Virus record (IMG/VR): IMGVR_UViG_3300045970_000415
Location: 1 to 42,755 of that record
Source of the DNA: a virus
Length of the DNA stretch: 42,755 nucleotides
Direction: 5' to 3' (one strand)
In this document: positions 1 to 42,755 of the stretch, piece after piece
Layout: the number at the start of each line of letters is the position of its first letter
How positions within the stretch are numbered: position 1 is the stretch's first letter
The notes under the pieces: generated by a model
What the model was told of the DNA's origin: nothing
The model's database searches: none
The model's input: the letters and a program-made list of their open reading frames with translations, nothing else
Translations under genes and position numbers: made by a program

Positions 1-127
1 GTCGCCTGCGCGTCCATATCCATGCGCGCCTGTGTTGCCCGTGCTTCTATATCCATTCTGGATTGCGTCGCCTGTGCATCTGCACGCTTTTGTTCAGATG
101 TTGCCGCCGCATCCACGCGCGCCTGTT
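1..127. repeat. Terminal direct repeat, copy 1 (identical to 42629-42755)
   Basis: Read directly: gtcgcctgcgcgtccatatccatgcgcgcc...gccgccgcatccacgcgcgcctgtt is present at both window ends. The length of 127 is typical of a de Bruijn k-mer overlap in a circular contig. Confidence 0.9.
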
Positions 128-362
128 CAGTGCGTTGACCTTCGATGATCAGTTGATTCGCAGTTGCCGTCACACCCACAACTTGAGCGGTGGCGGTAAA
201 GTTCAAGCCAACCACCTGAGAAGTTGCATTGGCCGCCATTTGCTGTTGCATCATCTGCAAAGCGATCTCACCAGGGTTTGGCGTGGCGGTCGGTGTGACT
301 GCGTTGTTCGAAGATCCACAAGCTGTAAGAAATAGGAACACGATCAAAATTAATTTCTTCAT
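1..362 (-). CDS. N-terminal part of a bitopic lipoprotein; the CDS continues at 42628 downward to 41935 (about 351 aa on the circle)
   Basis: Manual translation from ATG at 362-360: MKKLILIVFLFLTACGSSNNAVTPTATP... The lipobox is L-T-A-C, with GAGG 7 nt upstream. There is no stop down to base 1, and the frame is continuous with ORF 41935..42744 via the 127-bp overlap (362-116 = 246 = 82 codons). Confidence 0.75.
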   Translation of the reverse strand, partial: MKKLILIVFLFLTACGSSNNAVTPTATPNPGEIALQMMQQQMAANATSQVVGLNFTATAQVVGVTATANQLIIEGQRTEQARVDAAATSEQKRADAQATQSRMDIEARATQARMDMDAQA

Positions 363-370
363 ATCAACCT

Positions 371-799
371 CTATAAATCCAAACGAATGGTAGGCTCTTC
401 AATTTCACTCTCCCATAAACGCGCTCTCCGTTTGGTGGAGATGTCGAAGGCAGAGGGGGCCTGTCTTGCCAGCAATGACAACAACATTTTATTAAAATTC
501 ATCCTCGGCGCTTTGACTGCCTGTTCTGGCATCCGTCCATGCCTGCGTGCTTTCATAGCCCGTCTCTGTTTGATTCGGAAAACCTTCAGCCAGGGCAAAA
601 CATATTCAGGGATCAACGTCAACGCATAAACCGAGATGGTAGCCACAGTCACATGCAAAATGAACGTCACGATGGTATTCATCGCTTCAAGCACACTCAT
701 CCCCGCGAAGATACCCCACACCTGTCGCCAGAATAAAACAACTGCGATTGCTAGAATGAAAGTCAATACCACCATGGCAGTTTTCATGGATGATTTCAT
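371..799 (-). CDS. Integral membrane protein, function unknown
   Basis: 142-aa ORF with hydrophobic segments (AMVVLTFILAIAVVLFW; IVTFILHVTVATISVYALTLI) followed by a basic tail. ATGA stop-start overlap with the upstream ORF at 796-799. Confidence 0.6.
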   Translation of the reverse strand: MKSSMKTAMVVLTFILAIAVVLFWRQVWGIFAGMSVLEAMNTIVTFILHVTVATISVYALTLIPEYVLPWLKVFRIKQRRAMKARRHGRMPEQAVKAPRMNFNKMLLSLLARQAPSAFDISTKRRARLWESEIEEPTIRLDL

Positions 800-1203
800 T
801 GGCCGTACCCCTTCCCCTTCAAATAGGCATCATATTCCGTGACAGTTTCAATCGAGAACGGCGCATCAGGTGCCAAAGAAACGATGCCAAACCCCTCGGT
901 CAATGTGCATACAAACGCCATCCACGTGCCAACCTGCGGATCATAAATATAATAAGATGCGATCTGAGTATCGAAACAGGCGCGTGAGGTAGTGCCATCT
1001 GCAAAAATGGGAGCGCCAGCCCAAAACTTGTCGTTATTCTCTTCATAATTCGGTGCGTAATGTACATGCTCAATGCTTTCATCAATGATCGGCGCAGCGG
1101 TTGGGGTCGCATAAAGTGTGTACACATCTCCCAACATCCCAATCCCGATCACCAACGCGATCAGTCCCAACATAATTCCAAATATCCAGCTCATACTTTT
1201 CAT
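796..1203 (-). CDS. Membrane-anchored protein (N-terminal TM helix plus extracytoplasmic domain), function unknown
   Basis: 135-aa ORF with N-terminal WIFGIMLGLIALVIGIGMLG and AAAGGAG upstream of the ATG. Confidence 0.6.
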   Translation of the reverse strand: MKSMSWIFGIMLGLIALVIGIGMLGDVYTLYATPTAAPIIDESIEHVHYAPNYEENNDKFWAGAPIFADGTTSRACFDTQIASYYIYDPQVGTWMAFVCTLTEGFGIVSLAPDAPFSIETVTEYDAYLKGKGYGQ

Positions 1204-1217
1204 TTCAAATCTCCTTT

Positions 1218-1550
1218 CTATATCGACCTTCTCATCACTTCTTCCAACGCCGCGCGGATCTCATCTCCGCTCAAATTCGGGATCACATCCACCAACCAAT
1301 CTCCATTCCGCACCCCCACCTCGATACCATCCGTCTGCAACGTCCACGCCACCGTCGCCGTCAACCCATTCGGGAACTTGAACAGCATGAACCAACCTTC
1401 ATCCTCATTCGGGTGCGCCCCGGCAGCCACACACCAGCTCAATATTTTGTTCTCCCCCAACCCGGGGCGCTCTTCCCCTATTTTGGAGGGATGGCCATAG
1501 GACAGAGGGGGTTGAACTCCGCCAGAACCAGTCAAGCTCAATTCTTCCAT
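1218..1550 (-). CDS. Hypothetical protein
   Basis: 110-aa ORF with GGAGGATGAC upstream of the ATG. It sits immediately downstream of the iteron region. Confidence 0.55.
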   Translation of the reverse strand: MEELSLTGSGGVQPPLSYGHPSKIGEERPGLGENKILSWCVAAGAHPNEDEGWFMLFKFPNGLTATVAWTLQTDGIEVGVRNGDWLVDVIPNLSGDEIRAALEEVMRRSI

Positions 1551-1569
1551 GTCATCCTCCGATCAACTT

Positions 1570-1876
1570 CTTCATGTATCTTCATTAATCTTCATGTTTG
1601 CTTCATGTTTTCGAGAATTTCTCGGGTCGTCGCGACCCTCTCTATATACAAGGCAAATAAAATCCGTTAAATAACCTTTCTTCATTAATCTTCATAATCT
1701 TCATGTTTTCGCCTCTATTTGTCTGACAACCTTGTAAAACATGAAGATTATGAAGCAATATGAAGATATTTCGCCAAAATACACCCTGTAATATTTGTTT
1801 TGTAAGCCGTTTTCTCTACAAAACAAATATTTTCCGCCGTACGCCCAAAGTGCTTCATGATCTTCATAATCTTCAT
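1570..1876. repeat. Iteron array: 13 copies of a CTTCAT core (consensus about WTCTTCATG) in four clusters; candidate replication origin
   Basis: Direct copies at 1570, 1580, 1590, 1601; 1680, 1690, 1699; 1853, 1862, 1871. Inverted copies (ATGAAG) at 1741, 1750, 1760. Spacing within clusters is 9-11 bp (helical phasing). The array lies in a non-coding gap next to the primase gene. Confidence 0.65.
1790..1831. repeat. 15-bp perfect inverted repeat inside the iteron region
   Basis: AATATTTGTTTTGTA (1790-1804), a 12-nt loop, then TACAAAACAAATATT (1817-1831). AT-rich. Confidence 0.7.
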
Positions 1877-4800
1877 GTTTTCAGCTCCATCTGTTTCGGA
1901 TCATCCAGATCAACCTGATCCATCCCGAAGCGGAATTTGATTGACGAGATGGTTTCCACATCCAAAACCACCGCATTTCCGCCGCCTTTCGAACCCGCCC
2001 GCTCCACCGGCAGCCTGAACATATTGCGGCAAAGCTCGGCAACCGTTCGCGCAGTCACACCGTCTCCCTCTTTTTTCTTTTGATTGCCTTCAGAGAAATT
2101 CTCAGCATCCATCATCTGATTTGCGATCAACGCCAGGTCTTTGGCCAGCACATAGCGCACCACGCCCAGCTTTCTCAGTTTCCCGCGTTGCACATATTTG
2201 GCAAATTCCTCATCCTCATGCGTCGCGATTACCGCACGACCGATCATGGCCTCAAAGCTCGCAGCTGCACGGTTTTGTTCCTCTTCATAGTTGATCTCAG
2301 CCACCATGTTCAGATCATCCATCAACTCTTTATCGCCCTGCAGGTAGGCCAGCACCTTCAAAGGTCGCATCACCTGGTTCATGCGCGCACTCACTCGAAT
2401 ATCTGTCAGCTTCACTGATGTATCCACTTCAATTCTCGGCATCCAGGTATTCAATCTGAAATACAACAGATCATTTGTCAACGACTGCGATTCGATTTCT
2501 TGTTCAGGCGGGATCACACCAGGCTCGATCGGTGGATTGTGTTTCAACAGATCCCGCACATCGCGCTTATAAAGATCGAATGAAAGGCAGCGGCTTTCAG
2601 TTGCTGGGTCTTTGAATGCCCCATACATCGTCAACAAAGTCGGACCAAACACAAAAGTAGTAGTAGGTCGAAACGTATGAGTTCCATCCGTCTTCAGCAC
2701 ATCCATCATCGTCACAATGCGCGCCTGTTCTTTCATTGCCCGCACATTCAGCAGCGCTCGCAGCTCGCCGCGGTCTTCTTTGCTGTTTGCAGACAATGAA
2801 TCAACCTCATCGATCATCAGCGTGCCTTTATAAATGTGCGCCATGCCTTTGAAACCAGCAATGCTTGTCAGTCCCGCGGTCGTCATCATCCGATAACAGA
2901 CCTTTCCAACCAGCAGCATCAATTCCGACTTGCCCGATCCTGGTGCGCCGCGTGCTCGCAAATAGGGCAGGTATGGAAAACAGTCATAGACCCATGTGAA
3001 CAATGCATACAACGATGACTGAATGATGTGAATATCCTGGTCAAGCAGAAAATATCTTGTGATGAACAGCCTGATCTCTGCCAGCAGCACTCGAATATTT
3101 TTCTTGCCCCCCAATTCGGTTGGCAGTCGCACGGTTCCATATCGCACGTTGTCATCGATCATTGGCGTGTAACGTATTCCATTGATGTCAACGAAATTTT
3201 TGATTCCTATCTCTCTTGTTGAAGTCAGCGTTACAGATCCTTGTTGTGGCTTCAGCCAAATGTGAGCGTATGCAAACTTCGCCTTGCCGTTGCGCTTGTC
3301 GTAGCACATCTCGAGCAGGTATCCTTCCGATCCATCCTCATTCACTGGATACCATCCACCCATTACTTCCTCGATCTCAACGGGCTTGCCATCATCCTCT
3401 TTATTCTTCAGCTCATCGCCGATCAACTTCTGGAACGGTCGCAGCGGCGCACCTTTATATTCAGGGAATAGATCTTCTGGATAGATCGCCTTGGCCAATT
3501 TCAGCCGCATATCATTACGCGAGTTGACCGACATTCTCGCGATCAATGGCAAAATAAAATCCATATATTTCTGACGGTCCGCGCCTTGTTGCCGCCCTGC
3601 ATATTGCGCGGCCAGCAGCACGATCGGCTCGGCCTTGTCGAAAACGTTCTTCACGTTCTCAGTCTGCATCTTCGCTTCGATCTGGTTGTCAGCGTGATAT
3701 TGAGCCAGGTCGTTCGCATCCTTGCATGATTTTTCTTTTCCATCTGGCCGCGTCCACTTGAATTTCGGCCAGCGTGCGATCCACAACATCGGCCCAAAAG
3801 CAGTAGTCAGTGGAAAATCATTTTTCTTGCCCGTCACGATCGTTTCGCCCGGTGTATCCGAATCAGTTGCGAAATAGATCGTTGCATATTTATCTTGTAG
3901 CAGCTTGATCTCTTCATCCAGGGATTTCCATGCTGATCCATTCAGCGCCATCGCAGGAATTCCCCATTGCGCCAGCGTGATTGCATCTGCCTGCCCTTCA
4001 ACGATCATCACCCGATCCCGTTCGCGCAAATGCATATGATTGAAGAACGGGACCTTCTCGCCTGCCAGCGCCGCGTATGGATTGAACGACTTCCACTCAG
4101 TCTCTTCACCTGATGCTTGTCGGATCACATCATGACCAGGCATCTGCCTCCGCGATAAATACACGATCCGCCCGTTGAGTTTGTGCGCGTACACCAGTCC
4201 AGGCTTATCCATCAACCCATGCACCGCCTTCTCTTTGAAAGAAGCAGGGTCAAGACCATGGCTCTGTGCCCAGGCGCTCACATCGCCCCTGTAACCAAGG
4301 ATCATCACCGCATCAGGCGAGTCATATTTGATGCCATGCAGATCAAACTCGCCCTTCATTTCCTTTACCTGAGCAGCAGTAGCCCGCCCGCTGAATCCCA
4401 CGCGTGATGCTGTGATTGTTTCATCACTCCAACCGCGGCCCCTGGCATAGGCCAAAGCCTCCTCATCTTGCTGCAGCCACTTCGCAAACACACGCGCCGC
4501 GATCTGCATCGCATCTTCACGTGCCCTCACAGCCAAACGCTGGCGCAACTCAGGCCCGTCCATATCACCCATCGGCAAATTCGCCCGCTGAGCAAGTTCC
4601 CTGATCGCTTCCTTCACATCCCAGCCCGCGTTCTTCTTTAGCACCCAATCGATCTGCGTCCCGCCCTCATTGCATGAGCCGAAGCAATACCAGGTCTGTG
4701 TATCGGGAAATACGATCAGCGCAGGCGAATGCGAATTCGCATGAAATGGACAGAACCCGGTCCAGTTCTTTCCCGATTTGCGAAGCCTCACCGCCGCATC

Positions 4801-4896
4801 CTGCTGGATCAGCTCTACAATATCTACTCGTTGTTTTATTTCATCAATGATTGTCATGTATCCGTCCGAAGCCTCAAGATTTTCCAAACCGTCCAT
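1873..4896 (-). CDS. Replication protein: DnaG-type primase (CHC2 zinc finger plus TOPRIM) fused to a C-terminal P-loop NTPase (primase-helicase-like)
   Basis: CPFHANSHSPALIVF..WYCFGSCNEGG (zf-CHC2); IVEGQADAITL ... YFATDSDTPGE (TOPRIM); GAPGSGKS (Walker A) and TLMIDEVD (Walker B). The true start may be the internal MTIIDEIKQRVDIVELI (about 4857). Confidence 0.85.
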   Translation of the reverse strand: MDGLENLEASDGYMTIIDEIKQRVDIVELIQQDAAVRLRKSGKNWTGFCPFHANSHSPALIVFPDTQTWYCFGSCNEGGTQIDWVLKKNAGWDVKEAIRELAQRANLPMGDMDGPELRQRLAVRAREDAMQIAARVFAKWLQQDEEALAYARGRGWSDETITASRVGFSGRATAAQVKEMKGEFDLHGIKYDSPDAVMILGYRGDVSAWAQSHGLDPASFKEKAVHGLMDKPGLVYAHKLNGRIVYLSRRQMPGHDVIRQASGEETEWKSFNPYAALAGEKVPFFNHMHLRERDRVMIVEGQADAITLAQWGIPAMALNGSAWKSLDEEIKLLQDKYATIYFATDSDTPGETIVTGKKNDFPLTTAFGPMLWIARWPKFKWTRPDGKEKSCKDANDLAQYHADNQIEAKMQTENVKNVFDKAEPIVLLAAQYAGRQQGADRQKYMDFILPLIARMSVNSRNDMRLKLAKAIYPEDLFPEYKGAPLRPFQKLIGDELKNKEDDGKPVEIEEVMGGWYPVNEDGSEGYLLEMCYDKRNGKAKFAYAHIWLKPQQGSVTLTSTREIGIKNFVDINGIRYTPMIDDNVRYGTVRLPTELGGKKNIRVLLAEIRLFITRYFLLDQDIHIIQSSLYALFTWVYDCFPYLPYLRARGAPGSGKSELMLLVGKVCYRMMTTAGLTSIAGFKGMAHIYKGTLMIDEVDSLSANSKEDRGELRALLNVRAMKEQARIVTMMDVLKTDGTHTFRPTTTFVFGPTLLTMYGAFKDPATESRCLSFDLYKRDVRDLLKHNPPIEPGVIPPEQEIESQSLTNDLLYFRLNTWMPRIEVDTSVKLTDIRVSARMNQVMRPLKVLAYLQGDKELMDDLNMVAEINYEEEQNRAAASFEAMIGRAVIATHEDEEFAKYVQRGKLRKLGVVRYVLAKDLALIANQMMDAENFSEGNQKKKEGDGVTARTVAELCRNMFRLPVERAGSKGGGNAVVLDVETISSIKFRFGMDQVDLDDPKQMELKT

Positions 4897-4988
4897 ACAC
4901 CATTTCTGTACACCTGCTCAATTTTTCCGAGCCGCTAGCTATAGGCCTACCCCCCTACCTATGAATGAAAGGCACCCCCCCCTCATCC

Positions 4989-5025
4989 ATGCAACATAAC
5001 CCCATGTTATGTTGCATCTTTTTTG
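4989..5025 (+). terminator. Rho-independent-terminator-like hairpin oriented on the plus strand, with no plus-strand gene upstream
   Basis: ATGCAACATAAC (4989-5000), loop CCCAT, GTTATGTTGCAT (5006-5017), then CTTTTTTG. On the minus strand no T-run follows the hairpin. Confidence 0.45.
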
Positions 5026-5123
5026 ACCGCTAAAAACGATTTCTACACATCGCCCGACCACGCGGCATATGGGAAGTTCGCGACTCTTTCTACTACTGCC
5101 TAAAAAACTAGCGACGCGCACCA

Positions 5124-5366
5124 TCATCTCTCCATCAACTTGACTGTCGCCGCATTGACCTGGCTCTTTGCCTCTCGTACAGATGCAGCCATACGTTGCA
5201 GATCAGTCAATGCTGGCATCAGCAGGGTACTAAGTCCTGCCCTGCGTATTGCCTGCTCAATACGCAGCACTACAGTTGGCATGCATTCTTCAACATCAAC
5301 GAGGGCCAGTGTTGCGCCTTCCAATTCAGCGCGGATCTTCCCTGCGCCTTCAGCTTTTCTCGCCAT
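5124..5366 (-). CDS. Hypothetical protein
   Basis: 80-aa ORF with protein-like composition, in series with neighbouring minus-strand genes. Confidence 0.5.
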   Translation of the reverse strand: MARKAEGAGKIRAELEGATLALVDVEECMPTVVLRIEQAIRRAGLSTLLMPALTDLQRMAASVREAKSQVNAATVKLMER

Positions 5367-5667
5367 TCAACTTCTCTCGTTCTGCGGCTTCTATATCTTT
5401 CATAATCAAATCCAGATAATGATCGAATCCATATAAAGTCAGCACTGTGATGCCTGCTGTAAATATGACTGCCCACAGAACGCCCACTACATCAACCTCA
5501 TTATGTTTGCATAACCATGCGGACAGCGGAACCATCATGCCCAACATACCAAGCGTATATGCTGCGATGCGTGGAAGTTCTCTTCCTCTCAGCATCAACT
5601 TCCAAGGGATATAGTGAAGACCCAATTCGGCCATCGCCACCATCACGAACAATACCCAAAAGTCCAT
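5350..5667 (-). CDS. Small integral membrane protein
   Basis: 105 aa with about 3 hydrophobic helices and GGAG 10 nt upstream of the ATG. Confidence 0.55.
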   Translation of the reverse strand: MDFWVLFVMVAMAELGLHYIPWKLMLRGRELPRIAAYTLGMLGMMVPLSAWLCKHNEVDVVGVLWAVIFTAGITVLTLYGFDHYLDLIMKDIEAAEREKLNGEKS

Positions 5668-5815
5668 TACTGTGCTCCGCCTTCAAAAAACTTGTTTCGT
5701 CCCTGACCCATTGCAATAGCAGCAGCAGACTTGCGCGCCTGGCTTCCACCATCTCTGGCGGAAGCGGAATATAGTCCGCCTTGAATTCTGTAACCAAATC
5801 GACGCGCATTCCCAT
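5501..5815 (-). CDS. Hypothetical protein (frame assignment ambiguous)
   Basis: 104-aa ORF whose first ~50 residues look protein-like (MGMRVDLVTEFKADYIPLPPEMVEARR...). It overlaps 5350..5667 by 167 nt. An alternative 50-aa frame from about 5819 ends in a TAATG overlap with the 5667 start. Confidence 0.3.
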   Translation of the reverse strand: MGMRVDLVTEFKADYIPLPPEMVEARRASLLLLLQWVRDETSFLKAEHSNGLLGIVRDGGDGRIGSSLYPLEVDAERKRTSTHRSIYAWYVGHDGSAVRMVMQT

Positions 5816-5949
5816 TCATTATTTCGCCTTAACTTTAATATTCCATCGCACTTCCCCGCGGACCCGCTCCCACGCGCCAAATGTGACAGTATCCATAAGG
5901 CGATCAAATGCCGCCAATAACCAACAAACAAATCGATCTTTTAGGTTCA

Positions 5950-6918
5950 TCACATCACCTCCGCCGCAGCGCGCAAATCCGATTCCCTTGCTCTCGTGTA
6001 ATAAGCCAATATCACTTCAGGACGATCACCCGTCTGTTGGCAAACCGCATCAATAGCCGCTGGCAGTTTGCTTGGATCTCCACTCATAACTGCATCCATA
6101 AATCTCAAAACAAATGTGTGTCTCATTGCATGTGGAGTTACTGTTACGCCAGCCATTTCAGCGATCAAACCAAAGCGCCGCCATGCCTGTTCGCGTCCAA
6201 TGGATAGACCTTTCTCGTCGGTGATCAATGTTCCTTCAACAGAATCAGGCATCCGCGAGATCCATGCGTTGATCTTCTCCACAAGCCGCCCACCCACTTT
6301 TACTTTGCGGTGTTTATCGCCTTTTCCAAAAACGTGGATATATCCATCTTCCAGATGCAAATCGCTCATTTTCAAATTGATCACTTCGCTGATTCGCAAT
6401 CCCGCATTCGACATCAAAAAGAAGATCAAACTATCGCGTAAACCGATCAACGACAGCTCTTCTGATTCAGCCGCCAGTTCCAGCATGATGCGATCGTCAT
6501 CATTCACATCCCGTGGACTTTCCCTGGTCGCATCCTGCACTGGGATCCATTCACTTGGGTCATAATCCATCATGCCATTTGACCTTGACCACTTGATCAG
6601 CATTCGCACGGATGCAAGCCTGCGGTTATAGGTTGCAGGTGCGCAATCCATCGCGCCAAAATATTCCTGCAAATTGGCACTGTTCAACTGATCGGGCGCA
6701 AACTCGACCTCATACCGACTTGCAAACCAGCGGCTCATCTGCTCGATATCTGATGCATAAGCGTTCACCGATAGATGACTGCGTTCTCTGCGCTTCTGTG
6801 TGGGCGTCTGCCTCAGCCAAAGGCCAAACTCGACGCGCCAATCTAACTGGGATGCAACTTGCAACTGGGTAAGATCAATTTGATTGAACATCATCAGCTC
6901 CCTTCTCACTGTTCGCAT
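5950..6918 (-). CDS. Tyrosine recombinase (XerC/XerD-phage integrase family)
   Basis: AGLRISEVINLKMSDL (box I Arg), HAMRHTF (HxxR) and a C-terminal ILAYYTRA (catalytic Tyr region). The likely true start is MMFNQ at 6894/6891, preceded by AGGGAG. Confidence 0.85.
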   Translation of the reverse strand: MRTVRRELMMFNQIDLTQLQVASQLDWRVEFGLWLRQTPTQKRRERSHLSVNAYASDIEQMSRWFASRYEVEFAPDQLNSANLQEYFGAMDCAPATYNRRLASVRMLIKWSRSNGMMDYDPSEWIPVQDATRESPRDVNDDDRIMLELAAESEELSLIGLRDSLIFFLMSNAGLRISEVINLKMSDLHLEDGYIHVFGKGDKHRKVKVGGRLVEKINAWISRMPDSVEGTLITDEKGLSIGREQAWRRFGLIAEMAGVTVTPHAMRHTFVLRFMDAVMSGDPSKLPAAIDAVCQQTGDRPEVILAYYTRARESDLRAAAEVM

Positions 6919-7111
6919 TGACTTCAGCCATCGCCAACTCAGCTTTTTTTATTTCACCCCTAATGGATGTAATTACATCCTGCAGAGAAACAAGAAACGT
7001 TTGGCCATCCAAAGTCCATCTGCGCCCCTCTGGCGTTGACACACGTCGAAGGCTTGGAAAATACTTGCGGATATAGTTTGCTGAAATGCGACCACCTTTT
7101 TTATTTGGCAT
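6875..7111 (-). CDS. Small basic protein immediately upstream of the tyrosine recombinase (possible Xis/directionality factor or DNA-binding protein)
   Basis: MPNKKGGRISANYIRKYFPSLRR... 78 aa, with AAGGAG 7 nt upstream of the ATG at 7111. The call rests on position only. Confidence 0.45.
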   Translation of the reverse strand: MPNKKGGRISANYIRKYFPSLRRVSTPEGRRWTLDGQTFLVSLQDVITSIRGEIKKAELAMAEVNANSEKGADDVQSN

Positions 7112-7169
7112 TGCCGTCTCCTTGGGGAAAAACCCCACAAAACTTCAAACCTGCACTACACTCACAGTA

Positions 7170-7227
7170 CAAAAAACGGCCCGTCCAGCCGTCCCGTCCA
7201 GAGCGCACAGCCCGTCCCTGTGCGCTC
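7170..7227 (-). terminator. Compound terminator-like structure downstream of the Cro-like gene
   Basis: Minus strand: GAGCGCACAG-7 nt-CTGTGCGCTC (7227-7201), then ACGGC-7 nt-GCCGT followed by TTTTTT (7192-7171). CCCGTCC is repeated at 7180, 7193 and 7211. Confidence 0.45.
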
Positions 7228-7232
7228 GATCC

Positions 7233-7547
7233 TTATTTCGATTTCTGCAAACTTTTGTGCAATCTCCAAACCACACCCTCAACTCCCCACACATGCGGAC
7301 TCTTGGCCGCCAACAATCGCAAAGCCAAAGCGAAGCGGCGATCAGTAACGGGATAAACTGCCAACATATCTTCCAAAAATTCTGTCTTCGGAGGCTTGCC
7401 AGCTAACCAATTGATTATTGATGCATGGCTCAATGTTTCACCTTCTTTGGACATACCTTCCATCATCCACTCTGCGAACTTCCGCAAACTCGGATTTCCC
7501 TGCACTTCAAATTCCTGTTCAACAATCTCTTTTACATTTCCGCTCAT
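7233..7547 (-). CDS. HTH DNA-binding protein, first gene of the leftward operon (Cro-like by position)
   Basis: 104 aa. SLRKFAEWMMEG...SHASIINWLAG is an HTH-like segment. AAGGA upstream. Divergent from the XRE repressor gene. Confidence 0.5.
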   Translation of the reverse strand: MSGNVKEIVEQEFEVQGNPSLRKFAEWMMEGMSKEGETLSHASIINWLAGKPPKTEFLEDMLAVYPVTDRRFALALRLLAAKSPHVWGVEGVVWRLHKSLQKSK

Positions 7548-7584
7548 CTTGCCATCCTTGATTTTTGGTTACAACAAAATACTT

Positions 7585-7613
7585 TTGGTCACTCATGTAA
7601 CCATGAGTATAAT
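7585..7613 (+). promoter_or_regulatory. Rightward sigma70-like promoter for the repressor arm
   Basis: TTGGTC (7585-7590), 17-nt spacer, TATAAT (7608-7613). Confidence 0.6.
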
Positions 7614-7633
7614 TATATTTCCAATAATGTCAA
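7606..7633 (-). promoter_or_regulatory. Leftward sigma70-like promoter for the Cro-like/early operon, overlapping the rightward -10
   Basis: Minus strand TTGACA (7633-7628), 16-nt spacer, TATACT (7611-7606). Confidence 0.6.
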
Positions 7634-7663
7634 GGGGTTGACCAAAAGTGATATATTAAAAAT

Positions 7664-8071
7664 ATGAACCAAAAAGATGAAACTCAAAATAAAAAATTGA
7701 CACTATCAATGTGGCTTGAAGTTAACTTTTTGGATTGGCAAGCCGAAAATAAAAAAAGGGCAACCCTGCAAGAATTTGCTGAATATATTGGATATAGCCG
7801 TCCTCTTATTAGCATGTGGATGACTGGACAAAGGCTTCCAACAGAAGATGGAGTCAAACGGCTTGCTGAATTATTCGGACCAGATGTTTATGACATATTA
7901 GAAATGCCTCGCCCAAATCCCCACTTACAAAACATAAATCGCCTTTGGGAATTTCTACCTGAAGACGTTCAGATAAAAATAGAAAAAGAGGTGGAAAAAT
8001 ATGAGACGCAGAACGAAATATCACGGTTTCAAAAATCATCAAAGGCACGAAAGATTGTTAAACCTAAATAG
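7664..8071 (+). CDS. XRE/Cro-CI family HTH transcriptional regulator (candidate prophage repressor)
   Basis: ATLQEFAEYIGYSRPLISMWMTGQRLPTEDGVKRLAELFG is a typical HTH_3 segment. It is co-oriented with the serine recombinase. Confidence 0.8.
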   Translation: MNQKDETQNKKLTLSMWLEVNFLDWQAENKKRATLQEFAEYIGYSRPLISMWMTGQRLPTEDGVKRLAELFGPDVYDILEMPRPNPHLQNINRLWEFLPEDVQIKIEKEVEKYETQNEISRFQKSSKARKIVKPK

Positions 8072-8228
8072 AGCCTGGCGCTATCTCACGCCTGCTCAAA
8101 AATTTACTGTTTACATGAGTGTTCTCTGGCACTCCACACCCACCCTTTATCAGTACATCAATCACTTTAAATATCATTACCTGCGCTGGCTCACCTACAA
8201 ACTCTACCCCGCCCATTGGGTGAAATAA
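8001..8228 (+). CDS. Hypothetical small basic protein (uncertain)
   Basis: 75-aa ORF overlapping the 3-prime end of the repressor gene. It ends in a TAATG overlap with the next small ORF. Confidence 0.3.
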   Translation: MRRRTKYHGFKNHQRHERLLNLNRAWRYLTPAQKFTVYMSVLWHSTPTLYQYINHFKYHYLRWLTYKLYPAHWVK

Positions 8229-8338
8229 TGCCCTATCCCTCAGCTGACCCAGGCGGCGCAATAATCACGCTCGTTGTATTGTTCCTTCTGGTCTACTTTG
8301 TAGATCGTGATGAACGCAAAAACAAAAAAGGAAAATAA
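8228..8338 (+). CDS. Possible 36-aa single-pass membrane peptide
   Basis: Manual translation: MPYPSADPGGAIITLVVLFLLVYFVDRDERKNKKGK. The start overlaps the previous stop (TAATG). Below the ORF-track size cutoff. Confidence 0.3.
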   Translation: MPYPSADPGGAIITLVVLFLLVYFVDRDERKNKKGK

Positions 8339-8341
8339 AAC

Positions 8342-9160
8342 ATGGCCACAATTCCCGCTAAAGTTATAGACAGATTGACCACAGGCATAAAAAGATTTTT
8401 ACCAGTGCTCTCTTCAGCCAAATCCCGTGATGTGAACGAATCCGACACTGTCACCATCACCACTGACATGTTGGCCGATATATTCGGCTTCAACAAATAC
8501 TCAGAGATCACATCCGAATATGTAATACGTGGCACGTATGTTGACCTGGCCGTCAAGCTCGATGGAAAACTTCAAATGCTGATCGAAGTCAAAGCGATTG
8601 GTCTCGAACTAAAGGAAGCCTACGTAAAACAAGCTGTTGACTATGCTGCCAACCAAGGCATTGAATGGGTGATCCTCACCAACGCCGCAATTTGGCAAAT
8701 CTATAAAGTCACTTTTGGAAAACCCATCGGGCAAGATCTTGTTCTTCAAATCGACTTTCTAAACCTCAACTACAAAAATTTAGAAAACCTTGAAAGTCTT
8801 TATTTGCTGACCAAGGAAGGCATTGGAAAATCTGTGCTCAGCGACTATCACACCCAAAGGCAGGCATTAAGCCGTTTCTCCATTGGCGCAATTCTTTTGA
8901 GTGATCCAGTCCTCGAGGCAGTTCGCCGCGAGCTTCGCAAAATATCTCCAGACGTAAAAATTGATACAGTGCAAATTAGTGATGTGTTAGTCCAGGAAAT
9001 ACTGAAGCGTGATGTGATGGAAGGCGAAAAGGCTGATGAAGCACGCCGTAAAATTTCAAGAGCCGCAAGCCGTGCATCGAGAAAATCAACAAAAGGATCT
9101 CCAGCCAGCAATGATGTAAAAGATGAAGATCAGATCGAAACCACTGAAATTGCTCCCTAA
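8342..9160 (+). CDS. PD-(D/E)xK nuclease-fold protein resembling the HsdR N-terminal (restriction endonuclease-like) domain
   Basis: YVDLAVKLDGKLQMLIEVKAIG...VKQAVDYAANQGIEWVILTNAAIWQIYK shows a D...E-V-K pattern, followed by a charged C-terminal tail. AAGGAAAA upstream. Confidence 0.45.
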   Translation: MATIPAKVIDRLTTGIKRFLPVLSSAKSRDVNESDTVTITTDMLADIFGFNKYSEITSEYVIRGTYVDLAVKLDGKLQMLIEVKAIGLELKEAYVKQAVDYAANQGIEWVILTNAAIWQIYKVTFGKPIGQDLVLQIDFLNLNYKNLENLESLYLLTKEGIGKSVLSDYHTQRQALSRFSIGAILLSDPVLEAVRRELRKISPDVKIDTVQISDVLVQEILKRDVMEGEKADEARRKISRAASRASRKSTKGSPASNDVKDEDQIETTEIAP

Positions 9161-9169
9161 TCCGTTCTC

Positions 9170-10834
9170 ATGCACGCCACCCCACCCGCCACCATCCCCG
9201 GTGGCTCTATCGTAGACACCTACCTGCGAGACAGCGGAGGCGAAGGTCAAGACCGCTCAGTCTCACGTCAACTCGAAGCCATCAAAGAATATTGCCTGCG
9301 CCACAACCTCAAACTGCGCCACATCTATAAAGACGCCGCCAAGTCAGGCTGCTCCACTGTCGGGCGTGACTCTTTCGATCGCATGATCGCATCCACTCGC
9401 AGTGAAGCAGATCGTCCCGTGGCCATCCTCCTCTGGAATTACGCCCGCTTCGCGCGTGACCTCGATGACTCCACCTATTACAAAGCCCTGCTCCGCTCGA
9501 AGCGCAACATCATCATCCACTCCCTCACCGATCACATCCCCGAGGGACCCTATGGCCGCTTCGTCGAGATTCTGATCGACATCTCCAACGAAGAGAAACG
9601 CCGCCAAACTTCCATTGATACAAAAGATGGTCTCCGCTCCATCGTTGCCCAGGGCGCAGTGCCAGGCGTTCCACCGCGTGGCTTCAAACGTCAGCCCATC
9701 ATCACCATCAACCCGCGCACTGGCGAAGAGCGAAAGAATCACCGCTGGATTCCCGATCCAAAATATATCAACCGCATCCGCAAGGCATTTCAAATGCGCG
9801 CCGCAGGCTCCTCACTCGCTGAAATTCAAAAAGCCTGCAAACTCTTTACCACCGTCAACTCCTACGCCACCTTCTGGCGCAACCCGCTCTATTATGGCAC
9901 CCTGGTCTATGCGGGCATCACTTTTGAAATATACTGCGAACCCATCATACAAAAATCCCTGTGGGATAAAGTTCAACTTATCCAACAGGGATTTGCTCAA
10001 AGTAAAAATATAAAAACAGGCGACCGCAATCACCCGCGTCGTCAAAATTCCGAATTCATCTTAAGTGGTCTTGCCCATTGCGCCCGCTGCGGATCTCCCC
10101 TCTATGGCCGCACCTCCCATCAAAAATCGGGCTACAAATATCAATCTTATCTCTGCACCCTCGCCTATCGCAAACGCGGAGCCTGCACCAAGGGACGCAT
10201 TCCCAAACCTGCCTTCGAAGCCGCCATCATCAACGCCTTCGCTCGTCATATCCTCGAAAAAAATAATGTGGATGAAATGCACCGCCTCGATGCTGAACGG
10301 CAGGCTGGTCTCGCCTCCGAACAACAGGATCAGCGCCGTGAGGTCCTCATCCGCATCGCCTCCAACAAAAAACAGCTCACCAACATCATCAACGCCATCA
10401 CAGAAAACGGGTCTTCTCCCGCACTGCAAACCCGCCTCAAAGAACTCGAGCTTCAAAAACTCGAGCTTGATCTCGAACTCAGCGAACTCGAACAGAACAT
10501 GCGCGCAGATCTCGCCCCATCTCTCACCCCGGAACAATTTGAAAGCGGCATAAAACGCATCGCCTCCCTCATCCAGGGCAAAGATCCCGCAGAACAAAAG
10601 ACCGCCCTACGTGGTGTCATCGCCCGCATCGATGTTGAACGTCTGGAAAATACCATCAGAGGCACCATCTACTATTACCTCCCCAATGACGATGATATAA
10701 CCGGCCCCAGTAATCAACCTCCTCCGAATGGGGACGATGATGTGCCTACATCCCCTCACCCCTCGGGACCGCCTGTCCGTAGGCACATCATGCAATATCA
10801 TTTTATTGCATCAACAAAAAGACCACCTTCATAG
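9170..10834 (+). CDS. Large serine recombinase (phage integrase type)
   Basis: N-terminal resolvase-like YLRDSGGEGQDRSVSRQLEAI...KDAAKSG...LLWNYARFARD. Recombinase domain, zinc ribbon CARCGSPLYG...YLCTLAYRKRGAC, and a long coiled coil. Confidence 0.9.
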   Translation: MHATPPATIPGGSIVDTYLRDSGGEGQDRSVSRQLEAIKEYCLRHNLKLRHIYKDAAKSGCSTVGRDSFDRMIASTRSEADRPVAILLWNYARFARDLDDSTYYKALLRSKRNIIIHSLTDHIPEGPYGRFVEILIDISNEEKRRQTSIDTKDGLRSIVAQGAVPGVPPRGFKRQPIITINPRTGEERKNHRWIPDPKYINRIRKAFQMRAAGSSLAEIQKACKLFTTVNSYATFWRNPLYYGTLVYAGITFEIYCEPIIQKSLWDKVQLIQQGFAQSKNIKTGDRNHPRRQNSEFILSGLAHCARCGSPLYGRTSHQKSGYKYQSYLCTLAYRKRGACTKGRIPKPAFEAAIINAFARHILEKNNVDEMHRLDAERQAGLASEQQDQRREVLIRIASNKKQLTNIINAITENGSSPALQTRLKELELQKLELDLELSELEQNMRADLAPSLTPEQFESGIKRIASLIQGKDPAEQKTALRGVIARIDVERLENTIRGTIYYYLPNDDDITGPSNQPPPNGDDDVPTSPHPSGPPVRRHIMQYHFIASTKRPPS

Positions 10835-10846
10835 GGCGGTCTTTTT
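10816..10846. terminator. Bidirectional terminator between the convergent arms
   Basis: AAAAAGACCACC-loop-GGGCGGTCTTTTTGTTTT has one mismatch in the stem and T-runs on both strands. It lies between the stop at 10834 (+) and the stop at 10851 (-). Confidence 0.6.
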
Positions 10847-10850
10847 GTTT

Positions 10851-11306
10851 TCAATACTTTTTCATCAAATTGCTTGCCTGATCGCACACAAAAGCCAACT
10901 GCATCACCGAAGCCAGGTCATTCGGGAAAACGAACTGCGGAACCTTCGCCTTGATCTGCCCTGTGGCTGCGAACTTCGTGAAACTGACCACCCAGCGCGG
11001 ATCATTCGGGAATACGCGGAACGTGACGGTCAGATCTGTATTCGGCACCTGTGTAGGTTCGTCTGGATCAATGCGCGTGCCAGAACTTTTGGGTGCCTTG
11101 GCAATGATCTTGCCCACGTGTCTCGCTACCTTCCTGAGCGCATCCGCAAAATCTGCGAGATCCTCAGCTCGAGCGCCATCGATCCGAACGGTCTTGACTG
11201 TATACATAAACTTCGCCCGTGGCAGCGCCGAGATCATAGCCTCCACTGCTCCACCCTTATACATTGCCTTTGCTCTATTCTTTGTTGCGATCGTTAACTC
11301 TGCCAT
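10851..11306 (-). CDS. Hypothetical protein, last gene of the late operon
   Basis: 151-aa ORF with GAAGGAG upstream of the ATG. Confidence 0.6.
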   Translation of the reverse strand: MAELTIATKNRAKAMYKGGAVEAMISALPRAKFMYTVKTVRIDGARAEDLADFADALRKVARHVGKIIAKAPKSSGTRIDPDEPTQVPNTDLTVTFRVFPNDPRWVVSFTKFAATGQIKAKVPQFVFPNDLASVMQLAFVCDQASNLMKKY

Positions 11307-11493
11307 ACTGATTCTCCTTCAAAATTCTTATCTCTTCGAATTGTGCCTGAAGCAAATCCGTCAGATCCGCAAGCGCAATTGCAAGCCGCGTGATCTTTGC
11401 CTTCGCTGACAACAGCTCGCCTATTAATTCAAACTGTTCATTCCTGTCCAGTGGCACACCATATTTCTTATGGTTTGTAATGACGGTACTCAT
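11275..11493 (-). CDS. Small coiled-coil protein
   Basis: [44 protein letters not shown]... The ATG at 11493 forms an ATGA overlap with the stop of the upstream GT gene (11490-11492). Confidence 0.5.
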   Translation of the reverse strand: MSTVITNHKKYGVPLDRNEQFELIGELLSAKAKITRLAIALADLTDLLQAQFEEIRILKENQYGRVNDRNKE

Positions 11494-12395
11494 GCACGCA
11501 TTTTCAACCACGCGCTCTTGTCCGCTGGCCACGAAGGGATAGGCGCGAAGCGTTTGATCAACCACTCGAAATCATGGATGCGTCCTTCCCATCTGTCGTT
11601 CAGCCAGTGATCAATTGAAAAACGATTGCCATTGTCACGCTCCGATCTTCCTACTCGCGAATATGTTTGACCTATTACTTCCTTGTATGCGTTTCGATAT
11701 GGTTCGCCCTTCCACAAGTGCGCATACCAGGTCTTCTTATTGACCATCACCTGCCCCCCGCCAAGCCATGCCTTCAATCCTAATTCTTGCGCCTCACCGA
11801 TGAATGAGCCATAACCAGTTTCATCCATCTGAACGATACGCCGCTGAAAGAATTCCTTTGGCATAAACCAGCACGAACCTTGGAACGTCATTGTCTCGTC
11901 AATTAATCTATTAATTCGGCTGATGATGCGCTCGTCCCATGTCCACCCGTGCAGACCAAGTTCATTGCTCTTGCCTTTCATCTTTGCTCGGTACGGCCAG
12001 GACAAATATTCATAATCCACAAAGGCTCGATGCCTTCGCACGCTCCACGTTTCCGCATCGAGTGCGTATCTGCGCGGAATAACGATCCAATCCTTATCGC
12101 AATCGGCTTTCAGCGTTTCATCATAGCCCTCTGCGATCAGGCAGTGCGCGTCGATCTTCATGATGTATTCGCCTTTGGATACTGCGATCCCAGCGTTGAT
12201 GGAGGCCCGCATTCCGCGGCGCTCCCTATGGACAATGATCAAACGCGGGTCATCTGGCAATGCTTCGATCGGCCAATACCCGTCAAGAATAACAATGACT
12301 TCGATCTCGCCCGTTGCTTTTGCCAATAGATCACAGACAGTTTGCTTTAAATAAAGTTCATTTCGTGCAGGGATGATTACAGATACTTTTTTCAT
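11490..12395 (-). CDS. GT-A fold glycosyltransferase (GT2-like, with DxH and Gal/GalNAc-T-like motifs), paralogue of 14695..15615
   Basis: [10 protein letters not shown]...IEVIVILDG...KIDAHC...[33 protein letters not shown] overlap with the repeat-protein stop at 12392-12395. Confidence 0.75.
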
Positions 12396-14695
12396 GGGAA
12401 TAAGTTTATTGAAGATACGTTAACTCCGTTTATTTTGACGATCACAAGCAATCCAGCGCTCGGGCTTGCGGATGGGCTGGTGCTTGGACTAACCGAAGGG
12501 CTTACACTCGGACTCGCCGAAGGGCTCGCGCTTTCCGACACACTCGGAGATAAAGAAGCCGATGGTGACGCAGACTGTGAAGCCGAAGGGCTTACGCTAG
12601 GCGATGCGCTCGTGCTTGCCGACGGACTGATAGATGCAGAGGGTGATACGGAAGGTGAAACACTTTCACTTTTGGAAGGGCTTGCACTGGCTGACGCTGA
12701 TGGGCTAATGGATGCGGAAGGCGAAGCACTCGGAGAAACGCTTGGGCTTTTCGACGGACTTGCGCTTGCTGATGCCGAAGGACTTATAGACGCACTCGGA
12801 CTTACCGAAGGGCTTGCGCTTGCAGATGCTGATGGGCTAATGGATGCGGAAGGTGAAGCACTCGGAGAAACACTTGGGCTTTTCGACGGACTTGCGCTTG
12901 CTGATGCCGAAGGACTTATAGACGCACTCGGACTTACCGAAGGGCTTGCACTGGCTGACGCTGATGGGCTAATGGATGCGGAAGGTGAAGCACTCGGAGA
13001 AACACTTGGGCTTTTCGACGGACTTGCGCTTGCTGATGCCGAAGGACTTATAGACGCACTCGGACTTACCGAAGGGCTTGCGCTGGCTGACGTAGATGGA
13101 CTGATAGACGCAGAGGGTGAGGCACTCGAAGACGCGCTTGGACTTTGAGACGGGCTTGCGCTAGCACTCGCTGACGGAGATATTGATGCTGACGGAGACG
13201 CTGACGGCGACGCTGATTGCGAAGCACTTGGCGACGCTGATGGACTTGCGCTTGCACTTGCTGATGGCGAAGCTGAACCGCCGCCAAATGGATTGAGCGA
13301 AACCAAAAAGGCGTGCTTGGTTGTAGATGTCGCCGAAGCGGTAAAGTTTACGACCCCCGTTGCGCCTGAGCCACTCCAATTGCAGTGCGCGAAAGTCCTG
13401 CTGAACGTGGATATCGAACCACTATCAGAGTCTTCTACCCAATCATTGTCCTGAGTGGCAGGCTTGGTGAACGTTCTTACCGTTGTTGAGTAAACCGCGC
13501 CAAGGGCGATAAGGTTGCGGAGTGTCGCGCCTGTCGTGACCGCCGCCGCCTGAACAGTGGTATTGCTTGTGACGTAATTCGTGTTTGAACTGGCTTCAAT
13601 TGGTGATGTAAGGCTGTAACCGTAACGATAAGTCGCAATGGTTATCGCAATCTTAGTTGTGCCACTCGTTCCCCATGTATAAGTGGCGCCTTCACTCGCC
13701 CCTGCCAGTTTCCAATATATGTGATATTTGTCGGATGTCGATGTTTTACTCTGTAAAAGCGTCCAACCCGTAGGTACTGAGTTGACCGTGAAGCTAGACA
13801 CGTCACGGATACCTACGAATGCAAACATCAAATCGTTTTGCGCGGTGTTTGTCGGTTTATTACACGCCAAAGAAGTCGCCGCGCCATTATCGGCGGCCGC
13901 TGTATTGACCAGAATTGTGTCACTACCTGCGCTTGGAGAGGCAGATGGGGATGCGCTTGGGCTTACTGATGGACTTGCTGACGCACTAGCTGAAGGTGAA
14001 ACCGACGGACTTGCCGACGCCGACGCGCTCGGACTAGCACTACCAACCGCTGGCATCAAAGCGCATTGCCATATCACATAAGATAAATAGGTTGACGTTG
14101 TAATACTTGAAATCCCTGTCGCCCCTGTTGACATTCCTAACTTATCTAAGGTTATGCCAAGTTGTTGTCCAGTTGCGCTTTGAACGTTGCTATACCCATT
14201 ATTGTTGCTTGTATATGTGGTGGTGGTGGGCTGATAATCGTCACCCATCAATAGCAACGCGCACGCGCCAGAAGTAGCGATGGTTATTGATGGTGCGCGG
14301 GCGTTTCCTGCTATCGCCGTCCCTTCTACTAAACCAGTCGCCCTATTTCCCGAAGCTGGCGCAACATCCCAAATATTGGCCGTATCCACGCCTCGGTATT
14401 GGCGGATAACGATTGACCATCTTCCTGAACTCCCTTGCGTAAAATTATAGGTCGCAGGTTCGCTTCCGCCCGCTACCCGCTGGAATATATAAGCGGTAGC
14501 ACTGTCTGGATTTGCCGCGCTGTCAGCAGTCGTGAACGGAGTAGAACCATTATTATCAGTGGAAGTTTGCCCTGCTCCATTGCCATTGATAAACGCAATC
14601 AGAACATCTCCTGATGCTATGGTCAGTCCATGAGTGATGGAAACATTTCCAGACGCTCCGCTCGCCGCCGCCGTTCCGATTAATGATATAGCCAT
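12392..14695 (-). CDS. Mucin-like Ser/Pro/Ala tandem-repeat protein with two paralogous globular domains (candidate glycosylated virion fibre or decoration)
   Basis: 767 aa: globular domain 1, a ~40-aa SPSA linker, globular domain 2, about 280 aa of (S-P-S-A/V/I/K/Q)n, then a 20-aa tail [20 protein letters not shown]. The start overlaps the upstream stop (TAATG at 14695). Confidence 0.8.
12699..13094. repeat. 132-bp tandem repeat, 3 near-identical copies (44-aa units) inside the repeat protein gene
   Basis: Units start at 12699, 12831 and 12963 (gatgggctaatggatgcggaagg...). Copies 2 and 3 are identical for about 119 bp by eye. Shorter degenerate SPSA-coding repeats extend over about 12455-13290 and 13925-14045. 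Confidence 0.85.
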
Positions 14696-15615
14696 TATTT
14701 ACTCCACTCTGGAACAGGAAAAAATTTTTCAATTAACCATTCAAGAGGGTGAATAGCCTTATCCCATTTATTGTTCAGCCATAAGTCTTGACTATACTTC
14801 CGCGCGCGCTCTATGCCAGGGTTCGGATACGGAAATCCAAAGTCACCGCCTTGCGTGCGGAATAGATGGGCATACCAAGTTGATCGGTCAATAATAACTC
14901 TGCCACCTGATAACCACGTCTTACAGGCTACCTCTGTGCCTTGCTGACCCCATGAGCCGTGTCTTTCGTCGCACAGATCCAACTCAAAATATTTATTTCG
15001 TGTCACCATAAAGCAAGAACCTTGCAGACTCATGCTCTCCACAAGATTTCCTTTTTGCTTCTTTTGCAGTTCACCCCAATACTGGAAGTGAAGTTGTTTG
15101 TCAAAACGATATGCTGACGACTTGGGGCTTGGCTTGGCTATCCAAACCACATCCATAGTCGTGGGTAGTCCGCAGTCCAGGCACGGACCAGATACACCTT
15201 GGTATCTCCGATGCCCTTTTTCACATACCCAATCAAAGGCGTGTAAGTTGCGCATGAGTGGTGAGACAGTCCAATCGTCTTGCACGTTCGCCATCAACTT
15301 CACATCGAAGCCTTGGTCAAAACTGCAATGAGCATCCACCTTCATCAAATACTTCGCATCCGATACTCGCGCCGCCTCATTCGTAGCCGCACGTTGCCCG
15401 ATACTCTGTGCGTGATGGATCAATGTCAAACGCGGATGGTCTGGTATAGGTATTTCAGGCCACGCGCCGTCTAGTACTGCTATGACTTCTGTATCGCCTT
15501 CACTGTGCGCAAATATGTCTTCAATCGTTCGATTGAGGAACATTTCATTTCGCGCAGGAATGAGAATACTTAGGTCATACATCTTTGCCAAAATCCGTCT
15601 GTGATTACTTTCCAA
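14695..15615 (-). CDS. GT-A fold glycosyltransferase (GT2-like, with DxH and Gal/GalNAc-T-like motifs)
   Basis: [10 protein letters not shown]...TEVIAVLDG...KVDAHC...[29 protein letters not shown]. The start may be the internal MYDLS (15582). Confidence 0.75.
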
Positions 15616-16412
15616 TTGAAACGCTTGCGCGCTTCGGTCGCGTCTACTGTCTTAGGTGGTGACTTGAATAACCTTATTAAACTTTCTGTAACTATCTTGG
15701 GTGAACCTTCGGGAATGAAGTCAGCAAGGCCATCAAACCACTGCCGGTAGTTCGGGGTGTCGAATACAATCGGTCGGACGCCACAGAATAAAGCTTCAAC
15801 CGCAGGTATTTCGAAACCGTCTTTTCTGCGCAATGCCGACACGAATGTACATTGATTAAATATATCACGCAGGGTTTCGTCGGTGTTCACAGGAAATGAT
15901 GTAACAATTGGATTGGCGTACCCTTTCCCAATGTGCGCAACCACTCCTCCGACTGAGTATGCCGACAAATATACTTCACCAAGGCATTCATTTCGATACG
16001 TGGTTCCATTTGTGCAAACAATATATTTCTTTTCGCGCTTCAAATCAATAAAGACATCTGGGTTAGATGCAAGCGGGGCGTGGTACAGATTGACCAACTT
16101 GAACGGACTGGGGATTTTACTTTTCAAGTCGTAATAGCTCCACACTACCTTCGCGCCACTCCATATGGCTAACCAATCATCGGCGCTTGGGTTTCGACTG
16201 CTCTCCAAGACGTACTGAATGACCGCGTATTTCTTGCCTGCCTTGATAATTTCCTTCGCCTGTTGCGTGACGTGCTGATTGCGCCCGATCACATGCAAAA
16301 TGATCAGATCGGCTTCAGCGGCATCATGCACACGGGTTATATTTTCTGGCAGATTCGCGTCAAGCGCATCAATCACGCGCTGAATGCCATAGCTTTGTAA
16401 GCTGATATCCAT
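15570..16412 (-). CDS. GT-B-like glycosyltransferase (GT1/GT4-like C-terminal motif)
   Basis: RRKDGFEIPAVEALFCGVRPIV resembles the (E/D)x7E region of retaining GT4 enzymes. ATG at 16412 (MDISLQ), with an upstream GTG at 16445 possible. Confidence 0.55.
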   Translation of the reverse strand: MDISLQSYGIQRVIDALDANLPENITRVHDAAEADLIILHVIGRNQHVTQQAKEIIKAGKKYAVIQYVLESSRNPSADDWLAIWSGAKVVWSYYDLKSKIPSPFKLVNLYHAPLASNPDVFIDLKREKKYIVCTNGTTYRNECLGEVYLSAYSVGGVVAHIGKGYANPIVTSFPVNTDETLRDIFNQCTFVSALRRKDGFEIPAVEALFCGVRPIVFDTPNYRQWFDGLADFIPEGSPKIVTESLIRLFKSPPKTVDATEARKRFNWKVITDGFWQRCMT

Positions 16413-16420
16413 GAATATTT

Positions 16421-17050
16421 TCACTTGACCGCTTTCTTCACCCACATAAAGGAACGGTTTCTATCCCGTATCAACCCAGGCGTTTTGGCGCGTGTGCCAA
16501 GCAGAAACCACGGCTTGATCATATAAGCATCCGTGAAGCCGTTGACTACCGATGTGACATGCATATTCTGCGATGGTCTGCGGAGCTTCTTGTAATCATG
16601 CCCAGAAACGATTCCGCCCACACGAACCTTCTTGCTCCAATAATACAGGTCTTGCGCCGCGTGCAGCCAATCATGGTTGCCGTCAATGTACACAAAGTCA
16701 AGGCTTTCATCTGGTATCTGTGCCGCCGCTTCAATGCTCGTCATGTGCAGCACGTGCGTGTTATATCCAGCCAGCCTGCGGAGCGCCTCCGCTTTTGCAT
16801 CTTCCATCCCGCCAATATAGAAATCATCGTAATTCTTCCAGACATCTACAAGGTACAGTGTGACTGTCGGGTTAGCCTTGCAGATAGCCTCGGAATATAT
16901 TCCTTTGAACACGCCAACCTCCGCGCCGATCTTGAATCCAAGTTCTGCGAATAAATTGACGAGTTGAAATCTCCCGTAATTCGGTATCTCGATCGGTGAA
17001 CGCCTGCTCGAAAGATTGAACTTATTCAAAATAAAATCAAGTGTATCCAT
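16421..17050 (-). CDS. Class I SAM-dependent methyltransferase (sugar O-methyltransferase-like)
   Basis: GAEVGVFKGIYS (motif I), FVYIDGNHDW, GGIVSGHDY. Confidence 0.65.
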   Translation of the reverse strand: MDTLDFILNKFNLSSRRSPIEIPNYGRFQLVNLFAELGFKIGAEVGVFKGIYSEAICKANPTVTLYLVDVWKNYDDFYIGGMEDAKAEALRRLAGYNTHVLHMTSIEAAAQIPDESLDFVYIDGNHDWLHAAQDLYYWSKKVRVGGIVSGHDYKKLRRPSQNMHVTSVVNGFTDAYMIKPWFLLGTRAKTPGLIRDRNRSFMWVKKAVK

Positions 17051-17053
17051 TTA

Positions 17054-18430
17054 TTATCCTATCTCAAAGTAATCATTGCTTGGATTGAAACTCAATTCAT
17101 GCGCCGTCACCGCATGTCCTATCAGGCGAATGATCTGCCCAGCCGCCGCCGATGGCGCGCTCTCCTGTATCGCTCCCGCTGTTGTCCCTGCGTATTGAGG
17201 AACGCCAACCGTCATGGCAAATACAGCATCACTTCGAACGCGCCCATTCACCAAAATTGTTGTTGGTTGCCCATCTCCGCTTGCGGCTAAAATGCAAATA
17301 CCCAGTCTGCCTTTTGTGGTCGCTTCCGCGTCTGCATCAACAAGCACCCATTTTGATGATGAATTAAAATAAACAAGATTACCAAAAGACAGTGCCGCGC
17401 CTGCTGTTCCGCTTTCTGTATCTCCAAAAAATTCACCATCTGCCAAACCAGATTTTACAGGCTCAATTCCAGGTATCTTGACATAAGAACAAAAATTATA
17501 TGCGCCGTATTTTATAGTTACATCAAGATCAGAAACTTCTGCAGTTTGAGCATAGAATTTGAATACATATCTATCGGACAAACTGACTGCTTGGTTGTTA
17601 TTTAGAAAATCTAGTCCATTATAAAAATACGCGCCTCCAGTTCCGTTCATATCCAAGCTGACGGCACTGGACGTTCCAACCAGGCTTTCCGAACCGCCTG
17701 AAATGCGTTTGTACATTTTCAAGCTTATCGTTGTTGCAGAGGCGGGAACTCTGGAAGTCATTCCCCAAAATAGAAAATCCCAGATGGCTTTATTTATATG
17801 CCGAGTTCCTAATTGTGGTGTTACCCAACAAAATAATTCAGTCTGCCCATCGGCGCTATTTATCGTAACTGTTTTTGTGGCTGGGCTTGTTGCTGTTGGC
17901 TCAAGCTTTGACATAGTGTAATAAGTGCTAATTCCAGACGGGGTATTAGTCAAATAAAGTGGATCTGCATATGATAGGTAGTTAACTTGAATGCCGCTAT
18001 CCTGAATATGTTTGCCAGTTGCATCTGAATAAGTGACTATATTTCCCGCCACACTTGGAACGGTATCACCCACCACGTCCCCCGTTCCGCCTGTAATGAT
18101 TGTGCCGCCGTTGTCGCCCACTCCTGAAACCACCACGCCATCCACCACAACTGCAAACGTGTACACCACACCATCGCTCGGGATCAATACTCCCAGCGGA
18201 GAGATTATCACTCCGCTGAACACCGCGCTGGTTGGGTCAGACGTCCCTCCTGGCACAGACGGCATGATGATCTCTTTATTCTGCTGGATCACCTGCGTGA
18301 TAAAGTTAGTCGTGTCGCCCGCCCGCATCTTCCTGAACTGGTCCTCCAGCCAGTCCACCCGCGTGAATAAGTTCCCCTTCTTCCCGTTGATTATTTTCTT
18401 ATAAAAATTCTCAAAAGTTTCATCTGGCAT
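17054..18430 (-). CDS. Tail fibre / receptor-binding protein
   Basis: 458 aa at the distal end of the tail module. Gly/Val/Thr-rich beta-type N-terminal half with an IVTYSDATGKHIQDSG fibre-like motif. TAATG overlap at 18430. Confidence 0.6.
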   Translation of the reverse strand: MPDETFENFYKKIINGKKGNLFTRVDWLEDQFRKMRAGDTTNFITQVIQQNKEIIMPSVPGGTSDPTSAVFSGVIISPLGVLIPSDGVVYTFAVVVDGVVVSGVGDNGGTIITGGTGDVVGDTVPSVAGNIVTYSDATGKHIQDSGIQVNYLSYADPLYLTNTPSGISTYYTMSKLEPTATSPATKTVTINSADGQTELFCWVTPQLGTRHINKAIWDFLFWGMTSRVPASATTISLKMYKRISGGSESLVGTSSAVSLDMNGTGGAYFYNGLDFLNNNQAVSLSDRYVFKFYAQTAEVSDLDVTIKYGAYNFCSYVKIPGIEPVKSGLADGEFFGDTESGTAGAALSFGNLVYFNSSSKWVLVDADAEATTKGRLGICILAASGDGQPTTILVNGRVRSDAVFAMTVGVPQYAGTTAGAIQESAPSAAAGQIIRLIGHAVTAHELSFNPSNDYFEIG

Positions 18431-19443
18431 TACAGCACCTTGCCCGTGAACAATTCAACCGTCCCGCGCGCCTCATCAAACCTATATCCCATAATGCGCA
18501 CATAGTCACTGTTGCCCAGTCCATCCCCATCAAACCCAACATTCGTGTACTTGTACTTCACAACATTTCCCAGGCGGATGTTCTTGAAAGTATTACCCAC
18601 ATTGACCACCGTCAGCGGGGTCGCAATATCGGGCGTCCGTTGCCGCCGTATCAATGCCTGCGCAAATCCTGGCAGCGCCCCATCATCCTGGTTGGTGATG
18701 TATTCTTTACGTGCCGCTCTCAACCCAAATTGACTGCGCGAAGCACTGTCCTCTTCAATAATGGAGGTCGGGCTTTCGCTCTGCTGGTTTGACATGGCAT
18801 GTATATAATTCAGGATCTCACCGCTTTCTTCCAGCGGCGTGTCTCCATATAAAATATTGCGCCCCTGCGATAATTCCAGATCCGTCACGATCCCAGCCCT
18901 TTCCAACCAATCCATGGAAATAGTTAATCTTCCGCTGGAATCTACGGCAGGCGTGCAGATCCAATCATGACCGTAGTTTTTACTAATTCCCTTGATGTGA
19001 GATAAAACCGTGTCAGTCAACATTTCAGAGGCGGAAACACCACTCTCTGTCATCCTACCCATTCGTATCAGTGTATCTTCATTCGAGTTCGCAAGATCAA
19101 CCAATTGATTAACCAATTCACTCGGCAATCCAGTGATCATCGTATTCACCGGGCTTAATCTGTAGTTCAGCAAGCTCATCGCTTCATATGCGTGTACTTC
19201 AACCAAGCCGCTTCTCCAGGTCCTCGGAGTGTCGATCATTCCAACCCAATCAGGCATCTGGTCGTGTTGCACAAGCAGAAAGTTTCCATACTCCAGCAGC
19301 TCGCGCCTGCACTTGTTGGAAAATGTTGAAATGGAAAATATCGCCTCGCCAACATCGTTGAGCAATGACGATCTAATGACCGCTGTTCTAATATCAGCGA
19401 TCGGAGTTCCATCTCGTCCGTAAACTGTCTTCAGTCCGCCCAT
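18430..19443 (-). CDS. Tail-tip / baseplate-hub-like structural protein
   Basis: Positioned between the distal tail protein and the fibre. ATG at 19443 overlaps the upstream stop (TAATG). The track start at 19467 is a TTG. Confidence 0.5.
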   Translation of the reverse strand: MGGLKTVYGRDGTPIADIRTAVIRSSLLNDVGEAIFSISTFSNKCRRELLEYGNFLLVQHDQMPDWVGMIDTPRTWRSGLVEVHAYEAMSLLNYRLSPVNTMITGLPSELVNQLVDLANSNEDTLIRMGRMTESGVSASEMLTDTVLSHIKGISKNYGHDWICTPAVDSSGRLTISMDWLERAGIVTDLELSQGRNILYGDTPLEESGEILNYIHAMSNQQSESPTSIIEEDSASRSQFGLRAARKEYITNQDDGALPGFAQALIRRQRTPDIATPLTVVNVGNTFKNIRLGNVVKYKYTNVGFDGDGLGNSDYVRIMGYRFDEARGTVELFTGKVL

Positions 19444-21416
19444 TAGATCGTATTCCTTCCGCGCCAACTGGTGACAATGGTTACATCAGATGTGCCAGCA
19501 TCGGACCATGCCAGCGTATTTGCGCCCGCCGAAAACGTCATCCATTCGTCACGCTTCTCGCCATTGAAGGACAACATTCCACGCACCCGCCTGCCGTCTG
19601 CGTTGTATACCTCCTGGTTGGCACAATCAATGGTCAGCGTCAGGCTGGTCTTTGTGATTACACCTTCGAACACTACAGTCTCTGCCGTAGTGTTGTTCTT
19701 GAGCGTTCCGCCAATCGTGTAGTTCTCTTGAGAGATGGCGATGGCCATTATCGTCGGTGGATCTGCAATGGTCAGTGTCACAGCGTTTAACTGTGCATAG
19801 CAAAGCGGTTGAGGTATTTGCCCGCCAGTGACTATAAAGTAAACACGCGGCGGATTGCTGAGAATGGCCTCATTGACAGAGATGGCCTCTACAGTTCCGT
19901 CCGTCAAAGCGGGCTGAGTGATGTTATATATCGAAGTTCCTGTCAAATCGATCTTATCAGTAAGCCAAACACTCACAGGCCATGCGGGGCTGGACGACCA
20001 GGTTGCCTTTTCTCCAGTGGCTTCGAAATTAGAGATACCACCTGCGTGGAAGAACACAAAACCTGCCGTCGTAAACAACTTATTGATATTGATGATGGCT
20101 GACACAACCGCGGGGTTCGCAATCGCGTCTGGAACATATAAAACCTTATTGCCAATCCTGATATATTCGCGTGTTTCAGACCATGGCCAATACGTGTTGT
20201 ACTGCGTAGCCGCGCCTGCCTGCTTGGCTTGCGCTGGCTGGTCGCTATTTCTAATGGTTCCGAACGTGGCGTAGATGAAGTCGCTATTGGTTGAGTCGAC
20301 TTTATCAAAAGCGGGTCCATATGTCGTTGCACTTTTCACCAACGGAGGAGTGGCCGCTGCATTCTTGTACAACAACCATATTTCGTTTTCGATCCAAAAC
20401 GCTTCTGTGCTTATCGTGTGAGACGCGAGGGAACTGCCTTTCGCGCCACGCTCCACCAGCGTAAACGTTGCGCGCTTGGTAGTCGCATTGACTGTATAAG
20501 TGGAATAGGTAAATAATTCATTTTCAATTTGGAGCGTCCCGTTCTCTGGAATAGTAATGGCGGTGTCTGTGTAGGATAAATCTATTGTCGCAGGCTGAGT
20601 GCTGTTGTTCAAAGCAGTTTCAAGCGCAAACGTTGGCTGAACCGAAAAGTTTAGGTTCACCCAAATTTTAGTTGAGGTGCTGTTCATTCCACCACCGCCG
20701 AACCACCTGTCTGCCTCTATCCCGTTGACACTAACTCTCACATCGTCACCAGAGGCCAGCATATCTCCAGCCGTGACAAGCGTTGCAGTATCCAGCCCGC
20801 CGTCTGTAATATCAACAGGAAGCTTCGTCATTCCCCAGCCGCTCGTGTGGATGGCATAAAATGTTTTCTTCTTATATCCCGCTCCCTTCGTGGCGTTCGG
20901 CGTGATCTCAAAGATCGGCAGCGCAGGCACATTCCCCACCGCTGTGATCACGTTCGTATCCGTCCCGCTCGTAATGTTCCAGGTATCCGTGTTCAGATCG
21001 TTCTCGATCCAATACGGAGCGGACAGCGCCAGCGTGATGTTATATAGGTTCTTCATTGCGCCTTCCACCAGCATCGGCGGCGTCACGGGGTAGCCTTCCA
21101 AATACCAATCCTTATTCCCGTTGTCAATATCCAGCCCCACCAGTTTCCGCAATGTGAAATCGTTCGGCATGAACCAGCCGCACAATATATCCCGTTGACT
21201 CTCCAGGTCTGCGTCCGTGCTTCCCAACAACTGCACCTGAAACGTATAGTACGTTCCTGCCAGTGTCTTTCCACTCAGAACAGGGTCGCTCTGTCCCAGG
21301 TCAATGAAATTCGCCGTCGCTGAAGACATCCCATTCCCCACGCCGATCGGTACGCGCGCTTCATAATCGCTGTCGTCCAGGCTGTGCCCGTCCCATGTGC
21401 TGATCGCCATTCTCAT
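19443..21416 (-). CDS. Distal tail / tail-tip structural protein (large)
   Basis: 657 aa immediately after the tape measure, with a TAATG overlap at 21416. Confidence 0.55.
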   Translation of the reverse strand: MRMAISTWDGHSLDDSDYEARVPIGVGNGMSSATANFIDLGQSDPVLSGKTLAGTYYTFQVQLLGSTDADLESQRDILCGWFMPNDFTLRKLVGLDIDNGNKDWYLEGYPVTPPMLVEGAMKNLYNITLALSAPYWIENDLNTDTWNITSGTDTNVITAVGNVPALPIFEITPNATKGAGYKKKTFYAIHTSGWGMTKLPVDITDGGLDTATLVTAGDMLASGDDVRVSVNGIEADRWFGGGGMNSTSTKIWVNLNFSVQPTFALETALNNSTQPATIDLSYTDTAITIPENGTLQIENELFTYSTYTVNATTKRATFTLVERGAKGSSLASHTISTEAFWIENEIWLLYKNAAATPPLVKSATTYGPAFDKVDSTNSDFIYATFGTIRNSDQPAQAKQAGAATQYNTYWPWSETREYIRIGNKVLYVPDAIANPAVVSAIININKLFTTAGFVFFHAGGISNFEATGEKATWSSSPAWPVSVWLTDKIDLTGTSIYNITQPALTDGTVEAISVNEAILSNPPRVYFIVTGGQIPQPLCYAQLNAVTLTIADPPTIMAIAISQENYTIGGTLKNNTTAETVVFEGVITKTSLTLTIDCANQEVYNADGRRVRGMLSFNGEKRDEWMTFSAGANTLAWSDAGTSDVTIVTSWRGRNTI

Positions 21417-23398
21417 TATACGAATCCTTTCAGTGTCTTCTTCGGGTCAGTCTTACCCGAGTAGATCGTGATCTGTGGGTTGTAATAATTCACCGTCCCG
21501 CTGTTCCCCGGCATTCTCCCCCCCTGTGGGATCACCGCGAATGTCTCACCGCTGGTCAGTCCCATCCCATAAGTATCGTTCGGGAATCCGCTTGGCACCG
21601 TCTGCCAGCCATCCGTTCCAGTCGCAAAGCCTGTTCTTCCTTTCGGTTTTGGCTTGGATGCGGGCGTATTTGAAGCGATGGCTGATCCACCCGTCGCAAA
21701 GCCGCTGAAAATTCCTTTCACTGCACCAAACAAACTGCTCGCCGCATTTATCAAAGCGGGAGCTGCTCCCAAAAATCCTTTAACCAAACTATCAATAAAG
21801 CTCTTGCCAACGTCAGACCAGGAAATTCCAGCAAGCCATGATTTCAATCCGGAGATTGCGGCAGAGAATATTGTTTCGATATTCTTCCAGCCTGCTTGCA
21901 GGATTATGCCGAATGCTTTCCAAGTGTTATCCCAAATTCCGCGCAAGGCCACACCGAGCGCATCCCAATCCCCAGAAAATATCGCCTGAAACGCTGAGAA
22001 AATTAAACGTATGTTTGCCAGGCCAAGTTGAAGGTATCCCTTTATTGCGTTAATGGTAGTAAACCAAATCGCAGAGAGTGCGCCTAGTTTCCCCTGTGTC
22101 AATTCTTGAATGAATTGCATTCCACTTTGGATTACAGACGTGATAAAACTCCATGCCGCACTGATCGCAGGCACGAGGGTATTTGTCCAGAAGCTCGACA
22201 ACGCCGTGATTGCCAGCGGAATATTGATCGAAAGCCAGTTCCAAATGTTTTGCAATATAGGCTGAAGCCACGCCCACACTGCAGCGGTCTTTTGCTGAAT
22301 GCCGCCCCAGTTTTGGGTCCATGCAGTATATAAAAGATATGCCGCCAGGCCAATTGCCGCAAAAGTTAATATGACTGGAGCCATGCTAATAATGGTTGAA
22401 ATTGCAAATGCAATAACTGCCGAACCAAGTATCGCCAATATTGCAACAACAACACCCTTGTTATTTTGCAGCCAGGCAAAGGCATCCTTAAATTGCTGAA
22501 TAAAATTCGGAATGTTATTTACAGCCGTGCTTGCCAAATTAGCTATGGATGTAGATAACCTATCAATAAATGCCTGCACTTCAGGCCGATTGATGTAGTC
22601 ACTGAATGTAGTTGCCAGATCTCCTAGAACAGGCAGTAATTTTTTCCCAACACTCTCACGGATATTTCCAAGCTTCACATCTAGGATGGCGAGCTGCCCT
22701 GCAAACGTTTTACCCGCCGCCTCTGCGCTTCCGCCAAATTCAGTGGATAATTCCTTGAGGATTAATATTTGTTTCTCCTCCTTGCTCATCAAAGGAGTAA
22801 ACTTTTTCCTAAGCTCATCAACGTTGACGCCCACCCTGGCCAGAGCGCCAAGGCCAGCGTCAGGATCTTGAAGCGCTTTCCCTAATTGTATGGACGTTGC
22901 CTGCAGCTGTTCAGCGCTGGGAATTGCTCCGCCGTTCATCGCGGTAGCCATGTCTGTTACAGCCTTGGTGGCGCCGGGGAATACATTCTTCCCAATATCG
23001 GTGAACGTCAACAGCATGCTCTGGGCGCTTACAAGCGCCTCATCGTCAATGCCTGTTTTCATGGCCGTTGCATCGGCCAGCGCATTGACTTGAGAAGCTG
23101 TAATCCCCGCAATTCCACTCGTCGATTGCAATACTGAATTTAATTGTGACTGGACTCGTTCGTTGTCAACCGCAGCCTGCACATCAGCACGCAGCTCAGT
23201 AGTAAAAGCGGCCAGACCTACGGCGCCAGCAATAAAGGCGGCTCCCAATACACGGCCACCAATGCCAGCCACCTTGCTTCCAAGTGCCTGCATCTTGCTT
23301 TGAAAACTATCGACAGTGTTCGCTGAACGCTTCATGCCAGATTCGAATTCGCTACTATCAACTACTAATTTTGATGTGATCGTTGCCGCGGTTGTCAT
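21416..23398 (-). CDS. Tail tape measure protein
   Basis: 660 aa, helical Ala/Gln-rich N-terminal half, hydrophobic Trp/Ala/Ile-rich central region. It directly follows the frameshifted chaperone pair. Confidence 0.85.
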   Translation of the reverse strand: MTTAATITSKLVVDSSEFESGMKRSANTVDSFQSKMQALGSKVAGIGGRVLGAAFIAGAVGLAAFTTELRADVQAAVDNERVQSQLNSVLQSTSGIAGITASQVNALADATAMKTGIDDEALVSAQSMLLTFTDIGKNVFPGATKAVTDMATAMNGGAIPSAEQLQATSIQLGKALQDPDAGLGALARVGVNVDELRKKFTPLMSKEEKQILILKELSTEFGGSAEAAGKTFAGQLAILDVKLGNIRESVGKKLLPVLGDLATTFSDYINRPEVQAFIDRLSTSIANLASTAVNNIPNFIQQFKDAFAWLQNNKGVVVAILAILGSAVIAFAISTIISMAPVILTFAAIGLAAYLLYTAWTQNWGGIQQKTAAVWAWLQPILQNIWNWLSINIPLAITALSSFWTNTLVPAISAAWSFITSVIQSGMQFIQELTQGKLGALSAIWFTTINAIKGYLQLGLANIRLIFSAFQAIFSGDWDALGVALRGIWDNTWKAFGIILQAGWKNIETIFSAAISGLKSWLAGISWSDVGKSFIDSLVKGFLGAAPALINAASSLFGAVKGIFSGFATGGSAIASNTPASKPKPKGRTGFATGTDGWQTVPSGFPNDTYGMGLTSGETFAVIPQGGRMPGNSGTVNYYNPQITIYSGKTDPKKTLKGFV

Positions 23399-23748
23399 TT
23401 GATTCTAAAGTCCTGTTTTACTGCCTGCAAAATTTTCTTCCTTCGTTCTTCAAGCGGCAGATCTTCCAGATTAGATTTCTCTTTTAATTGATTCAAAATT
23501 TCATTCAACGGATCGCGCAGAAATTCACTTGGCGCTTTGGCTGTCTGTGAAGCGGCATTATGGATCATGGCGATAATGCGCACCGTATTGATTTCTTCGT
23601 TCTCCCAGCCCCACGGCTCGAGCAGGTAGAATAATTGCCAGCTTCGATATTCTGGGTAGGAGAGTGCGTGAACTTCTCCAAGGCTTCGGCGGAGGAGCGA
23701 CCCTAAACGATGATCAAACATTCGTTCAGGGTCGCTGATTAGTTTTTT
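23395..23748 (-). CDS. Tail assembly chaperone T-like extension, reached by a -1 frameshift from 23739..24185
   Basis: The -1 frame from the slippery site reads KKLISDPERMFDHRLGSLL... without a stop, in frame with ORF 23395..23721. Confidence 0.7.
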   Translation of the reverse strand, partial: KKLISDPERMFDHRLGSLLRRSLGEVHALSYPEYRSWQLFYLLEPWGWENEEINTVRIIAMIHNAASQTAKAPSEFLRDPLNEILNQLKEKSNLEDLPLEERRKKILQAVKQDFRIK

Positions 23749-24185
23749 ATCTCCTCTTTCAGCGCCTCTTCAGAGGTTATTTCTCCGCGTGCGATCTTCG
23801 CTTCAGTATCCATGCCAGAGAATTTAACGATCTCGCTCGCGATCCAGCCAATGGCCTCGCCGTTTCTTTCATTCAGTTTGTCAAGATCGGCCTGCTTAAA
23901 CATTGGCTTGCCATCGGCATCACAGATACTGCACACACACAGCCAGGCATCATGGCCATAAATATTAATGGCAGAGATTTCCTGATTTTTCGCCTTGGCA
24001 TCCTGCCTCATGCGTGTATCGCCGTATTGCCGCTTCAAATAATTATCCTGTTGGCCACGAGTGAGCTGCTTGATCTTGATCGTTCGCCCCCCCCAAACAG
24101 GAATGGTATCGGGCACCATGATGTCCTTGGTGGCGATATCATTCATTCCGAAAATTTCTTCGCGTGTCAAATAAACTGGTGTCAT
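23739..24185 (-). CDS. Tail assembly chaperone (G-like)
   Basis: 148 aa, between the major tail protein and the tape measure. Acidic C-terminus with a slippery site at its end. Confidence 0.7.
   Translation of the reverse strand: MTPVYLTREEIFGMNDIATKDIMVPDTIPVWGGRTIKIKQLTRGQQDNYLKRQYGDTRMRQDAKAKNQEISAINIYGHDAWLCVCSICDADGKPMFKQADLDKLNERNGEAIGWIASEIVKFSGMDTEAKIARGEITSEEALKEEIKN
23742..23748 (-). promoter_or_regulatory. Programmed -1 ribosomal frameshift slippery heptamer A_AAA_AAC
   Basis: Minus strand ...GAG ATA AAA AAC TAA. The heptamer is in the correct X_XXY_YYZ register and ends at the last sense codon of the G-like ORF. Confidence 0.7.
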
Positions 24186-24197
24186 TGGGATCTCTTT

Positions 24198-24635
24198 CTA
24201 TAATGGGGTGATGACGGGTTTGCCGGTGACCTTGATCTTGCCAGACAATTGGCCTTGCTTTTCTAAAGGCAGATCAGGCTCGTGAGCAGTGACGAACCCA
24301 CTGAATGCGATCGAAACGATATCAGGGACGGTAATCTTCCAGTGATGGATAACATCATCGTTGAACGAAGCATGCAGACCTGTGTCCGAATCATCCTGGG
24401 TTGCATTTACGGGCAGCCAGTTTGCTTCATATCCAACTTCCCCGCCATCGCGCCAGGCTGAGAGGTATTCGCGATACCCATTTGGAGACAACGTATGCGT
24501 GACTTCAATCTTGTCACGAGATAAATTCGGAGGCGTGAGTTTGGTGATCTCAGCCACTGGCGTAAATACTTCAGTGGGAGTCGCACCATCTCCTGCTTCC
24601 AAGGTTGATCCATAAGCCCAAAATGCTTCCGACAT
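24198..24635 (-). CDS. Major tail (tube) protein
   Basis: 145 aa. Called from its position upstream of the chaperones. Confidence 0.6.
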   Translation of the reverse strand: MSEAFWAYGSTLEAGDGATPTEVFTPVAEITKLTPPNLSRDKIEVTHTLSPNGYREYLSAWRDGGEVGYEANWLPVNATQDDSDTGLHASFNDDVIHHWKITVPDIVSIAFSGFVTAHEPDLPLEKQGQLSGKIKVTGKPVITPL

Positions 24636-24660
24636 GATATTTCTCCTTTTTAATTATTCG

Positions 24661-25074
24661 TTATGCCATCTCGTTGTAGTTGATGGCGAATATCTGTTCA
24701 ACTCTGAACAGTCCAACGTTCTCATTATCATTATCGCGCTTCCCCTTGCGGAAGCATCCGCCTACATACACGCTTCCGTCTCCCATCGCGCCTTTATAAC
24801 CATCTATTGCCGCCATGATCTGGTCTGCAACTGCGTGTTTGGATTTATAGGAACCACCCCAGGCATCCAGTTGCACACGCGCAGTGTACAAATTTTGATG
24901 ATCGTGAGTAGGTATGACAGGCTCGTCGAGCAGTTTATATACAATCAACGGCAATTGATTCGGCGTCTCGCTTGTGCTGGCAGGGATAGTGTCTGGATAG
25001 ATCCTCGTGCCCACTAAGGCAGATAACCCTGCATGGTCAAGCAAATGTTTTGTCAAGGCAGATAGGATGCTCAT
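24661..25074 (-). CDS. Tail completion / tail terminator-like protein (DUF3168-like)
   Basis: 137 aa. The N-terminus MSILSALTKHLLDHAGLSALVGTRIYPD resembles this family. Position is consistent. Confidence 0.5.
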   Translation of the reverse strand: MSILSALTKHLLDHAGLSALVGTRIYPDTIPASTSETPNQLPLIVYKLLDEPVIPTHDHQNLYTARVQLDAWGGSYKSKHAVADQIMAAIDGYKGAMGDGSVYVGGCFRKGKRDNDNENVGLFRVEQIFAINYNEMA

Positions 25075-25523
25075 ATATTGTTCTCGATCTCGATCTGCAG
25101 ATTCGCCAGTATGGCTTCATTAATTTCACTCATATAGTTTTCTGCAGCTGGCTTCATGTATGGCCGCGCAGGCAATGTCACAGACCAGGCGGCACGGCTT
25201 TCCCCTGCTTCATTCACCCAGAACAGCATCTTCGCGTTGACCGGCACGATCGTTCCGCCCAACTCCTGGATGCGTCCATAAATGGCAGTGGGTCCCACTT
25301 CCACAACGGCCTGATTCGCAGCCGAACTCACCAACGTAGTTTGTATGCTGCCTGCAAGATTACCCAGCTTGTTTTCGAATGTTTCCTCTACTTTTTTTTT
25401 TGCCTGCGCCTCGATCACCAGACCACCAGCCATGGCCACCTTGCCAAGCACTTCGCCGCGTATAGTTTCACCAAGGTTTCTCAATGCTTCAGCATACTCA
25501 GGTACTGTATATGTTTGGCTCAT
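25071..25523 (-). CDS. HK97 gp10-like head-tail joining protein
   Basis: 150 aa. Called from position and general sequence character. ATGA-type overlaps on both sides. Confidence 0.5.
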   Translation of the reverse strand: MSQTYTVPEYAEALRNLGETIRGEVLGKVAMAGGLVIEAQAKKKVEETFENKLGNLAGSIQTTLVSSAANQAVVEVGPTAIYGRIQELGGTIVPVNAKMLFWVNEAGESRAAWSVTLPARPYMKPAAENYMSEINEAILANLQIEIENNI

Positions 25524-25909
25524 ACAACGATCCTCCGGAGCAGGATCCGCACGCCCGAAGGCCCGCGCTGGATCGGCGAAACGATTTCATAAGTCAACGG
25601 CGCGGGCAACTCACCAAAACGTTTGGTGATCTGAATACGATCGGTCTCTTTGAGCGAAACATTCAAGGGCAGTCGCAAAACAGCGTCGTATTGAATAGCC
25701 GTTAAATCAGCTTCATGCCGCTCAGAGCCTGGATTCATATCCAGTCCACACTCATACGAGCTGGAAGCTGTATAGCTCGGCGCATCGGCTTCATTGAACT
25801 CATTTGCCGTCCCAGCCGCATACACCAGCACCACACATTCATCCATCATGTGGCCTGTCTGCGTCTGGCGCATTCCTTCAAGTTCAATGTCAGTAAAGAT
25901 ATAGCTCAT
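25520..25909 (-). CDS. Head closure / head-tail adaptor protein
   Basis: 129 aa. Called from position between the connector and the gp10-like gene. Confidence 0.5.
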   Translation of the reverse strand: MSYIFTDIELEGMRQTQTGHMMDECVVLVYAAGTANEFNEADAPSYTASSSYECGLDMNPGSERHEADLTAIQYDAVLRLPLNVSLKETDRIQITKRFGELPAPLTYEIVSPIQRGPSGVRILLRRIVV

Positions 25910-26322
25910 GCGCGGTTGGTCTCATACGTTCGTTCGCGTGTTTCAGGCACCACCAGAATGATCGTGCCGGGGTTGCGCCGTGCCAGATGCCAGCGTACTT
26001 GATCCGTATATTGCTTCTTGACCTGGCTCGCAGAATAACTTCCGCCGTCCGCATTAAAATCAAACTTATGCGCCACTGCCGCCGCTTTTTCTTCCCAGAT
26101 CTCCGCCGCCGCCATGTGCAGATCATATGTCTCCGTCCAGTCAGGGTTCGCCATTAGCGTCCCTGGCAATATCGTGGATGGCACCAAAGGACTCTCACCG
26201 TTTTTATCCACAGTCTGATACGTCTCGATGATCGTCGTCAACAACGCGTCGCTATACGTTGCGTCCGTTGGCTCGGCGGTCATGCGCCTCAATCGTGCGA
26301 TCTGTGCGGCAAGTACTGTCAT
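25906..26322 (-). CDS. Head-tail connector (gp6-like) protein
   Basis: 138 aa. The N-terminus LAAQIARLRRMTAEPTDATYSDALLTTIIETY is typical of this family. Confidence 0.55.
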   Translation of the reverse strand: MTVLAAQIARLRRMTAEPTDATYSDALLTTIIETYQTVDKNGESPLVPSTILPGTLMANPDWTETYDLHMAAAEIWEEKAAAVAHKFDFNADGGSYSASQVKKQYTDQVRWHLARRNPGTIILVVPETRERTYETNRA

Positions 26323-26337
26323 AACATTGCTCCGGCT

Positions 26338-26372
26338 GCCCTCACCCTAAATGTAATCATTTGGGTGAGGGC
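26338..26372 (-). promoter_or_regulatory. Strong intercistronic stem-loop between the capsid genes and the connector genes
   Basis: GCCCTCACCC (26338-47) pairs with GGGTGAGGGC (26363-72), extended by AAATG/CATTT. No T-run follows, so it is more likely an RNA stability/processing element than a full terminator. Confidence 0.5.
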
Positions 26373-26388
26373 AAGTAATAGTCAGCGG

Positions 26389-27000
26389 CTAAACAAGGTA
26401 ATACACATCCACAGCAGTCCCATTCAAAGAACTGTTGAGGTCAACCGTATTATCTTCCACAGCGGCCGCAGAGACCGTCACTGTGGGAGCAGTGCCTTCC
26501 TTTGTGTTTCCAAGGTAAGCGAACAGCACGGTGTTATGAGACAGCTTGCTCGGCAAACCAAGTTTTTCGCCAAAGCCGATCTCAGTGGTGGCGCCAGTAC
26601 CATCGTGAGCTGGGAGTGTGACTGAAGTCACGGTCTTGAACGCCTTTGAGCCTGCCACGCTTCCAGCAGTATTGACTGTGAACGCGGGCAAGGTTTCCGT
26701 GATGATTTCGCCAGCTTCATTCGTGCCCTCAACGATCACCTGCACGGCTTTGATGTCGCCAGCGGTCCCGCCAGCAGTCGCGGTGATATTGCGTGCCACG
26801 CTCGGTTGCGTGAAGCCTGTTTCGATCACCTGCTCTTCGCCAGTATCAGTTACGGCGGCATGCACACCATTGGTATCCGCTGCGGTTGCTTTGACGGCGC
26901 TCACCTGAAGATGGGCAATGAAAGCCTCGTCAACAGTCACACCTGGGGCATTGGTTTGCAGTCTTTGGCCTGCGCTTGGTTTATGGGGATAAAGAGACAT
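26389..27000 (-). CDS. Structural protein downstream of the major capsid gene (possible head decoration or fibre)
   Basis: 203 aa, Thr/Ala/Gly/Val-rich beta-type sequence. Position only. Confidence 0.45.
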   Translation of the reverse strand: MSLYPHKPSAGQRLQTNAPGVTVDEAFIAHLQVSAVKATAADTNGVHAAVTDTGEEQVIETGFTQPSVARNITATAGGTAGDIKAVQVIVEGTNEAGEIITETLPAFTVNTAGSVAGSKAFKTVTSVTLPAHDGTGATTEIGFGEKLGLPSKLSHNTVLFAYLGNTKEGTAPTVTVSAAAVEDNTVDLNSSLNGTAVDVYYLV

Positions 27001-27010
27001 GTGAATCTCC

Positions 27011-27973
27011 TTATCCGGTCAGAACTGCAAATGGGAAACCAGTGCCGCTGTCCAAACGAGTTACAGGCTTGGGCAGCGCCACGCCAATACGCATCACCGC
27101 GCGCAAGGCAACCATGTCTTGTTGTGCGAGGTTGTAAACGATCGCGCCAGTGCCATCTTGAATCACGGCCTGATCCAAAATCTTGAAGGTCATATCCTGG
27201 CGTGCTGAATAAACCAATTTGTTCCACTGACCGCTCATCAATTTATAAGTTTCATCGACCACACCATTTTCAGGAAAATCAATTGGTGAGCCATCGAGCA
27301 GATATTGGGTGGCTTCCTGCATTGAGTTCTTGAAGATGGGTTTCCCATCGGCATCTCGTACATTGCGAAGCTTGCGCATGAACGAGATTGGTGCAACGCT
27401 TGCAGACACACGGTAGCCCTTGGATTCAACTTTTCCGAACAGGCCAGATGCTTCTGCGTCCGTCTCGCCCAGGATCGCTTCATACAAATCTTGATATGAC
27501 GCGAGGGAAATCAAATTGCCAGCCGCGGTCGCTCCTGCAACCAGGCCTGCCCCGCCCAAATTGGTTGTCCAGCTTGCGGGAATATTTGTTCCATAAAACA
27601 CAGCCGCATCGAGCACACGCCCAAATTCCTCGATCAACGCGTTCTTTACCTCGCCCCAGATGTCATATTTGGCATCAGACAACACAGCTTCAGAGATGGG
27701 CACAATTGCCGCGATTTCTTCCGCGTCAATATATTTGTTCGCCCATTCCATCTTTGTCGTTTGCTTCAGCCCGGTATCGCCATTGACGAAATAGGCGGAA
27801 GCCAACGCCGAAAGAACTGGCATACGAGTTTGATTGGTTGGCATGTTCGCAAGTTTGCGACCATATTTCAGCGTCATGCTGGAGCTATAGACCGATCCAA
27901 GAATTTCGCTTGAAACATTTTCCGGGATTAATGCAGACGCATCGTTACGGGAAATAACACTGTTGTACGGCAT
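27011..27973 (-). CDS. Major capsid protein (HK97-fold type)
   Basis: 320 aa, directly after the scaffold gene, with sequence character typical of capsid subunits. Confidence 0.8.
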   Translation of the reverse strand: MPYNSVISRNDASALIPENVSSEILGSVYSSSMTLKYGRKLANMPTNQTRMPVLSALASAYFVNGDTGLKQTTKMEWANKYIDAEEIAAIVPISEAVLSDAKYDIWGEVKNALIEEFGRVLDAAVFYGTNIPASWTTNLGGAGLVAGATAAGNLISLASYQDLYEAILGETDAEASGLFGKVESKGYRVSASVAPISFMRKLRNVRDADGKPIFKNSMQEATQYLLDGSPIDFPENGVVDETYKLMSGQWNKLVYSARQDMTFKILDQAVIQDGTGAIVYNLAQQDMVALRAVMRIGVALPKPVTRLDSGTGFPFAVLTG

Positions 27974-28000
27974 TTTTTTTCTCCTTAATATTTAATCTTA

Positions 28001-28567
28001 TTATTTACTGCCTGCAGCTTGTCGAATGAAATCATTCATCGATTTAGGTACAGGCAAAGCTTCAGTTCCATCACCCGCGTTTCCCGCAGGCGCTTTCTTG
28101 CTTCCAAACAACTCGGGGTAATTGCTCTTCATCTCAACGAAGTTCACATTCCCTTTCTTATCGAATAGGCCTTCAGTGGAAGCCAAAATGAAAGCCAGCT
28201 TCAAATTCGTCACGCCTGCCGCATGGGCATCCTCATAAAATGCTGTCTTGCGGTCTGCGGACTCGATCTGCTCCGAAAGCAAGGTCAGTTGCTTCTCAGT
28301 TTCCGAACCTTTCTCAGCCTTCGCCGCCAGGTCTTTGATCTGCTTCTCGAATGCTTTGCGGCTCTCCCGCTCAGATTCCAACGCAGTTTTCAAACCTTTG
28401 GTATGGTCTTGCAGCAAATTTTTTACCGTGTCATCCTGCTCGCTGTACCAGCCATCAAAGTTGAGTTCTCCTCCACTGATAGTGGTATTGGCATCGCTGG
28501 CTGATGCAGACGCGGATCCACCGCCTGCATCATTTCCATCCAAAAACAAATTTATTTTTTCGAACAT
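28001..28567 (-). CDS. Capsid scaffolding protein
   Basis: Start MFEKINLFLDGNDAGGG at 28567, preceded by AAGGAG. 188 aa, charged and helical. The track start at 28690 would overlap the MuF gene. Confidence 0.6.
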   Translation of the reverse strand: MFEKINLFLDGNDAGGGSASASASDANTTISGGELNFDGWYSEQDDTVKNLLQDHTKGLKTALESERESRKAFEKQIKDLAAKAEKGSETEKQLTLLSEQIESADRKTAFYEDAHAAGVTNLKLAFILASTEGLFDKKGNVNFVEMKSNYPELFGSKKAPAGNAGDGTEALPVPKSMNDFIRQAAGSK

Positions 28568-28593
28568 CTCGTTCTCCTTTTTTGGCGTCTCGC

Positions 28594-29571
28594 CTACAAC
28601 TTTGAAATCGGCGTGGGCACAAACTTCCCGCCCCACACCGTATTTTCCACATGGTTGCTCATATCGCTGAGCGACGCCCCACTTTTCCAAGCATCGAATC
28701 TCGCTTGACCCAGAATGGATACTTGAGTTTCAGCATTTTGCTTCTCGAACCATGTCGATCCTGTTTCCCAGGTTGGCTCTGTTGCGCCGCGCACTACAGG
28801 GATGATCTGACATCGCCCATTTGGATGCTCTGAAAATTCTTCAGCTGTATCGAAAATCTGGCCATCCGAAAATAGACAACCAAGACAAGTTGTGTCATCC
28901 TTTGTCGCCATCCGCTTATATTGCGTAACTACTCCGCTGGCTTTATATTGTTCCAAAGATCCCGTTCGATACGAGCGCATGATTTCTGTTCGCGAGATGG
29001 TCATGGCTCTCTCTAAACCAATTCCAAAACCATCAGCCATTGCCTGTGCGATTTTGACAGGGTTGTTTCCTTTGGCTAAACCATTCAATAATTCACTCAA
29101 GATCCCGTTCACAGCCTCGCCATAACTCTTCATCAACAAATTACTCAATGGACTTCCATCTGCTGAAAATCCGATCATCGCATCCAATGCGTTCACGTTC
29201 AACTTATTGAATGTGACACCAAGGCCAGCCTCGTATAAGCCTGCCTGTAAAACCATAAAAGCATTATTAATTCCGAATACCAGGTTTTGTTTTTGCAAAT
29301 TATTTAAGTTTTCACCCAGATAATCCGCATACTTTCCAAACTCCGCACGTGCCTGGTACATCAAAGTCTGAAAGTGTGTGTTCCGCAGGATCATGGCTTC
29401 TGTGACAAGAGTTTCTTCACTCATCGCAGCGGCTGTTTTTAACATTTCCGCTTCAAGCTCCTTCTCTATACTTAGCCAGCGCCGCGCCATAAGCTTCATT
29501 TGCACGCCTTCCCGCTCAAGCAGTTTTTGTTTTTGTATTTGGACCAATCGCACGACTTCTGATTTATGCAT
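28594..29571 (-). CDS. Head morphogenesis protein (SPP1 gp7 / Mu F-like minor head protein)
   Basis: ISRTEIMRSYRTGSLEQYK...TKDDTTCLGCLFSDGQIF...EHPNGRCQIIPV. Confidence 0.8.
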   Translation of the reverse strand: MHKSEVVRLVQIQKQKLLEREGVQMKLMARRWLSIEKELEAEMLKTAAAMSEETLVTEAMILRNTHFQTLMYQARAEFGKYADYLGENLNNLQKQNLVFGINNAFMVLQAGLYEAGLGVTFNKLNVNALDAMIGFSADGSPLSNLLMKSYGEAVNGILSELLNGLAKGNNPVKIAQAMADGFGIGLERAMTISRTEIMRSYRTGSLEQYKASGVVTQYKRMATKDDTTCLGCLFSDGQIFDTAEEFSEHPNGRCQIIPVVRGATEPTWETGSTWFEKQNAETQVSILGQARFDAWKSGASLSDMSNHVENTVWGGKFVPTPISKL

Positions 29572-29809
29572 GGCGTCTGTTTTCCTCGAAGAAATCGATC
29601 GCCTCTTCGACGCAAGTAATGATCGTCATCTCCACACAGCCTTTCTCCAGCCGTTGCACTGCATACAGCACATCTGGGTCAGGTGCGCCGAACATTCGGA
29701 AATAATCGCCTGCATATCTCACACCCTCGATCACGATCACATCCCCTGCTTCCCTCTCGATCGAAACAGGCTTCTTCACATCATGCGGCAAAGTTTTTAT
29801 AAAATTCAT
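29564..29809 (-). CDS. Hypothetical protein
   Basis: 81 aa, with an ATGA overlap with the portal stop at 29806-29809. Confidence 0.5.
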   Translation of the reverse strand: MNFIKTLPHDVKKPVSIEREAGDVIVIEGVRYAGDYFRMFGAPDPDVLYAVQRLEKGCVEMTIITCVEEAIDFFEENRRHA

Positions 29810-31200
29810 AATTGCTGCACCTCCTGTTGCGCGCTCTGTTGCGAACTCTGTTGTGCGCTAGTCTCCTGACCTGCGCCGCCTTGAGCATTGAACCGCCTCT
29901 CCGCATTCAACAACGAACTCGCCAGCGACGTCTGCTTCCGGCCGTCCTGCTCTTCCATATCCTTCAGCATCTTGTCGATGTACGCCTGGCTCTTGCCTTC
30001 ATCTCTCAGCACTGTCACCAGCGGCAACCCCGCGTTCACATTCAGCTGTCTTGTCTCTGCTTCCGTCCGCGGCTGGATCGTCTCAGGCTTATCGAAGATC
30101 GGCATCACATCCGCAGGCTGTACAGTCTCACCTGAAGCCTTCAGCATGAACAAAGCCACTTGCTTCCAAACAGGTGCGAACCTGTCCACGCGGTCCTGTG
30201 CCTTCTTATTCAGCGGGGCTTCCATCGCGATCAATGCCTCGCCTGAAAGATTGCTTCCCACCGAAAAGAAATAATGCTTCGGCGTGCGCGTGATACTGCC
30301 CAGCGCCGTGGCCAGGTTGTCGATGCTGTTCAAATAATTCTCCAGCTTCGCCGCCTCAAATTGACCCGTCTGTGTCTGTTGACCAGTTCCATCGCCAGCG
30401 GGCAAGTCCCAGATCTCCTTCGGGGATACTCTCAGCTTGCCTTGCACCTCGGCGTTGCTGATCACATACCTCTGCGGGAAAGCCATGAACTCCGCCGTCA
30501 CCATCATGTCCGTCAATAATTTATTGATTCCATTCTGGATCGGGATCACGTTCTTCAGGTCGCTCTTCACCTTGCGCTGTCCCAGCCGATAATGGAAAAC
30601 GGGCACTTCACCAAATGGGTTTTCAGCAGCCGCTTCTTTCCCTGGCAAAAACGATTTCACATCCGACACATTGCTCGCCTTGTTTTGCGTCTTGTAATAT
30701 TCAAGATGGTCCACATAGTACAGCGTCATGTTCAACCGCTCATCGTCGCTCGTCCACATCTTCGCCGCAAACTTCTTCTTGCGCGGTTCGCTTTGTTCAT
30801 AGAACAAATGGATCAATCGCGGATCGTTGTGATAACCCTGCATCACGCCGTCTTCGTCGGGCCACGCAATGAAATAACCTTCGCCTGCTACCAGCGCCGC
30901 CTCATGTACATCGTCGCTTTCCAGGCTGATCTCGCTCGCCTCCCAAATTTCCTTCCATCGAGTTTGACCGCCGCCGCTCACCTGGATCTCGCGCAGGTTC
31001 ACGCGATCGCGCGCACTGTCCACCACCACCGAACACCAATTCTCCGCAAAGTACGCATCCAGATCCTTGAACACTTCCTTCAAACGGTTCGCGGTATATA
31101 CCAACGGCTGATCACCGTCGTAATAATTGAACAGCATCGTATAAGGAATTTGTTTTGCAGTAATGGTTTTGAATGCGAGTGCCAGATCTTGTATGCTCAT
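29806..31200 (-). CDS. Portal protein (SPP1 gp6-like)
   Basis: 464 aa, immediately downstream of TerL, with a Gln/Ser-rich acidic C-terminus. Confidence 0.8.
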   Translation of the reverse strand: MSIQDLALAFKTITAKQIPYTMLFNYYDGDQPLVYTANRLKEVFKDLDAYFAENWCSVVVDSARDRVNLREIQVSGGGQTRWKEIWEASEISLESDDVHEAALVAGEGYFIAWPDEDGVMQGYHNDPRLIHLFYEQSEPRKKKFAAKMWTSDDERLNMTLYYVDHLEYYKTQNKASNVSDVKSFLPGKEAAAENPFGEVPVFHYRLGQRKVKSDLKNVIPIQNGINKLLTDMMVTAEFMAFPQRYVISNAEVQGKLRVSPKEIWDLPAGDGTGQQTQTGQFEAAKLENYLNSIDNLATALGSITRTPKHYFFSVGSNLSGEALIAMEAPLNKKAQDRVDRFAPVWKQVALFMLKASGETVQPADVMPIFDKPETIQPRTEAETRQLNVNAGLPLVTVLRDEGKSQAYIDKMLKDMEEQDGRKQTSLASSLLNAERRFNAQGGAGQETSAQQSSQQSAQQEVQQL

Positions 31201-31246
31201 GGTTTGCCTATGTCATTGCGAGGGCGATAGCCCGAAGCAATCTCCA

Positions 31247-32809
31247 CTATCCTTGATAACTTCTCACTTCTTTTTGCGGCCTGCGCAGCATCGTCAACAA
31301 CTTGCTATACGCGCCGCTCGCCGCATCCACCTGATCGTCATACTTGCCGCGGTCGAATGCCACACACTCATCAATGAACGCCTCATTCCATGCGCCCTTC
31401 AGCAGAAAGATCATCGCGCCCTGGAACGCACTTTCCATCGGCTCCGAACGTGTCGGTTTATCACCTGACACAGTTTCGAACTTCGCAGAAAATCCAATCA
31501 GCAAACGGTTCGTCGCTTCCGCCGAATCCTTCCCAGCTGAGCCAGGGTCTTGTTGATGCCAGGTCGCAACCTTGCCGTACTTCTCGCGGTCATCCTCGGC
31601 GGTTTTCTTCATCTTCATATCGCGTTCGTACGAACTCCACTGCCCGCGCACAACATCCAGAATATAGAAAAATCCATCCGAACCATAAGCCATCAACACA
31701 CCAGCCGTATAATCGCCATGGGTTGAATTTGCCTTGTCCCACAGCCGCACTATGAACCTGATCGTCACACCCTCGGGTATCATCGTCACGGTCCTGAACC
31801 ACTCACGCCTGTATTTCTGACCGCTCTTCGGAAATGGGCTTTGTTGATAAAGTGCCTCGAAGTCATACACGCCCAGGCTTGCCCTTGTCCCGATCAACCA
31901 ATCTGTCCCGTAGGCGCTCGGCCAAAGCGGTTGTCCAGCCTTGCGTCCCAGCGCATCCTTAAGCGGCAAAAACACACCATCGCGCATTTTCTTTTGTTGC
32001 TCGTCCACATCCACTGGGTATCCATCCAGCGCCAGTGCAGGCAGGGATATTATTTCCCATTGATCCGCCAGCGGGTCCGTCAGCATTCGTTGCATCAATC
32101 TGCCTGAAAAATCGTCAGGGTGCCAGCGTGTGTGAAAAACAACCACCGCCGCGTTCGGGCGCAAACGGGTGCGCGCTGAACTGCGATACCAATCATCCAC
32201 CAGGTCACGCCGTCCCTCGCTCTCTGCCTCTTCCCTGTTTTTGAAAGGATCATCCACGATCAACAAATGCGCAGGCAAACCAGTGATACCGCCGCCCACG
32301 CCCGCCGCCTTCACTCCGCCTCGGTAGGGCCGTGCCAGGTCCCAGCTTTCCGTCGCCCGGCTATCGCTCGAAAGTTCCACAGGATGGATCTTCGCGGACT
32401 TGCTCCCAAATAACGCCTGGTACTCACTCGATAAAACCGTATCGCGGATAAAACGGCTGTGCCTCGTCGCAAGGTCCACACCGTAGGATGTCAAAATAAT
32501 TCGGCTGTCAGGCAGCAATCCCAACAACCACGCTGGAAAGTTTCGGCTCGCCAGCTGGCTCTTCCCATGCTGGGGCGGCATCATGATCATCAAACGTCCA
32601 ATGCCCTTGGCTCCGCCGCTCGCAATATACAAAGCCACCTGCTGCAATTTCGCCGCCAGGAGTTGAATATGTGCGGGCGTCTCATAACGTGGATCAATGT
32701 ACTGGCAGAACGTCAAAAAATTCTGCCGCGCATTCTGACGCAGCGCGCGCTCTTCCTTCGCCTGCCGCGGCGTCATATCCACTTGCGGGTTTATCAACGC
32801 AGGCAACAT
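31247..32809 (-). CDS. terL: Terminase large subunit
   Basis: MMPPQHGKS (Walker A), LLIVDDPFK (Walker B), and a C-terminal nuclease region with FYILDV...DDQVDA. Confidence 0.9.
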   Translation of the reverse strand: MLPALINPQVDMTPRQAKEERALRQNARQNFLTFCQYIDPRYETPAHIQLLAAKLQQVALYIASGGAKGIGRLMIMMPPQHGKSQLASRNFPAWLLGLLPDSRIILTSYGVDLATRHSRFIRDTVLSSEYQALFGSKSAKIHPVELSSDSRATESWDLARPYRGGVKAAGVGGGITGLPAHLLIVDDPFKNREEAESEGRRDLVDDWYRSSARTRLRPNAAVVVFHTRWHPDDFSGRLMQRMLTDPLADQWEIISLPALALDGYPVDVDEQQKKMRDGVFLPLKDALGRKAGQPLWPSAYGTDWLIGTRASLGVYDFEALYQQSPFPKSGQKYRREWFRTVTMIPEGVTIRFIVRLWDKANSTHGDYTAGVLMAYGSDGFFYILDVVRGQWSSYERDMKMKKTAEDDREKYGKVATWHQQDPGSAGKDSAEATNRLLIGFSAKFETVSGDKPTRSEPMESAFQGAMIFLLKGAWNEAFIDECVAFDRGKYDDQVDAASGAYSKLLTMLRRPQKEVRSYQG

Positions 32810-33510
32810 TATTCTTCTTCCTCACCACTCTCCCCTAACTGCAAAGCATTTGGGGGAGACGCCCGAAGGGCAGAGGGGTCCAGATCTACCTTCAACTCCT
32901 GCGCGCCCCGCTCCAGCATCATCAACGTATCTTCATCCGTATCCGCTGCACTTCCGTCCGCCTTGCGCTTCAACACAGCCGCCAACTGCGTCAACGGCAC
33001 ATAATCGCCGCTCATCTCTAAAAATAATTTCAAATGATTGAAGAACTTATAGTCACTGCCTGCGTTCTTCATCCCATCGATCAACCCCTTGAATGCATCC
33101 GCGCGGTATTCCCACAGCTCCGAAGATTGCAGCACTGCGATCATCGTATTGATCGCCGCGTTCTTCTTGCGCCACGTACTGATTGCCCGATCGCTGGTCA
33201 ACTGTAAATATTGCGTTGCCAATTCCTGTTGTGTCTTTGGCATCCGTCCGTCTTGCGGCATCGATGCCCAGGCAATATAAACTGCCTGTCTCCACGGCCA
33301 TCCGCCCCCCATCAACAGTTCAAAACGCTCGAACCATGCTGGCTGTTTCTCATTGCCCTTCAAAAGAATCAAAGCTGAATGACCCGCAACGGACCGCATC
33401 CGCGCTTCCTCAATGGAAACGCCGTCGCACTCGACCTCAGGTAATTCCAGGTCAAGCGCGATCTGCTTATATTCATCGTGCAATTCAAAGTTCGGTTTTG
33501 TAACAGGCAT
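32809..33510 (-). CDS. Terminase small subunit-like DNA-binding protein (paralogue of 36494..37111)
   Basis: 233 aa, TAATG-coupled to terL. Conserved block GGGWPWRQAVYIAWASMP...LTSDRAISTWRKKN. Confidence 0.65.
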   Translation of the reverse strand: MPVTKPNFELHDEYKQIALDLELPEVECDGVSIEEARMRSVAGHSALILLKGNEKQPAWFERFELLMGGGWPWRQAVYIAWASMPQDGRMPKTQQELATQYLQLTSDRAISTWRKKNAAINTMIAVLQSSELWEYRADAFKGLIDGMKNAGSDYKFFNHLKLFLEMSGDYVPLTQLAAVLKRKADGSAADTDEDTLMMLERGAQELKVDLDPSALRASPPNALQLGESGEEEE

Positions 33511-33518
33511 AATCTCTT

Positions 33519-34004
33519 CTACTTCTTACCTAGTTGTTCGGGCAGTTGACCCGTCTGCTTTTTTATGTCTTCAATATCCGTATGATGACTCGCCAGCATC
33601 TCTTCGATTTTCTTCTGATTTTCAGAAAGCATTTCAATTTGCTTTTGCTTTTCTTGGCTTTCGATCCTTTGTATCGTCAACTCTCTCTGCAGCAAAACCT
33701 TCTCTTCATTCGAAATACTCAGTTTCGCCTTAAGCTCTTCCCGTGCCTTGAGCAAATCGTTGTTCTGCTTCATCATCGAATTGGTCTGCTCTGCGCGCAA
33801 GTTCTGGTTTTCGATATTTAATCGTTCGGTTTCTTCTACAAGTTTCCGCACTTCCGCCTTGTCTTTTTCCGAATCACTCAGCAGTTTTTTTGTTTCGGCC
33901 ATATTCTTTTTCTTGACGGCCAGCAAACCAAACAACAGACCCAAAAAGGTGAATATTCCGCCTTCCAAAACTTTTACAATAATTTCATACAGCATGGCAT
34001 TCAT
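33519..34004 (-). CDS. N-terminally membrane-anchored coiled-coil protein
   Basis: GGIFTFLGLLFGLLAV followed by about 120 aa of heptad-like charged sequence. The ATG shares a base with the HD-GYP stop (TGATG). Confidence 0.6.
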   Translation of the reverse strand: MNAMLYEIIVKVLEGGIFTFLGLLFGLLAVKKKNMAETKKLLSDSEKDKAEVRKLVEETERLNIENQNLRAEQTNSMMKQNNDLLKAREELKAKLSISNEEKVLLQRELTIQRIESQEKQKQIEMLSENQKKIEEMLASHHTDIEDIKKQTGQLPEQLGKK

Positions 34005-34570
34005 CACATCACCATCTGCCTGAACGTTGCATAGATCGCCGGATCAAATGAAGTGCCGTTTTCTTTATCCATTTCTAAAAGCGCCTCATCTTTTGTATAA
34101 GCTTCACGGTATGGTCGCTCGCTGGTCATCGCATCGAAACAATCCACCACCCGCAAAATGCGCGCGCCCAAAGGGATCACGTCGCCTTTCAATCCGTCTG
34201 GATACCCTGACCCGTCCCAGTTCTCATGGTGGTGACGGACATTCCTCTCGATCGCAGGATCGAAACGAAACTTCGCGATCAACCTCTCTCCCATATCTGC
34301 ATGGCTGCGGATCATGTTGGTTTCCGAAGTGCTCAACTTAACTTTGTTCAGCACATGCTCGGCGATCAAGATCTTCCCAACATCATGTAACTGCGCGCTG
34401 TAGGTCAACAGCTCAATATCCTCTGGCGCCAACTTCAACTCCAGGGCTAATCCAATGGCTAATTTCGCTGCACGCTTTTCATGTCCATCCTCATAAGGAT
34501 CGCGCAGCTGCATGATCACCTCCGAAAACTCGATGATGATATGAATGCGATAGCGATCCTCATTGTCCAT
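34004..34570 (-). CDS. Standalone HD-GYP domain phosphodiesterase (cyclic-dinucleotide hydrolase family)
   Basis: HEKRAAKLAIGLA...LHDVGKILI...HHHENWDGSGYPDGLKGDVIPLGARILRVVDCFDAMTSERPYR. 188 aa with no sensor or receiver domain. Confidence 0.85.
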   Translation of the reverse strand: MDNEDRYRIHIIIEFSEVIMQLRDPYEDGHEKRAAKLAIGLALELKLAPEDIELLTYSAQLHDVGKILIAEHVLNKVKLSTSETNMIRSHADMGERLIAKFRFDPAIERNVRHHHENWDGSGYPDGLKGDVIPLGARILRVVDCFDAMTSERPYREAYTKDEALLEMDKENGTSFDPAIYATFRQMVM

Positions 34571-34588
34571 GGGGTTATTCCAGTAATG

Positions 34589-34927
34589 TTATTTCTTCAA
34601 AAGTCTGACTGCGACATTGTCAAGAACTTTCTTCAGCAAGGCGTTATAGATCAAAGTTGCCAATGCCACCACAGGCCCAAGCAAAGTCAGCAATGCTGAA
34701 ATATAGGTGATCAACGCGGGCACAAATGCGGCCAGATCAACGAATGGAGGAAACGCAGGGAACGCGGGGGCATTCCATGCATATGCCAGCAAACCTGAGA
34801 TCACATACACCGCAACTGTCAACCACCCGCGGTTGATCTTGACCTTCGCCTTCACCAGCAAATTGACCGCATAAACGATCACCGTCGCTAATACTGCCAG
34901 CGTGTATAGTTGAATTTCAGTAAGCAT
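34589..34927 (-). CDS. Multi-pass small membrane protein, first gene of the late operon (holin-like by position)
   Basis: Start MLTEIQLY at 34927, preceded by AAAAAAGGAGACACG. About 3-4 hydrophobic helices and a basic C-terminus. Confidence 0.55.
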   Translation of the reverse strand: MLTEIQLYTLAVLATVIVYAVNLLVKAKVKINRGWLTVAVYVISGLLAYAWNAPAFPAFPPFVDLAAFVPALITYISALLTLLGPVVALATLIYNALLKKVLDNVAVRLLKK

Positions 34928-34948
34928 CGTGTCTCCTTTTTTGGCAAC

Positions 34949-34986
34949 AAAAAAGCGCTGTCGTGACATTACGTCACGACAGCGCT
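34949..34986 (-). terminator. Strong Rho-independent terminator 13 nt upstream of the late-operon RBS
   Basis: Minus strand GCGCTGTCGTGAC-GTAAT-GTCACGACAGCGC (13-14 bp perfect stem) followed by TTTTTTG. Confidence 0.75.
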
Positions 34987-35042
34987 CATCTTGTCATAGG
35001 CGGCCTCGCCAATTTGCTAGGCCTGCAGGTAAATTTAGTTGT
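34949..35042 (-). ncRNA. Predicted ~95-nt terminated leader transcript (lambda 6S-RNA-like) or small RNA
   Basis: The interval between the predicted TSS of the 35076 promoter and the terminator has no ORF longer than 3 codons. It contains an internal GGCC...GGCC hairpin. Confidence 0.4.
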
Positions 35043-35048
35043 AGGAAA

Positions 35049-35076
35049 ATTTTAACATTAACTGAGTCAATGTCAA
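35049..35076 (-). promoter_or_regulatory. Near-consensus sigma70-type promoter with an extended -10 (candidate late promoter)
   Basis: Minus strand TTGACA (35076-35071), 16-nt spacer ending in TGT, TAAAAT (35054-35049). AT-rich UP-like tract upstream. Confidence 0.65.
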
Positions 35077-35092
35077 GAGTTTAATTAAAATG

Positions 35093-35129
35093 AAAAGCGC
35101 CGGGGTGAGGGGGGCACCTCGGCGCTTTT
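35093..35129. terminator. Bidirectional terminator-like hairpin after the methyltransferase operon
   Basis: AAAA-GCGCCGGGGTG-AGGGGGG-CACCTCGGCGC-TTTT (one G-T or A-C position in the stem). Confidence 0.55.
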
Positions 35130-35231
35130 CAAGTTCAATTATAGAATCTTTTCGCTAAAAGTCAACTATCAATTTGATCTCGATCTCCTTTATTTGATAT
35201 GCCATTAGTAGGCCGTAGGAGTGCCGGGAAG

Positions 35232-36470
35232 TCAAGGCAATTTTTCTGGCAGTAATCCCGTCATTAGATGCCATCTTTCAATCGTCACCGCCGCATAAAT
35301 CGGATCAAGTTCAATTGCCCTGCATTGTCTCTGCAGTTGCTCACACATGATCAACGTTGTTCCGCTTCCAACGAATGGATCAAGCACCACATCACCGGGC
35401 AAACTTGAATTCATCAACGATCGTTCCACCAACAGTAATGGCTTCATGGTTGGATGTTCTTCCGATCGTTTCGGCCTGTCGATTTGCCACACATCGGATT
35501 GCTTGCGGTCCATCACTTCTCTAATCCTTGCCGCATCACTTTTCCATCCGTACCATAGCGGCTCGAACTGGGTGTGATAATCCTTCCTTGAAAGCACAAG
35601 TTGATCCTTCATCCATACGATCGTGCTCGACCAGTGGAATCCTTTATCGCGCAGCGCCTTGTCGATCACTGGCCACTCCTGCGCGCTCATGACCAAATAA
35701 ATCAATGCACCTGGCTCACACGCATCCCAGATACTCTTCACAGAAGCTCGCATAAATTCAGGAAATTTATCTCCCAAATTATCGTTCTTCATGGTTCGCT
35801 TCTTATATCCTTGTGCGTTATCTTCTTCGATGCGGCCACCGTAATCAACATTCCAGGGTGGATCTGTCCAGCAAATGGAAGCCTTCTCATTCTCCATCAA
35901 TGCTGAAATTACATTTGCATCTGTGCAATCGCCAATTGCCAAACGATGATTTCCCAACTTCCAAATCTGCCCTTCTTCAACTTTCCATTTTCCCGCAAGC
36001 TCATCCGCGTGATTTATCAATTCAATAACATCCGCTTTTTCTTCTTGAAGCTCTGGCTCCAAGCTAACAAGCAAACTTTGTAACTCCTTATCCAAAAAAC
36101 CAAGCGAATCAAAATCCATCCCTGCAGCTGCATCCTCGGCGATCTGTTCTGCATCCCACGCCAGGTCTAGCTCTGCAACACGGTTATCCAAATACGCCAG
36201 GCGTCTTGCCTCACCCGAAGGATCATTTAAGTCCAGGTCTTCTCTTTGCACAACAACAAGTTCATCGCGCTTCGTGGAAATCACACGCACCTTCAAGCCC
36301 GCCTTCTGTGCTGCAGCCAGGGTTTTATTCCCTGCAATAATCTGTCCGTTCTTATCACTAAGAATGGATCTTCCCGCTCCAAGTTCCGTCACAGATTGCT
36401 CTAGTAATTCCTTGCCGCGCTCTGTGCCTTTGTTTGCATTATGCTGATCGAATTTCAAATCATTGTCCAT
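35232..36470 (-). CDS. ParB-like nuclease domain fused to a DNA methyltransferase (beta-class N6A/N4C type, DPPW)
   Basis: N-terminal ParB-N-like segment (GRSILSDKNGQIIAGNKTLAAAQKAG). TDPPWNVDYGG (motif IV) and VVLDPFVGSGTT (motif I). ATG at 36470 (MDNDLKF) is preceded by GGAG. Confidence 0.8.
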   Translation of the reverse strand: MDNDLKFDQHNANKGTERGKELLEQSVTELGAGRSILSDKNGQIIAGNKTLAAAQKAGLKVRVISTKRDELVVVQREDLDLNDPSGEARRLAYLDNRVAELDLAWDAEQIAEDAAAGMDFDSLGFLDKELQSLLVSLEPELQEEKADVIELINHADELAGKWKVEEGQIWKLGNHRLAIGDCTDANVISALMENEKASICWTDPPWNVDYGGRIEEDNAQGYKKRTMKNDNLGDKFPEFMRASVKSIWDACEPGALIYLVMSAQEWPVIDKALRDKGFHWSSTIVWMKDQLVLSRKDYHTQFEPLWYGWKSDAARIREVMDRKQSDVWQIDRPKRSEEHPTMKPLLLVERSLMNSSLPGDVVLDPFVGSGTTLIMCEQLQRQCRAIELDPIYAAVTIERWHLMTGLLPEKLP

Positions 36471-36493
36471 TCTATATCTCCACAATTACTGGA

Positions 36494-37111
36494 TTATTGC
36501 CCGTCATCCTTCACCTCGCTCTCCAATGCTTTGACCAGGTCATCCAGTTCCGCATCCGTCTTCACGCCCGCGCTACCTCTTGCTGTGAGCGCAGCCAATA
36601 ACTTATGTGTGGGCATGTAATCCCCCATCAACTCCAAAGCCAGCTTGCGATCGTTGTGACTCTTGTATTCAGGTTTCACAGCCACCGCCACAAGTGCTGT
36701 ATAGATCTCGGCTCGATGCTTGAACAACGGACCTGATTGCATCATCCTCATCATCTCATCCACAGCAGGGTTTTTCTTGCGCCAGGTATTGATTGCTCGA
36801 TCACTCGTCAATCCCAGATGATTCCGCGCCAGGTCATCCTGTCTCTTTGGTTCTCTACTCCCCTTCGGTGTAGATGCCCAGGCAATATATGCTGCCACTC
36901 GCCACGGCCATCCTCCCCTGCATAGCTCAAGATAATCATCCAACCAACGCGGCGATCCGATCTTTCCCACCAATCCATCTAACCCTTTACGCGCCACCTG
37001 CTCACGCAATCTCATTTCATCAATGTTGATCACTCCCGGAGATGACGAAACTTCAACTTCAGGAACATCTAACTCTAAAGGCAGCTGATAACTAAACTTC
37101 GGTAACGGCAT
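36494..37111 (-). CDS. Second TerS-like DNA-binding protein (paralogue of 32809..33510)
   Basis: GGWPWRVAAYIAWASTP...LTSDRAINTWRKKN...GDYMPTHKLLAAL aligns colinearly with the TerS-like protein. By eye, roughly half the residues are identical across the core. Confidence 0.6.
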   Translation of the reverse strand: MPLPKFSYQLPLELDVPEVEVSSSPGVINIDEMRLREQVARKGLDGLVGKIGSPRWLDDYLELCRGGWPWRVAAYIAWASTPKGSREPKRQDDLARNHLGLTSDRAINTWRKKNPAVDEMMRMMQSGPLFKHRAEIYTALVAVAVKPEYKSHNDRKLALELMGDYMPTHKLLAALTARGSAGVKTDAELDDLVKALESEVKDDGQ

Positions 37112-37129
37112 TCACGCTCCTTAAATAGC

Positions 37130-37171
37130 GAACAGCCAGCATGTGGACTGCGGGCCCGCATGTGGCTGTTC
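37130..37171 (-). promoter_or_regulatory. 5-prime leader stem-loop with an internal GCGGGCCCGC palindrome and GCATGTGG direct repeats
   Basis: GAACAGCCA (37130-38) pairs with TGGCTGTTC (37163-71). GCATGTGG at 37139 and 37158. Palindrome at 37150-59. Confidence 0.4.
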
Positions 37172-37177
37172 AAAAGT

Positions 37178-37206
37178 ATTTTAGAACGCTCGTTCTAATT
37201 TGTCAA
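37178..37206 (-). promoter_or_regulatory. Consensus-like promoter with a palindromic operator in its spacer
   Basis: Minus strand TTGACA (37206-01), 17 nt, TAAAAT (37183-78). Palindrome TTAGAACG-CT-CGTTCTAA at 37181-37198 overlaps the spacer and -10. Confidence 0.6.
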
Positions 37207-37266
37207 GATTTTGGTGACTGTTTAATTTTCATTCAAGATATAGAATAGTCTCAAAGGAGAAACATC

Positions 37267-37407
37267 ATGTTGATAATCATATTCGAATTCTTGAAGTCGC
37301 AATTTGCAGCACATCCAGTTTGGACTGCTGTAGCAGTCCTTGTAATCATTACGATTGGAGCAGGATATATAAAAAGGTTTATTAGATGGATAAGACTACA
37401 ATTTTAA
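37267..37407 (+). CDS. 46-aa single-pass membrane peptide, an isolated plus-strand gene
   Basis: Manual translation: MLIIIFEFLKSQFAAHPVWTAVAVLVIITIGAGYIKRFIRWIRLQF. AAAGGAG 7 nt upstream. Below the ORF-track cutoff. Confidence 0.45.
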   Translation: MLIIIFEFLKSQFAAHPVWTAVAVLVIITIGAGYIKRFIRWIRLQF

Positions 37408-37422
37408 TAAAAGACTGTTCGG

Positions 37423-38031
37423 TCATCTCGTCCACCTCGCCACACGTTGACTTGGCTCGATCCACTCCATTCCGCACAACCTGAAGAAATCAATCTCCTC
37501 AGGCATGGGAATTACTCCCTGGCGTCCATCGCCCTTATCACCGCGCACCCGTTGACCAACTGCGCCATCCGCCACAATATATTCATCAGGCAGCGCACCT
37601 CCGCGATATTTGCACGTCACCATCCAGTGACTGAAATCTGAGGGACCCGTGCGGAGCACAGACTGCACGCCCCACTCTGCAGGAGGTGTCACCAGGAATA
37701 AATCAATTTGAATCAATTCCTTCAATAGCCAGATCTTCTTATATTTCTCTCCGCTCGCTCGTAAAAAGAAGACATCAGCCTCACACATTTCATCCACTAA
37801 TTTTTCAAGTTGCGTTTTGTATTGAATTGGAATTGGCTTTCCGAATTCGATCTTTGATGATGGTGGAGGCGTCAAATCGGGGATCGCTAAAATTTCAATA
37901 TCCTTCGGCTCAGCCTTCCCGCGTGAGATCGACCCCTTGATCTCAATCCGCTCGCATGCTGGCCGAAAATATTCGACCCACTGTTCAGCAATTTGCAAAG
38001 CGTTTTTATATAGCATCGCGCACCTCCGCAT
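37423..38031 (-). CDS. Minimal Pol beta-superfamily (Pol X-like) nucleotidyltransferase
   Basis: KGSISRGKAEPKDIEILAI (GS-x-RGK...D-x-E), IQIDLFLVTPPAEWGVQSVLRTGPSDF, C-terminal FFRLCGMEWIEPSQR. About 197-202 aa, i.e. palm plus thumb only. Confidence 0.55.
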   Translation of the reverse strand: MRRCAMLYKNALQIAEQWVEYFRPACERIEIKGSISRGKAEPKDIEILAIPDLTPPPSSKIEFGKPIPIQYKTQLEKLVDEMCEADVFFLRASGEKYKKIWLLKELIQIDLFLVTPPAEWGVQSVLRTGPSDFSHWMVTCKYRGGALPDEYIVADGAVGQRVRGDKGDGRQGVIPMPEEIDFFRLCGMEWIEPSQRVARWTR

Positions 38032-38449
38032 TTGCCAATTTCAATAAGACATCTGCATGGCAGGGCTTATCAAGTGGACACCAGCACGCAAGGTCTTTAC
38101 CGCGCAATGGCGAGAGGTCAAGACCGCGCCGAGTTATCTTCATTTTTATTTCAATCTCAAATGATTCAACTGCTTCGGCTCGTTCTTCTTCGCTTTCAAT
38201 TATGTACGAGTTGCCCCACTTTGTAGGGCGACCAACGTACACAGTATTTTTAGGCATTCGCCAGCCTTTTATTCTCATACGCTGAATTCGTTTCGGCATT
38301 GGTTTATATTTCAAGCACTCAGGGCATGTAACTTTGCTCCAATTATCACCACAAACTCGAACGAAATTACCGCACATACCAATTGGCGAGTCGCTTGTAA
38401 TAGGCACAAAGTGAAAAAGGTCATCATCGGTTTTTAAATATTTAGCCAT
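38006..38449 (-). CDS. DUF4326-like protein with an N-terminal Cys-rich segment
   Basis: VYVGRPTKWGNSY...GKDLACWCPLDKPCHADVLLKLAN. Start MAKYLK at 38449, preceded by AAGGTG, 1 nt after the upstream stop. Confidence 0.55.
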   Translation of the reverse strand: MAKYLKTDDDLFHFVPITSDSPIGMCGNFVRVCGDNWSKVTCPECLKYKPMPKRIQRMRIKGWRMPKNTVYVGRPTKWGNSYIIESEEERAEAVESFEIEIKMKITRRGLDLSPLRGKDLACWCPLDKPCHADVLLKLANAEVRDAI

Positions 38450-38450
38450 C

Positions 38451-38792
38451 TCACACCTTATTCTTTCCATATAAACTCTGCAGCAACTCCAGCGCACCCT
38501 CATCAGGGTGCCACTCCCGCATGCATCCGCAGCCAGGCACAGAGCATTTCCAAACCATGCTCAACATCTTCCCATCCAACGCGCCCGCCACCTCGATCTC
38601 TGTAGGGACCTCAGCACCCAGGTCAACCGCTGCGCGGAAAATAACCAATCGCGTCGTGTAATACTTTACCGACCTGCCATTGAGAGTCATATCATCCTGC
38701 ACTCTCTCGATCACGCCCAACACATGATCTTTATTCCGTGTACATCGCCACTGCTTCGCATCACTGAGCGTCCGTCCGTCCACATTTTCCAT
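38451..38792 (-). CDS. Hypothetical Cys/His-containing protein (possible zinc-binding)
   Basis: Start MENVDGRTL at 38792, preceded by AAGGAG. Contains WRCTRNKDH ... CSVPGCGCMREWH. Confidence 0.5.
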   Translation of the reverse strand: MENVDGRTLSDAKQWRCTRNKDHVLGVIERVQDDMTLNGRSVKYYTTRLVIFRAAVDLGAEVPTEIEVAGALDGKMLSMVWKCSVPGCGCMREWHPDEGALELLQSLYGKNKV

Positions 38793-38802
38793 TGATCTCT
38801 CC

Positions 38803-39234
38803 TTACTCTGAACATCCAACAGCAACACACATGTTCAACATCCACTCTGCATCGAATAACTCAAGCGATTCGACTTCCTGGCCATTATCAACACCGCGCG
38901 GAAGCTTCTTCATAAATCCATAAATCGCCTTCGTCCCAAACTGACGTTCAAACTCCGTTGCAGCCTGCCCAATCGCATCGCGGACAGATTTACAACCCGA
39001 AAAATTCCACACCACCATCTGGCGGTACTGTATCGGCAGACCCTCAAAATAAATATCGACCGCACCGCGCACAGGTTCGCGCACACTCAAATGATGCACA
39101 CCGTTATCAACAGTTTTATCCAGGACTGCATCCGCAGGAAACGCCGCATTGATCGGCGAATTCGACATCACCTGCAAAACTCGCCATCCATCTTCCTCGA
39201 TCACATTCCGAATCACGATCACATCATCCATCAC
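38803..39234 (-). CDS. Hypothetical protein
   Basis: 143-aa ORF (GTG at 39234 or ATG at 39231). Confidence 0.5.
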   Translation of the reverse strand: MMDDVIVIRNVIEEDGWRVLQVMSNSPINAAFPADAVLDKTVDNGVHHLSVREPVRGAVDIYFEGLPIQYRQMVVWNFSGCKSVRDAIGQAATEFERQFGTKAIYGFMKKLPRGVDNGQEVESLELFDAEWMLNMCVAVGCSE

Positions 39235-39238
39235 GACC

Positions 39239-39319
39239 TCATTTCAAAAGCGACATAAACGCAGCAAAACAAACCAGCGTCACCGCGATCACTAAAGCAT
39301 TGAAAATAATTTTTTTCAT
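39239..39319 (-). CDS. Possible 26-aa hydrophobic peptide
   Basis: Manual translation: MKKIIFNALVIAVTLVCFAAFMSLLK. The ATG directly follows the upstream TAA. Confidence 0.25.
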   Translation of the reverse strand: MKKIIFNALVIAVTLVCFAAFMSLLK

Positions 39320-39589
39320 TTATTCTTCATCCATGACCATATTTGCCAACAGACTTTCCAACGCCGCCTGTGACCGCTCCGCGTCCTCATCACCCAGCGC
39401 CACCGTCGAAGCCACACCCAGCTCGCCATTCACCGCCGCAATGATCAACTCCCAACACATCCTCGTCCGCTGGCCCGCAGGTTGACTCTCATACCAGGCC
39501 AAAGCCTTATCCACCCGTGCGCTCCCATTGGGATACACATACGGATCAATATGCAAATGCCTGCGCGGACCTTTCTTCGGTCTTGCCAT
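39320..39589 (-). CDS. Small protein downstream of the actin-like gene (ParR-like adaptor by position)
   Basis: 89 aa with a basic N-terminus MARPKKGPRRHLHIDPYVY and an acidic C-terminus. TAATG-coupled to the ParM-like stop at 39589. Confidence 0.4.
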   Translation of the reverse strand: MARPKKGPRRHLHIDPYVYPNGSARVDKALAWYESQPAGQRTRMCWELIIAAVNGELGVASTVALGDEDAERSQAALESLLANMVMDEE

Positions 39590-40587
39590 TATTTCTTCGC
39601 CTTATCCAGCTTATACAAACCGTGTGCAATGCTCATTACAGGCTCATCCGCAATCACGCCTTTGCCGCGCAGCTTCAACTGATCGCCCAACAACACTGCA
39701 CCACCGCCCACAACCAGCACCGCCGCAAAACGCTCAAGTGCGTCCTTCCAAATCCGCTCGATTGCGCCGTTGACCTCGCTTGCCCAGATTGGCATCTTCT
39801 CACGATGTTTCAAATTGCCATTGCGCAATTTCATATCCAATTCACCGAGCGAATACGCGCCCTTCGGGTTCAGCAATTCCAACAATCGGCGCACACCCAG
39901 CTTCTCTCCGCCAGTGAATTTCTCAGTCGCCACCTGGTTCTCGATCACCATGAATTCCAACGTATTGAAACCAACAGAGATCACGCCCACTTCCTCCGTC
40001 AACGCCTTGCTTCGTGATGGAATATATTTCTTCTCATCATCCATCACATAATCAAACAAGGCCCCCACAGGCTGCGAAGTCAGGCGCACCCGTTCCACCA
40101 TCACACTATATTCAACATCGTCCGCCCGCCATGAATGCGGACCCGCCAGCCATGCCCGCATCGCCTTGCGGTAATCCTTCATATCATCACCCATAGTCTG
40201 CAAAGGCAGCCCCACCATCAGCGAAAGCGGAGTATCTTCCAGCTTGATATTTTTTCCGCTTCCAACTGACGTCTGGAATAATCCATGCTCTTGTATATAA
40301 CGGCTCCACGATCCATAAACCAATGCTCGCATTTCCGGACTTCCGATCAAACGGTCGAAATCCAAATTCTCGATCGGGCGTCCATAGTTATGCGCCCGCG
40401 CGCCCACATAGAATTCGCCATCATTTGTTGACACCAATAGCGGACGTTTATCATTCTTCAACCCAATCATTGCACCCATGTGTCCGCTTCCATTCACAGC
40501 CACCTGGCTCAACATATCCAGCCCGCCTTCATCAGACCAGACTTTGATCGCGCCCATTCCCGCATCCAAACCCATTGAATTTGTCAT
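39589..40587 (-). CDS. Actin-like ATPase (ParM/StbA/Alp family)
   Basis: GLDAGMGAIKV (phosphate-1), VISVGFNTLEF (phosphate-2-like), VLVVGGGAVLLG (adenosine motif). 332 aa, with AAGGAG upstream. Confidence 0.65.
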   Translation of the reverse strand: MTNSMGLDAGMGAIKVWSDEGGLDMLSQVAVNGSGHMGAMIGLKNDKRPLLVSTNDGEFYVGARAHNYGRPIENLDFDRLIGSPEMRALVYGSWSRYIQEHGLFQTSVGSGKNIKLEDTPLSLMVGLPLQTMGDDMKDYRKAMRAWLAGPHSWRADDVEYSVMVERVRLTSQPVGALFDYVMDDEKKYIPSRSKALTEEVGVISVGFNTLEFMVIENQVATEKFTGGEKLGVRRLLELLNPKGAYSLGELDMKLRNGNLKHREKMPIWASEVNGAIERIWKDALERFAAVLVVGGGAVLLGDQLKLRGKGVIADEPVMSIAHGLYKLDKAKK

Positions 40588-40694
40588 TCGAATCTCCTTT
40601 TTGATTTATGGTTGGTTACTACTACTACTTCACTGTCTATCTCTCACCGCATAATTCACTTCAAACAAACATCCGTCAAAAACGAAGTAGTGAA

Positions 40695-40739
40695 TAAATA
40701 GCGGTTAAATATTTCACGCCTGTAAATAGCGGTTAAATA
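40695..40739. repeat. Two 17-bp direct repeats upstream of the actin-like gene (parC-like centromere/operator candidate)
   Basis: TAAATAGCGGTTAAATA at 40695-40711 and 40723-40739. TTCAC-containing inverted repeats (CACTACTTC / GAAGTAGTA) lie at about 40626-40694. Confidence 0.6.
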
Positions 40740-41945
40740 CTATGTGCCTAATGCCTCTTTCAGCAATCGTATCCGTTCATAGAATGCTGCGCCGCCAGCA
40801 CTGCCCCAAATATTATTCACGATCGCCGTCAGGCTCAACCCTTCATCCTTCAGCGTCCGCGCTCTCTGCAAAAGATCATCATTCAAAGGTTTCGCGCTGG
40901 TCTCTTGTGCGTTTTCCTCGTTCAACTTCAATACCAATTGCACCGTCTCTTCACTCGGCTCTGGATACTCAACGCGAAATGATTGGAACTCCGTCACCCG
41001 CGCTTTGAATACGATCAACCCACGCCCCTGAATTTTCGGCAGGCTTTCCGCGCCATTCATCCCCAACACCATCTGGCTTGCATTCCACGAAGGCACAGGA
41101 AAACAAATGCGCGTCACCAAATTTGTCTTTACCAACAGCGCCGCAGCTTCGGGTCGGTTCGTCGCCAGGATCGGATAAAAACCCGTATCCCGCTCCCGTT
41201 CAACGATCTCCACTAATGATGCTTTCTCCTCATCGTTTGTAAGTGCGGCCTCATCCACAAACAACGCGATCGGCTTGATCGGTTCATTTGGATTTGCCTC
41301 GTTATAGGAAACAATATTTGCGTGCCCGCTCGAAAGCAGGATCCGTCTGCGCTTCATCGCCTCTTCGCTCAAACGTCGCAGCGTATCAGCCAAATTCATA
41401 ACCATGTGGAAATGTTCCGCGCCCATATAACGCGAGAATTCAACGCCGCGCTTTCCATCGTGTGCATACACGTCAGTTTTTCCGCCCGCCAGCAACGCCT
41501 GTATCCATCCGTGCAATAAGCCCGTCTTTCCCAATCCGCGCGAACCTGATACCAAGAACGAATCTCCCTCCAACAGTGAGATCCACATCTCGCCGCGCGC
41601 GCTCATTCCCATCGGCATCTCGAAAGGCGATTTCTGTTTGCTCAGATCCAGATCCGCCACACTCAGATCACCCAGCATCATTGGGATATCGTATCCAACT
41701 TGCAGGAACATCCCGCGCGAGTTTGTCCGTTTTACGATCCTTCCCTGTAATCGCGTAGAAAGTCCGTGCGCGAATTCATCGTTCAGCTTCCGCAGATCCA
41801 CAGCATTGGGATCGAAGATCACCACCAAACGATCGGGGCGTACCCATACATAGAAAGAAACTGCATTCAAGTCCACGCGCGCCCTGCGCTCATCCAACAG
41901 CGTCAGCGTCTTATAAGCCACCTGTTGAGCAAAATTATTTGTCAT
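40740..41945 (-). CDS. FtsK/SpoIIIE-family P-loop ATPase without a membrane domain
   Basis: GSRGLGKTG (Walker A), IALFVDEAAL (Walker B), ILATNRPEAAAL...LVTRICFPVPSWNASQMVLG (FtsK-like motor signature). Confidence 0.7.
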   Translation of the reverse strand: MTNNFAQQVAYKTLTLLDERRARVDLNAVSFYVWVRPDRLVVIFDPNAVDLRKLNDEFAHGLSTRLQGRIVKRTNSRGMFLQVGYDIPMMLGDLSVADLDLSKQKSPFEMPMGMSARGEMWISLLEGDSFLVSGSRGLGKTGLLHGWIQALLAGGKTDVYAHDGKRGVEFSRYMGAEHFHMVMNLADTLRRLSEEAMKRRRILLSSGHANIVSYNEANPNEPIKPIALFVDEAALTNDEEKASLVEIVERERDTGFYPILATNRPEAAALLVKTNLVTRICFPVPSWNASQMVLGMNGAESLPKIQGRGLIVFKARVTEFQSFRVEYPEPSEETVQLVLKLNEENAQETSAKPLNDDLLQRARTLKDEGLSLTAIVNNIWGSAGGAAFYERIRLLKEALGT

Positions 41946-42755
41946 GATTCGCCTCTTTCCAATCGTGTTCCAAGCTCTTCAACGCCTCGCCATCCAACAG
42001 ACCAGTAGGCGGCAGTGTGTCACCATCAACGATCTCAAAAGCATCTTCCCGTTTCTGTGGAGTTGAAAAAACCTCATTGAATGTGCCCGTGCCGTTCGCC
42101 GTTGGACGCACTGGCATTGCCGCCAGTGCCTTGATCGCCTGTTCGCGCCGCGTCACTTCTGATTGTTCCTGCGGCGAGGATATTTGCGGCATAGTATTCG
42201 TTGTCAGATCCAAAACAGGACCAGCCAATAACGAAGGCTTCGTCACGGTCTTATTGTCAAATACAAATACCTGCACCGTTCCATCCTCATCACGGATCTC
42301 ACGAATGCGGCTCTGGTTATAGGCGTACAAGCCCGCCACCGCCGCCAGAAACAACGCAATGATCGTCGGGATCAGCCACTGGATCACATTCGTATCCCGC
42401 GCCTGTTTCAAAGTCAGCGCAGACCGTTCCACTTCTTGCGTAGAGATCACGATCTGGTTATCTACAGCTATTTGAGTCAACGTCGCATGTGGCGGAATGG
42501 CAGTCAGCGTCATTGAAGTAAATGTGGCAGTCGCCAAACTATCAGATGTGGACTGCGCATCAATGCGCGCTTGTTTCGCGTTCGCATCATCCCGAGCCTG
42601 TGTAGCCTGCATTGCCAGAGATGCCTGTGTCGCCTGCGCGTCCATATCCATGCGCGCCTGTGTTGCCCGTGCTTCTATATCCATTCTGGATTGCGTCGCC
42701 TGTGCATCTGCACGCTTTTGTTCAGATGTTGCCGCCGCATCCACGCGCGCCTGTT
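41935..42755 (-). CDS. C-terminal part of the bitopic lipoprotein (the CDS begins at 362 across the circular junction)
   Basis: Q/A/T/D-rich ~11-aa repeats (ATQSRMDIEARATQARMDMDAQATQASLAMQATQARDD), a TM helix VIQWLIPTIIALFLAAVAGLYAY, and a ~130-aa C-terminal domain. It overlaps the FtsK-like start by 11 nt. Confidence 0.75.
   Translation of the reverse strand, partial: QARVDAAATSEQKRADAQATQSRMDIEARATQARMDMDAQATQASLAMQATQARDDANAKQARIDAQSTSDSLATATFTSMTLTAIPPHATLTQIAVDNQIVISTQEVERSALTLKQARDTNVIQWLIPTIIALFLAAVAGLYAYNQSRIREIRDEDGTVQVFVFDNKTVTKPSLLAGPVLDLTTNTMPQISSPQEQSEVTRREQAIKALAAMPVRPTANGTGTFNEVFSTPQKREDAFEIVDGDTLPPTGLLDGEALKSLEHDWKEANHDK
42629..42755. repeat. Terminal direct repeat, copy 2 (identical to 1-127)
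   Basis: Direct comparison of the window ends. Confidence 0.9.

Follow-up and report, generated by a model that had tools for sequence, protein, structure and literature searches.

A phage glycosyltransferase and methyltransferase cassette beside serine-repeat proteins as a candidate system for virion O-glycosylation

A cassette for two GT27-like GT-A transferases (GTA1 and GTA2), a compact GT-B transferase and a SAM-dependent methyltransferase was found together with the gene of a serine-repeat protein (REP) in a temperate tailed phage (genome of ~42.6 kb; the window is the whole stretch of 42,755 nt that was analyzed). Judged from sequence and genome context, the cassette probably forms a cytoplasmic phage system for O-glycosylation (and O-methylation) of the (Ser-X)n tracts (SX tracts) of the phage's own structural proteins, a reading held with moderate confidence. 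The hypothesis of a glycosylated virion protein, put forward in a first-pass annotation of the window, was supported at this level, with every computational test proposed for it in its favor. The system is most likely a further form of phage virion glycosylation, and its recurrence beside serine-repeat virion proteins points to an undescribed way of making sugar-coated phage fibers; no description of such a cassette and serine-repeat system was found in the literature.

Results

Gene layout

The first-pass annotation had described five consecutive, tightly coupled minus-strand genes after the gene it called a tail fiber (methyltransferase, GT-B, GTA1, REP and GTA2), and all five ORFs were recovered where it had placed them (Table 1). 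The coupling was read directly in the letters: a TAATG junction at 14697-14693, an ATGA overlap of GTA2 with REP at 12395-12392, and an ATGA at 11493-11490 that couples the end of GTA2 to a 72-aa ORF, whose membership of the cassette is uncertain. The 458-aa gene upstream ends 3 nt before the methyltransferase start ATG, and family searches gave no match for its product. The cassette is part of the late structural operon, with overlapping stop and start codons, and lies at the far end of the tail genes, ~650 nt from the integrase region.

Table 1. Features of the cassette, the repeat protein and the adjoining tail module, in window positions.
Feature	Position	Strand	Basis
Tail module, directly upstream of the cassette	17054..23398	(-)	Context
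Tape measure	21416-23398	(-)	phrog_58 match, 9.8e-20
Distal tail proteins, 657 aa and 345 aa	within 17054..23398	(-)	Position alone
Putative fiber, 458 aa	17054-18430	(-)	Position alone, downstream of the tape-measure gene
SAM-dependent methyltransferase, Methyltransf_24 class, 209 aa	16421..17050	(-)	Pfam PF13578, 7.4e-14
GT-B fold, GT4-like transferase, compact (about 280-291 aa), GTG start	15570..16445	(-)	AF2 and Foldseek
GTA1, soluble GT-A transferase, GT27-like catalytic domain, 306 aa with TTG start	14695..15615	(-)	Pfam Glycos_transf_2, 1.1e-8
REP, whole, 767 aa	12392-14695	(-)	ORF
REP N-terminal all-beta domain, residues 1-213	14057..14695	(-)	AF2 and Foldseek
REP short (S-X)n tract, residues 214-260	13916..14056	(-)	Repeat scan
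REP middle domain, residues 261-468, diverged copy of the N-domain	13292..13915	(-)	BLASTP
REP long (S-X)n tract, residues 469-751	12443..13291	(-)	Repeat scan
REP hydrophobic 16-residue C-terminal tail and stop codon	12392..12442	(-)	
GTA2, second soluble GT27-like GT-A transferase, 301 aa	11490..12395	(-)	Pfam Glycos_transf_2, 4.3e-17
72-aa ORF, coupled to GTA2 via ATGA, no family assignment	11275..11493	(-)	

Cassette enzymes

The two GT-A calls made earlier held in Pfam (Table 1), as did their paralogy (34% identity over 315 aa, E 3e-55). Homologues of GTA1 align only from residue 12, which makes the ATG at 15582 its probable true start. GT27 enzymes are the polypeptide GalNAc-transferases (ppGalNAc-Ts), which initiate mucin-type O-glycosylation and O-glycosylate Ser/Thr in Pro-rich repeats. 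The best single-sequence PDB matches of GTA1 were ppGalNAc-Ts (6iwq, 2.7e-6), and GT27 was also best for both family profiles among solved structures (GTA1 profile A1 to 1xhb, 7e-13; GTA2 profile A2 to 6s22, 2.3e-13, profile positions 4-254 of 288); closer GT2-type relatives with other substrates may exist among unsolved structures. These GT27 matches span nearly the full length of both profiles; other GT2 enzymes aligned over the N-terminal nucleotide-binding half only. A grouping with polysaccharide, teichoic-acid or LPS enzymes, named in the first-pass annotation as evidence against its hypothesis, was not observed for either GT-A enzyme.

Invariant residues were D94/H96 (DxH), W222-G223, E228 and H250 in GTA1 and D82/H84/H226 in GTA2, with the DxH and distal His residues unchanged across the 69 and 70 members of the two families. 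The DxH motif aligns with that of GT27 (DAHC vs LDAHCE), and a Gal/GalNAc-T-like motif ends in the distal His (a stretch closing with YAHLFR vs WGGENLEISFRIWQCGG...VGHVFR). Differences from GT27 enzymes were an identity of 15-25% and the lack, in both GTA1 and GTA2, of the ricin-type lectin domain. GTA1 carries a Cys-rich Zn-ribbon-like insert; its relatives number 144 in IMG/VR, and none was found in 50,697 GenBank phage records. TM segments were looked for in the cassette enzymes and found in none.

For the GT-B transferase, the Pfam match was below cut-off (Glycos_transf_1, 1.3e-3), and the earlier 'GT-B-like' call was confirmed by the predicted structure. The AF2 model (pLDDT 93, pTM 0.89) gave 261 Foldseek matches in the PDB at E<=1e-3, headed by GT4 enzymes of GT-B fold (BshA, 2e-11; GlgM; the methylmannose-polysaccharide mannosyltransferase 7qsg; MshA). 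Homologues of the same size numbered 147, and translation may instead begin at the ATG at 16412 (15570-16412), as the first-pass annotation had it.

The call of a SAM methyltransferase was likewise borne out (Table 1). A single PDB profile match was obtained (6g7d, 2e-4), and the best phage relative was a Lokiarchaeota virus protein annotated as an O-methyltransferase. A role as a sugar O-methyltransferase is proposed, with a sugar as the presumed methyl target. PHROGs labels the family 'DNA methyltransferase'; on the Synechococcus-phage relatives this label is an electronic annotation.

The repeat protein

The (S-X)n dipeptide repeat accounts for 330 REP residues in two tracts. The count of about 320 repeat residues given earlier was therefore close, and the pattern is a stricter Ser-X dipeptide rather than the (S-P-S-A/V/I/K)n then described. 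Over residues 473-749, Ser occupies 137 of 138 positions of one phase, and the X residues of the long tract are mainly A (54), P (48), V (12) and I (9). All six Ser codons are used in the repeat (AGY 74, TCN 84), so selection for the periodicity acts at the protein level, and a simple DNA repeat does not account for it. The long tract also contains a higher-order 132-nt unit (3.7 copies, 92% identity), and its NCBIfam matches were low-complexity ones to staphylococcal SD-repeat adhesins. The 'mucin-like' repeat of the first-pass annotation resembles the serine-rich-repeat adhesins of bacteria more than it does classic Pro/Thr/Ser mucins. We propose the long tract as an O-glycosylation acceptor and extended stalk.

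AF2 gave pLDDT >90 over residues 1-215 and low confidence in the middle domain, which BLASTP relates to the N-domain (31% identity over 98 aa, E 1e-5). Structure prediction of REP had been suggested earlier; in the model, the N-domain folds like the minor tail proteins of actinophages: Foldseek against BFVD returned 54 viral matches at E<=1e-3, many to Mycobacterium phage 'minor tail protein', and against the PDB no significant match. It had 30 homologues, and those examined carry it N-terminally with unrelated C-terminal parts behind. The N-domain family is also seen in P0013, which has FN3-like domains and is anchored in the membrane at its N-terminus. On the predicted fold, we propose the N-domain as a virion (tail) attachment module. 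Signal peptide and TM segment were looked for in REP and neither was found. Many relatives end in a short non-repeat tail or a 60-90-aa knob.

Recurrence of the cassette

The first survey comprised 80 IMG/VR loci with a GTA1 homologue plus the present window (81 sources); GTA2 accompanied GTA1 in 72 and a methyltransferase homologue was present in 56. Extended to 132 non-redundant loci from uncultivated phage genomes, the survey bore out the synteny that the first-pass annotation had proposed to look for, the GTA1/GTA2(/methyltransferase) cassette being kept beside Ser-X ORFs. Counting genes with an SX tract of at least 40 residues, 102 of 417 genes (24%) at a distance of 1-2 from the cassette were SX genes, vs 20 of 568 (3.5%) at >=5 genes (odds ratio 8.9, Fisher p 2e-23, which overstates independence because the loci are phylogenetically related). 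Among the 74 loci with both flanks, 50 had an SX gene within two genes of the cassette and 24 had none. In the reverse control, GTA1/GTA2 occurred in 7/36 SX-bearing loci vs 0/83 loci without SX; many SX loci found by DNA pattern had no cassette within the short stretch around them.

In a second lineage of 80 loci, the gene just behind that of the major head protein invariably encodes a product with an SX tail. The cassette comes next in almost all loci whose downstream sequence is long enough, between head and tail genes and away from any integrase. Elsewhere, SX proteins adjoin J-type tail tip, Dit, minor tail and portal genes. The earlier claim that the transferases bracket the presumed acceptor gene is true of the present genome, the only one of 141 loci with an SX gene inside the cassette, and does not extend to a general layout, since acceptor candidates flank the cassette in the other loci. 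A single dedicated acceptor protein is not borne out: SX tracts in relatives lie on several virion-type proteins, namely the protein after the major head protein, lectin-domain proteins, and fibers with an N-anchor, an SX stalk and a conserved C-terminal knob. GTA2 is fused to GT-B in loci L034 and L035 and to the methyltransferase in L049 and L051, and relatives add genes for UDP-glucose dehydrogenase, a DegT aminotransferase, a formyltransferase and one further GT2 enzyme. The fusions and the added sugar genes were counted for a single pathway.

Discussion

REP would be made late in infection, together with the tail proteins. GTA1 and GTA2 would move a sugar, most plausibly HexNAc or hexose, from the host nucleotide-sugar pool onto ~160 Ser of both SX tracts, the GT4-like GT-B enzyme would lengthen the glycan, and the Methyltransf_24 enzyme would then O-methylate it. 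Densely glycosylated, the SX tract could become a bottlebrush stalk that is extended and resists proteases (roughly 85-100 nm for the 283-residue tract at about 0.3 nm per residue), and the minor-tail-type beta domain would dock REP on the virion. The genomic association and the GT27 homology suggest the SX serines as acceptors; we infer the sugar identity, the enzyme order and the virion incorporation of REP, and 'initiating' and 'elongating' enzyme roles and ecological functions are likewise suggestions. A precedent is given by PMC11600133 and PMC12619734, which both cite Freeman et al. 2023: in mycobacteriophages that have an O-methyltransferase and three tandem glycosyltransferases, capsid and tail tube are glycosylated.

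The transferases and methyltransferase might instead alter a host glycan (wall teichoic acid, S-layer or an LPS-type polymer), with superinfection block or changed host adhesion as the effect and REP as a neighboring fiber with a flexible linker. The cassette lies at the tail-module end beside the integrase region of a temperate phage, a typical spot for lysogenic-conversion genes, and glycosylation of teichoic acid is known for soluble GT-A enzymes of prophages (TarP). In surveys of Patescibacteria-linked phages, the glycosyltransferases and ConA/LamG proteins were read as genes for modifying the host cell surface (PMC11310336, PMC12911398). We nevertheless regard host-glycan modification as unlikely, given that the nearest solved relatives of the GT-A pair are protein O-GalNAc transferases, that no flippase, polymerase, lipid-carrier transferase or membrane segment accompanies the cassette, and that its genes are co-oriented and translationally coupled with late structural genes. 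The large related lineage has the cassette away from the integrase, and the eight-fold enrichment of SX genes beside it would go unaccounted for.

That the SX protein is glycosylated by the cassette but does not become part of the virion appears distinctly improbable; it might then serve as a decoy that is released or freed by lysis, act in a matrix or in adhesion, or be displayed by the lysogen. This reading would fit the position of the REP gene after the recognizable tail genes and the membrane-anchored, FN3-like P0013. Against it, REP has neither signal peptide nor TM segment, the predicted fold of its N-domain matches phage minor tail proteins, homologues, like other SX proteins, are encoded within head or tail modules, and relatives follow the classic fiber plan. 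Least credible, and very improbable in our judgment, is a reading in which the SX tract stays unmodified as a disordered linker while the enzymes modify other products of late infection, such as other virion proteins or phage DNA. The PHROGs label and the siting of mycobacteriophage glycans at capsid and tail-tube C-termini are in keeping with such substrates, as are the DNA-hypermodifying phage glycosyltransferases known from work cited in PMC12619734. However, Ser/Thr-rich tails are absent from both the major capsid and the major tail protein of the present phage, no recognized base-hypermodification gene was seen among the window proteins scanned, Methyltransf_24 is not a DNA methyltransferase family, and an unmodified linker would explain neither the GT27-like kinship nor the SX adjacency.

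Genome organization and setting of the cassette

Bases 1-127 were identical to bases 42629-42755, and this exact 127-nt terminal overlap indicates a circularly closed assembly, i.e., a complete genome with 42,628 bp of unique sequence. The record is a singleton, unbinned JGI/IMG metagenome contig from an uncultivated phage, which is temperate and of siphovirus type. Downstream (3') of the tape measure gene, and all on the minus strand, lie genes for proteins of 657, 345 and 458 aa, for which no family match was obtained, followed by the five cassette genes. No nucleotide-sugar enzymes are encoded in the window, so host pools would be used. A promoter and terminator scan of 10500-18600 returned counts equal to the shuffled expectation, and operon boundaries could therefore not be set from it; the tRNA scan found no tRNA and thus gave no clue to an attachment site. 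Searches against GenBank phages were empty for 11000-21500 (megablast), for the N-terminal domain of the repeat protein REP (tblastn) and for the transferase GTA1 (tblastn, 50,697 records), leaving no cultivated relative for comparison.

Features of the phage genome referred to in the text
Feature	Coordinates	Strand	Remarks
Large terminase	31247-32809
Portal	29806-31200
HK97-type major head protein (major capsid)	27011-27973
Post-capsid gene	26389-27000		No Ser-X tail
Major tail protein	24198-24635
Tape measure	21416-23398	Minus
Methyltransferase	16421-17050	Minus	Start 3 nt past the stop of the upstream gene
GT-B enzyme	15570-16445	Minus	Start ambiguous: GTG 16445 or ATG 16412
GTA1 (GT-A transferase)	14695-15615	Minus	306 aa; true start probably ATG 15582
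Cys-rich insert of GTA1	15163-15225	Minus	Residues ~131-151
REP (repeat protein)	12392-14695	Minus	767 aa
GTA2 (GT-A transferase)	11490-12395	Minus	301 aa
Antisense shadow ORFs	12435-13148; 13728-14081	Plus	237 and 117 aa; rich in G/L/A/D
Large serine recombinase	9170-10834	Opposite to cassette
Junction-spanning ORF	362 through junction to 41935	Minus

The five cassette reading frames had been placed correctly in the first-pass annotation, and the tight coupling described there was found again (TAATG at 14697-14693, ATGA at 12395-12392 and at 11493-11490). ATG 15582 is the more probable start of GTA1 because homologues align from residue 12. No TM-like segment was detected in any cassette protein (maximum 19-residue Kyte-Doolittle hydropathy, KD19, ≤1.57). 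The two plus-strand reading frames over the Ser-X repeat are antisense shadows of it and not genes; they carry a risk of mis-annotation by an automatic caller.

The repeat protein REP

REP had been described as carrying Ser/Pro/Ala-rich tracts. A long repeat is indeed present, covering 330 residues in two tracts (214-260 and 469-751), but its pattern is stricter than that description. Across residues 473-749, Ser occupies 137 of the 138 positions of one phase without a phase slip, and the alternating positions are filled by A, P, V, I, K and other residues. Both Ser codon families are in near-equal use in these Ser-X (SX) tracts, which argues for selection at the protein level for Ser at alternate positions, and a recent 132-nt (44-aa) tandem amplification overlies the pattern. 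REP has no hydrophobic segment fit for a signal peptide or an anchor, its N-terminus is not hydrophobic (maximum KD19 1.57), and its C-terminus ends in SSINLFP.

Structure prediction, which had been suggested for the whole protein, gave a confident model of the N-domain (residues 1-213, pLDDT >90), whereas the middle domain (residues 261-468), itself a diverged N-domain copy, stayed below pLDDT 50 and was assigned no fold. A Foldseek search of the REP model against the PDB returned nothing significant; against viral predicted structures, the N-domain gave 54 matches at E ≤ 1e-3, many of them mycobacteriophage minor tail proteins. Thirty sequence homologues of the N-domain were found. In the homologues examined the domain was N-terminal, ahead of unrelated C-terminal parts (His-rich tail-fibre-like repeats in one), and two homologues in other phages sit shortly 3' of a large terminase and a large portal-sized gene. 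By analogy, this layout is the one usually seen where a conserved domain anchors a protein to the virion and the distal parts are exchanged.

Kinship of the GT-A transferases

Pfam agreed with the earlier methyltransferase and GT-A calls (Methyltransf_24 and two GT2 domains), and the two GT-A proteins are paralogous, as had been supposed (34% identity, E 3e-55). With GTA1 as a single sequence, polypeptide GalNAc-transferases (ppGalNAc-Ts, CAZy GT27) were the top PDB matches. Profiles of 69 GTA1-type and 70 GTA2-type sequences matched ppGalNAc-T catalytic domains at 7e-13 and 2.3e-13, respectively, the best among solved structures, and the GTA2 match spanned nearly the whole domain. Other GT2-type structures (3bcv, GalT1 5hea, 6p61, chondroitin synthase, SpsA) were matched over the first 80-100 residues only.

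The DxH motif reads DAHC in both paralogues and aligns with LDAHCE of 1xhb; its residues are invariant in the 69 GTA1-family sequences (D94/H96) and in the 70 GTA2-family sequences (D82/H84). The GT27 signature used for comparison is WGGENxE...W.CGG followed by a distal metal-binding His. The Gal/GalNAc-T-like motif and distal His of GTA1 (...YAHLFR) align with GT27 WGGENLEISFRIWQCGG...VGHVFR, and the distal His is invariant in both families (H250 in GTA1, H226 in GTA2). Since the three GT27 metal ligands and the Gal/GalNAc-T-like motif are invariant in both families, both paralogues look catalytically competent. Neither has a ricin-type lectin domain or a type II membrane anchor (301-306 aa, only GT2 by Pfam, no hydrophobic segment), and for this reason they are classed from their sequences as GT27-like and not as GT27 members. 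TarP-type enzymes were absent from the GTA1 and GTA2 profile matches at E ≤ 1e-3. With ppGalNAc-Ts as best matches among solved structures, the grouping with polysaccharide, teichoic-acid or seroconversion enzymes that the first-pass annotation had raised as a counter-case was not seen.

A Cys-rich insert with consensus CxxC...CxxC (C131, C145 and C148 invariant) occurs in the GTA1 family and is not found in GTA2 or GT27. It looks like a Zn ribbon and perhaps serves in partner or substrate binding.

The GT-B enzyme and the methyltransferase

The cassette comprises one Methyltransf_24 enzyme and three glycosyltransferases (GTs) in tandem. The GT-B-like call was weak by sequence and was borne out by structure: an AF2 model built with 147 homologues has two Rossmann domains (pLDDT 93), and Foldseek matched it in the PDB to the GT4 enzymes BshA, HepE, SenB, MshA and ManT (query-normalised TM-scores 0.66-0.77, E down to 2e-11). 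A PF00534 domain is precomputed on many of its homologues. Judged by the model, the product is of GT-B fold and GT4-like. At ~285 aa it is far smaller than the GtfA/GtfB type, and GtfA lay outside the 50 best structural matches. The sole PDB match of the methyltransferase profile was 6g7d (2e-4), a sugar 1-O-methyltransferase from methylmannose-polysaccharide synthesis in Mycobacterium hassiacum; the mannosyltransferase of the same pathway, 7qsg, ranked with the top structural matches of the GT-B enzyme. As a lead only, the two matches hint at an O-methylated hexose glycan.

Comparative genomics of cassette and SX genes

Relatives of GTA1 numbered 144 in IMG/VR and 60 in genome or MAG contigs. 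A first survey covered 81 sources (80 fetched loci of the 144, plus the window), and flanks of at most 10 kb around cassette loci were surveyed. GTA1 was accompanied by GTA2 in 72/81, by the methyltransferase in 56/81 and by the GT-B enzyme in 10/81. Fusions of GTA2 with the GT-B enzyme (loci L034 and L035) and with the methyltransferase (L049 and L051) tie the enzymes to one pathway. Relatives also bring a UDP-glucose dehydrogenase, a DegT aminotransferase, a formyltransferase and one more GT2 enzyme. The commonest extra component, absent from the window, is a ~220-aa module (YYTDN...EHD..YH...) that in most relatives is fused to GTA1 as a C-terminal extension or stands as a free gene (e.g., L005:10900-11584); it has no Pfam match and may be a further GT-A-like transferase.

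Large SX-tract reading frames directly adjoin the cassette in relatives. SX tracts of ≥40 residues were carried by 24% of genes at distance 1-2 and by 3.5% at distance ≥5 across 132 non-redundant loci (odds ratio 8.9, Fisher p 2e-23, the loci being phylogenetically non-independent). Where both flanks were available (74 loci), an SX gene lay within two positions of the cassette in 50. The synteny survey proposed in the first-pass annotation thus found the adjacency to recur. The claim that transferases bracket the acceptor gene is true of the window, but in no other of the 141 loci does an SX gene lie inside the cassette. The non-repeat parts of SX proteins are not conserved with the cassette; the recurring element is the repeat, which reaches 2,056 residues in one protein (L127).

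For a reverse census, loci were picked by a DNA pattern for SPSASPSAS; these are short stretches, and the cassette is often not within them. Their neighbours were tail (J-type tail tip, Dit, minor tail), portal and terminase genes, as well as Methyltransf_24, Laminin_G_3 and GDP-mannose dehydratase genes. Among the non-SX loci that served as a specificity control, GTs were present in 0/83.

In a head-module lineage (80 loci, L145-L224), a ~110-aa domain is followed by an SX tail ending SPSPSFP(F/D) (e.g., L145:10001-10738). The gene lies directly 3' of one for a ~369-aa protein matching major head proteins (phrog_267, 2.8e-15), all complete copies of its product bear the SX tail, and the cassette then follows in nearly all loci with enough downstream sequence. 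The protein is a candidate glycosylated head decoration or head fibre. This family is not represented in the window, where the post-capsid gene product is without an SX tail. A second SX protein of this lineage bears a Laminin_G_3 lectin domain.

Hosts and MAG loci

The 60 MAG records with relatives bore the labels of Patescibacteria lineages (32), Gammaproteobacteria/Pseudomonadales (21) and other taxa (7). Some relative loci sit within chromosomes of <1 Mb, and host sensor-kinase genes border one locus on either side. In SX proteins of the MAG loci, which have no signal peptides, the N-domain is followed by a giant SX tract and then by a conserved knob, 60-90 aa long, at the C-terminus. The knob had no Pfam match and is probably a receptor-binding tip.

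The knob motif is IPSWN..GRPKK.KKGTFGFN.QTN.LEYWNGS.W (L127:17941-18237; also L087, L092, L120, L131, L132 and L133).

That the MAG loci are cellular surface-glycoprotein systems borrowed by phage was considered and rejected for now, because the giant SX proteins lack signal peptides and have a phage-type N-domain and a fibre-like knob, and because at least one MAG locus is an insertion between host genes.

Comparison with known systems

Phage virion glycosylation by a methyltransferase and GT cluster is already known from mycobacteriophages. It is described for Che8, Corndog/cluster O and Myrna (PMC11600133 and PMC12619734, both citing Freeman et al. 2023), and the cluster O gene arrangement used for comparison is the one given in PMC11600133. 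There, structural proteins of the phage itself are modified in the cytoplasm by a tandem phage cluster of an O-methyltransferase and several GTs, and the glycan is thought to coat the virion. A tandem cluster of this kind is present here, and for it the corresponding cytoplasmic action and glycan coat are proposed. The acceptors differ: in mycobacteriophages they are the short tails at the C-termini of the major capsid and tail-tube subunits, whereas the sole candidate in the window is the separate REP with its strict (S-X)n tracts, and the C-termini of the window's major capsid and major tail proteins are not Ser/Thr-rich. The enzymes show no similarity detectable at the tblastn level; with the methyltransferase, GTA1 and GTA2 as queries, no Mycobacterium phage record was returned among the 50,697 phage records.

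In the Gram-positive serine-rich repeat glycoproteins (SRRPs; GspB, Fap1, SraP), Ser alternates with A/V/T/E/I, glycosylation is cytoplasmic and performed by an adjacent GT-B and GT-A set (Gtf gene clusters), and the tract forms an extended stalk presenting a binding domain. Long Ser-X tracts, a dedicated adjacent GT-B/GT-A set and, as proposed here, cytoplasmic glycosylation and a stalk role are shared. Unlike the SRRPs, REP has neither an LPXTG anchor nor an atypical signal peptide, and the window's translated reading frames, 19 of which were scanned against PHROGs, revealed no genes of an accessory Sec system (SecA2/SecY2, Asps). The candidate initiators here are GT27-like GT-A enzymes in place of the GtfA/GtfB GT-B pair (O-GlcNAc transferase), the proposed carrier is a virus particle and not a cell wall, and the sole sequence tie is the partial N-terminal match to GalT1 (5hea). 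Similarly, staphylococcal SdgA and SdgB glycosylate the SD repeats of ClfA and SdrC-E, which protects the stalk from proteases. A strict Ser-X repeat with dedicated adjacent GTs (and, as proposed here, Ser modification) is common to both, and NCBIfam staphylococcal SD-repeat adhesin models match the REP repeat as a low-complexity match; in those adhesins, however, Asp alone fills the X position, all the enzymes are of GT-B type and the protein is cell-wall anchored.

The animal and apicomplexan GT27 mucin-type system supplies the nearest solved relatives of both GT-A enzymes, which keep its DxH, Gal/GalNAc-T-like motif and distal His. Ser-rich, Pro-containing repeat acceptors and several paralogous enzymes on one substrate would be further likenesses, with REP as the candidate substrate here. 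It differs in its ricin-type lectin domain, membrane anchor and secretory-pathway setting; identity is low, and the Cys-rich insert is particular to GTA1. GtrABV and TarP are prophage seroconversion and teichoic-acid glycosylation enzymes, and like them the present GTs are phage-encoded and lie near the tail-gene end and the integrase of a temperate phage. Gtr cassettes need membrane proteins (the GtrA flippase, membrane-bound GtrB and an integral-membrane serotype-specific Gtr), whereas the window's cassette has none.

Proposed mechanism and alternatives

It is proposed that the SX serines would be O-glycosylated in the cytoplasm by GTA1 and GTA2, that the GT4-like GT-B enzyme would lengthen the glycan and that the methyltransferase would O-methylate it. 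The product would be an extended, protease-resistant stalk, ~85-100 nm by inference for the 283-residue tract, which the REP N-domain would dock on the tail. The two GT-A paralogues might differ in site preference (Ser-Pro vs. Ser-Ala/Val), act as early and follow-up enzymes like GT27 isoforms, or form a heterodimer. In its general form, the reading is of a new phage appendage class, in which a fibre shaft or head brush would be a single strict (Ser-X)n polypeptide of ~50 to >2,000 residues and not a trimeric beta-structure. Dense O-glycosylation and methylation, through virus-encoded relatives of mucin-type ppGalNAc-Ts, would stiffen the polypeptide and protect it from proteases. The system would be widespread, occurring in uncultivated phage genomes by the hundred, many of which are integrated in, or binned with, MAGs of Patescibacteria/CPR and MAGs that carry a Gammaproteobacteria label. 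This general reading is put forward tentatively, as possible rather than probable.

If the cassette instead modified a host glycan, its place beside the integrase would be accounted for, and the current literature reading of such genes would be followed; the kinship of the enzymes, a cassette free of membrane proteins, its translational coupling with late genes, the position of relatives' cassettes in a head module and the SX adjacency all argue against this, and we regard it as unlikely. An SX glycoprotein that is real but has a fate outside the virion is considered decidedly unlikely, and it would be very improbable for the SX tract to be an unmodified linker while the enzymes act on other targets.

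Novelty and significance

Full-text literature searches returned no description of this arrangement. Gram-positive adhesins are known to have Ser-X repeat stalks that enzymes encoded alongside glycosylate, and to our knowledge tailed-phage virion glycosylation has so far been documented only in a few actinophages. What was not found described is a system that combines GT27-like enzymes with strict (S-X)n tracts in structural proteins of phages and is spread widely among uncultivated phages. If the appendage reading is true, virion glycosylation extends to a large uncultivated phage group with another enzyme family and acceptor logic, and prokaryotic viruses hold relatives of the eukaryotic mucin-type O-GalNAc transferases, which bears on the origin of GT27. 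The GT and ConA/LamG genes of phages linked to CPR (ultra-small bacteria) have been read as host-adhesion auxiliary genes (PMC11310336, PMC12911398), and the Laminin_G_3 SX protein of the head-module lineage is of the gene kind so classed in CPR-phage surveys; on the appendage reading, these 'auxiliary' GT and lectin genes would be virion-building genes. Soluble enzymes decorating a simple, genetically encodable (S-X)n tag would also be an attractive glyco-engineering tool.

Additional observations

The minus-strand reading frame that spans the contig junction has an N-terminus, MKKLILIVFLFLTACGSS, resembling a lipoprotein signal, followed by Q/A/T/R-rich repeats (ATQARMDM...), and could encode a membrane-anchored exclusion or lysis-related protein. 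A different sugar cluster, with an epimerase, a GT2 enzyme and a 937-aa GT1+GT2 fusion, was found in another phage (L142:18489-21585), whose REP N-domain homologue (P0004) has no SX repeats and carries His-rich tail-fibre-like repeats; virion-associated glycosylation may therefore take several forms. Homing endonucleases lie inside the cassettes of relatives (L019:10001-12103, L145:14902-15357, L187:12684-13310), either as GIY-YIG and NUMOD3 domains fused to GTA1 or as free HNH/AP2 and HNH/NUMOD3 genes, and mobile endonucleases seem to insert preferentially in the glycosylation cassette.

Follow-up and report, generated by a model that had tools for sequence, protein, structure and literature searches.

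The phage genome analysed here encodes two soluble prokaryotic GT-A glycosyltransferases, GT-A#1 and GT-A#2, which by sequence and, for GT-A#1, by predicted structure are related to the catalytic domain of the polypeptide GalNAc-transferases of animals (ppGalNAc-Ts; CAZy family GT27). Their genes flank, and are both translationally coupled to, the gene of a serine-rich protein, REP. We consider it fairly probable that the operon O-glycosylates the serine-rich stalk REP in the host cytoplasm, by means of the GT27-like enzymes together with a GT-B-like protein and a methyltransferase. Hundreds of contigs of uncultured phages contain the enzyme pair together with SPS-repeat proteins, their adjacency being conserved, and this comparison lends strong support to the serine-rich neighbour as the putative peptide acceptor.

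Genome and operon organization

The window, that is the whole stretch of 42,755 nucleotides, is a complete temperate siphovirus-like phage genome in which genes for TerL, portal, major capsid protein, tape measure and serine integrase were found. The cassette sits between the tail genes and the integrase. Its genes are all on the minus strand, the two GT-A genes at the positions given in the preliminary description (Table 1). After the tail genes, the translationally coupled operon runs in the order SAM methyltransferase, GT-B-like protein, GT-A#2, REP and GT-A#1. The GT-A#2/REP junction is a TAATG overlap and the REP/GT-A#1 junction an ATGA overlap, while promoter-like and terminator-like matches in the operon region are no commoner than in shuffled sequence. 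The 458-aa fibre-like protein resembles, in its C-terminal part, a 349-aa protein at the same position in the closest relative, L078.

Table 1. Features of the proposed glycosylation cassette and its surroundings
Feature	Position	Strand	Remarks
GT-A#1	11490..12395	(-)	301 aa, GT27-like glycosyltransferase, soluble
WYAH226LW (WYAHLWK) of GT-A#1	11712-11729		part of last block
G-E201-A-Q-E204 of GT-A#1	11784-11798		
DxH motif (within KIDAHC) of GT-A#1	12141-12152		D82/H84
REP	12392..14695	(-)	767 aa, fibre-like, proposed acceptor; from translation
SPS tract 2 of REP	12431..13285	(-)	aa 471-755; takes in start of C-terminal tail
132-nt tandem repeat	12675-13162		x3.7, within SPS tract 2
SPS tract 1 of REP	13922..14053	(-)	aa 215-258; 45% Ser, 25% Ala, 18% Pro
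GT-A#2	14695..15615	(-)	ORF 306 aa; GT27-like glycosyltransferase, soluble
WYAH250LF (WYAHLFR) of GT-A#2	14860-14877		part of last block
DxH motif (within KVDAHC) of GT-A#2	15325-15336		D94/H96
GT-B-like protein (weak)	15570..16445	(-)	291 aa
Class I SAM methyltransferase (Methyltransf_24)	16421..17050	(-)	209 aa
Fibre-like protein (context only)	17054..18430	(-)	458 aa; last of tail module, directly upstream of the operon
Tape-measure gene	21416-23398		like the distal tail genes, precedes the 458-aa fibre-like protein

Two further enzymes are encoded at the start of the operon. The methyltransferase matches PF13578 (E = 7e-14), and its homologues are present, often in several copies, at 64 of the 77 MAG loci and 62 of the 80 viral loci that carry the GT-A pair; we propose that it methylates the glycan. 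The GT-B-like protein matches Glycos_transf_1 below the Pfam cut-off (E = 1.3e-3) and PHROG glycosyltransferase families (E = 4e-4), and no match was found among PDB sequences. Orthologues occur in L078, at 10/77 MAG loci and at 8/80 viral loci, and the protein is the probable glycan-extending enzyme of the operon.

Relationship of the GT-A enzymes to GT27

As described earlier, the two GT-A genes are paralogues; their comparison gives 34% identity at E = 1e-58. The true start of GT-A#2 is probably the ATG at 15582, giving 295 aa, because relatives start at the matching place. The motifs first noticed from the sequence alone, hhIIPARNE, hhVhDG, K(I/V)DAHC and a C-terminal TWYAHL block, are all found in both enzymes: IPARNE at aa 8-13 of GT-A#1 and 19-24 of GT-A#2, (I/V)LDG at aa 36-39 and 47-50, the DxH motif, and a 27-residue last block that includes H226 and H250, respectively. 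The triad D82/H84/H226 is invariant among 39 GT-A#1-family sequences, and so is D94/H96/H250 among 24 sequences of the GT-A#2 family. A Cys/His insert (C131, H135, C145, C148) is seen in GT-A#2 alone.

PF00535 is the sole Pfam match and spans only the N-terminal half of each protein (GT-A#1: E = 4e-17, 63 bits, aa 5-143; GT-A#2: E = 1e-8, 35.6 bits; gathering cut-off 23.3), and no NCBIfam model reaches its cut-off. The reported lack of a ricin-type (CBM13) lectin domain is borne out by the Pfam search, both proteins ending at about 300 aa. Neither has an N-terminal hydrophobic segment or membrane anchor, and the Rossmann-like fold opens with its first beta strand already at residue 4 in GT-A#1 and at about ORF residue 14 in GT-A#2. 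Having no lectin domain, signal anchor or stem, the enzymes would be cytoplasmic, not Golgi-lumenal.

The GT27 resemblance that had been suggested from these motifs goes beyond chance. In single-sequence phmmer searches of the PDB, GT-A#2 finds ppGalNAc-T7 (E = 2.7e-6) and GT-A#1 finds ppGalNAc-T1 (E = 1e-3). The family profiles match ppGalNAc-Ts at E = 5e-9 for GT-A#1 (positions 4-232) and E = 1.8e-11 for GT-A#2; the top 14 matches of the latter are all ppGalNAc-Ts, aligned over both halves of the catalytic domain in two matched stretches. Structure comparison of the AF2 model of GT-A#1 (pLDDT 92.4) points the same way, all of the top 50 Foldseek matches in the PDB being GT27 chains (E = 3e-15, TM 0.65-0.69, identity 14-20%). 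For GalNAc-T2 the rmsd is 3.4-3.5 A, with about 285 columns aligned. The best PDB E-values of the GT-A#1 profile belong to the bacterial GT2 enzymes 3bcv and 5hea, in the N-terminal half only, and alignments with solved bacterial GT2 enzymes are restricted to about residues 3-100, the nucleotide-binding half. Among solved families, the sequence profiles of both paralogues place GT27 nearest, as does the predicted structure of GT-A#1, and no other family matches both catalytic-domain halves. The lack of a significant GT27 relationship, named beforehand as an outcome that would refute the idea, is not what these searches show.

The DxH motifs align to fLDAHCe of GalNAc-T1, and H226 and H250 to the His of its GHVFR segment; the Mn ligands of that enzyme are D209/H211/H344 (PMC4202792). 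The phage proteins would be metal-dependent GT-A enzymes holding Mn2+ by the D-x-H and the C-terminal His. The Gal/GalNAc-T motif, described previously as matching in spacing and key residues, holds in both enzymes for the spacing, the W-x-x-G-G part and the aromatic-x-H block, but its WGGENxE part is only half kept in each paralogue. GT-A#1 reads F-I-G-E-A-Q-E, with both Glu kept and the Trp lost, and GT-A#2 reads W222-G-Q-Q-G-T-E228, with Trp and Gly kept and Gln for the first Glu of GT27. Canonical GT27 membership was hence rejected, given this partial motif and the missing lectin domain and membrane anchor.

A GT27-like fold alone is no proof of a peptide acceptor. The bacterial proteins annotated as ppGalNAc-T-like include TagN, which can act on teichoic acid (PMC11032452), and the acceptor could be a non-protein host polymer (wall teichoic acid, LPS or capsule), modified for lysogenic conversion or superinfection exclusion, with the SPS repeats as unglycosylated flexible linkers. 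The temperate phage with its serine integrase, the typical moron position of the cassette, and the GT2 polysaccharide/glycan enzymes 3bcv and 5hea as best E-value matches of GT-A#1 would all suit such a role. We nevertheless regard it as unlikely, as the ORF list and Pfam reveal no membrane segments, flippase, polymerase or polyprenyl-phosphate transferase in the operon, the GT-A genes are coupled to REP, and the repeats themselves are distributed as described below.

The serine-rich neighbour and its coupling to the enzymes

The mucin-like neighbour supposed for these enzymes proved to be real: REP contains 209 Ser in 767 aa (27%) and 55 SPS triplets. Its two head domains (aa 1-214 and aa 259-470), which show weak homology to each other (E = 2e-5), are separated by SPS tract 1; the second is followed by the long SPS tract 2 (48% Ser, 19% Ala, 17% Pro) and a short C-terminal tail, which is the same in L078. 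The repeats show a compositional match to the SD-repeat region of ClfA (E = 1e-12, far below the cut-off). A scan of the phage's proteins identified REP as the sole Ser-rich repeat protein, with no Ser/Thr-rich tract in any other; the next is the fibre-like protein with 43% S+T in a 30-aa window and no SPS.

The enzyme family is large: metagenomes contain more than 2,600 of its proteins, IMG/VR yields 547 matches, and many of the carrier phages are binned with Patescibacteria/CPR genomes. An SPS-repeat ORF lies within 2.5 kb after the GT-A#2-type gene in 15/31 cases at MAG loci (genes with enough flank) and in 42/64 in IMG/VR, usually beginning directly downstream of it. Altogether, 60 of the 80 IMG/VR loci with the enzymes have an SPS ORF. 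As a control we used 70 phage loci with a REP head domain: 69 of them are devoid of both GT and SPS repeats, and the single one with SPS repeats carries the whole cassette. Combined, SPS ORFs occur at 61/81 loci with the enzymes vs 0/69 without (Fisher p = 7e-25, a statistic that ignores phage kinship). At about a quarter of the viral and half of the MAG loci with enzymes, the available DNA contains no SPS ORF, and some of these loci carry other S/T-rich proteins.

The SPS tracts, which are 40- to 285-residue here and exceed 1000 residues elsewhere, are attached to diverse partners. Fibre, lectin and beta-helix proteins that are unrelated to one another bear the (SPSxSx)n tracts, in dozens of kinds. 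By their globular parts, 88 SPS proteins separate into 39 unrelated clusters, indicating that the repeats travel with the enzymes and not with one protein family. For instance, L078 keeps the order of GT-A#2 followed by the SPS protein while the head differs (LamG). The confinement of the repeats to enzyme loci speaks against a non-protein acceptor, and their presence on 39 unrelated scaffolds is hard to explain if repeats and enzymes are functionally unconnected.

Another explanation is that the enzymes modify other virion proteins, such as capsid or tail tube, and that the SPS linkage merely reflects common descent of one phage lineage. Glycosylation of capsid and tail tube is established in mycobacteriophages, as far as the work of Freeman et al. 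2023 is cited in PMC12363180, and our co-occurrence counts take no account of phage phylogeny. However, Ser/Thr-rich tracts are absent from all other proteins of this phage, the GT-As are unrelated to Che8 gp108-110 (hhalign probability <= 17%), and the adjacency of GT-A#2 and SPS genes stays while the globular parts change. This explanation therefore appears improbable, even more so than the preceding one, and we retain REP as the favoured acceptor.

Proposed function

In the model that follows, the peptide acceptor, the donor sugar, the order of action, the methylation of sugar and the location on the virion are inferred. Late in infection, at least one GT-A would use a nucleotide sugar in the host cytoplasm to glycosylate the (SPSASx)n tracts of REP at their serine hydroxyls. 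We favour GT-A#2 as initiator, since its type is the better conserved and its gene adjoins that of the acceptor. The glycan would then be lengthened by the other GT-A and the GT-B-like protein, and the methyltransferase would cap it, presumably by methylating a sugar. Such a stalk would be a mucin-like bottle brush, stiff and protease-resistant, and on the virion it may display REP's all-beta head domains. Since the same pairing of enzymes and SPS repeats recurs in hundreds of uncultured phages, phages probably make sugar-coated stalks by these enzymes.

A possible refinement of this model, to which we give a real though minor chance and which departs from the earlier idea of two initiating enzymes, is that the GT-A#2 type alone is a peptide O-glycosyltransferase and that the GT-A#1 type extends sugar on sugar on a GT27-like scaffold. 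GT-A#2-type proteins share 58-77% identity (IMG/VR loci) vs 37-51% for GT-A#1-type matches (MAG loci), their genes are directly upstream of the SPS gene, and GT-A#2 alone has the Cys/His insert. Moreover, related loci hold up to five GT-A#1-type paralogues each, along with other GT domains, and glycan extension is thus a likely role for some of the copies; such multiplication is expected of linkage-specific extenders. On the other hand, the Glu at the WGGE position is kept by GT-A#1 and not by GT-A#2, and GT-A#1 too is coupled to REP in the window. Nearly all loci hold both GT-A types, so the comparative data cannot separate their roles. An FFCEHD domain is fused to GT-A#2 in 74/80 viral relatives and absent from the window, so the pathway here may differ from that of the relatives.

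More broadly, and tentatively, at somewhat less than even chances, we suggest that homologues of the animal mucin enzymes in phages of uncultured bacteria turn (SPSxSx)n tracts into densely O-glycosylated, methyl-capped, genuinely mucin-like virion stalks. If so, mucin-type O-glycosylation would exist outside eukaryotes, either as a second independent invention or as the ancestral source, and the cassette would represent a portable tag-plus-enzyme system for cytoplasmic mucin-like glycosylation.

Comparison with known systems

PF00535 also covers the N-terminal half of ppGalNAc-Ts, and both phage GT-As share this nucleotide-binding half with generic GT2 enzymes, from which they differ by DxH in place of DxD and by a GT27-like C-terminal half. 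With the GT27 enzymes of animals and apicomplexans (mouse GalNAc-T1, 1xhb; human GalNAc-T2, 4d0t; Toxoplasma gondii GalNAc-T3, 6s22) they have in common both halves of the GT-A catalytic domain, the DxH metal motif, a His as third ligand within a (G/A)H-hydrophobic-aromatic-basic segment, and a W/F-x-G...E...W-x-x-G-G block with equal spacing. Ser/Pro-rich tandem repeats are the known substrate of GT27 and the presumed one in the phage. The GT27 enzymes are type II membrane proteins of the Golgi lumen, whereas the phage GT-As lack the ricin-type lectin domain as well as signal anchor and stem and conserve WGGENxE only in part, and GT-A#2 contains its Cys/His insert.

The mycobacteriophages Che8, Corndog and Myrna likewise carry glycosyltransferase cassettes that, as shown or believed, O-glycosylate structural proteins of the phage itself within the host cytoplasm, the role proposed from the genes here. 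There the targets are short extensions at the C termini of capsid and tail-tube subunits, according to Freeman et al. 2023 as cited in PMC12363180, in contrast to the long SPS tracts in fibre-like proteins proposed here. Homology to the Che8 enzymes was rejected (hhalign of the GT-A#1 profile: gp110 0.2%, gp109 0.3%, gp108 17%), nothing being detectably shared beyond the generic N-terminal GT-A half, and tblastn against 50,697 phage records gave no full-length relative.

The serine-rich repeat adhesins Fap1, GspB and PsrP (GtfA/GtfB) and the staphylococcal SD-repeat proteins ClfA and Sdr (SdgA/SdgB) have a long Ser-rich stalk with a binding domain, glycosylated in the cytoplasm by co-encoded enzymes. 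A GtfA/GtfB and accessory Sec system was rejected for the phage, with its GT-A candidates, only a weak GT-B-like gene and no Sec genes in the 42.7-kb genome. The initiators of those systems have a GT-B fold (GT4), while the candidates here are GT-A; export is by accessory Sec or sortase, neither of which the phage has; and the repeat unit is SASASAST or SD instead of SPSASx. The second-best PDB match of the GT-A#1 profile, 5hea (N-terminal half only), is GalT1/dGT1 of the Fap1 pathway. Common to these systems and the phage cassette is the overall plan, a Ser-rich tandem-repeat stalk with dedicated, co-encoded enzymes.

Relationship of the two GT-A proteins to GT27

The two paralogous glycosyltransferases of the window, GT-A#1 and GT-A#2 (34% identity, E = 1e-58), are judged from profile searches and, for GT-A#1, a predicted structure to be homologous to GT27, the CAZy family of polypeptide GalNAc-transferases (ppGalNAc-T), and we consider this homology solid. 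The preliminary description had listed a series of ppGalNAc-T-like motifs in both proteins, and all of them were recovered in the claimed relative positions (IPARNE, (I/V)LDG, K(I/V)DAHC and a long block ending in TWYAHL(W/F)(K/R)). In both family alignments, A1 with 39 diverse GT-A#1-family proteins and A2 with 24 GT-A#2-family proteins, every sequence keeps the DAHC Asp and His as well as the YAHL histidine. Pfam gives only the generic PF00535, in the N-terminal half of each protein, which agrees with the earlier statement that no ricin-type lectin domain is attached.

Searched as single sequences against PDB sequences, GT-A#2 matches ppGalNAc-T7, -T10, -T1 and -T2 through its C-terminal half (E = 2.7e-6 to 1e-4), and GT-A#1 matches ppGalNAc-T1 over residues 53-234 (E = 1e-3). 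The proposed GT27 relationship is significant at the profile level. With the A1 profile, ppGalNAc-Ts score E = 5e-9 to 4e-5 and are aligned across positions 4-232; 3bcv and 5hea score numerically better, and for these, as for the other bacterial GT2 structures, the alignment is confined to the first ~90 residues. For the A2 profile the top 14 matches are all ppGalNAc-Ts (best E = 1.8e-11), with both halves matched. No GT7 beta4-galactosyltransferase is among the PDB sequence-search matches, and the C-terminal likeness is therefore specific to GT27. The expected correspondence to ppGalNAc-T catalytic domains extends to the predicted fold, as the best 50 Foldseek matches in the PDB for the AlphaFold2 model of GT-A#1 (pLDDT 92.4, pTM 0.91) are all GT27 enzymes from mouse, human, Drosophila and Toxoplasma (best E = 3e-15; TM-scores 0.65-0.69; rmsd 3.4-3.5 A over ~285 columns for closed GalNAc-T2 forms). 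Residues D82/H84/H226 of GT-A#1 and D94/H96/H250 of GT-A#2 align in GalNAc-T1 to the DxH motif and to the histidine of GHVFR, the positions of its Mn2+ ligands D209, H211 and H344 (PMC4202792).

Both proteins nevertheless differ from GT27. At the WGGENxE block GT-A#1 has F-I-G-E-A-Q-E, retaining both Glu residues and losing the Trp, whereas GT-A#2 has W-G-Q-Q-G-T-E, retaining Trp and Gly with the first Glu replaced by Gln. Neither has the lectin domain or the N-terminal anchor, and the first beta strand of GT-A#1 begins at residue 4. Both are thus GT27-like catalytic domains rather than canonical GT27 enzymes.

GT-A#2-type proteins also contain an insert within the GT-A domain (aa 127-149 in the window; FDWVC-x3-H-RRYQG-x-SGPC-x2-CG) that is missing from GT-A#1 and GT27 enzymes. 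Its C131, C145 and C148 are conserved at 90% or more, His135 is present in the window protein, and the insert looks like a zinc knuckle.

Genome organization

The window is an entire JGI metagenome contig (42,755 bp) and is the genome of a temperate siphovirus-like phage. A compact minus-strand gene set lies directly after the tail genes, and includes both enzymes and, between them, the SPS-repeat protein REP (SPS, Ser-Pro-Ser triplets).

Features of the phage genome and of REP
Feature	Position	Strand	Remarks
Large terminase	31247-32809		
Portal	29806-31200		
Major capsid protein	27011-27973		
Tape measure	21416-23398		
Primase			
Serine integrase	9170-10834		
Fibre-like protein		(-)	458 aa; member of gene set after tail genes
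Methyltransf_24 SAM methyltransferase	16421-17050	(-)	
GT-B-like protein	15570-16445	(-)	weak match
GT-A#2	14695-15615	(-)	
REP	12392-14695	(-)	767-aa Ser/Pro/Ala repeat protein
REP head domain 1	14054-14695 (aa 1-214)		all-beta
REP SPS tract 1	after head domain 1		44 residues
REP head domain 2	after SPS tract 1		weakly homologous to head domain 1 (E = 2e-5)
REP SPS tract 2			~285 residues; 48% Ser
REP C-terminal tail	after tract 2		short
GT-A#1	11490-12395	(-)	

GT-A#2 and REP meet at TAATG, and REP and GT-A#1 at ATGA, which indicates translational coupling across all three genes. Matches resembling promoters or terminators occur in the cassette region no more often than in shuffled sequence. 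The mechanically defined GT-A#2 frame opens at TTG 15615, but the true start is most likely ATG 15582, which gives an N-terminus like that of the relatives and a 13-nt overlap with the end of the GT-B-like gene; the end coordinate in the preliminary description is thus probably 33 nt too far. The PHROG family of the Methyltransf_24 protein (phrog_2675) is labelled 'DNA methyltransferase'. The position of its gene inside the glycosylation operon and its presence in up to five copies in related cassettes point to sugar O-methylation rather than DNA methylation.

The SPS-repeat protein

REP contains 209 serines and 55 SPS triplets, and is the sole Ser-rich repeat protein of the genome. Its second SPS tract contains a 132-nt tandem repeat (12675-13162; 3.7 copies at 92% identity), which indicates a recent expansion of a 44-residue unit. 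Proline stands at +1, -1 or +3 relative to the serines. Animal GalNAc-Ts prefer contexts with Pro at such positions, and by this analogy the register of REP would be of the GalNAc-T-preferred kind.

The AlphaFold2 model of the all-beta head domain is confident (pLDDT 93.9), yet its fold has no significant PDB match (best E = 0.04). The same domain occurs in 69 other IMG/VR phage loci with no attached SPS repeats and no glycosyltransferase cassette (loci with the domain, L160-L229). Repeats such as that of the second SPS tract probably break metagenome assemblies, since most database homologues of the head domain are ~230-aa fragments. The antisense of SPS-repeat DNA also yields long spurious frames with GLADGL.../DADGE... 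repeats (12435-13148, plus strand, in the window; 15071-15754, minus strand, in L078, the closest relative phage contig). In L078 the JGI gene caller placed the SPS-protein gene on the wrong strand, and SPS proteins are therefore likely to be under-annotated in databases.

Co-occurrence of SPS repeats and enzymes

In 77 loci on genome and MAG contigs, 31 GT-A#2-type genes have 1.5 kb or more of DNA downstream, and after 15 of these an SPS-repeat ORF (260-1,750 aa) lies on the same strand within 2.5 kb. SPS-repeat ORFs are present in 60 of the 80 IMG/VR loci with the enzymes, where 42/64 GT-A#2-type genes have one downstream at a distance of up to 2.5 kb. As a reciprocal control we used 70 IMG/VR loci bearing the REP head domain: 69 have neither the enzyme family nor an SPS-repeat ORF, and the one with SPS repeats also has the whole cassette. 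Pooled, 61/81 loci that carry the enzymes have SPS ORFs, versus 0/69 that lack them (Fisher p = 7e-25, on counts uncorrected for phage phylogeny). Outside their repeats, 88 SPS proteins form 39 unrelated clusters; among the heads are LamG lectin-like domains and the REP-type domain, besides others. SPS repeats thus behave like a portable module found on unrelated scaffolds wherever the enzyme pair is present, as one would expect of an acceptor tag and the enzymes that modify it.

These data also bear on whether the enzymes modify a non-protein acceptor, as in lysogenic conversion. The moron-like position of the cassette in a temperate phage and precedents such as TagN would suit such a role, but it fits poorly with a soluble gene set that lacks membrane proteins, with the translational coupling to REP and with the co-occurrence just described. 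Glycosylation of REP by the GT-A enzymes is, in our view, a well-supported hypothesis on the available sequence evidence.

Related cassettes

The GT-A family is large: the metagenome protein database yields 2,611 matches, and IMG/VR 547 confirmed ones. Against 50,697 deposited phage genomes, megablast with 11-20 kb of the window gave zero matches and tblastn with GT-A#1 found no full-length relative, only weak partial matches mostly to the N-terminal third; hence these records offer no cultured-phage relative from which annotation could be transferred. On genome and MAG contigs, at least two GT-A paralogues are found in 65/77 loci and methyltransferase homologues in 64/77. L078 (69% identity to GT-A#1) has the order tail genes, fibre protein, GT-A#1-type, methyltransferase, GT-B-like, a separate FFCEHD-domain protein, GT-A#2-type and SPS-repeat protein; the last (722 aa) combines a Laminin_G_3 head with the C-terminal tail of REP. 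The usual IMG/VR order is a small SPS-tailed protein in some cases, GT-A#1, methyltransferase, GT-A#2 fused to FFCEHD, and one or more giant SPS proteins.

The FFCEHD domain (~240 aa; motifs KGI(V/I)YYTD and FFCEHD..YHPSHF; L078 12355-13074, and the C-terminal half of GT-A#2-type proteins in L004-L159) is fused to or beside the GT-A#2-type gene in 74/80 IMG/VR loci. The window lacks it, and neither Pfam nor PDB sequences give a match. By analogy with GT27 this C-terminal extension of ~270 aa in relatives might be taken for a lectin domain, a reading we rejected; it is a separate domain that sometimes has its own gene. Nor is it the window's GT-B-like protein, as L078 carries both as distinct genes. 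In L028 one copy is interrupted directly before EHD by an intein-like insertion, suggesting an active-site role for EHD.

Small proteins of 245-390 aa are encoded upstream of GT-A#1-type genes in L086, L113, L131, L133 and L136, with a globular N-terminus and a C-terminal SPS tract ending in SPSPSFP(F/D)(V); they have no PHROG match and no counterpart in the window. In MAG loci without SPS proteins (L009, L030, L059, L064), the DNA downstream of the GT-A#2-type gene encodes either tandem ~370-aa S/T-rich paralogues (M.D.HKNFAYSTVATAPSPA...PFNATIWP...) or 550-650-aa MATRLKTIEY... proteins. Both kinds may be alternative glycoprotein substrates.

L005 (JBAZJW010000006.1), binned in a 'Candidatus Paceibacterota' MAG, and L087 (IMGVR_UViG_3300029288_000026) are 44,615 bp each and share an identical 964-aa SPS ORF. 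L005 therefore seems to be a binned phage contig, and many Patescibacteria 'genome' matches are probably phage contigs too, possibly of CPR hosts. For this reason the MAG taxonomy, mostly Patescibacteria, was not taken as host evidence.

Proposed function and comparison with known systems

The operon probably serves to O-glycosylate the serine-rich tracts of REP in the cytoplasm, ahead of virion assembly. Initiation on Ser would fall to one or more of the GT27-like enzymes, elongation of the glycan to the second GT-A together with the GT-B-like protein, and methylation of its sugars to the Methyltransf_24 enzyme. Conservation and adjacency to the acceptor gene make GT-A#2 the better candidate for the initiator; however, the Glu that it lacks is retained in GT-A#1, which counts against a firm choice. 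As in mucins, SRR adhesins and SD-repeat proteins, a dense glycan coat would be expected to stiffen and protect a long stalk presenting the head domains.

If these lectin-less, soluble GT27-like enzymes do glycosylate SPS repeats, this would be a widespread phage strategy for glycan-shielded fibres, with effects on how phages recognize hosts, resist proteases and antibodies, and adhere to mucus or biofilm. As a prokaryotic outgroup, the enzymes would inform the evolution and mechanism of ppGalNAc-Ts, and together with the repeats they would form a compact toolkit to produce mucin-like polymers in bacteria. Such a finding would also flag a systematic annotation problem, with SPS-repeat genes called on the wrong strand or breaking assemblies.

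Pfam, NCBIfam and PHROG hold no family specific to these proteins (PHROGs none for GT-A#1, GT-A#2 or REP; NCBIfam nothing above its cut-offs). Our literature search, whose incomplete coverage makes it no proof of novelty, returned no described GT27-like phage enzyme or SPS-repeat phage glycoprotein. To our knowledge, GT27-initiated mucin-type O-glycosylation is regarded as a eukaryotic trait of animals and apicomplexans, and phage self-glycosylation has so far been shown in mycobacteriophages only. That precedent raises the rival possibility that capsid or tail proteins are the substrate here as well, but these proteins include no Ser/Thr-rich target in the phage of the window. Moreover, the mycobacteriophage enzymes are unrelated to the GT-A enzymes, and hhalign ruled out membership of the latter in the virion-glycosylation group of Che8 gp108-110. 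Glycosylation of bacterial Ser-rich-repeat proteins is already known; what is new here, compared with these systems, is the GT27-like GT-A enzyme family, the architecture of the putative acceptor and their very wide spread in uncultured phages.

Follow-up and report, generated by a model that had tools for sequence, protein, structure and literature searches.

HD-GYP enzymes are known from bacteria as phosphodiesterases of c-di-GMP and sometimes of cGAMP, and the references used here are PA4781 (4R8Z), which is binuclear, and PmGH (4MCW), which is trinuclear. According to the literature, the motif RxY[K/R] recognises guanine (guanine 1), RxxQ/N is the signature of cGAMP-specific HD-GYPs, and enzymes with a tyrosine in place of PmGH E185 belong to the binuclear class, which in many cases cannot turn pGpG into GMP. 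Specificity is not reliably set by such motifs: V-cGAP1 degrades cGAMP with an Rxx(R), and PA4781 makes GMP despite the absence of the third-metal glutamate.

Phage-encoded HD-GYPs have already been predicted as counter-defence enzymes that degrade cyclic di- or oligonucleotides against nucleotide-based immunity, only in jumbo phages (Iyer et al. 2021, PMC7824862), and for these neither a linkage to a lysis cassette nor a partner protein has been described. Other small single-domain phage phosphodiesterases of cyclic nucleotide messengers are the anti-CBASS enzyme Acb1 and the anti-Pycsar enzyme Apyc1, both without a membrane partner or an association with lysis cassettes. Acb1 has a 2H phosphoesterase fold and Apyc1 an MBL fold. 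On the side of phage release, the late operon of lambda runs from promoter and terminator leader (pR'-tR') over membrane lysis proteins (S-R-Rz/Rz1) to terminase (Nu1-A), and the XhlA and BhlA proteins of Bacillus prophages are small proteins with one transmembrane (TM) segment and a coiled coil that are encoded beside holins. To our knowledge, no described lysis cassette contains a c-di-GMP enzyme. Our literature search likewise returned nothing specific on lysis cassettes with an HD-GYP or c-di-GMP phosphodiesterase, nor on such enzymes acting against CBASS.

Here, we analyse a stretch of viral DNA of 42,755 nucleotides (IMG/VR record IMGVR_UViG_3300045970_000415; the window), which is a complete circular genome of a temperate siphovirus. 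Unlike the jumbo phages, this 42.6-kb phage has its HD-GYP gene at a fixed position and coupled to a gene for a TM-coiled-coil protein. The coupling of this gene to a conserved coiled-coil partner, the recurrence of the pair, a promoter-terminator leader and the host lineage had all been missed by the original prediction, which was made from the DNA letters and singled out the HD-GYP protein.

Results

The phage and its relatives

Relatives of the window phage are prophages of Anaerolineae (Chloroflexota), and its host is therefore probably to be sought in this lineage of filamentous bacteria. The coiled-coil partner protein found no match in GTDB genomes, so that the host assignment rests on the relatives of the large terminase, TerL. 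Because relatives at 46-60% identity keep the same gene order in independent metagenomes, the arrangement around the HD-GYP gene (Table 1) is far beyond chance. The GC content of this gene equals the genome average. Directly downstream of the partner gene come the TerS-like gene, whose stop overlaps the TerL start, then TerL and the portal gene; the TerS-like protein has a paralogue at 36494..37111 and no match in Pfam or PHROG.

Table 1. Position, strand and supporting evidence of the features at the HD-GYP locus.
Feature	Position in the window	Strand	Evidence
TerL, large terminase	31247..32809	minus	Terminase_6N/6C (Pfam); PHROG 38, E=5e-98
TerS-like protein, 233 aa	32809..33510	minus	assigned by conserved position
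Single-pass membrane-anchored coiled-coil protein, 161-162 aa	33519..34004/34007	minus	TM/hydropathy, AF2, contexts
Stand-alone HD-GYP phosphodiesterase (predicted), 188 aa	34004..34570	minus	Pfam HD_5, PDB matches, AF2/Foldseek
Holin-like multi-pass membrane protein, 112 aa	34589..34927	minus	hydropathy, SD, family context
Leader hairpin 2, intrinsic-terminator-like	34953..34987	minus	16-bp G+C-rich stem, then T-run
Leader hairpin 1	35000..35026	minus	single-sequence folds, alignment
Sigma70-like late promoter candidate	35049..35076	minus	TTGACA, 16 nt with TG, TAAAAT (11/12 matches)
Terminator-like hairpin closing the upstream (methyltransferase) operon	35091..35131	minus	dG -25.5 kcal/mol, then T-run

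A stand-alone HD-GYP domain

The HD-GYP gene is an open reading frame from ATG to stop over exactly the interval listed. Pfam HD_5 (PF13487) matches residues 19-179 of its product (E=5e-36; 124 bits, with a cut-off of 27.2 bits; profile positions 6-170 of 170) and is the sole domain detected in the 188 residues, so the protein indeed has no receiver or sensor domain, as had been claimed. The HD-GYP signature previously read from the sequence was also recovered in full, with LHDVGK (H62-D63), HHHENWDGSGYPDGL (residues 113-127) and VDCFDAMTSERPYR (142-155); within it, the HHExh(D/N)GxGYP motif appears as H114-H-E-N-W-D-G-S-G-Y-P124, with GYP at 122-124. Alignment to 4mcw gives the metal ligands as H30, H62, D63, H90, H114, H115 and D143, the counterparts of H189, H221, D222, H250, H276, H277 and D305 in PmGH. 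Loss of metal-binding His/Asp residues, the weak point that the original prediction had named for itself, is not seen in this alignment: all seven are kept, and across the clade alignments they are invariant or nearly so.

The AF2 model (pLDDT 96.2, pTM 0.92) is matched by Foldseek to 4r8z (PA4781), 4mcw (PmGH) and 9rbz (DvhD) with TM scores of 0.84-0.87. Sequence matches in the PDB are V-cGAP3, PmGH and PA4781; V-cGAP3 ranks first (E=5e-40), with an overall score that is inflated because two of its domains match; per domain it has 101.7 bits against 93 for PmGH. PHROGs, NCBIfam and PADLOC returned nothing informative for the HD-GYP protein, its partner or the holin-like TM protein, the sole NCBIfam match being a partial one to a NosR-type response-regulator phosphodiesterase far under its cut-off. 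By motifs and predicted structure, the protein is a complete, structurally intact and apparently catalytically competent stand-alone HD-GYP domain.

With PA4781 and PmGH it shares the fold (TM 0.84-0.86), the HD, HHExxDGxGYP and RxY[K/R] motifs and the seven metal ligands; it differs from them in lacking an N-terminal REC, GAF or other sensor domain, in a KPG loop that is one residue shorter, and in being encoded by a phage, in a late operon and next to a dedicated membrane coiled-coil partner. The N-terminal loop SPYxxGH / DPYxxGH is shared with V-cGAP1/2/3 of Vibrio cholerae and the PmxA-type RxxQ HD-GYPs, whereas the tandem pseudo-HD-GYP domain and the RxxQ/N signature of these enzymes are missing. 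The folds of Acb1 and Apyc1 are unrelated to that of the window protein, which is an HD-GYP and not an Acb1-type 2H phosphoesterase.

Substrate and metal class

Tyr26 occupies the position of the third-metal glutamate of PmGH (E185), where DPYEDGH aligns to DPETQNH. The Glu/Asp of the trinuclear subclass (PmGH, TM0186 type) is thus absent, and the tyrosine, like the Tyr or other non-acidic residue found at this position in binuclear enzymes, places the protein in the binuclear class; for the same reason, its likely product is linear pGpG. The guanine-recognition motif is a canonical RxYR (R152-P-Y-R155), with RPYR standing where the cGAMP-specific (GAP) subclass has RxxQ or RxxN, and the relatives carry RxxR or RxxH and in no case RxxQ/N. 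At the KPG-loop site, which contacts guanine 2, the window protein reads N75-K-V-K and its clade NKP-K, while the canonical LKPGKL is one residue longer; because the loop is shortened throughout the clade, the preferred substrate could be unusual. The most likely identity of the protein is a c-di-GMP phosphodiesterase that acts at the membrane late in infection.

A membrane-anchored coiled-coil partner

Just as first described, the HD-GYP gene belongs to the late operon, where it precedes the terminase genes and is flanked by genes for a holin-like protein and for a coiled-coil protein with a membrane anchor. What had gone unnoticed is that it forms a pair with the second of these neighbours: the start of the partner gene overlaps the HD-GYP stop codon (ATGTGATGA), and the two genes are, on sequence grounds, translationally coupled. 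In the close relatives, the partner gene directly follows the HD-GYP gene in 11/11 contexts. Its family is rare (10 matches in 5.8e9 proteins; 42 representatives in 1.84e9) and has the conserved motifs LNIENQN, EELKAKL and a C-terminal KKQTGQLP.

The partner has an N-terminal TM segment at about residues 7-31 followed by KKK, and AF2 models it as a single helix that spans residues 2-151 (~150 residues; pLDDT 87). From the KKK, the positive-inside rule alone predicts an N-out, C-in orientation, which would put the long helix in the cytoplasm and thus in the same compartment as the HD-GYP enzyme. The protein resembles XhlA and BhlA in layout and has no significant match to either; an RsiG-type c-di-GMP-binding motif, sought by eye, was not found in it. 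We also considered an i-spanin and rejected this identity, since the predicted topology is N-out, C-in and not N-in, C-out, since no lipobox gene for an o-spanin lipoprotein partner lies downstream, and since the TM segment is C-terminal in the analogues of L045, L057, L062, L069, L082 and L089. Moreover, a spanin needs a diderm host, and Chloroflexota, the inferred host lineage, are generally monoderm.

The late operon and its leader

The first gene of the late operon encodes the holin-like protein. The list of open reading frames starts it at 34969, inside the terminator hairpin, but translation most likely begins at the ATG at 34927, which is preceded by AAGGAG. With its 3-4 hydrophobic segments and a C-terminal tail rich in charges, the predicted protein is a putative holin by architecture only; it found no match in Pfam or PHROG. 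Each of the 29 members of its family is encoded directly upstream of a TM-coiled-coil gene and terminase genes. The HD-GYP gene comes second in the operon after a spacer of 18 nt.

Upstream of these genes, a candidate promoter is followed by a 96-nt leader that folds at dG -40.9 kcal/mol (z=-6.3). Comparable promoters occupy the corresponding position in L001, L004, L005, L006, L013, L014, L040 and L042, and equivalents of the hairpin that closes the methyltransferase operon in L004, L006, L013 and L014. Hairpin 1 has a GGCC/GGCC stem here and CCCC/GGGG, GACCC/GGGTC or GCCC/GGGC stems in relatives, and is followed by an invariant GATGAGCGC. Hairpin 2 lies immediately upstream of the Shine-Dalgarno sequence of the first late gene and is kept in at least 12 related phages with differing stem sequences. 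RNAalifold on a MAFFT alignment of the leaders recovered the base of hairpin 2 only; the structures given here are taken from single-sequence folds because the alignment misaligned the hairpin interiors. A search of Rfam with the leader gave no family.

The order of promoter, terminator leader, membrane lysis proteins and terminase is that of the lambda late operon. Unlike in lambda, neither a Q-like antiterminator nor an endolysin was identified in the window genome. The conserved promoter-terminator leader offers a handle on late-gene control in phages of Chloroflexota.

The lysis-cassette slot in sister phages

No endolysin was found in the cassette or elsewhere in the genome when all open reading frames of at least 100 aa were searched with Pfam and/or PHROGs, nor by tblastn of the L014 and L016 lysins against the window genome. 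Since no endolysin is recognised in this complete genome, the label of a lysis cassette rests on the sister phages, in which an M23 peptidase (L014; 6.6e-24) or a GH25 enzyme (L016; 7e-21) is encoded between the holin-like gene and TerS. In L061, the order is holin-like protein, REC-HD-GYP, TM-coiled-coil protein, GH25 (1.8e-22), TerS and TerL. Comparative genomics thus bears out the position assigned to the gene at the outset as a real lysis-cassette slot, and because sister phages carry endolysins in this same slot and L061 the full set, the HD-GYP module is best seen as an accessory part of the cassette.

We rejected the idea that the HD-GYP protein replaces an endolysin, because L061 has both in one cassette and because L013, L015, L039, L040 and L042 have neither an HD-GYP nor an endolysin in the slot. 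The module is missing from the closest relatives, L040 and L013. In L040, the closest of all (TM protein 83% identical, TerS N-terminus nearly identical), it is swapped for a different TM-coiled-coil gene of 117 aa and no HD-GYP.

Recurrence and selection

Across IMG/VR loci, an open reading frame for a single-pass TM segment and a charged helix (by our own heuristic definition of a TM-coiled-coil protein) follows 11/62 HD-GYP genes and 4/542 other genes (OR 29, p=5.6e-9). The HD-GYPs trailed by such analogous genes are stand-alone, REC-fused or N-terminally extended, and some of the analogues carry a C-terminal TM segment, unlike the N-terminal one of the close family. As a bacterial control, a chromosomal stand-alone HD-GYP gene of a bacterium was inspected and lacks such a partner. 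Purifying selection on the pair is strong, with dN/dS values of 0.057 for the HD-GYP gene and 0.041 for the coiled-coil gene, compared to 0.093 for TerL. In a rough NJ tree, the stand-alone HD-GYPs of phages sit on long branches that fall outside the cluster of bacterial proteins.

By tblastn of GenBank phages, no isolated phage was found with a close HD-GYP homologue in a credible phage context; the matches obtained (unannotated faecal contigs and a region of 'Microcystis phage MaAM05') were discarded because they have bacterial-type neighbourhoods and lack the module. As a separate observation, the L011 HD-GYP has an N-terminal extension with a PAS-like look on visual inspection, which Pfam did not confirm.

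Discussion

The recurring pair suggests that phage release is linked to second-messenger signalling in a way not described before. We tentatively favour, with somewhat less than even confidence, a c-di-GMP phosphodiesterase that is tethered at the membrane by its partner and serves as an accessory of the lysis cassette that favours progeny release. Once late transcription passes the leader terminator, the holin-like protein, the HD-GYP enzyme and the coiled-coil protein would be made together, and the coiled-coil helix would most likely tether or position the enzyme at the membrane. There, c-di-GMP would be hydrolysed at a binuclear Fe/Mn site, with linear pGpG as the likely product, and the resulting drop of c-di-GMP at the time of lysis would either switch off envelope or matrix functions that depend on it or tune the lysis module, and so favour the release of progeny. 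The module would then be a lysis-cassette accessory and not a free-standing anti-defence nuclease. If the enzyme does act on c-di-GMP at lysis, the phage would manipulate the main lifestyle signal of bacteria just as progeny leave the cell, or time its release by it, and the phage life cycle would thereby touch second-messenger signalling at a new point. A minimal HD-GYP is here a fixed and selected component of the lysis block in temperate phages of a major, poorly studied bacterial lineage.

The original prediction had also raised an anti-CBASS role, in which the enzyme destroys 3'3'-cGAMP or other CBASS products, the c-di-GMP of STING-type CBASS or the cOA of type III CRISPR and thereby keeps abortive infection from triggering before the burst; we judge this unlikely. 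Such a role is predicted for the HD-GYPs of jumbo phages (PMC7824862). It would suit V-cGAP3, the best PDB sequence match, which is a 3'3'-cGAMP phosphodiesterase, as well as the lack of a sensor domain, as a constitutive nuclease should have none, and the shortened KPG loop, through which the second base could be recognised less strictly. Expression late in infection need not count against this role, since late structural proteins are a frequent trigger of CBASS. However, the V-cGAP3 score is the one inflated by two matching domains, and the guanine motif is RxYR and not RxxQ/N, with RxxR or RxxH in relatives. Invariable coupling to a membrane coiled-coil gene in the lysis block is something that known anti-CBASS nucleases and sponges do not need, and the REC-fused versions in the same slot of related phages resemble regulated signalling enzymes more than constitutive nucleases. 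PADLOC gave no match, and the literature that we searched reports no anti-CBASS activity of an HD-GYP. The motif, the lysis-type membrane partner and the REC-fused relatives thus leave the cGAMP reading without specific support; if immune nucleotides were degraded after all, the enzyme would add a new fold to the anti-CBASS repertoire.

A bolder version of the lysis link makes c-di-GMP itself a direct input: HD-GYP and coiled-coil protein would form a two-component holin accessory that licenses or times lysis across a broad set of uncultured phages. We regard this as rather unlikely, but no phage lysis module gated by a second messenger would have been known before it. The coiled-coil protein would here be an XhlA/BhlA-like, c-di-GMP-dependent regulator of the holin, with hydrolysis by the HD-GYP setting or triggering the time of lysis and with REC or other sensor domains modulating it in some phages, a scheme to which we give the same low likelihood. 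The slot is fixed between holin-like and TM-coiled-coil genes in many phages and for several HD-GYP architectures, sister phages without an HD-GYP retain the TM-coiled-coil gene at the same place, and the sensor-fused variants imply a signal input. The coiled-coil protein of one phage without HD-GYP is also weakly similar to the BhlA holin in Pfam (E=0.016, below threshold), but this resemblance belongs to a protein other than the partner studied here, in which no c-di-GMP-binding motif was recognised. The scheme is entirely inferential, and our literature search found no precedent for it.

Capture of a host gene as moron cargo, altering c-di-GMP signalling of the lysogen or having no lytic role, would mean that the position by the lysis genes reflects no more than a hotspot behind the late promoter that tolerates insertions. 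In lambdoid phages, morons are classically found between late promoter and terminase, and absence of the module from L040 and L013 fits such traffic. According to the literature, HD-GYP domains are prevalent in Chloroflexi genomes, which would make capture easy. We nevertheless find this improbable: the strong terminator ahead, the lack of an own promoter and the 18-nt spacer make expression in lysogens unlikely, the dN/dS of the HD-GYP gene is below that of TerL, its GC content is that of the genome, and the phage proteins branch outside the bacterial cluster. The specific partner is, moreover, always co-inherited, even across phages with different head modules (L006).

Very improbable, finally, is a non-catalytic role in binding c-di-GMP or other proteins, as in DvhD or Bd1817: one of the best structural matches is the HD-GYP domain of DvhD (TM 0.87), which serves as a c-di-GMP receptor, a phage sub-clade (P0014-P0018) lacks the first His of the HHE motif, and HD-GYP domains are known from the literature to act through protein contacts, but DvhD lacks the HD dyad by alignment, whereas the window protein keeps all seven His/Asp ligands together with HDxGK, HHExxDGxGYP and RxYR, (nearly) invariant in its clade.

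A complete stand-alone HD-GYP enzyme with a canonical guanine motif

The original prediction described an open reading frame with the motifs LHDVGK, HHHENWDGSGYPDGL, and VDCFDAMTSERPYR, and we confirmed both the frame and all three motifs in its product, of which residues 19–179 match positions 6–170 of 170 of the Pfam HD-GYP model HD_5 (E = 5e-36). Pfam revealed no second domain, PHROGs and PADLOC gave no match, and the only NCBIfam match, to a response-regulator c-di-GMP phosphodiesterase, was partial and below threshold. The solved structures matched by the sequence are V-cGAP3 (5z7c), PmGH (4mcw), PA4781 (4r8z), and DvhD, and the seven His/Asp ligands of PmGH align with H30, H62, D63, H90, H114, H115, and D143. 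An AF2 model built from 63 homologues (pLDDT 96.2, pTM 0.92) superposes on PA4781, PmGH, and DvhD with TM values of 0.84–0.87. These ligand, motif, model, and fold results make the protein a full HD-GYP family member under all sequence and structure criteria applied.

The eighth ligand of PmGH (E185, third metal) is replaced by Tyr26, as in V-cGAP3. Enzymes lacking an E185-type residue form the binuclear HD-GYP class, and those with Tyr at this position mostly, with exceptions, could not turn pGpG into GMP (Galperin and Chou, bioRxiv 10.1101/2021.11.05.467447). Guanine recognition is associated with an RxY[K/R] motif and cGAMP specificity with RxxQ/N (10.1101/2021.11.05.467447; Wright et al., bioRxiv 10.1101/600031); the window's protein reads R152-P-Y-R155, and its relatives in the clade alignment have RxxR or RxxH, never Q/N. 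The KPG loop is NKV-K or NKP-K, a clade-specific form one residue below the usual length. From the sequence, we predict a binuclear, guanine-recognising phosphodiesterase.

Expression from a structured late leader

The minus strand carries all window genes between approximately 42744 and 11490, and a set of leader elements separates the methyltransferase stop at 35232 from the first late gene (Table). The 96-nt leader is predicted to fold with −40.9 kcal/mol (z = −6.3), and its promoter and two-hairpin layout precedes the first late gene in at least 12 related phages, with both stems varying in sequence but keeping their pairing (the hairpin 1 stem covaries). Besides the window (34940–35076, minus strand), the leader is present in the related phages L001, L004, L005, L006, L013–L017, L037, L038, L040, and L042. 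No Rfam family matches it, and no antiterminator for it was found in the window phage. By analogy, it resembles the lambda pR'-tR' leader or a put-type antitermination leader. The HD-GYP gene follows its upstream neighbor after an 18-nt gap without a promoter of its own, and the leader arrangement implies that it is expressed only upon late-transcription readthrough.

Table. Positions of features in the window and of SH3-like proteins in other HD-GYP cassettes
Sequence	Feature	Position	Strand
Window	Terminal direct repeat, exact, 127 nt	1-127 = 42629-42755	
Window	Region of tail-fibre-like and glycosyltransferase genes	11490-17050	minus
Window	132-nt tandem repeats	12529-13188	
Window	TerS-like gene	32809-33510	minus
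Window	Partner (TM-coiled-coil) gene	33519-34004	minus
Window	HD-GYP gene, 188 codons	ATG 34570 to stop 34004	minus
Window	AAGGAG, then start of first late gene	ATG 34927	minus
Window	Strong G+C-rich terminator-like hairpin, 16 bp, with T-run	34987-34953	minus
Window	Small hairpin (hairpin 1), then invariant GATGAGCGC	between promoter and 34987	minus
Window	Strong sigma70-like promoter candidate (TTGACA, 16 nt with TG, TAAAAT)	35076-35049	minus
Window	Terminator-like hairpin	35131-35091	minus
Window	TerS-like gene	36494-37111	minus
Window	DNA polymerase beta-like fragment and DUF4326 genes	37423-38503	minus
Window	ALP and FtsK-like ATPase genes	39589-41945	minus
L001	SH3-like protein	11049-11381	
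L004	SH3-like protein	9722-10051	
L005	SH3-like protein	5546-5872	
L007	SH3-like protein	680-1039	
L045	SH3-like protein	5027-5383	
L082	SH3-like protein	3410-3766	
L089	SH3-like protein	6046-6411	

An HD-GYP and coiled-coil pair in the lysis cassette

The product of the first late gene is 112 aa long, has three to four hydrophobic segments and a charged tail, and belongs to a family of 29 members. In L039, L040, and L042, the gene for a short TM and coiled-coil protein comes between its homologue and the terminase genes. The partner gene overlaps the HD-GYP stop codon, and its product has a single N-terminal TM followed by KKK and is modeled as one helix (residues 2–151) that should be cytoplasmic by the positive-inside rule. 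Its family is very small: 5.8 billion proteins contained 10 matches and a set of 1.84 billion contained 42 representatives, while IMG/VR had 3 matches and GTDB genomes none.

The corresponding slot of sister prophages, whose TerS and TerL are related, contains a holin-like TM protein, a small TM protein, and either an M23 peptidase (L014, 6.6e-24) or a GH25 muramidase (L016, 7e-21); in L013 and L015, it has only a holin-like and a TM-coiled-coil protein. L061, whose TerL is 57% identical, encodes a holin-like TM protein, a REC and HD-GYP fusion (Response_reg 1.5e-9, HD_5 1.5e-34), a coiled-coil protein with N-terminal TM, a GH25 endolysin (1.8e-22), TerS, and TerL. This cassette holds both enzymes and thus rules out the HD-GYP as an endolysin substitute; we regard the gene as an extra member of a lysis cassette. 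No endolysin was found in the complete 42.6-kb window genome (Pfam or PHROGs, every ORF of 100 aa or more), and tblastn with the sister-prophage M23 and GH25 lysins gave no match in the window.

HD-GYP relatives at 46–60% identity (189–194 aa) come exclusively from metagenomes. All readable contexts (the window, L001–3, L004, L005, L006, L007–9, L010, L011, L037, L038, and the contig of homologue P0016) share the order small TM protein, HD-GYP, overlapping TM-coiled-coil protein, TerS-like protein, and TerL, sometimes with an SH3-like protein (approximately 110 aa) before the TerS-like gene. The head module of L006 differs (portal-protease fusion). Compared with L001, L004, and L005, the window's HD-GYP (54–58% identity) is better conserved than its TerL (38–39%); dN/dS between L004 and L005 rises from 0.041 (partner) through 0.057 (HD-GYP) and 0.093 (TerL) to 0.168 (TerS). 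L040, which is closest to the window in TM protein (83%) and TerS, lacks the HD-GYP gene and has a different, 117-aa TM-coiled-coil gene instead. Together with the conserved pairing, this means that HD-GYP and partner behave as a two-gene module that is swapped as a unit.

Many HD-GYP cassettes encode a stand-alone SH3-like protein of 108–121 aa right after the coiled-coil protein (Table). These SH3-like proteins resemble the C-terminal wall-binding regions of sister-phage endolysins without a catalytic domain, and the two scanned (L001 and L007) have no Pfam match.

Recurrence of the pair among viruses

Scanning the 2.9 million contigs of IMG/VR with an HD-GYP alignment yielded 68 loci. Many of their short or REC-fused HD-GYP genes are directly followed by a gene for a 100–200-aa protein that is helical and highly charged apart from its single TM, which is N-terminal in L044, L046, L051, L059, L061, L071, L076, and L081 and C-terminal in L045, L050, L057, L062, L069, L082, and L089; holin-like, SH3-like, HNH, TerS, or portal genes are often nearby. 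Under a fixed heuristic, a TM and charged helical ORF came next for 11/62 HD-GYP genes compared to 4/542 other genes of the same loci (odds ratio 29, p = 5.6e-9). On a bacterial chromosome, by contrast, the gene after a stand-alone HD-GYP encodes an HD-GYP-GAF-GGDEF protein. In a rough NJ tree without support values, stand-alone phage HD-GYPs form long branches outside the bacterial cluster and N-terminally extended ones a single clade beside the bacterial enzymes.

The BFVD viral protein structures gave a single, partial HD-GYP match under E = 1e-3. GenBank "phage" matches were set aside as apparently bacterial: they are unverified faecal contigs and a record (MW495066, "Microcystis phage MaAM05") in which the gene annotated "3'3'-cGAMP-specific phosphodiesterase 3" is surrounded by trxB, coaD, tRNA-Trp, secE, nusG, and rplK (30640–39134), a region that looks like bacterial chromosome rather than phage.

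A possible role at lysis

Beyond the observed identity, integrity, late-operon position, partner coupling, selection, and recurrence of the HD-GYP gene, we infer that its product is a c-di-GMP hydrolase that probably yields pGpG and works in the cytoplasm next to the membrane, where the partner would tether it, while the lysis genes act. The loss of c-di-GMP could then shut off dependent envelope or matrix functions or serve as an input to lysis timing.

An anti-CBASS role, raised in the original prediction and, for jumbo-phage HD-GYPs, by Iyer et al. (PMC7824862), may apply but is less well supported here because the guanine motif is canonical, the lysis-type partner is obligatory, and sensor-fused variants exist. 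A non-catalytic role might fit the sub-clade P0014–P0018 of the phage HD-GYP family, which may comprise catalytically altered or receptor-like variants (in alignment A3 of the clade, Ile, Ser, or Val has replaced the first metal-binding His of HHE and the rest is kept); for the window's copy it is unlikely because every ligand is retained. Pure cargo is likewise unlikely given the upstream terminator, the lack of an own promoter, and the strong constraint.

The HD-GYP enzyme family is known and phage members have been noted earlier, but our literature search found no report of an HD-GYP and membrane coiled-coil gene pair as a recurrent phage lysis-cassette component; the novelty lies in this recurring pair, in phages of Chloroflexota.

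The phage and its probable host

The terminal direct repeat shows a circular or terminally redundant assembly, and we therefore consider the window a complete circular assembly, 42,628 bp in true length. With genes for an HK97-type capsid, lambda-like tail tube, tail chaperones, tape measure, portal, and TerL as well as for serine and tyrosine recombinases and for repressor-like (HTH) and primase-type replication proteins, it is a temperate siphovirus; a ParB-N6 methyltransferase is also present. No GenBank phage matched at the DNA level. In GTDB genomes, TerL is 75% identical to that of an Anaerolineales MAG, 60–63% to those of Chloroflexota and Anaerolineaceae MAGs (one on a 253-kb contig), and 51% to that of one Chloroflexi MAG, which makes a host within the Anaerolineae very probable.

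Beside the replication genes lie those for an actin-like segregation protein (ALP) and an FtsK-like ATPase (PADLOC mad8/SspH-like, E = 9e-15); the prophage may be kept as a plasmid, and the phage also has two recombinases. A 767-aa tail-fibre-like protein with Ser/Pro/Ala-rich tandem-repeat units is flanked by genes for two GT2 glycosyltransferases, a GT1-like protein, and a methyltransferase, and this region may glycosylate the virion or host surface.

The two TerS-like paralogues are 41–48% identical and have a 53-nt DNA repeat in common (at 33256 and 36866). One adjoins TerL, and the ParB-methyltransferase gene lies downstream of the other; because the pair is kept in L001, L014, and L015, the second copy may serve in regulation and not in packaging. 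Upstream of this second gene sit a DNA polymerase beta-like nucleotidyltransferase fragment (weak match, thumb domain) and a DUF4326 protein gene.
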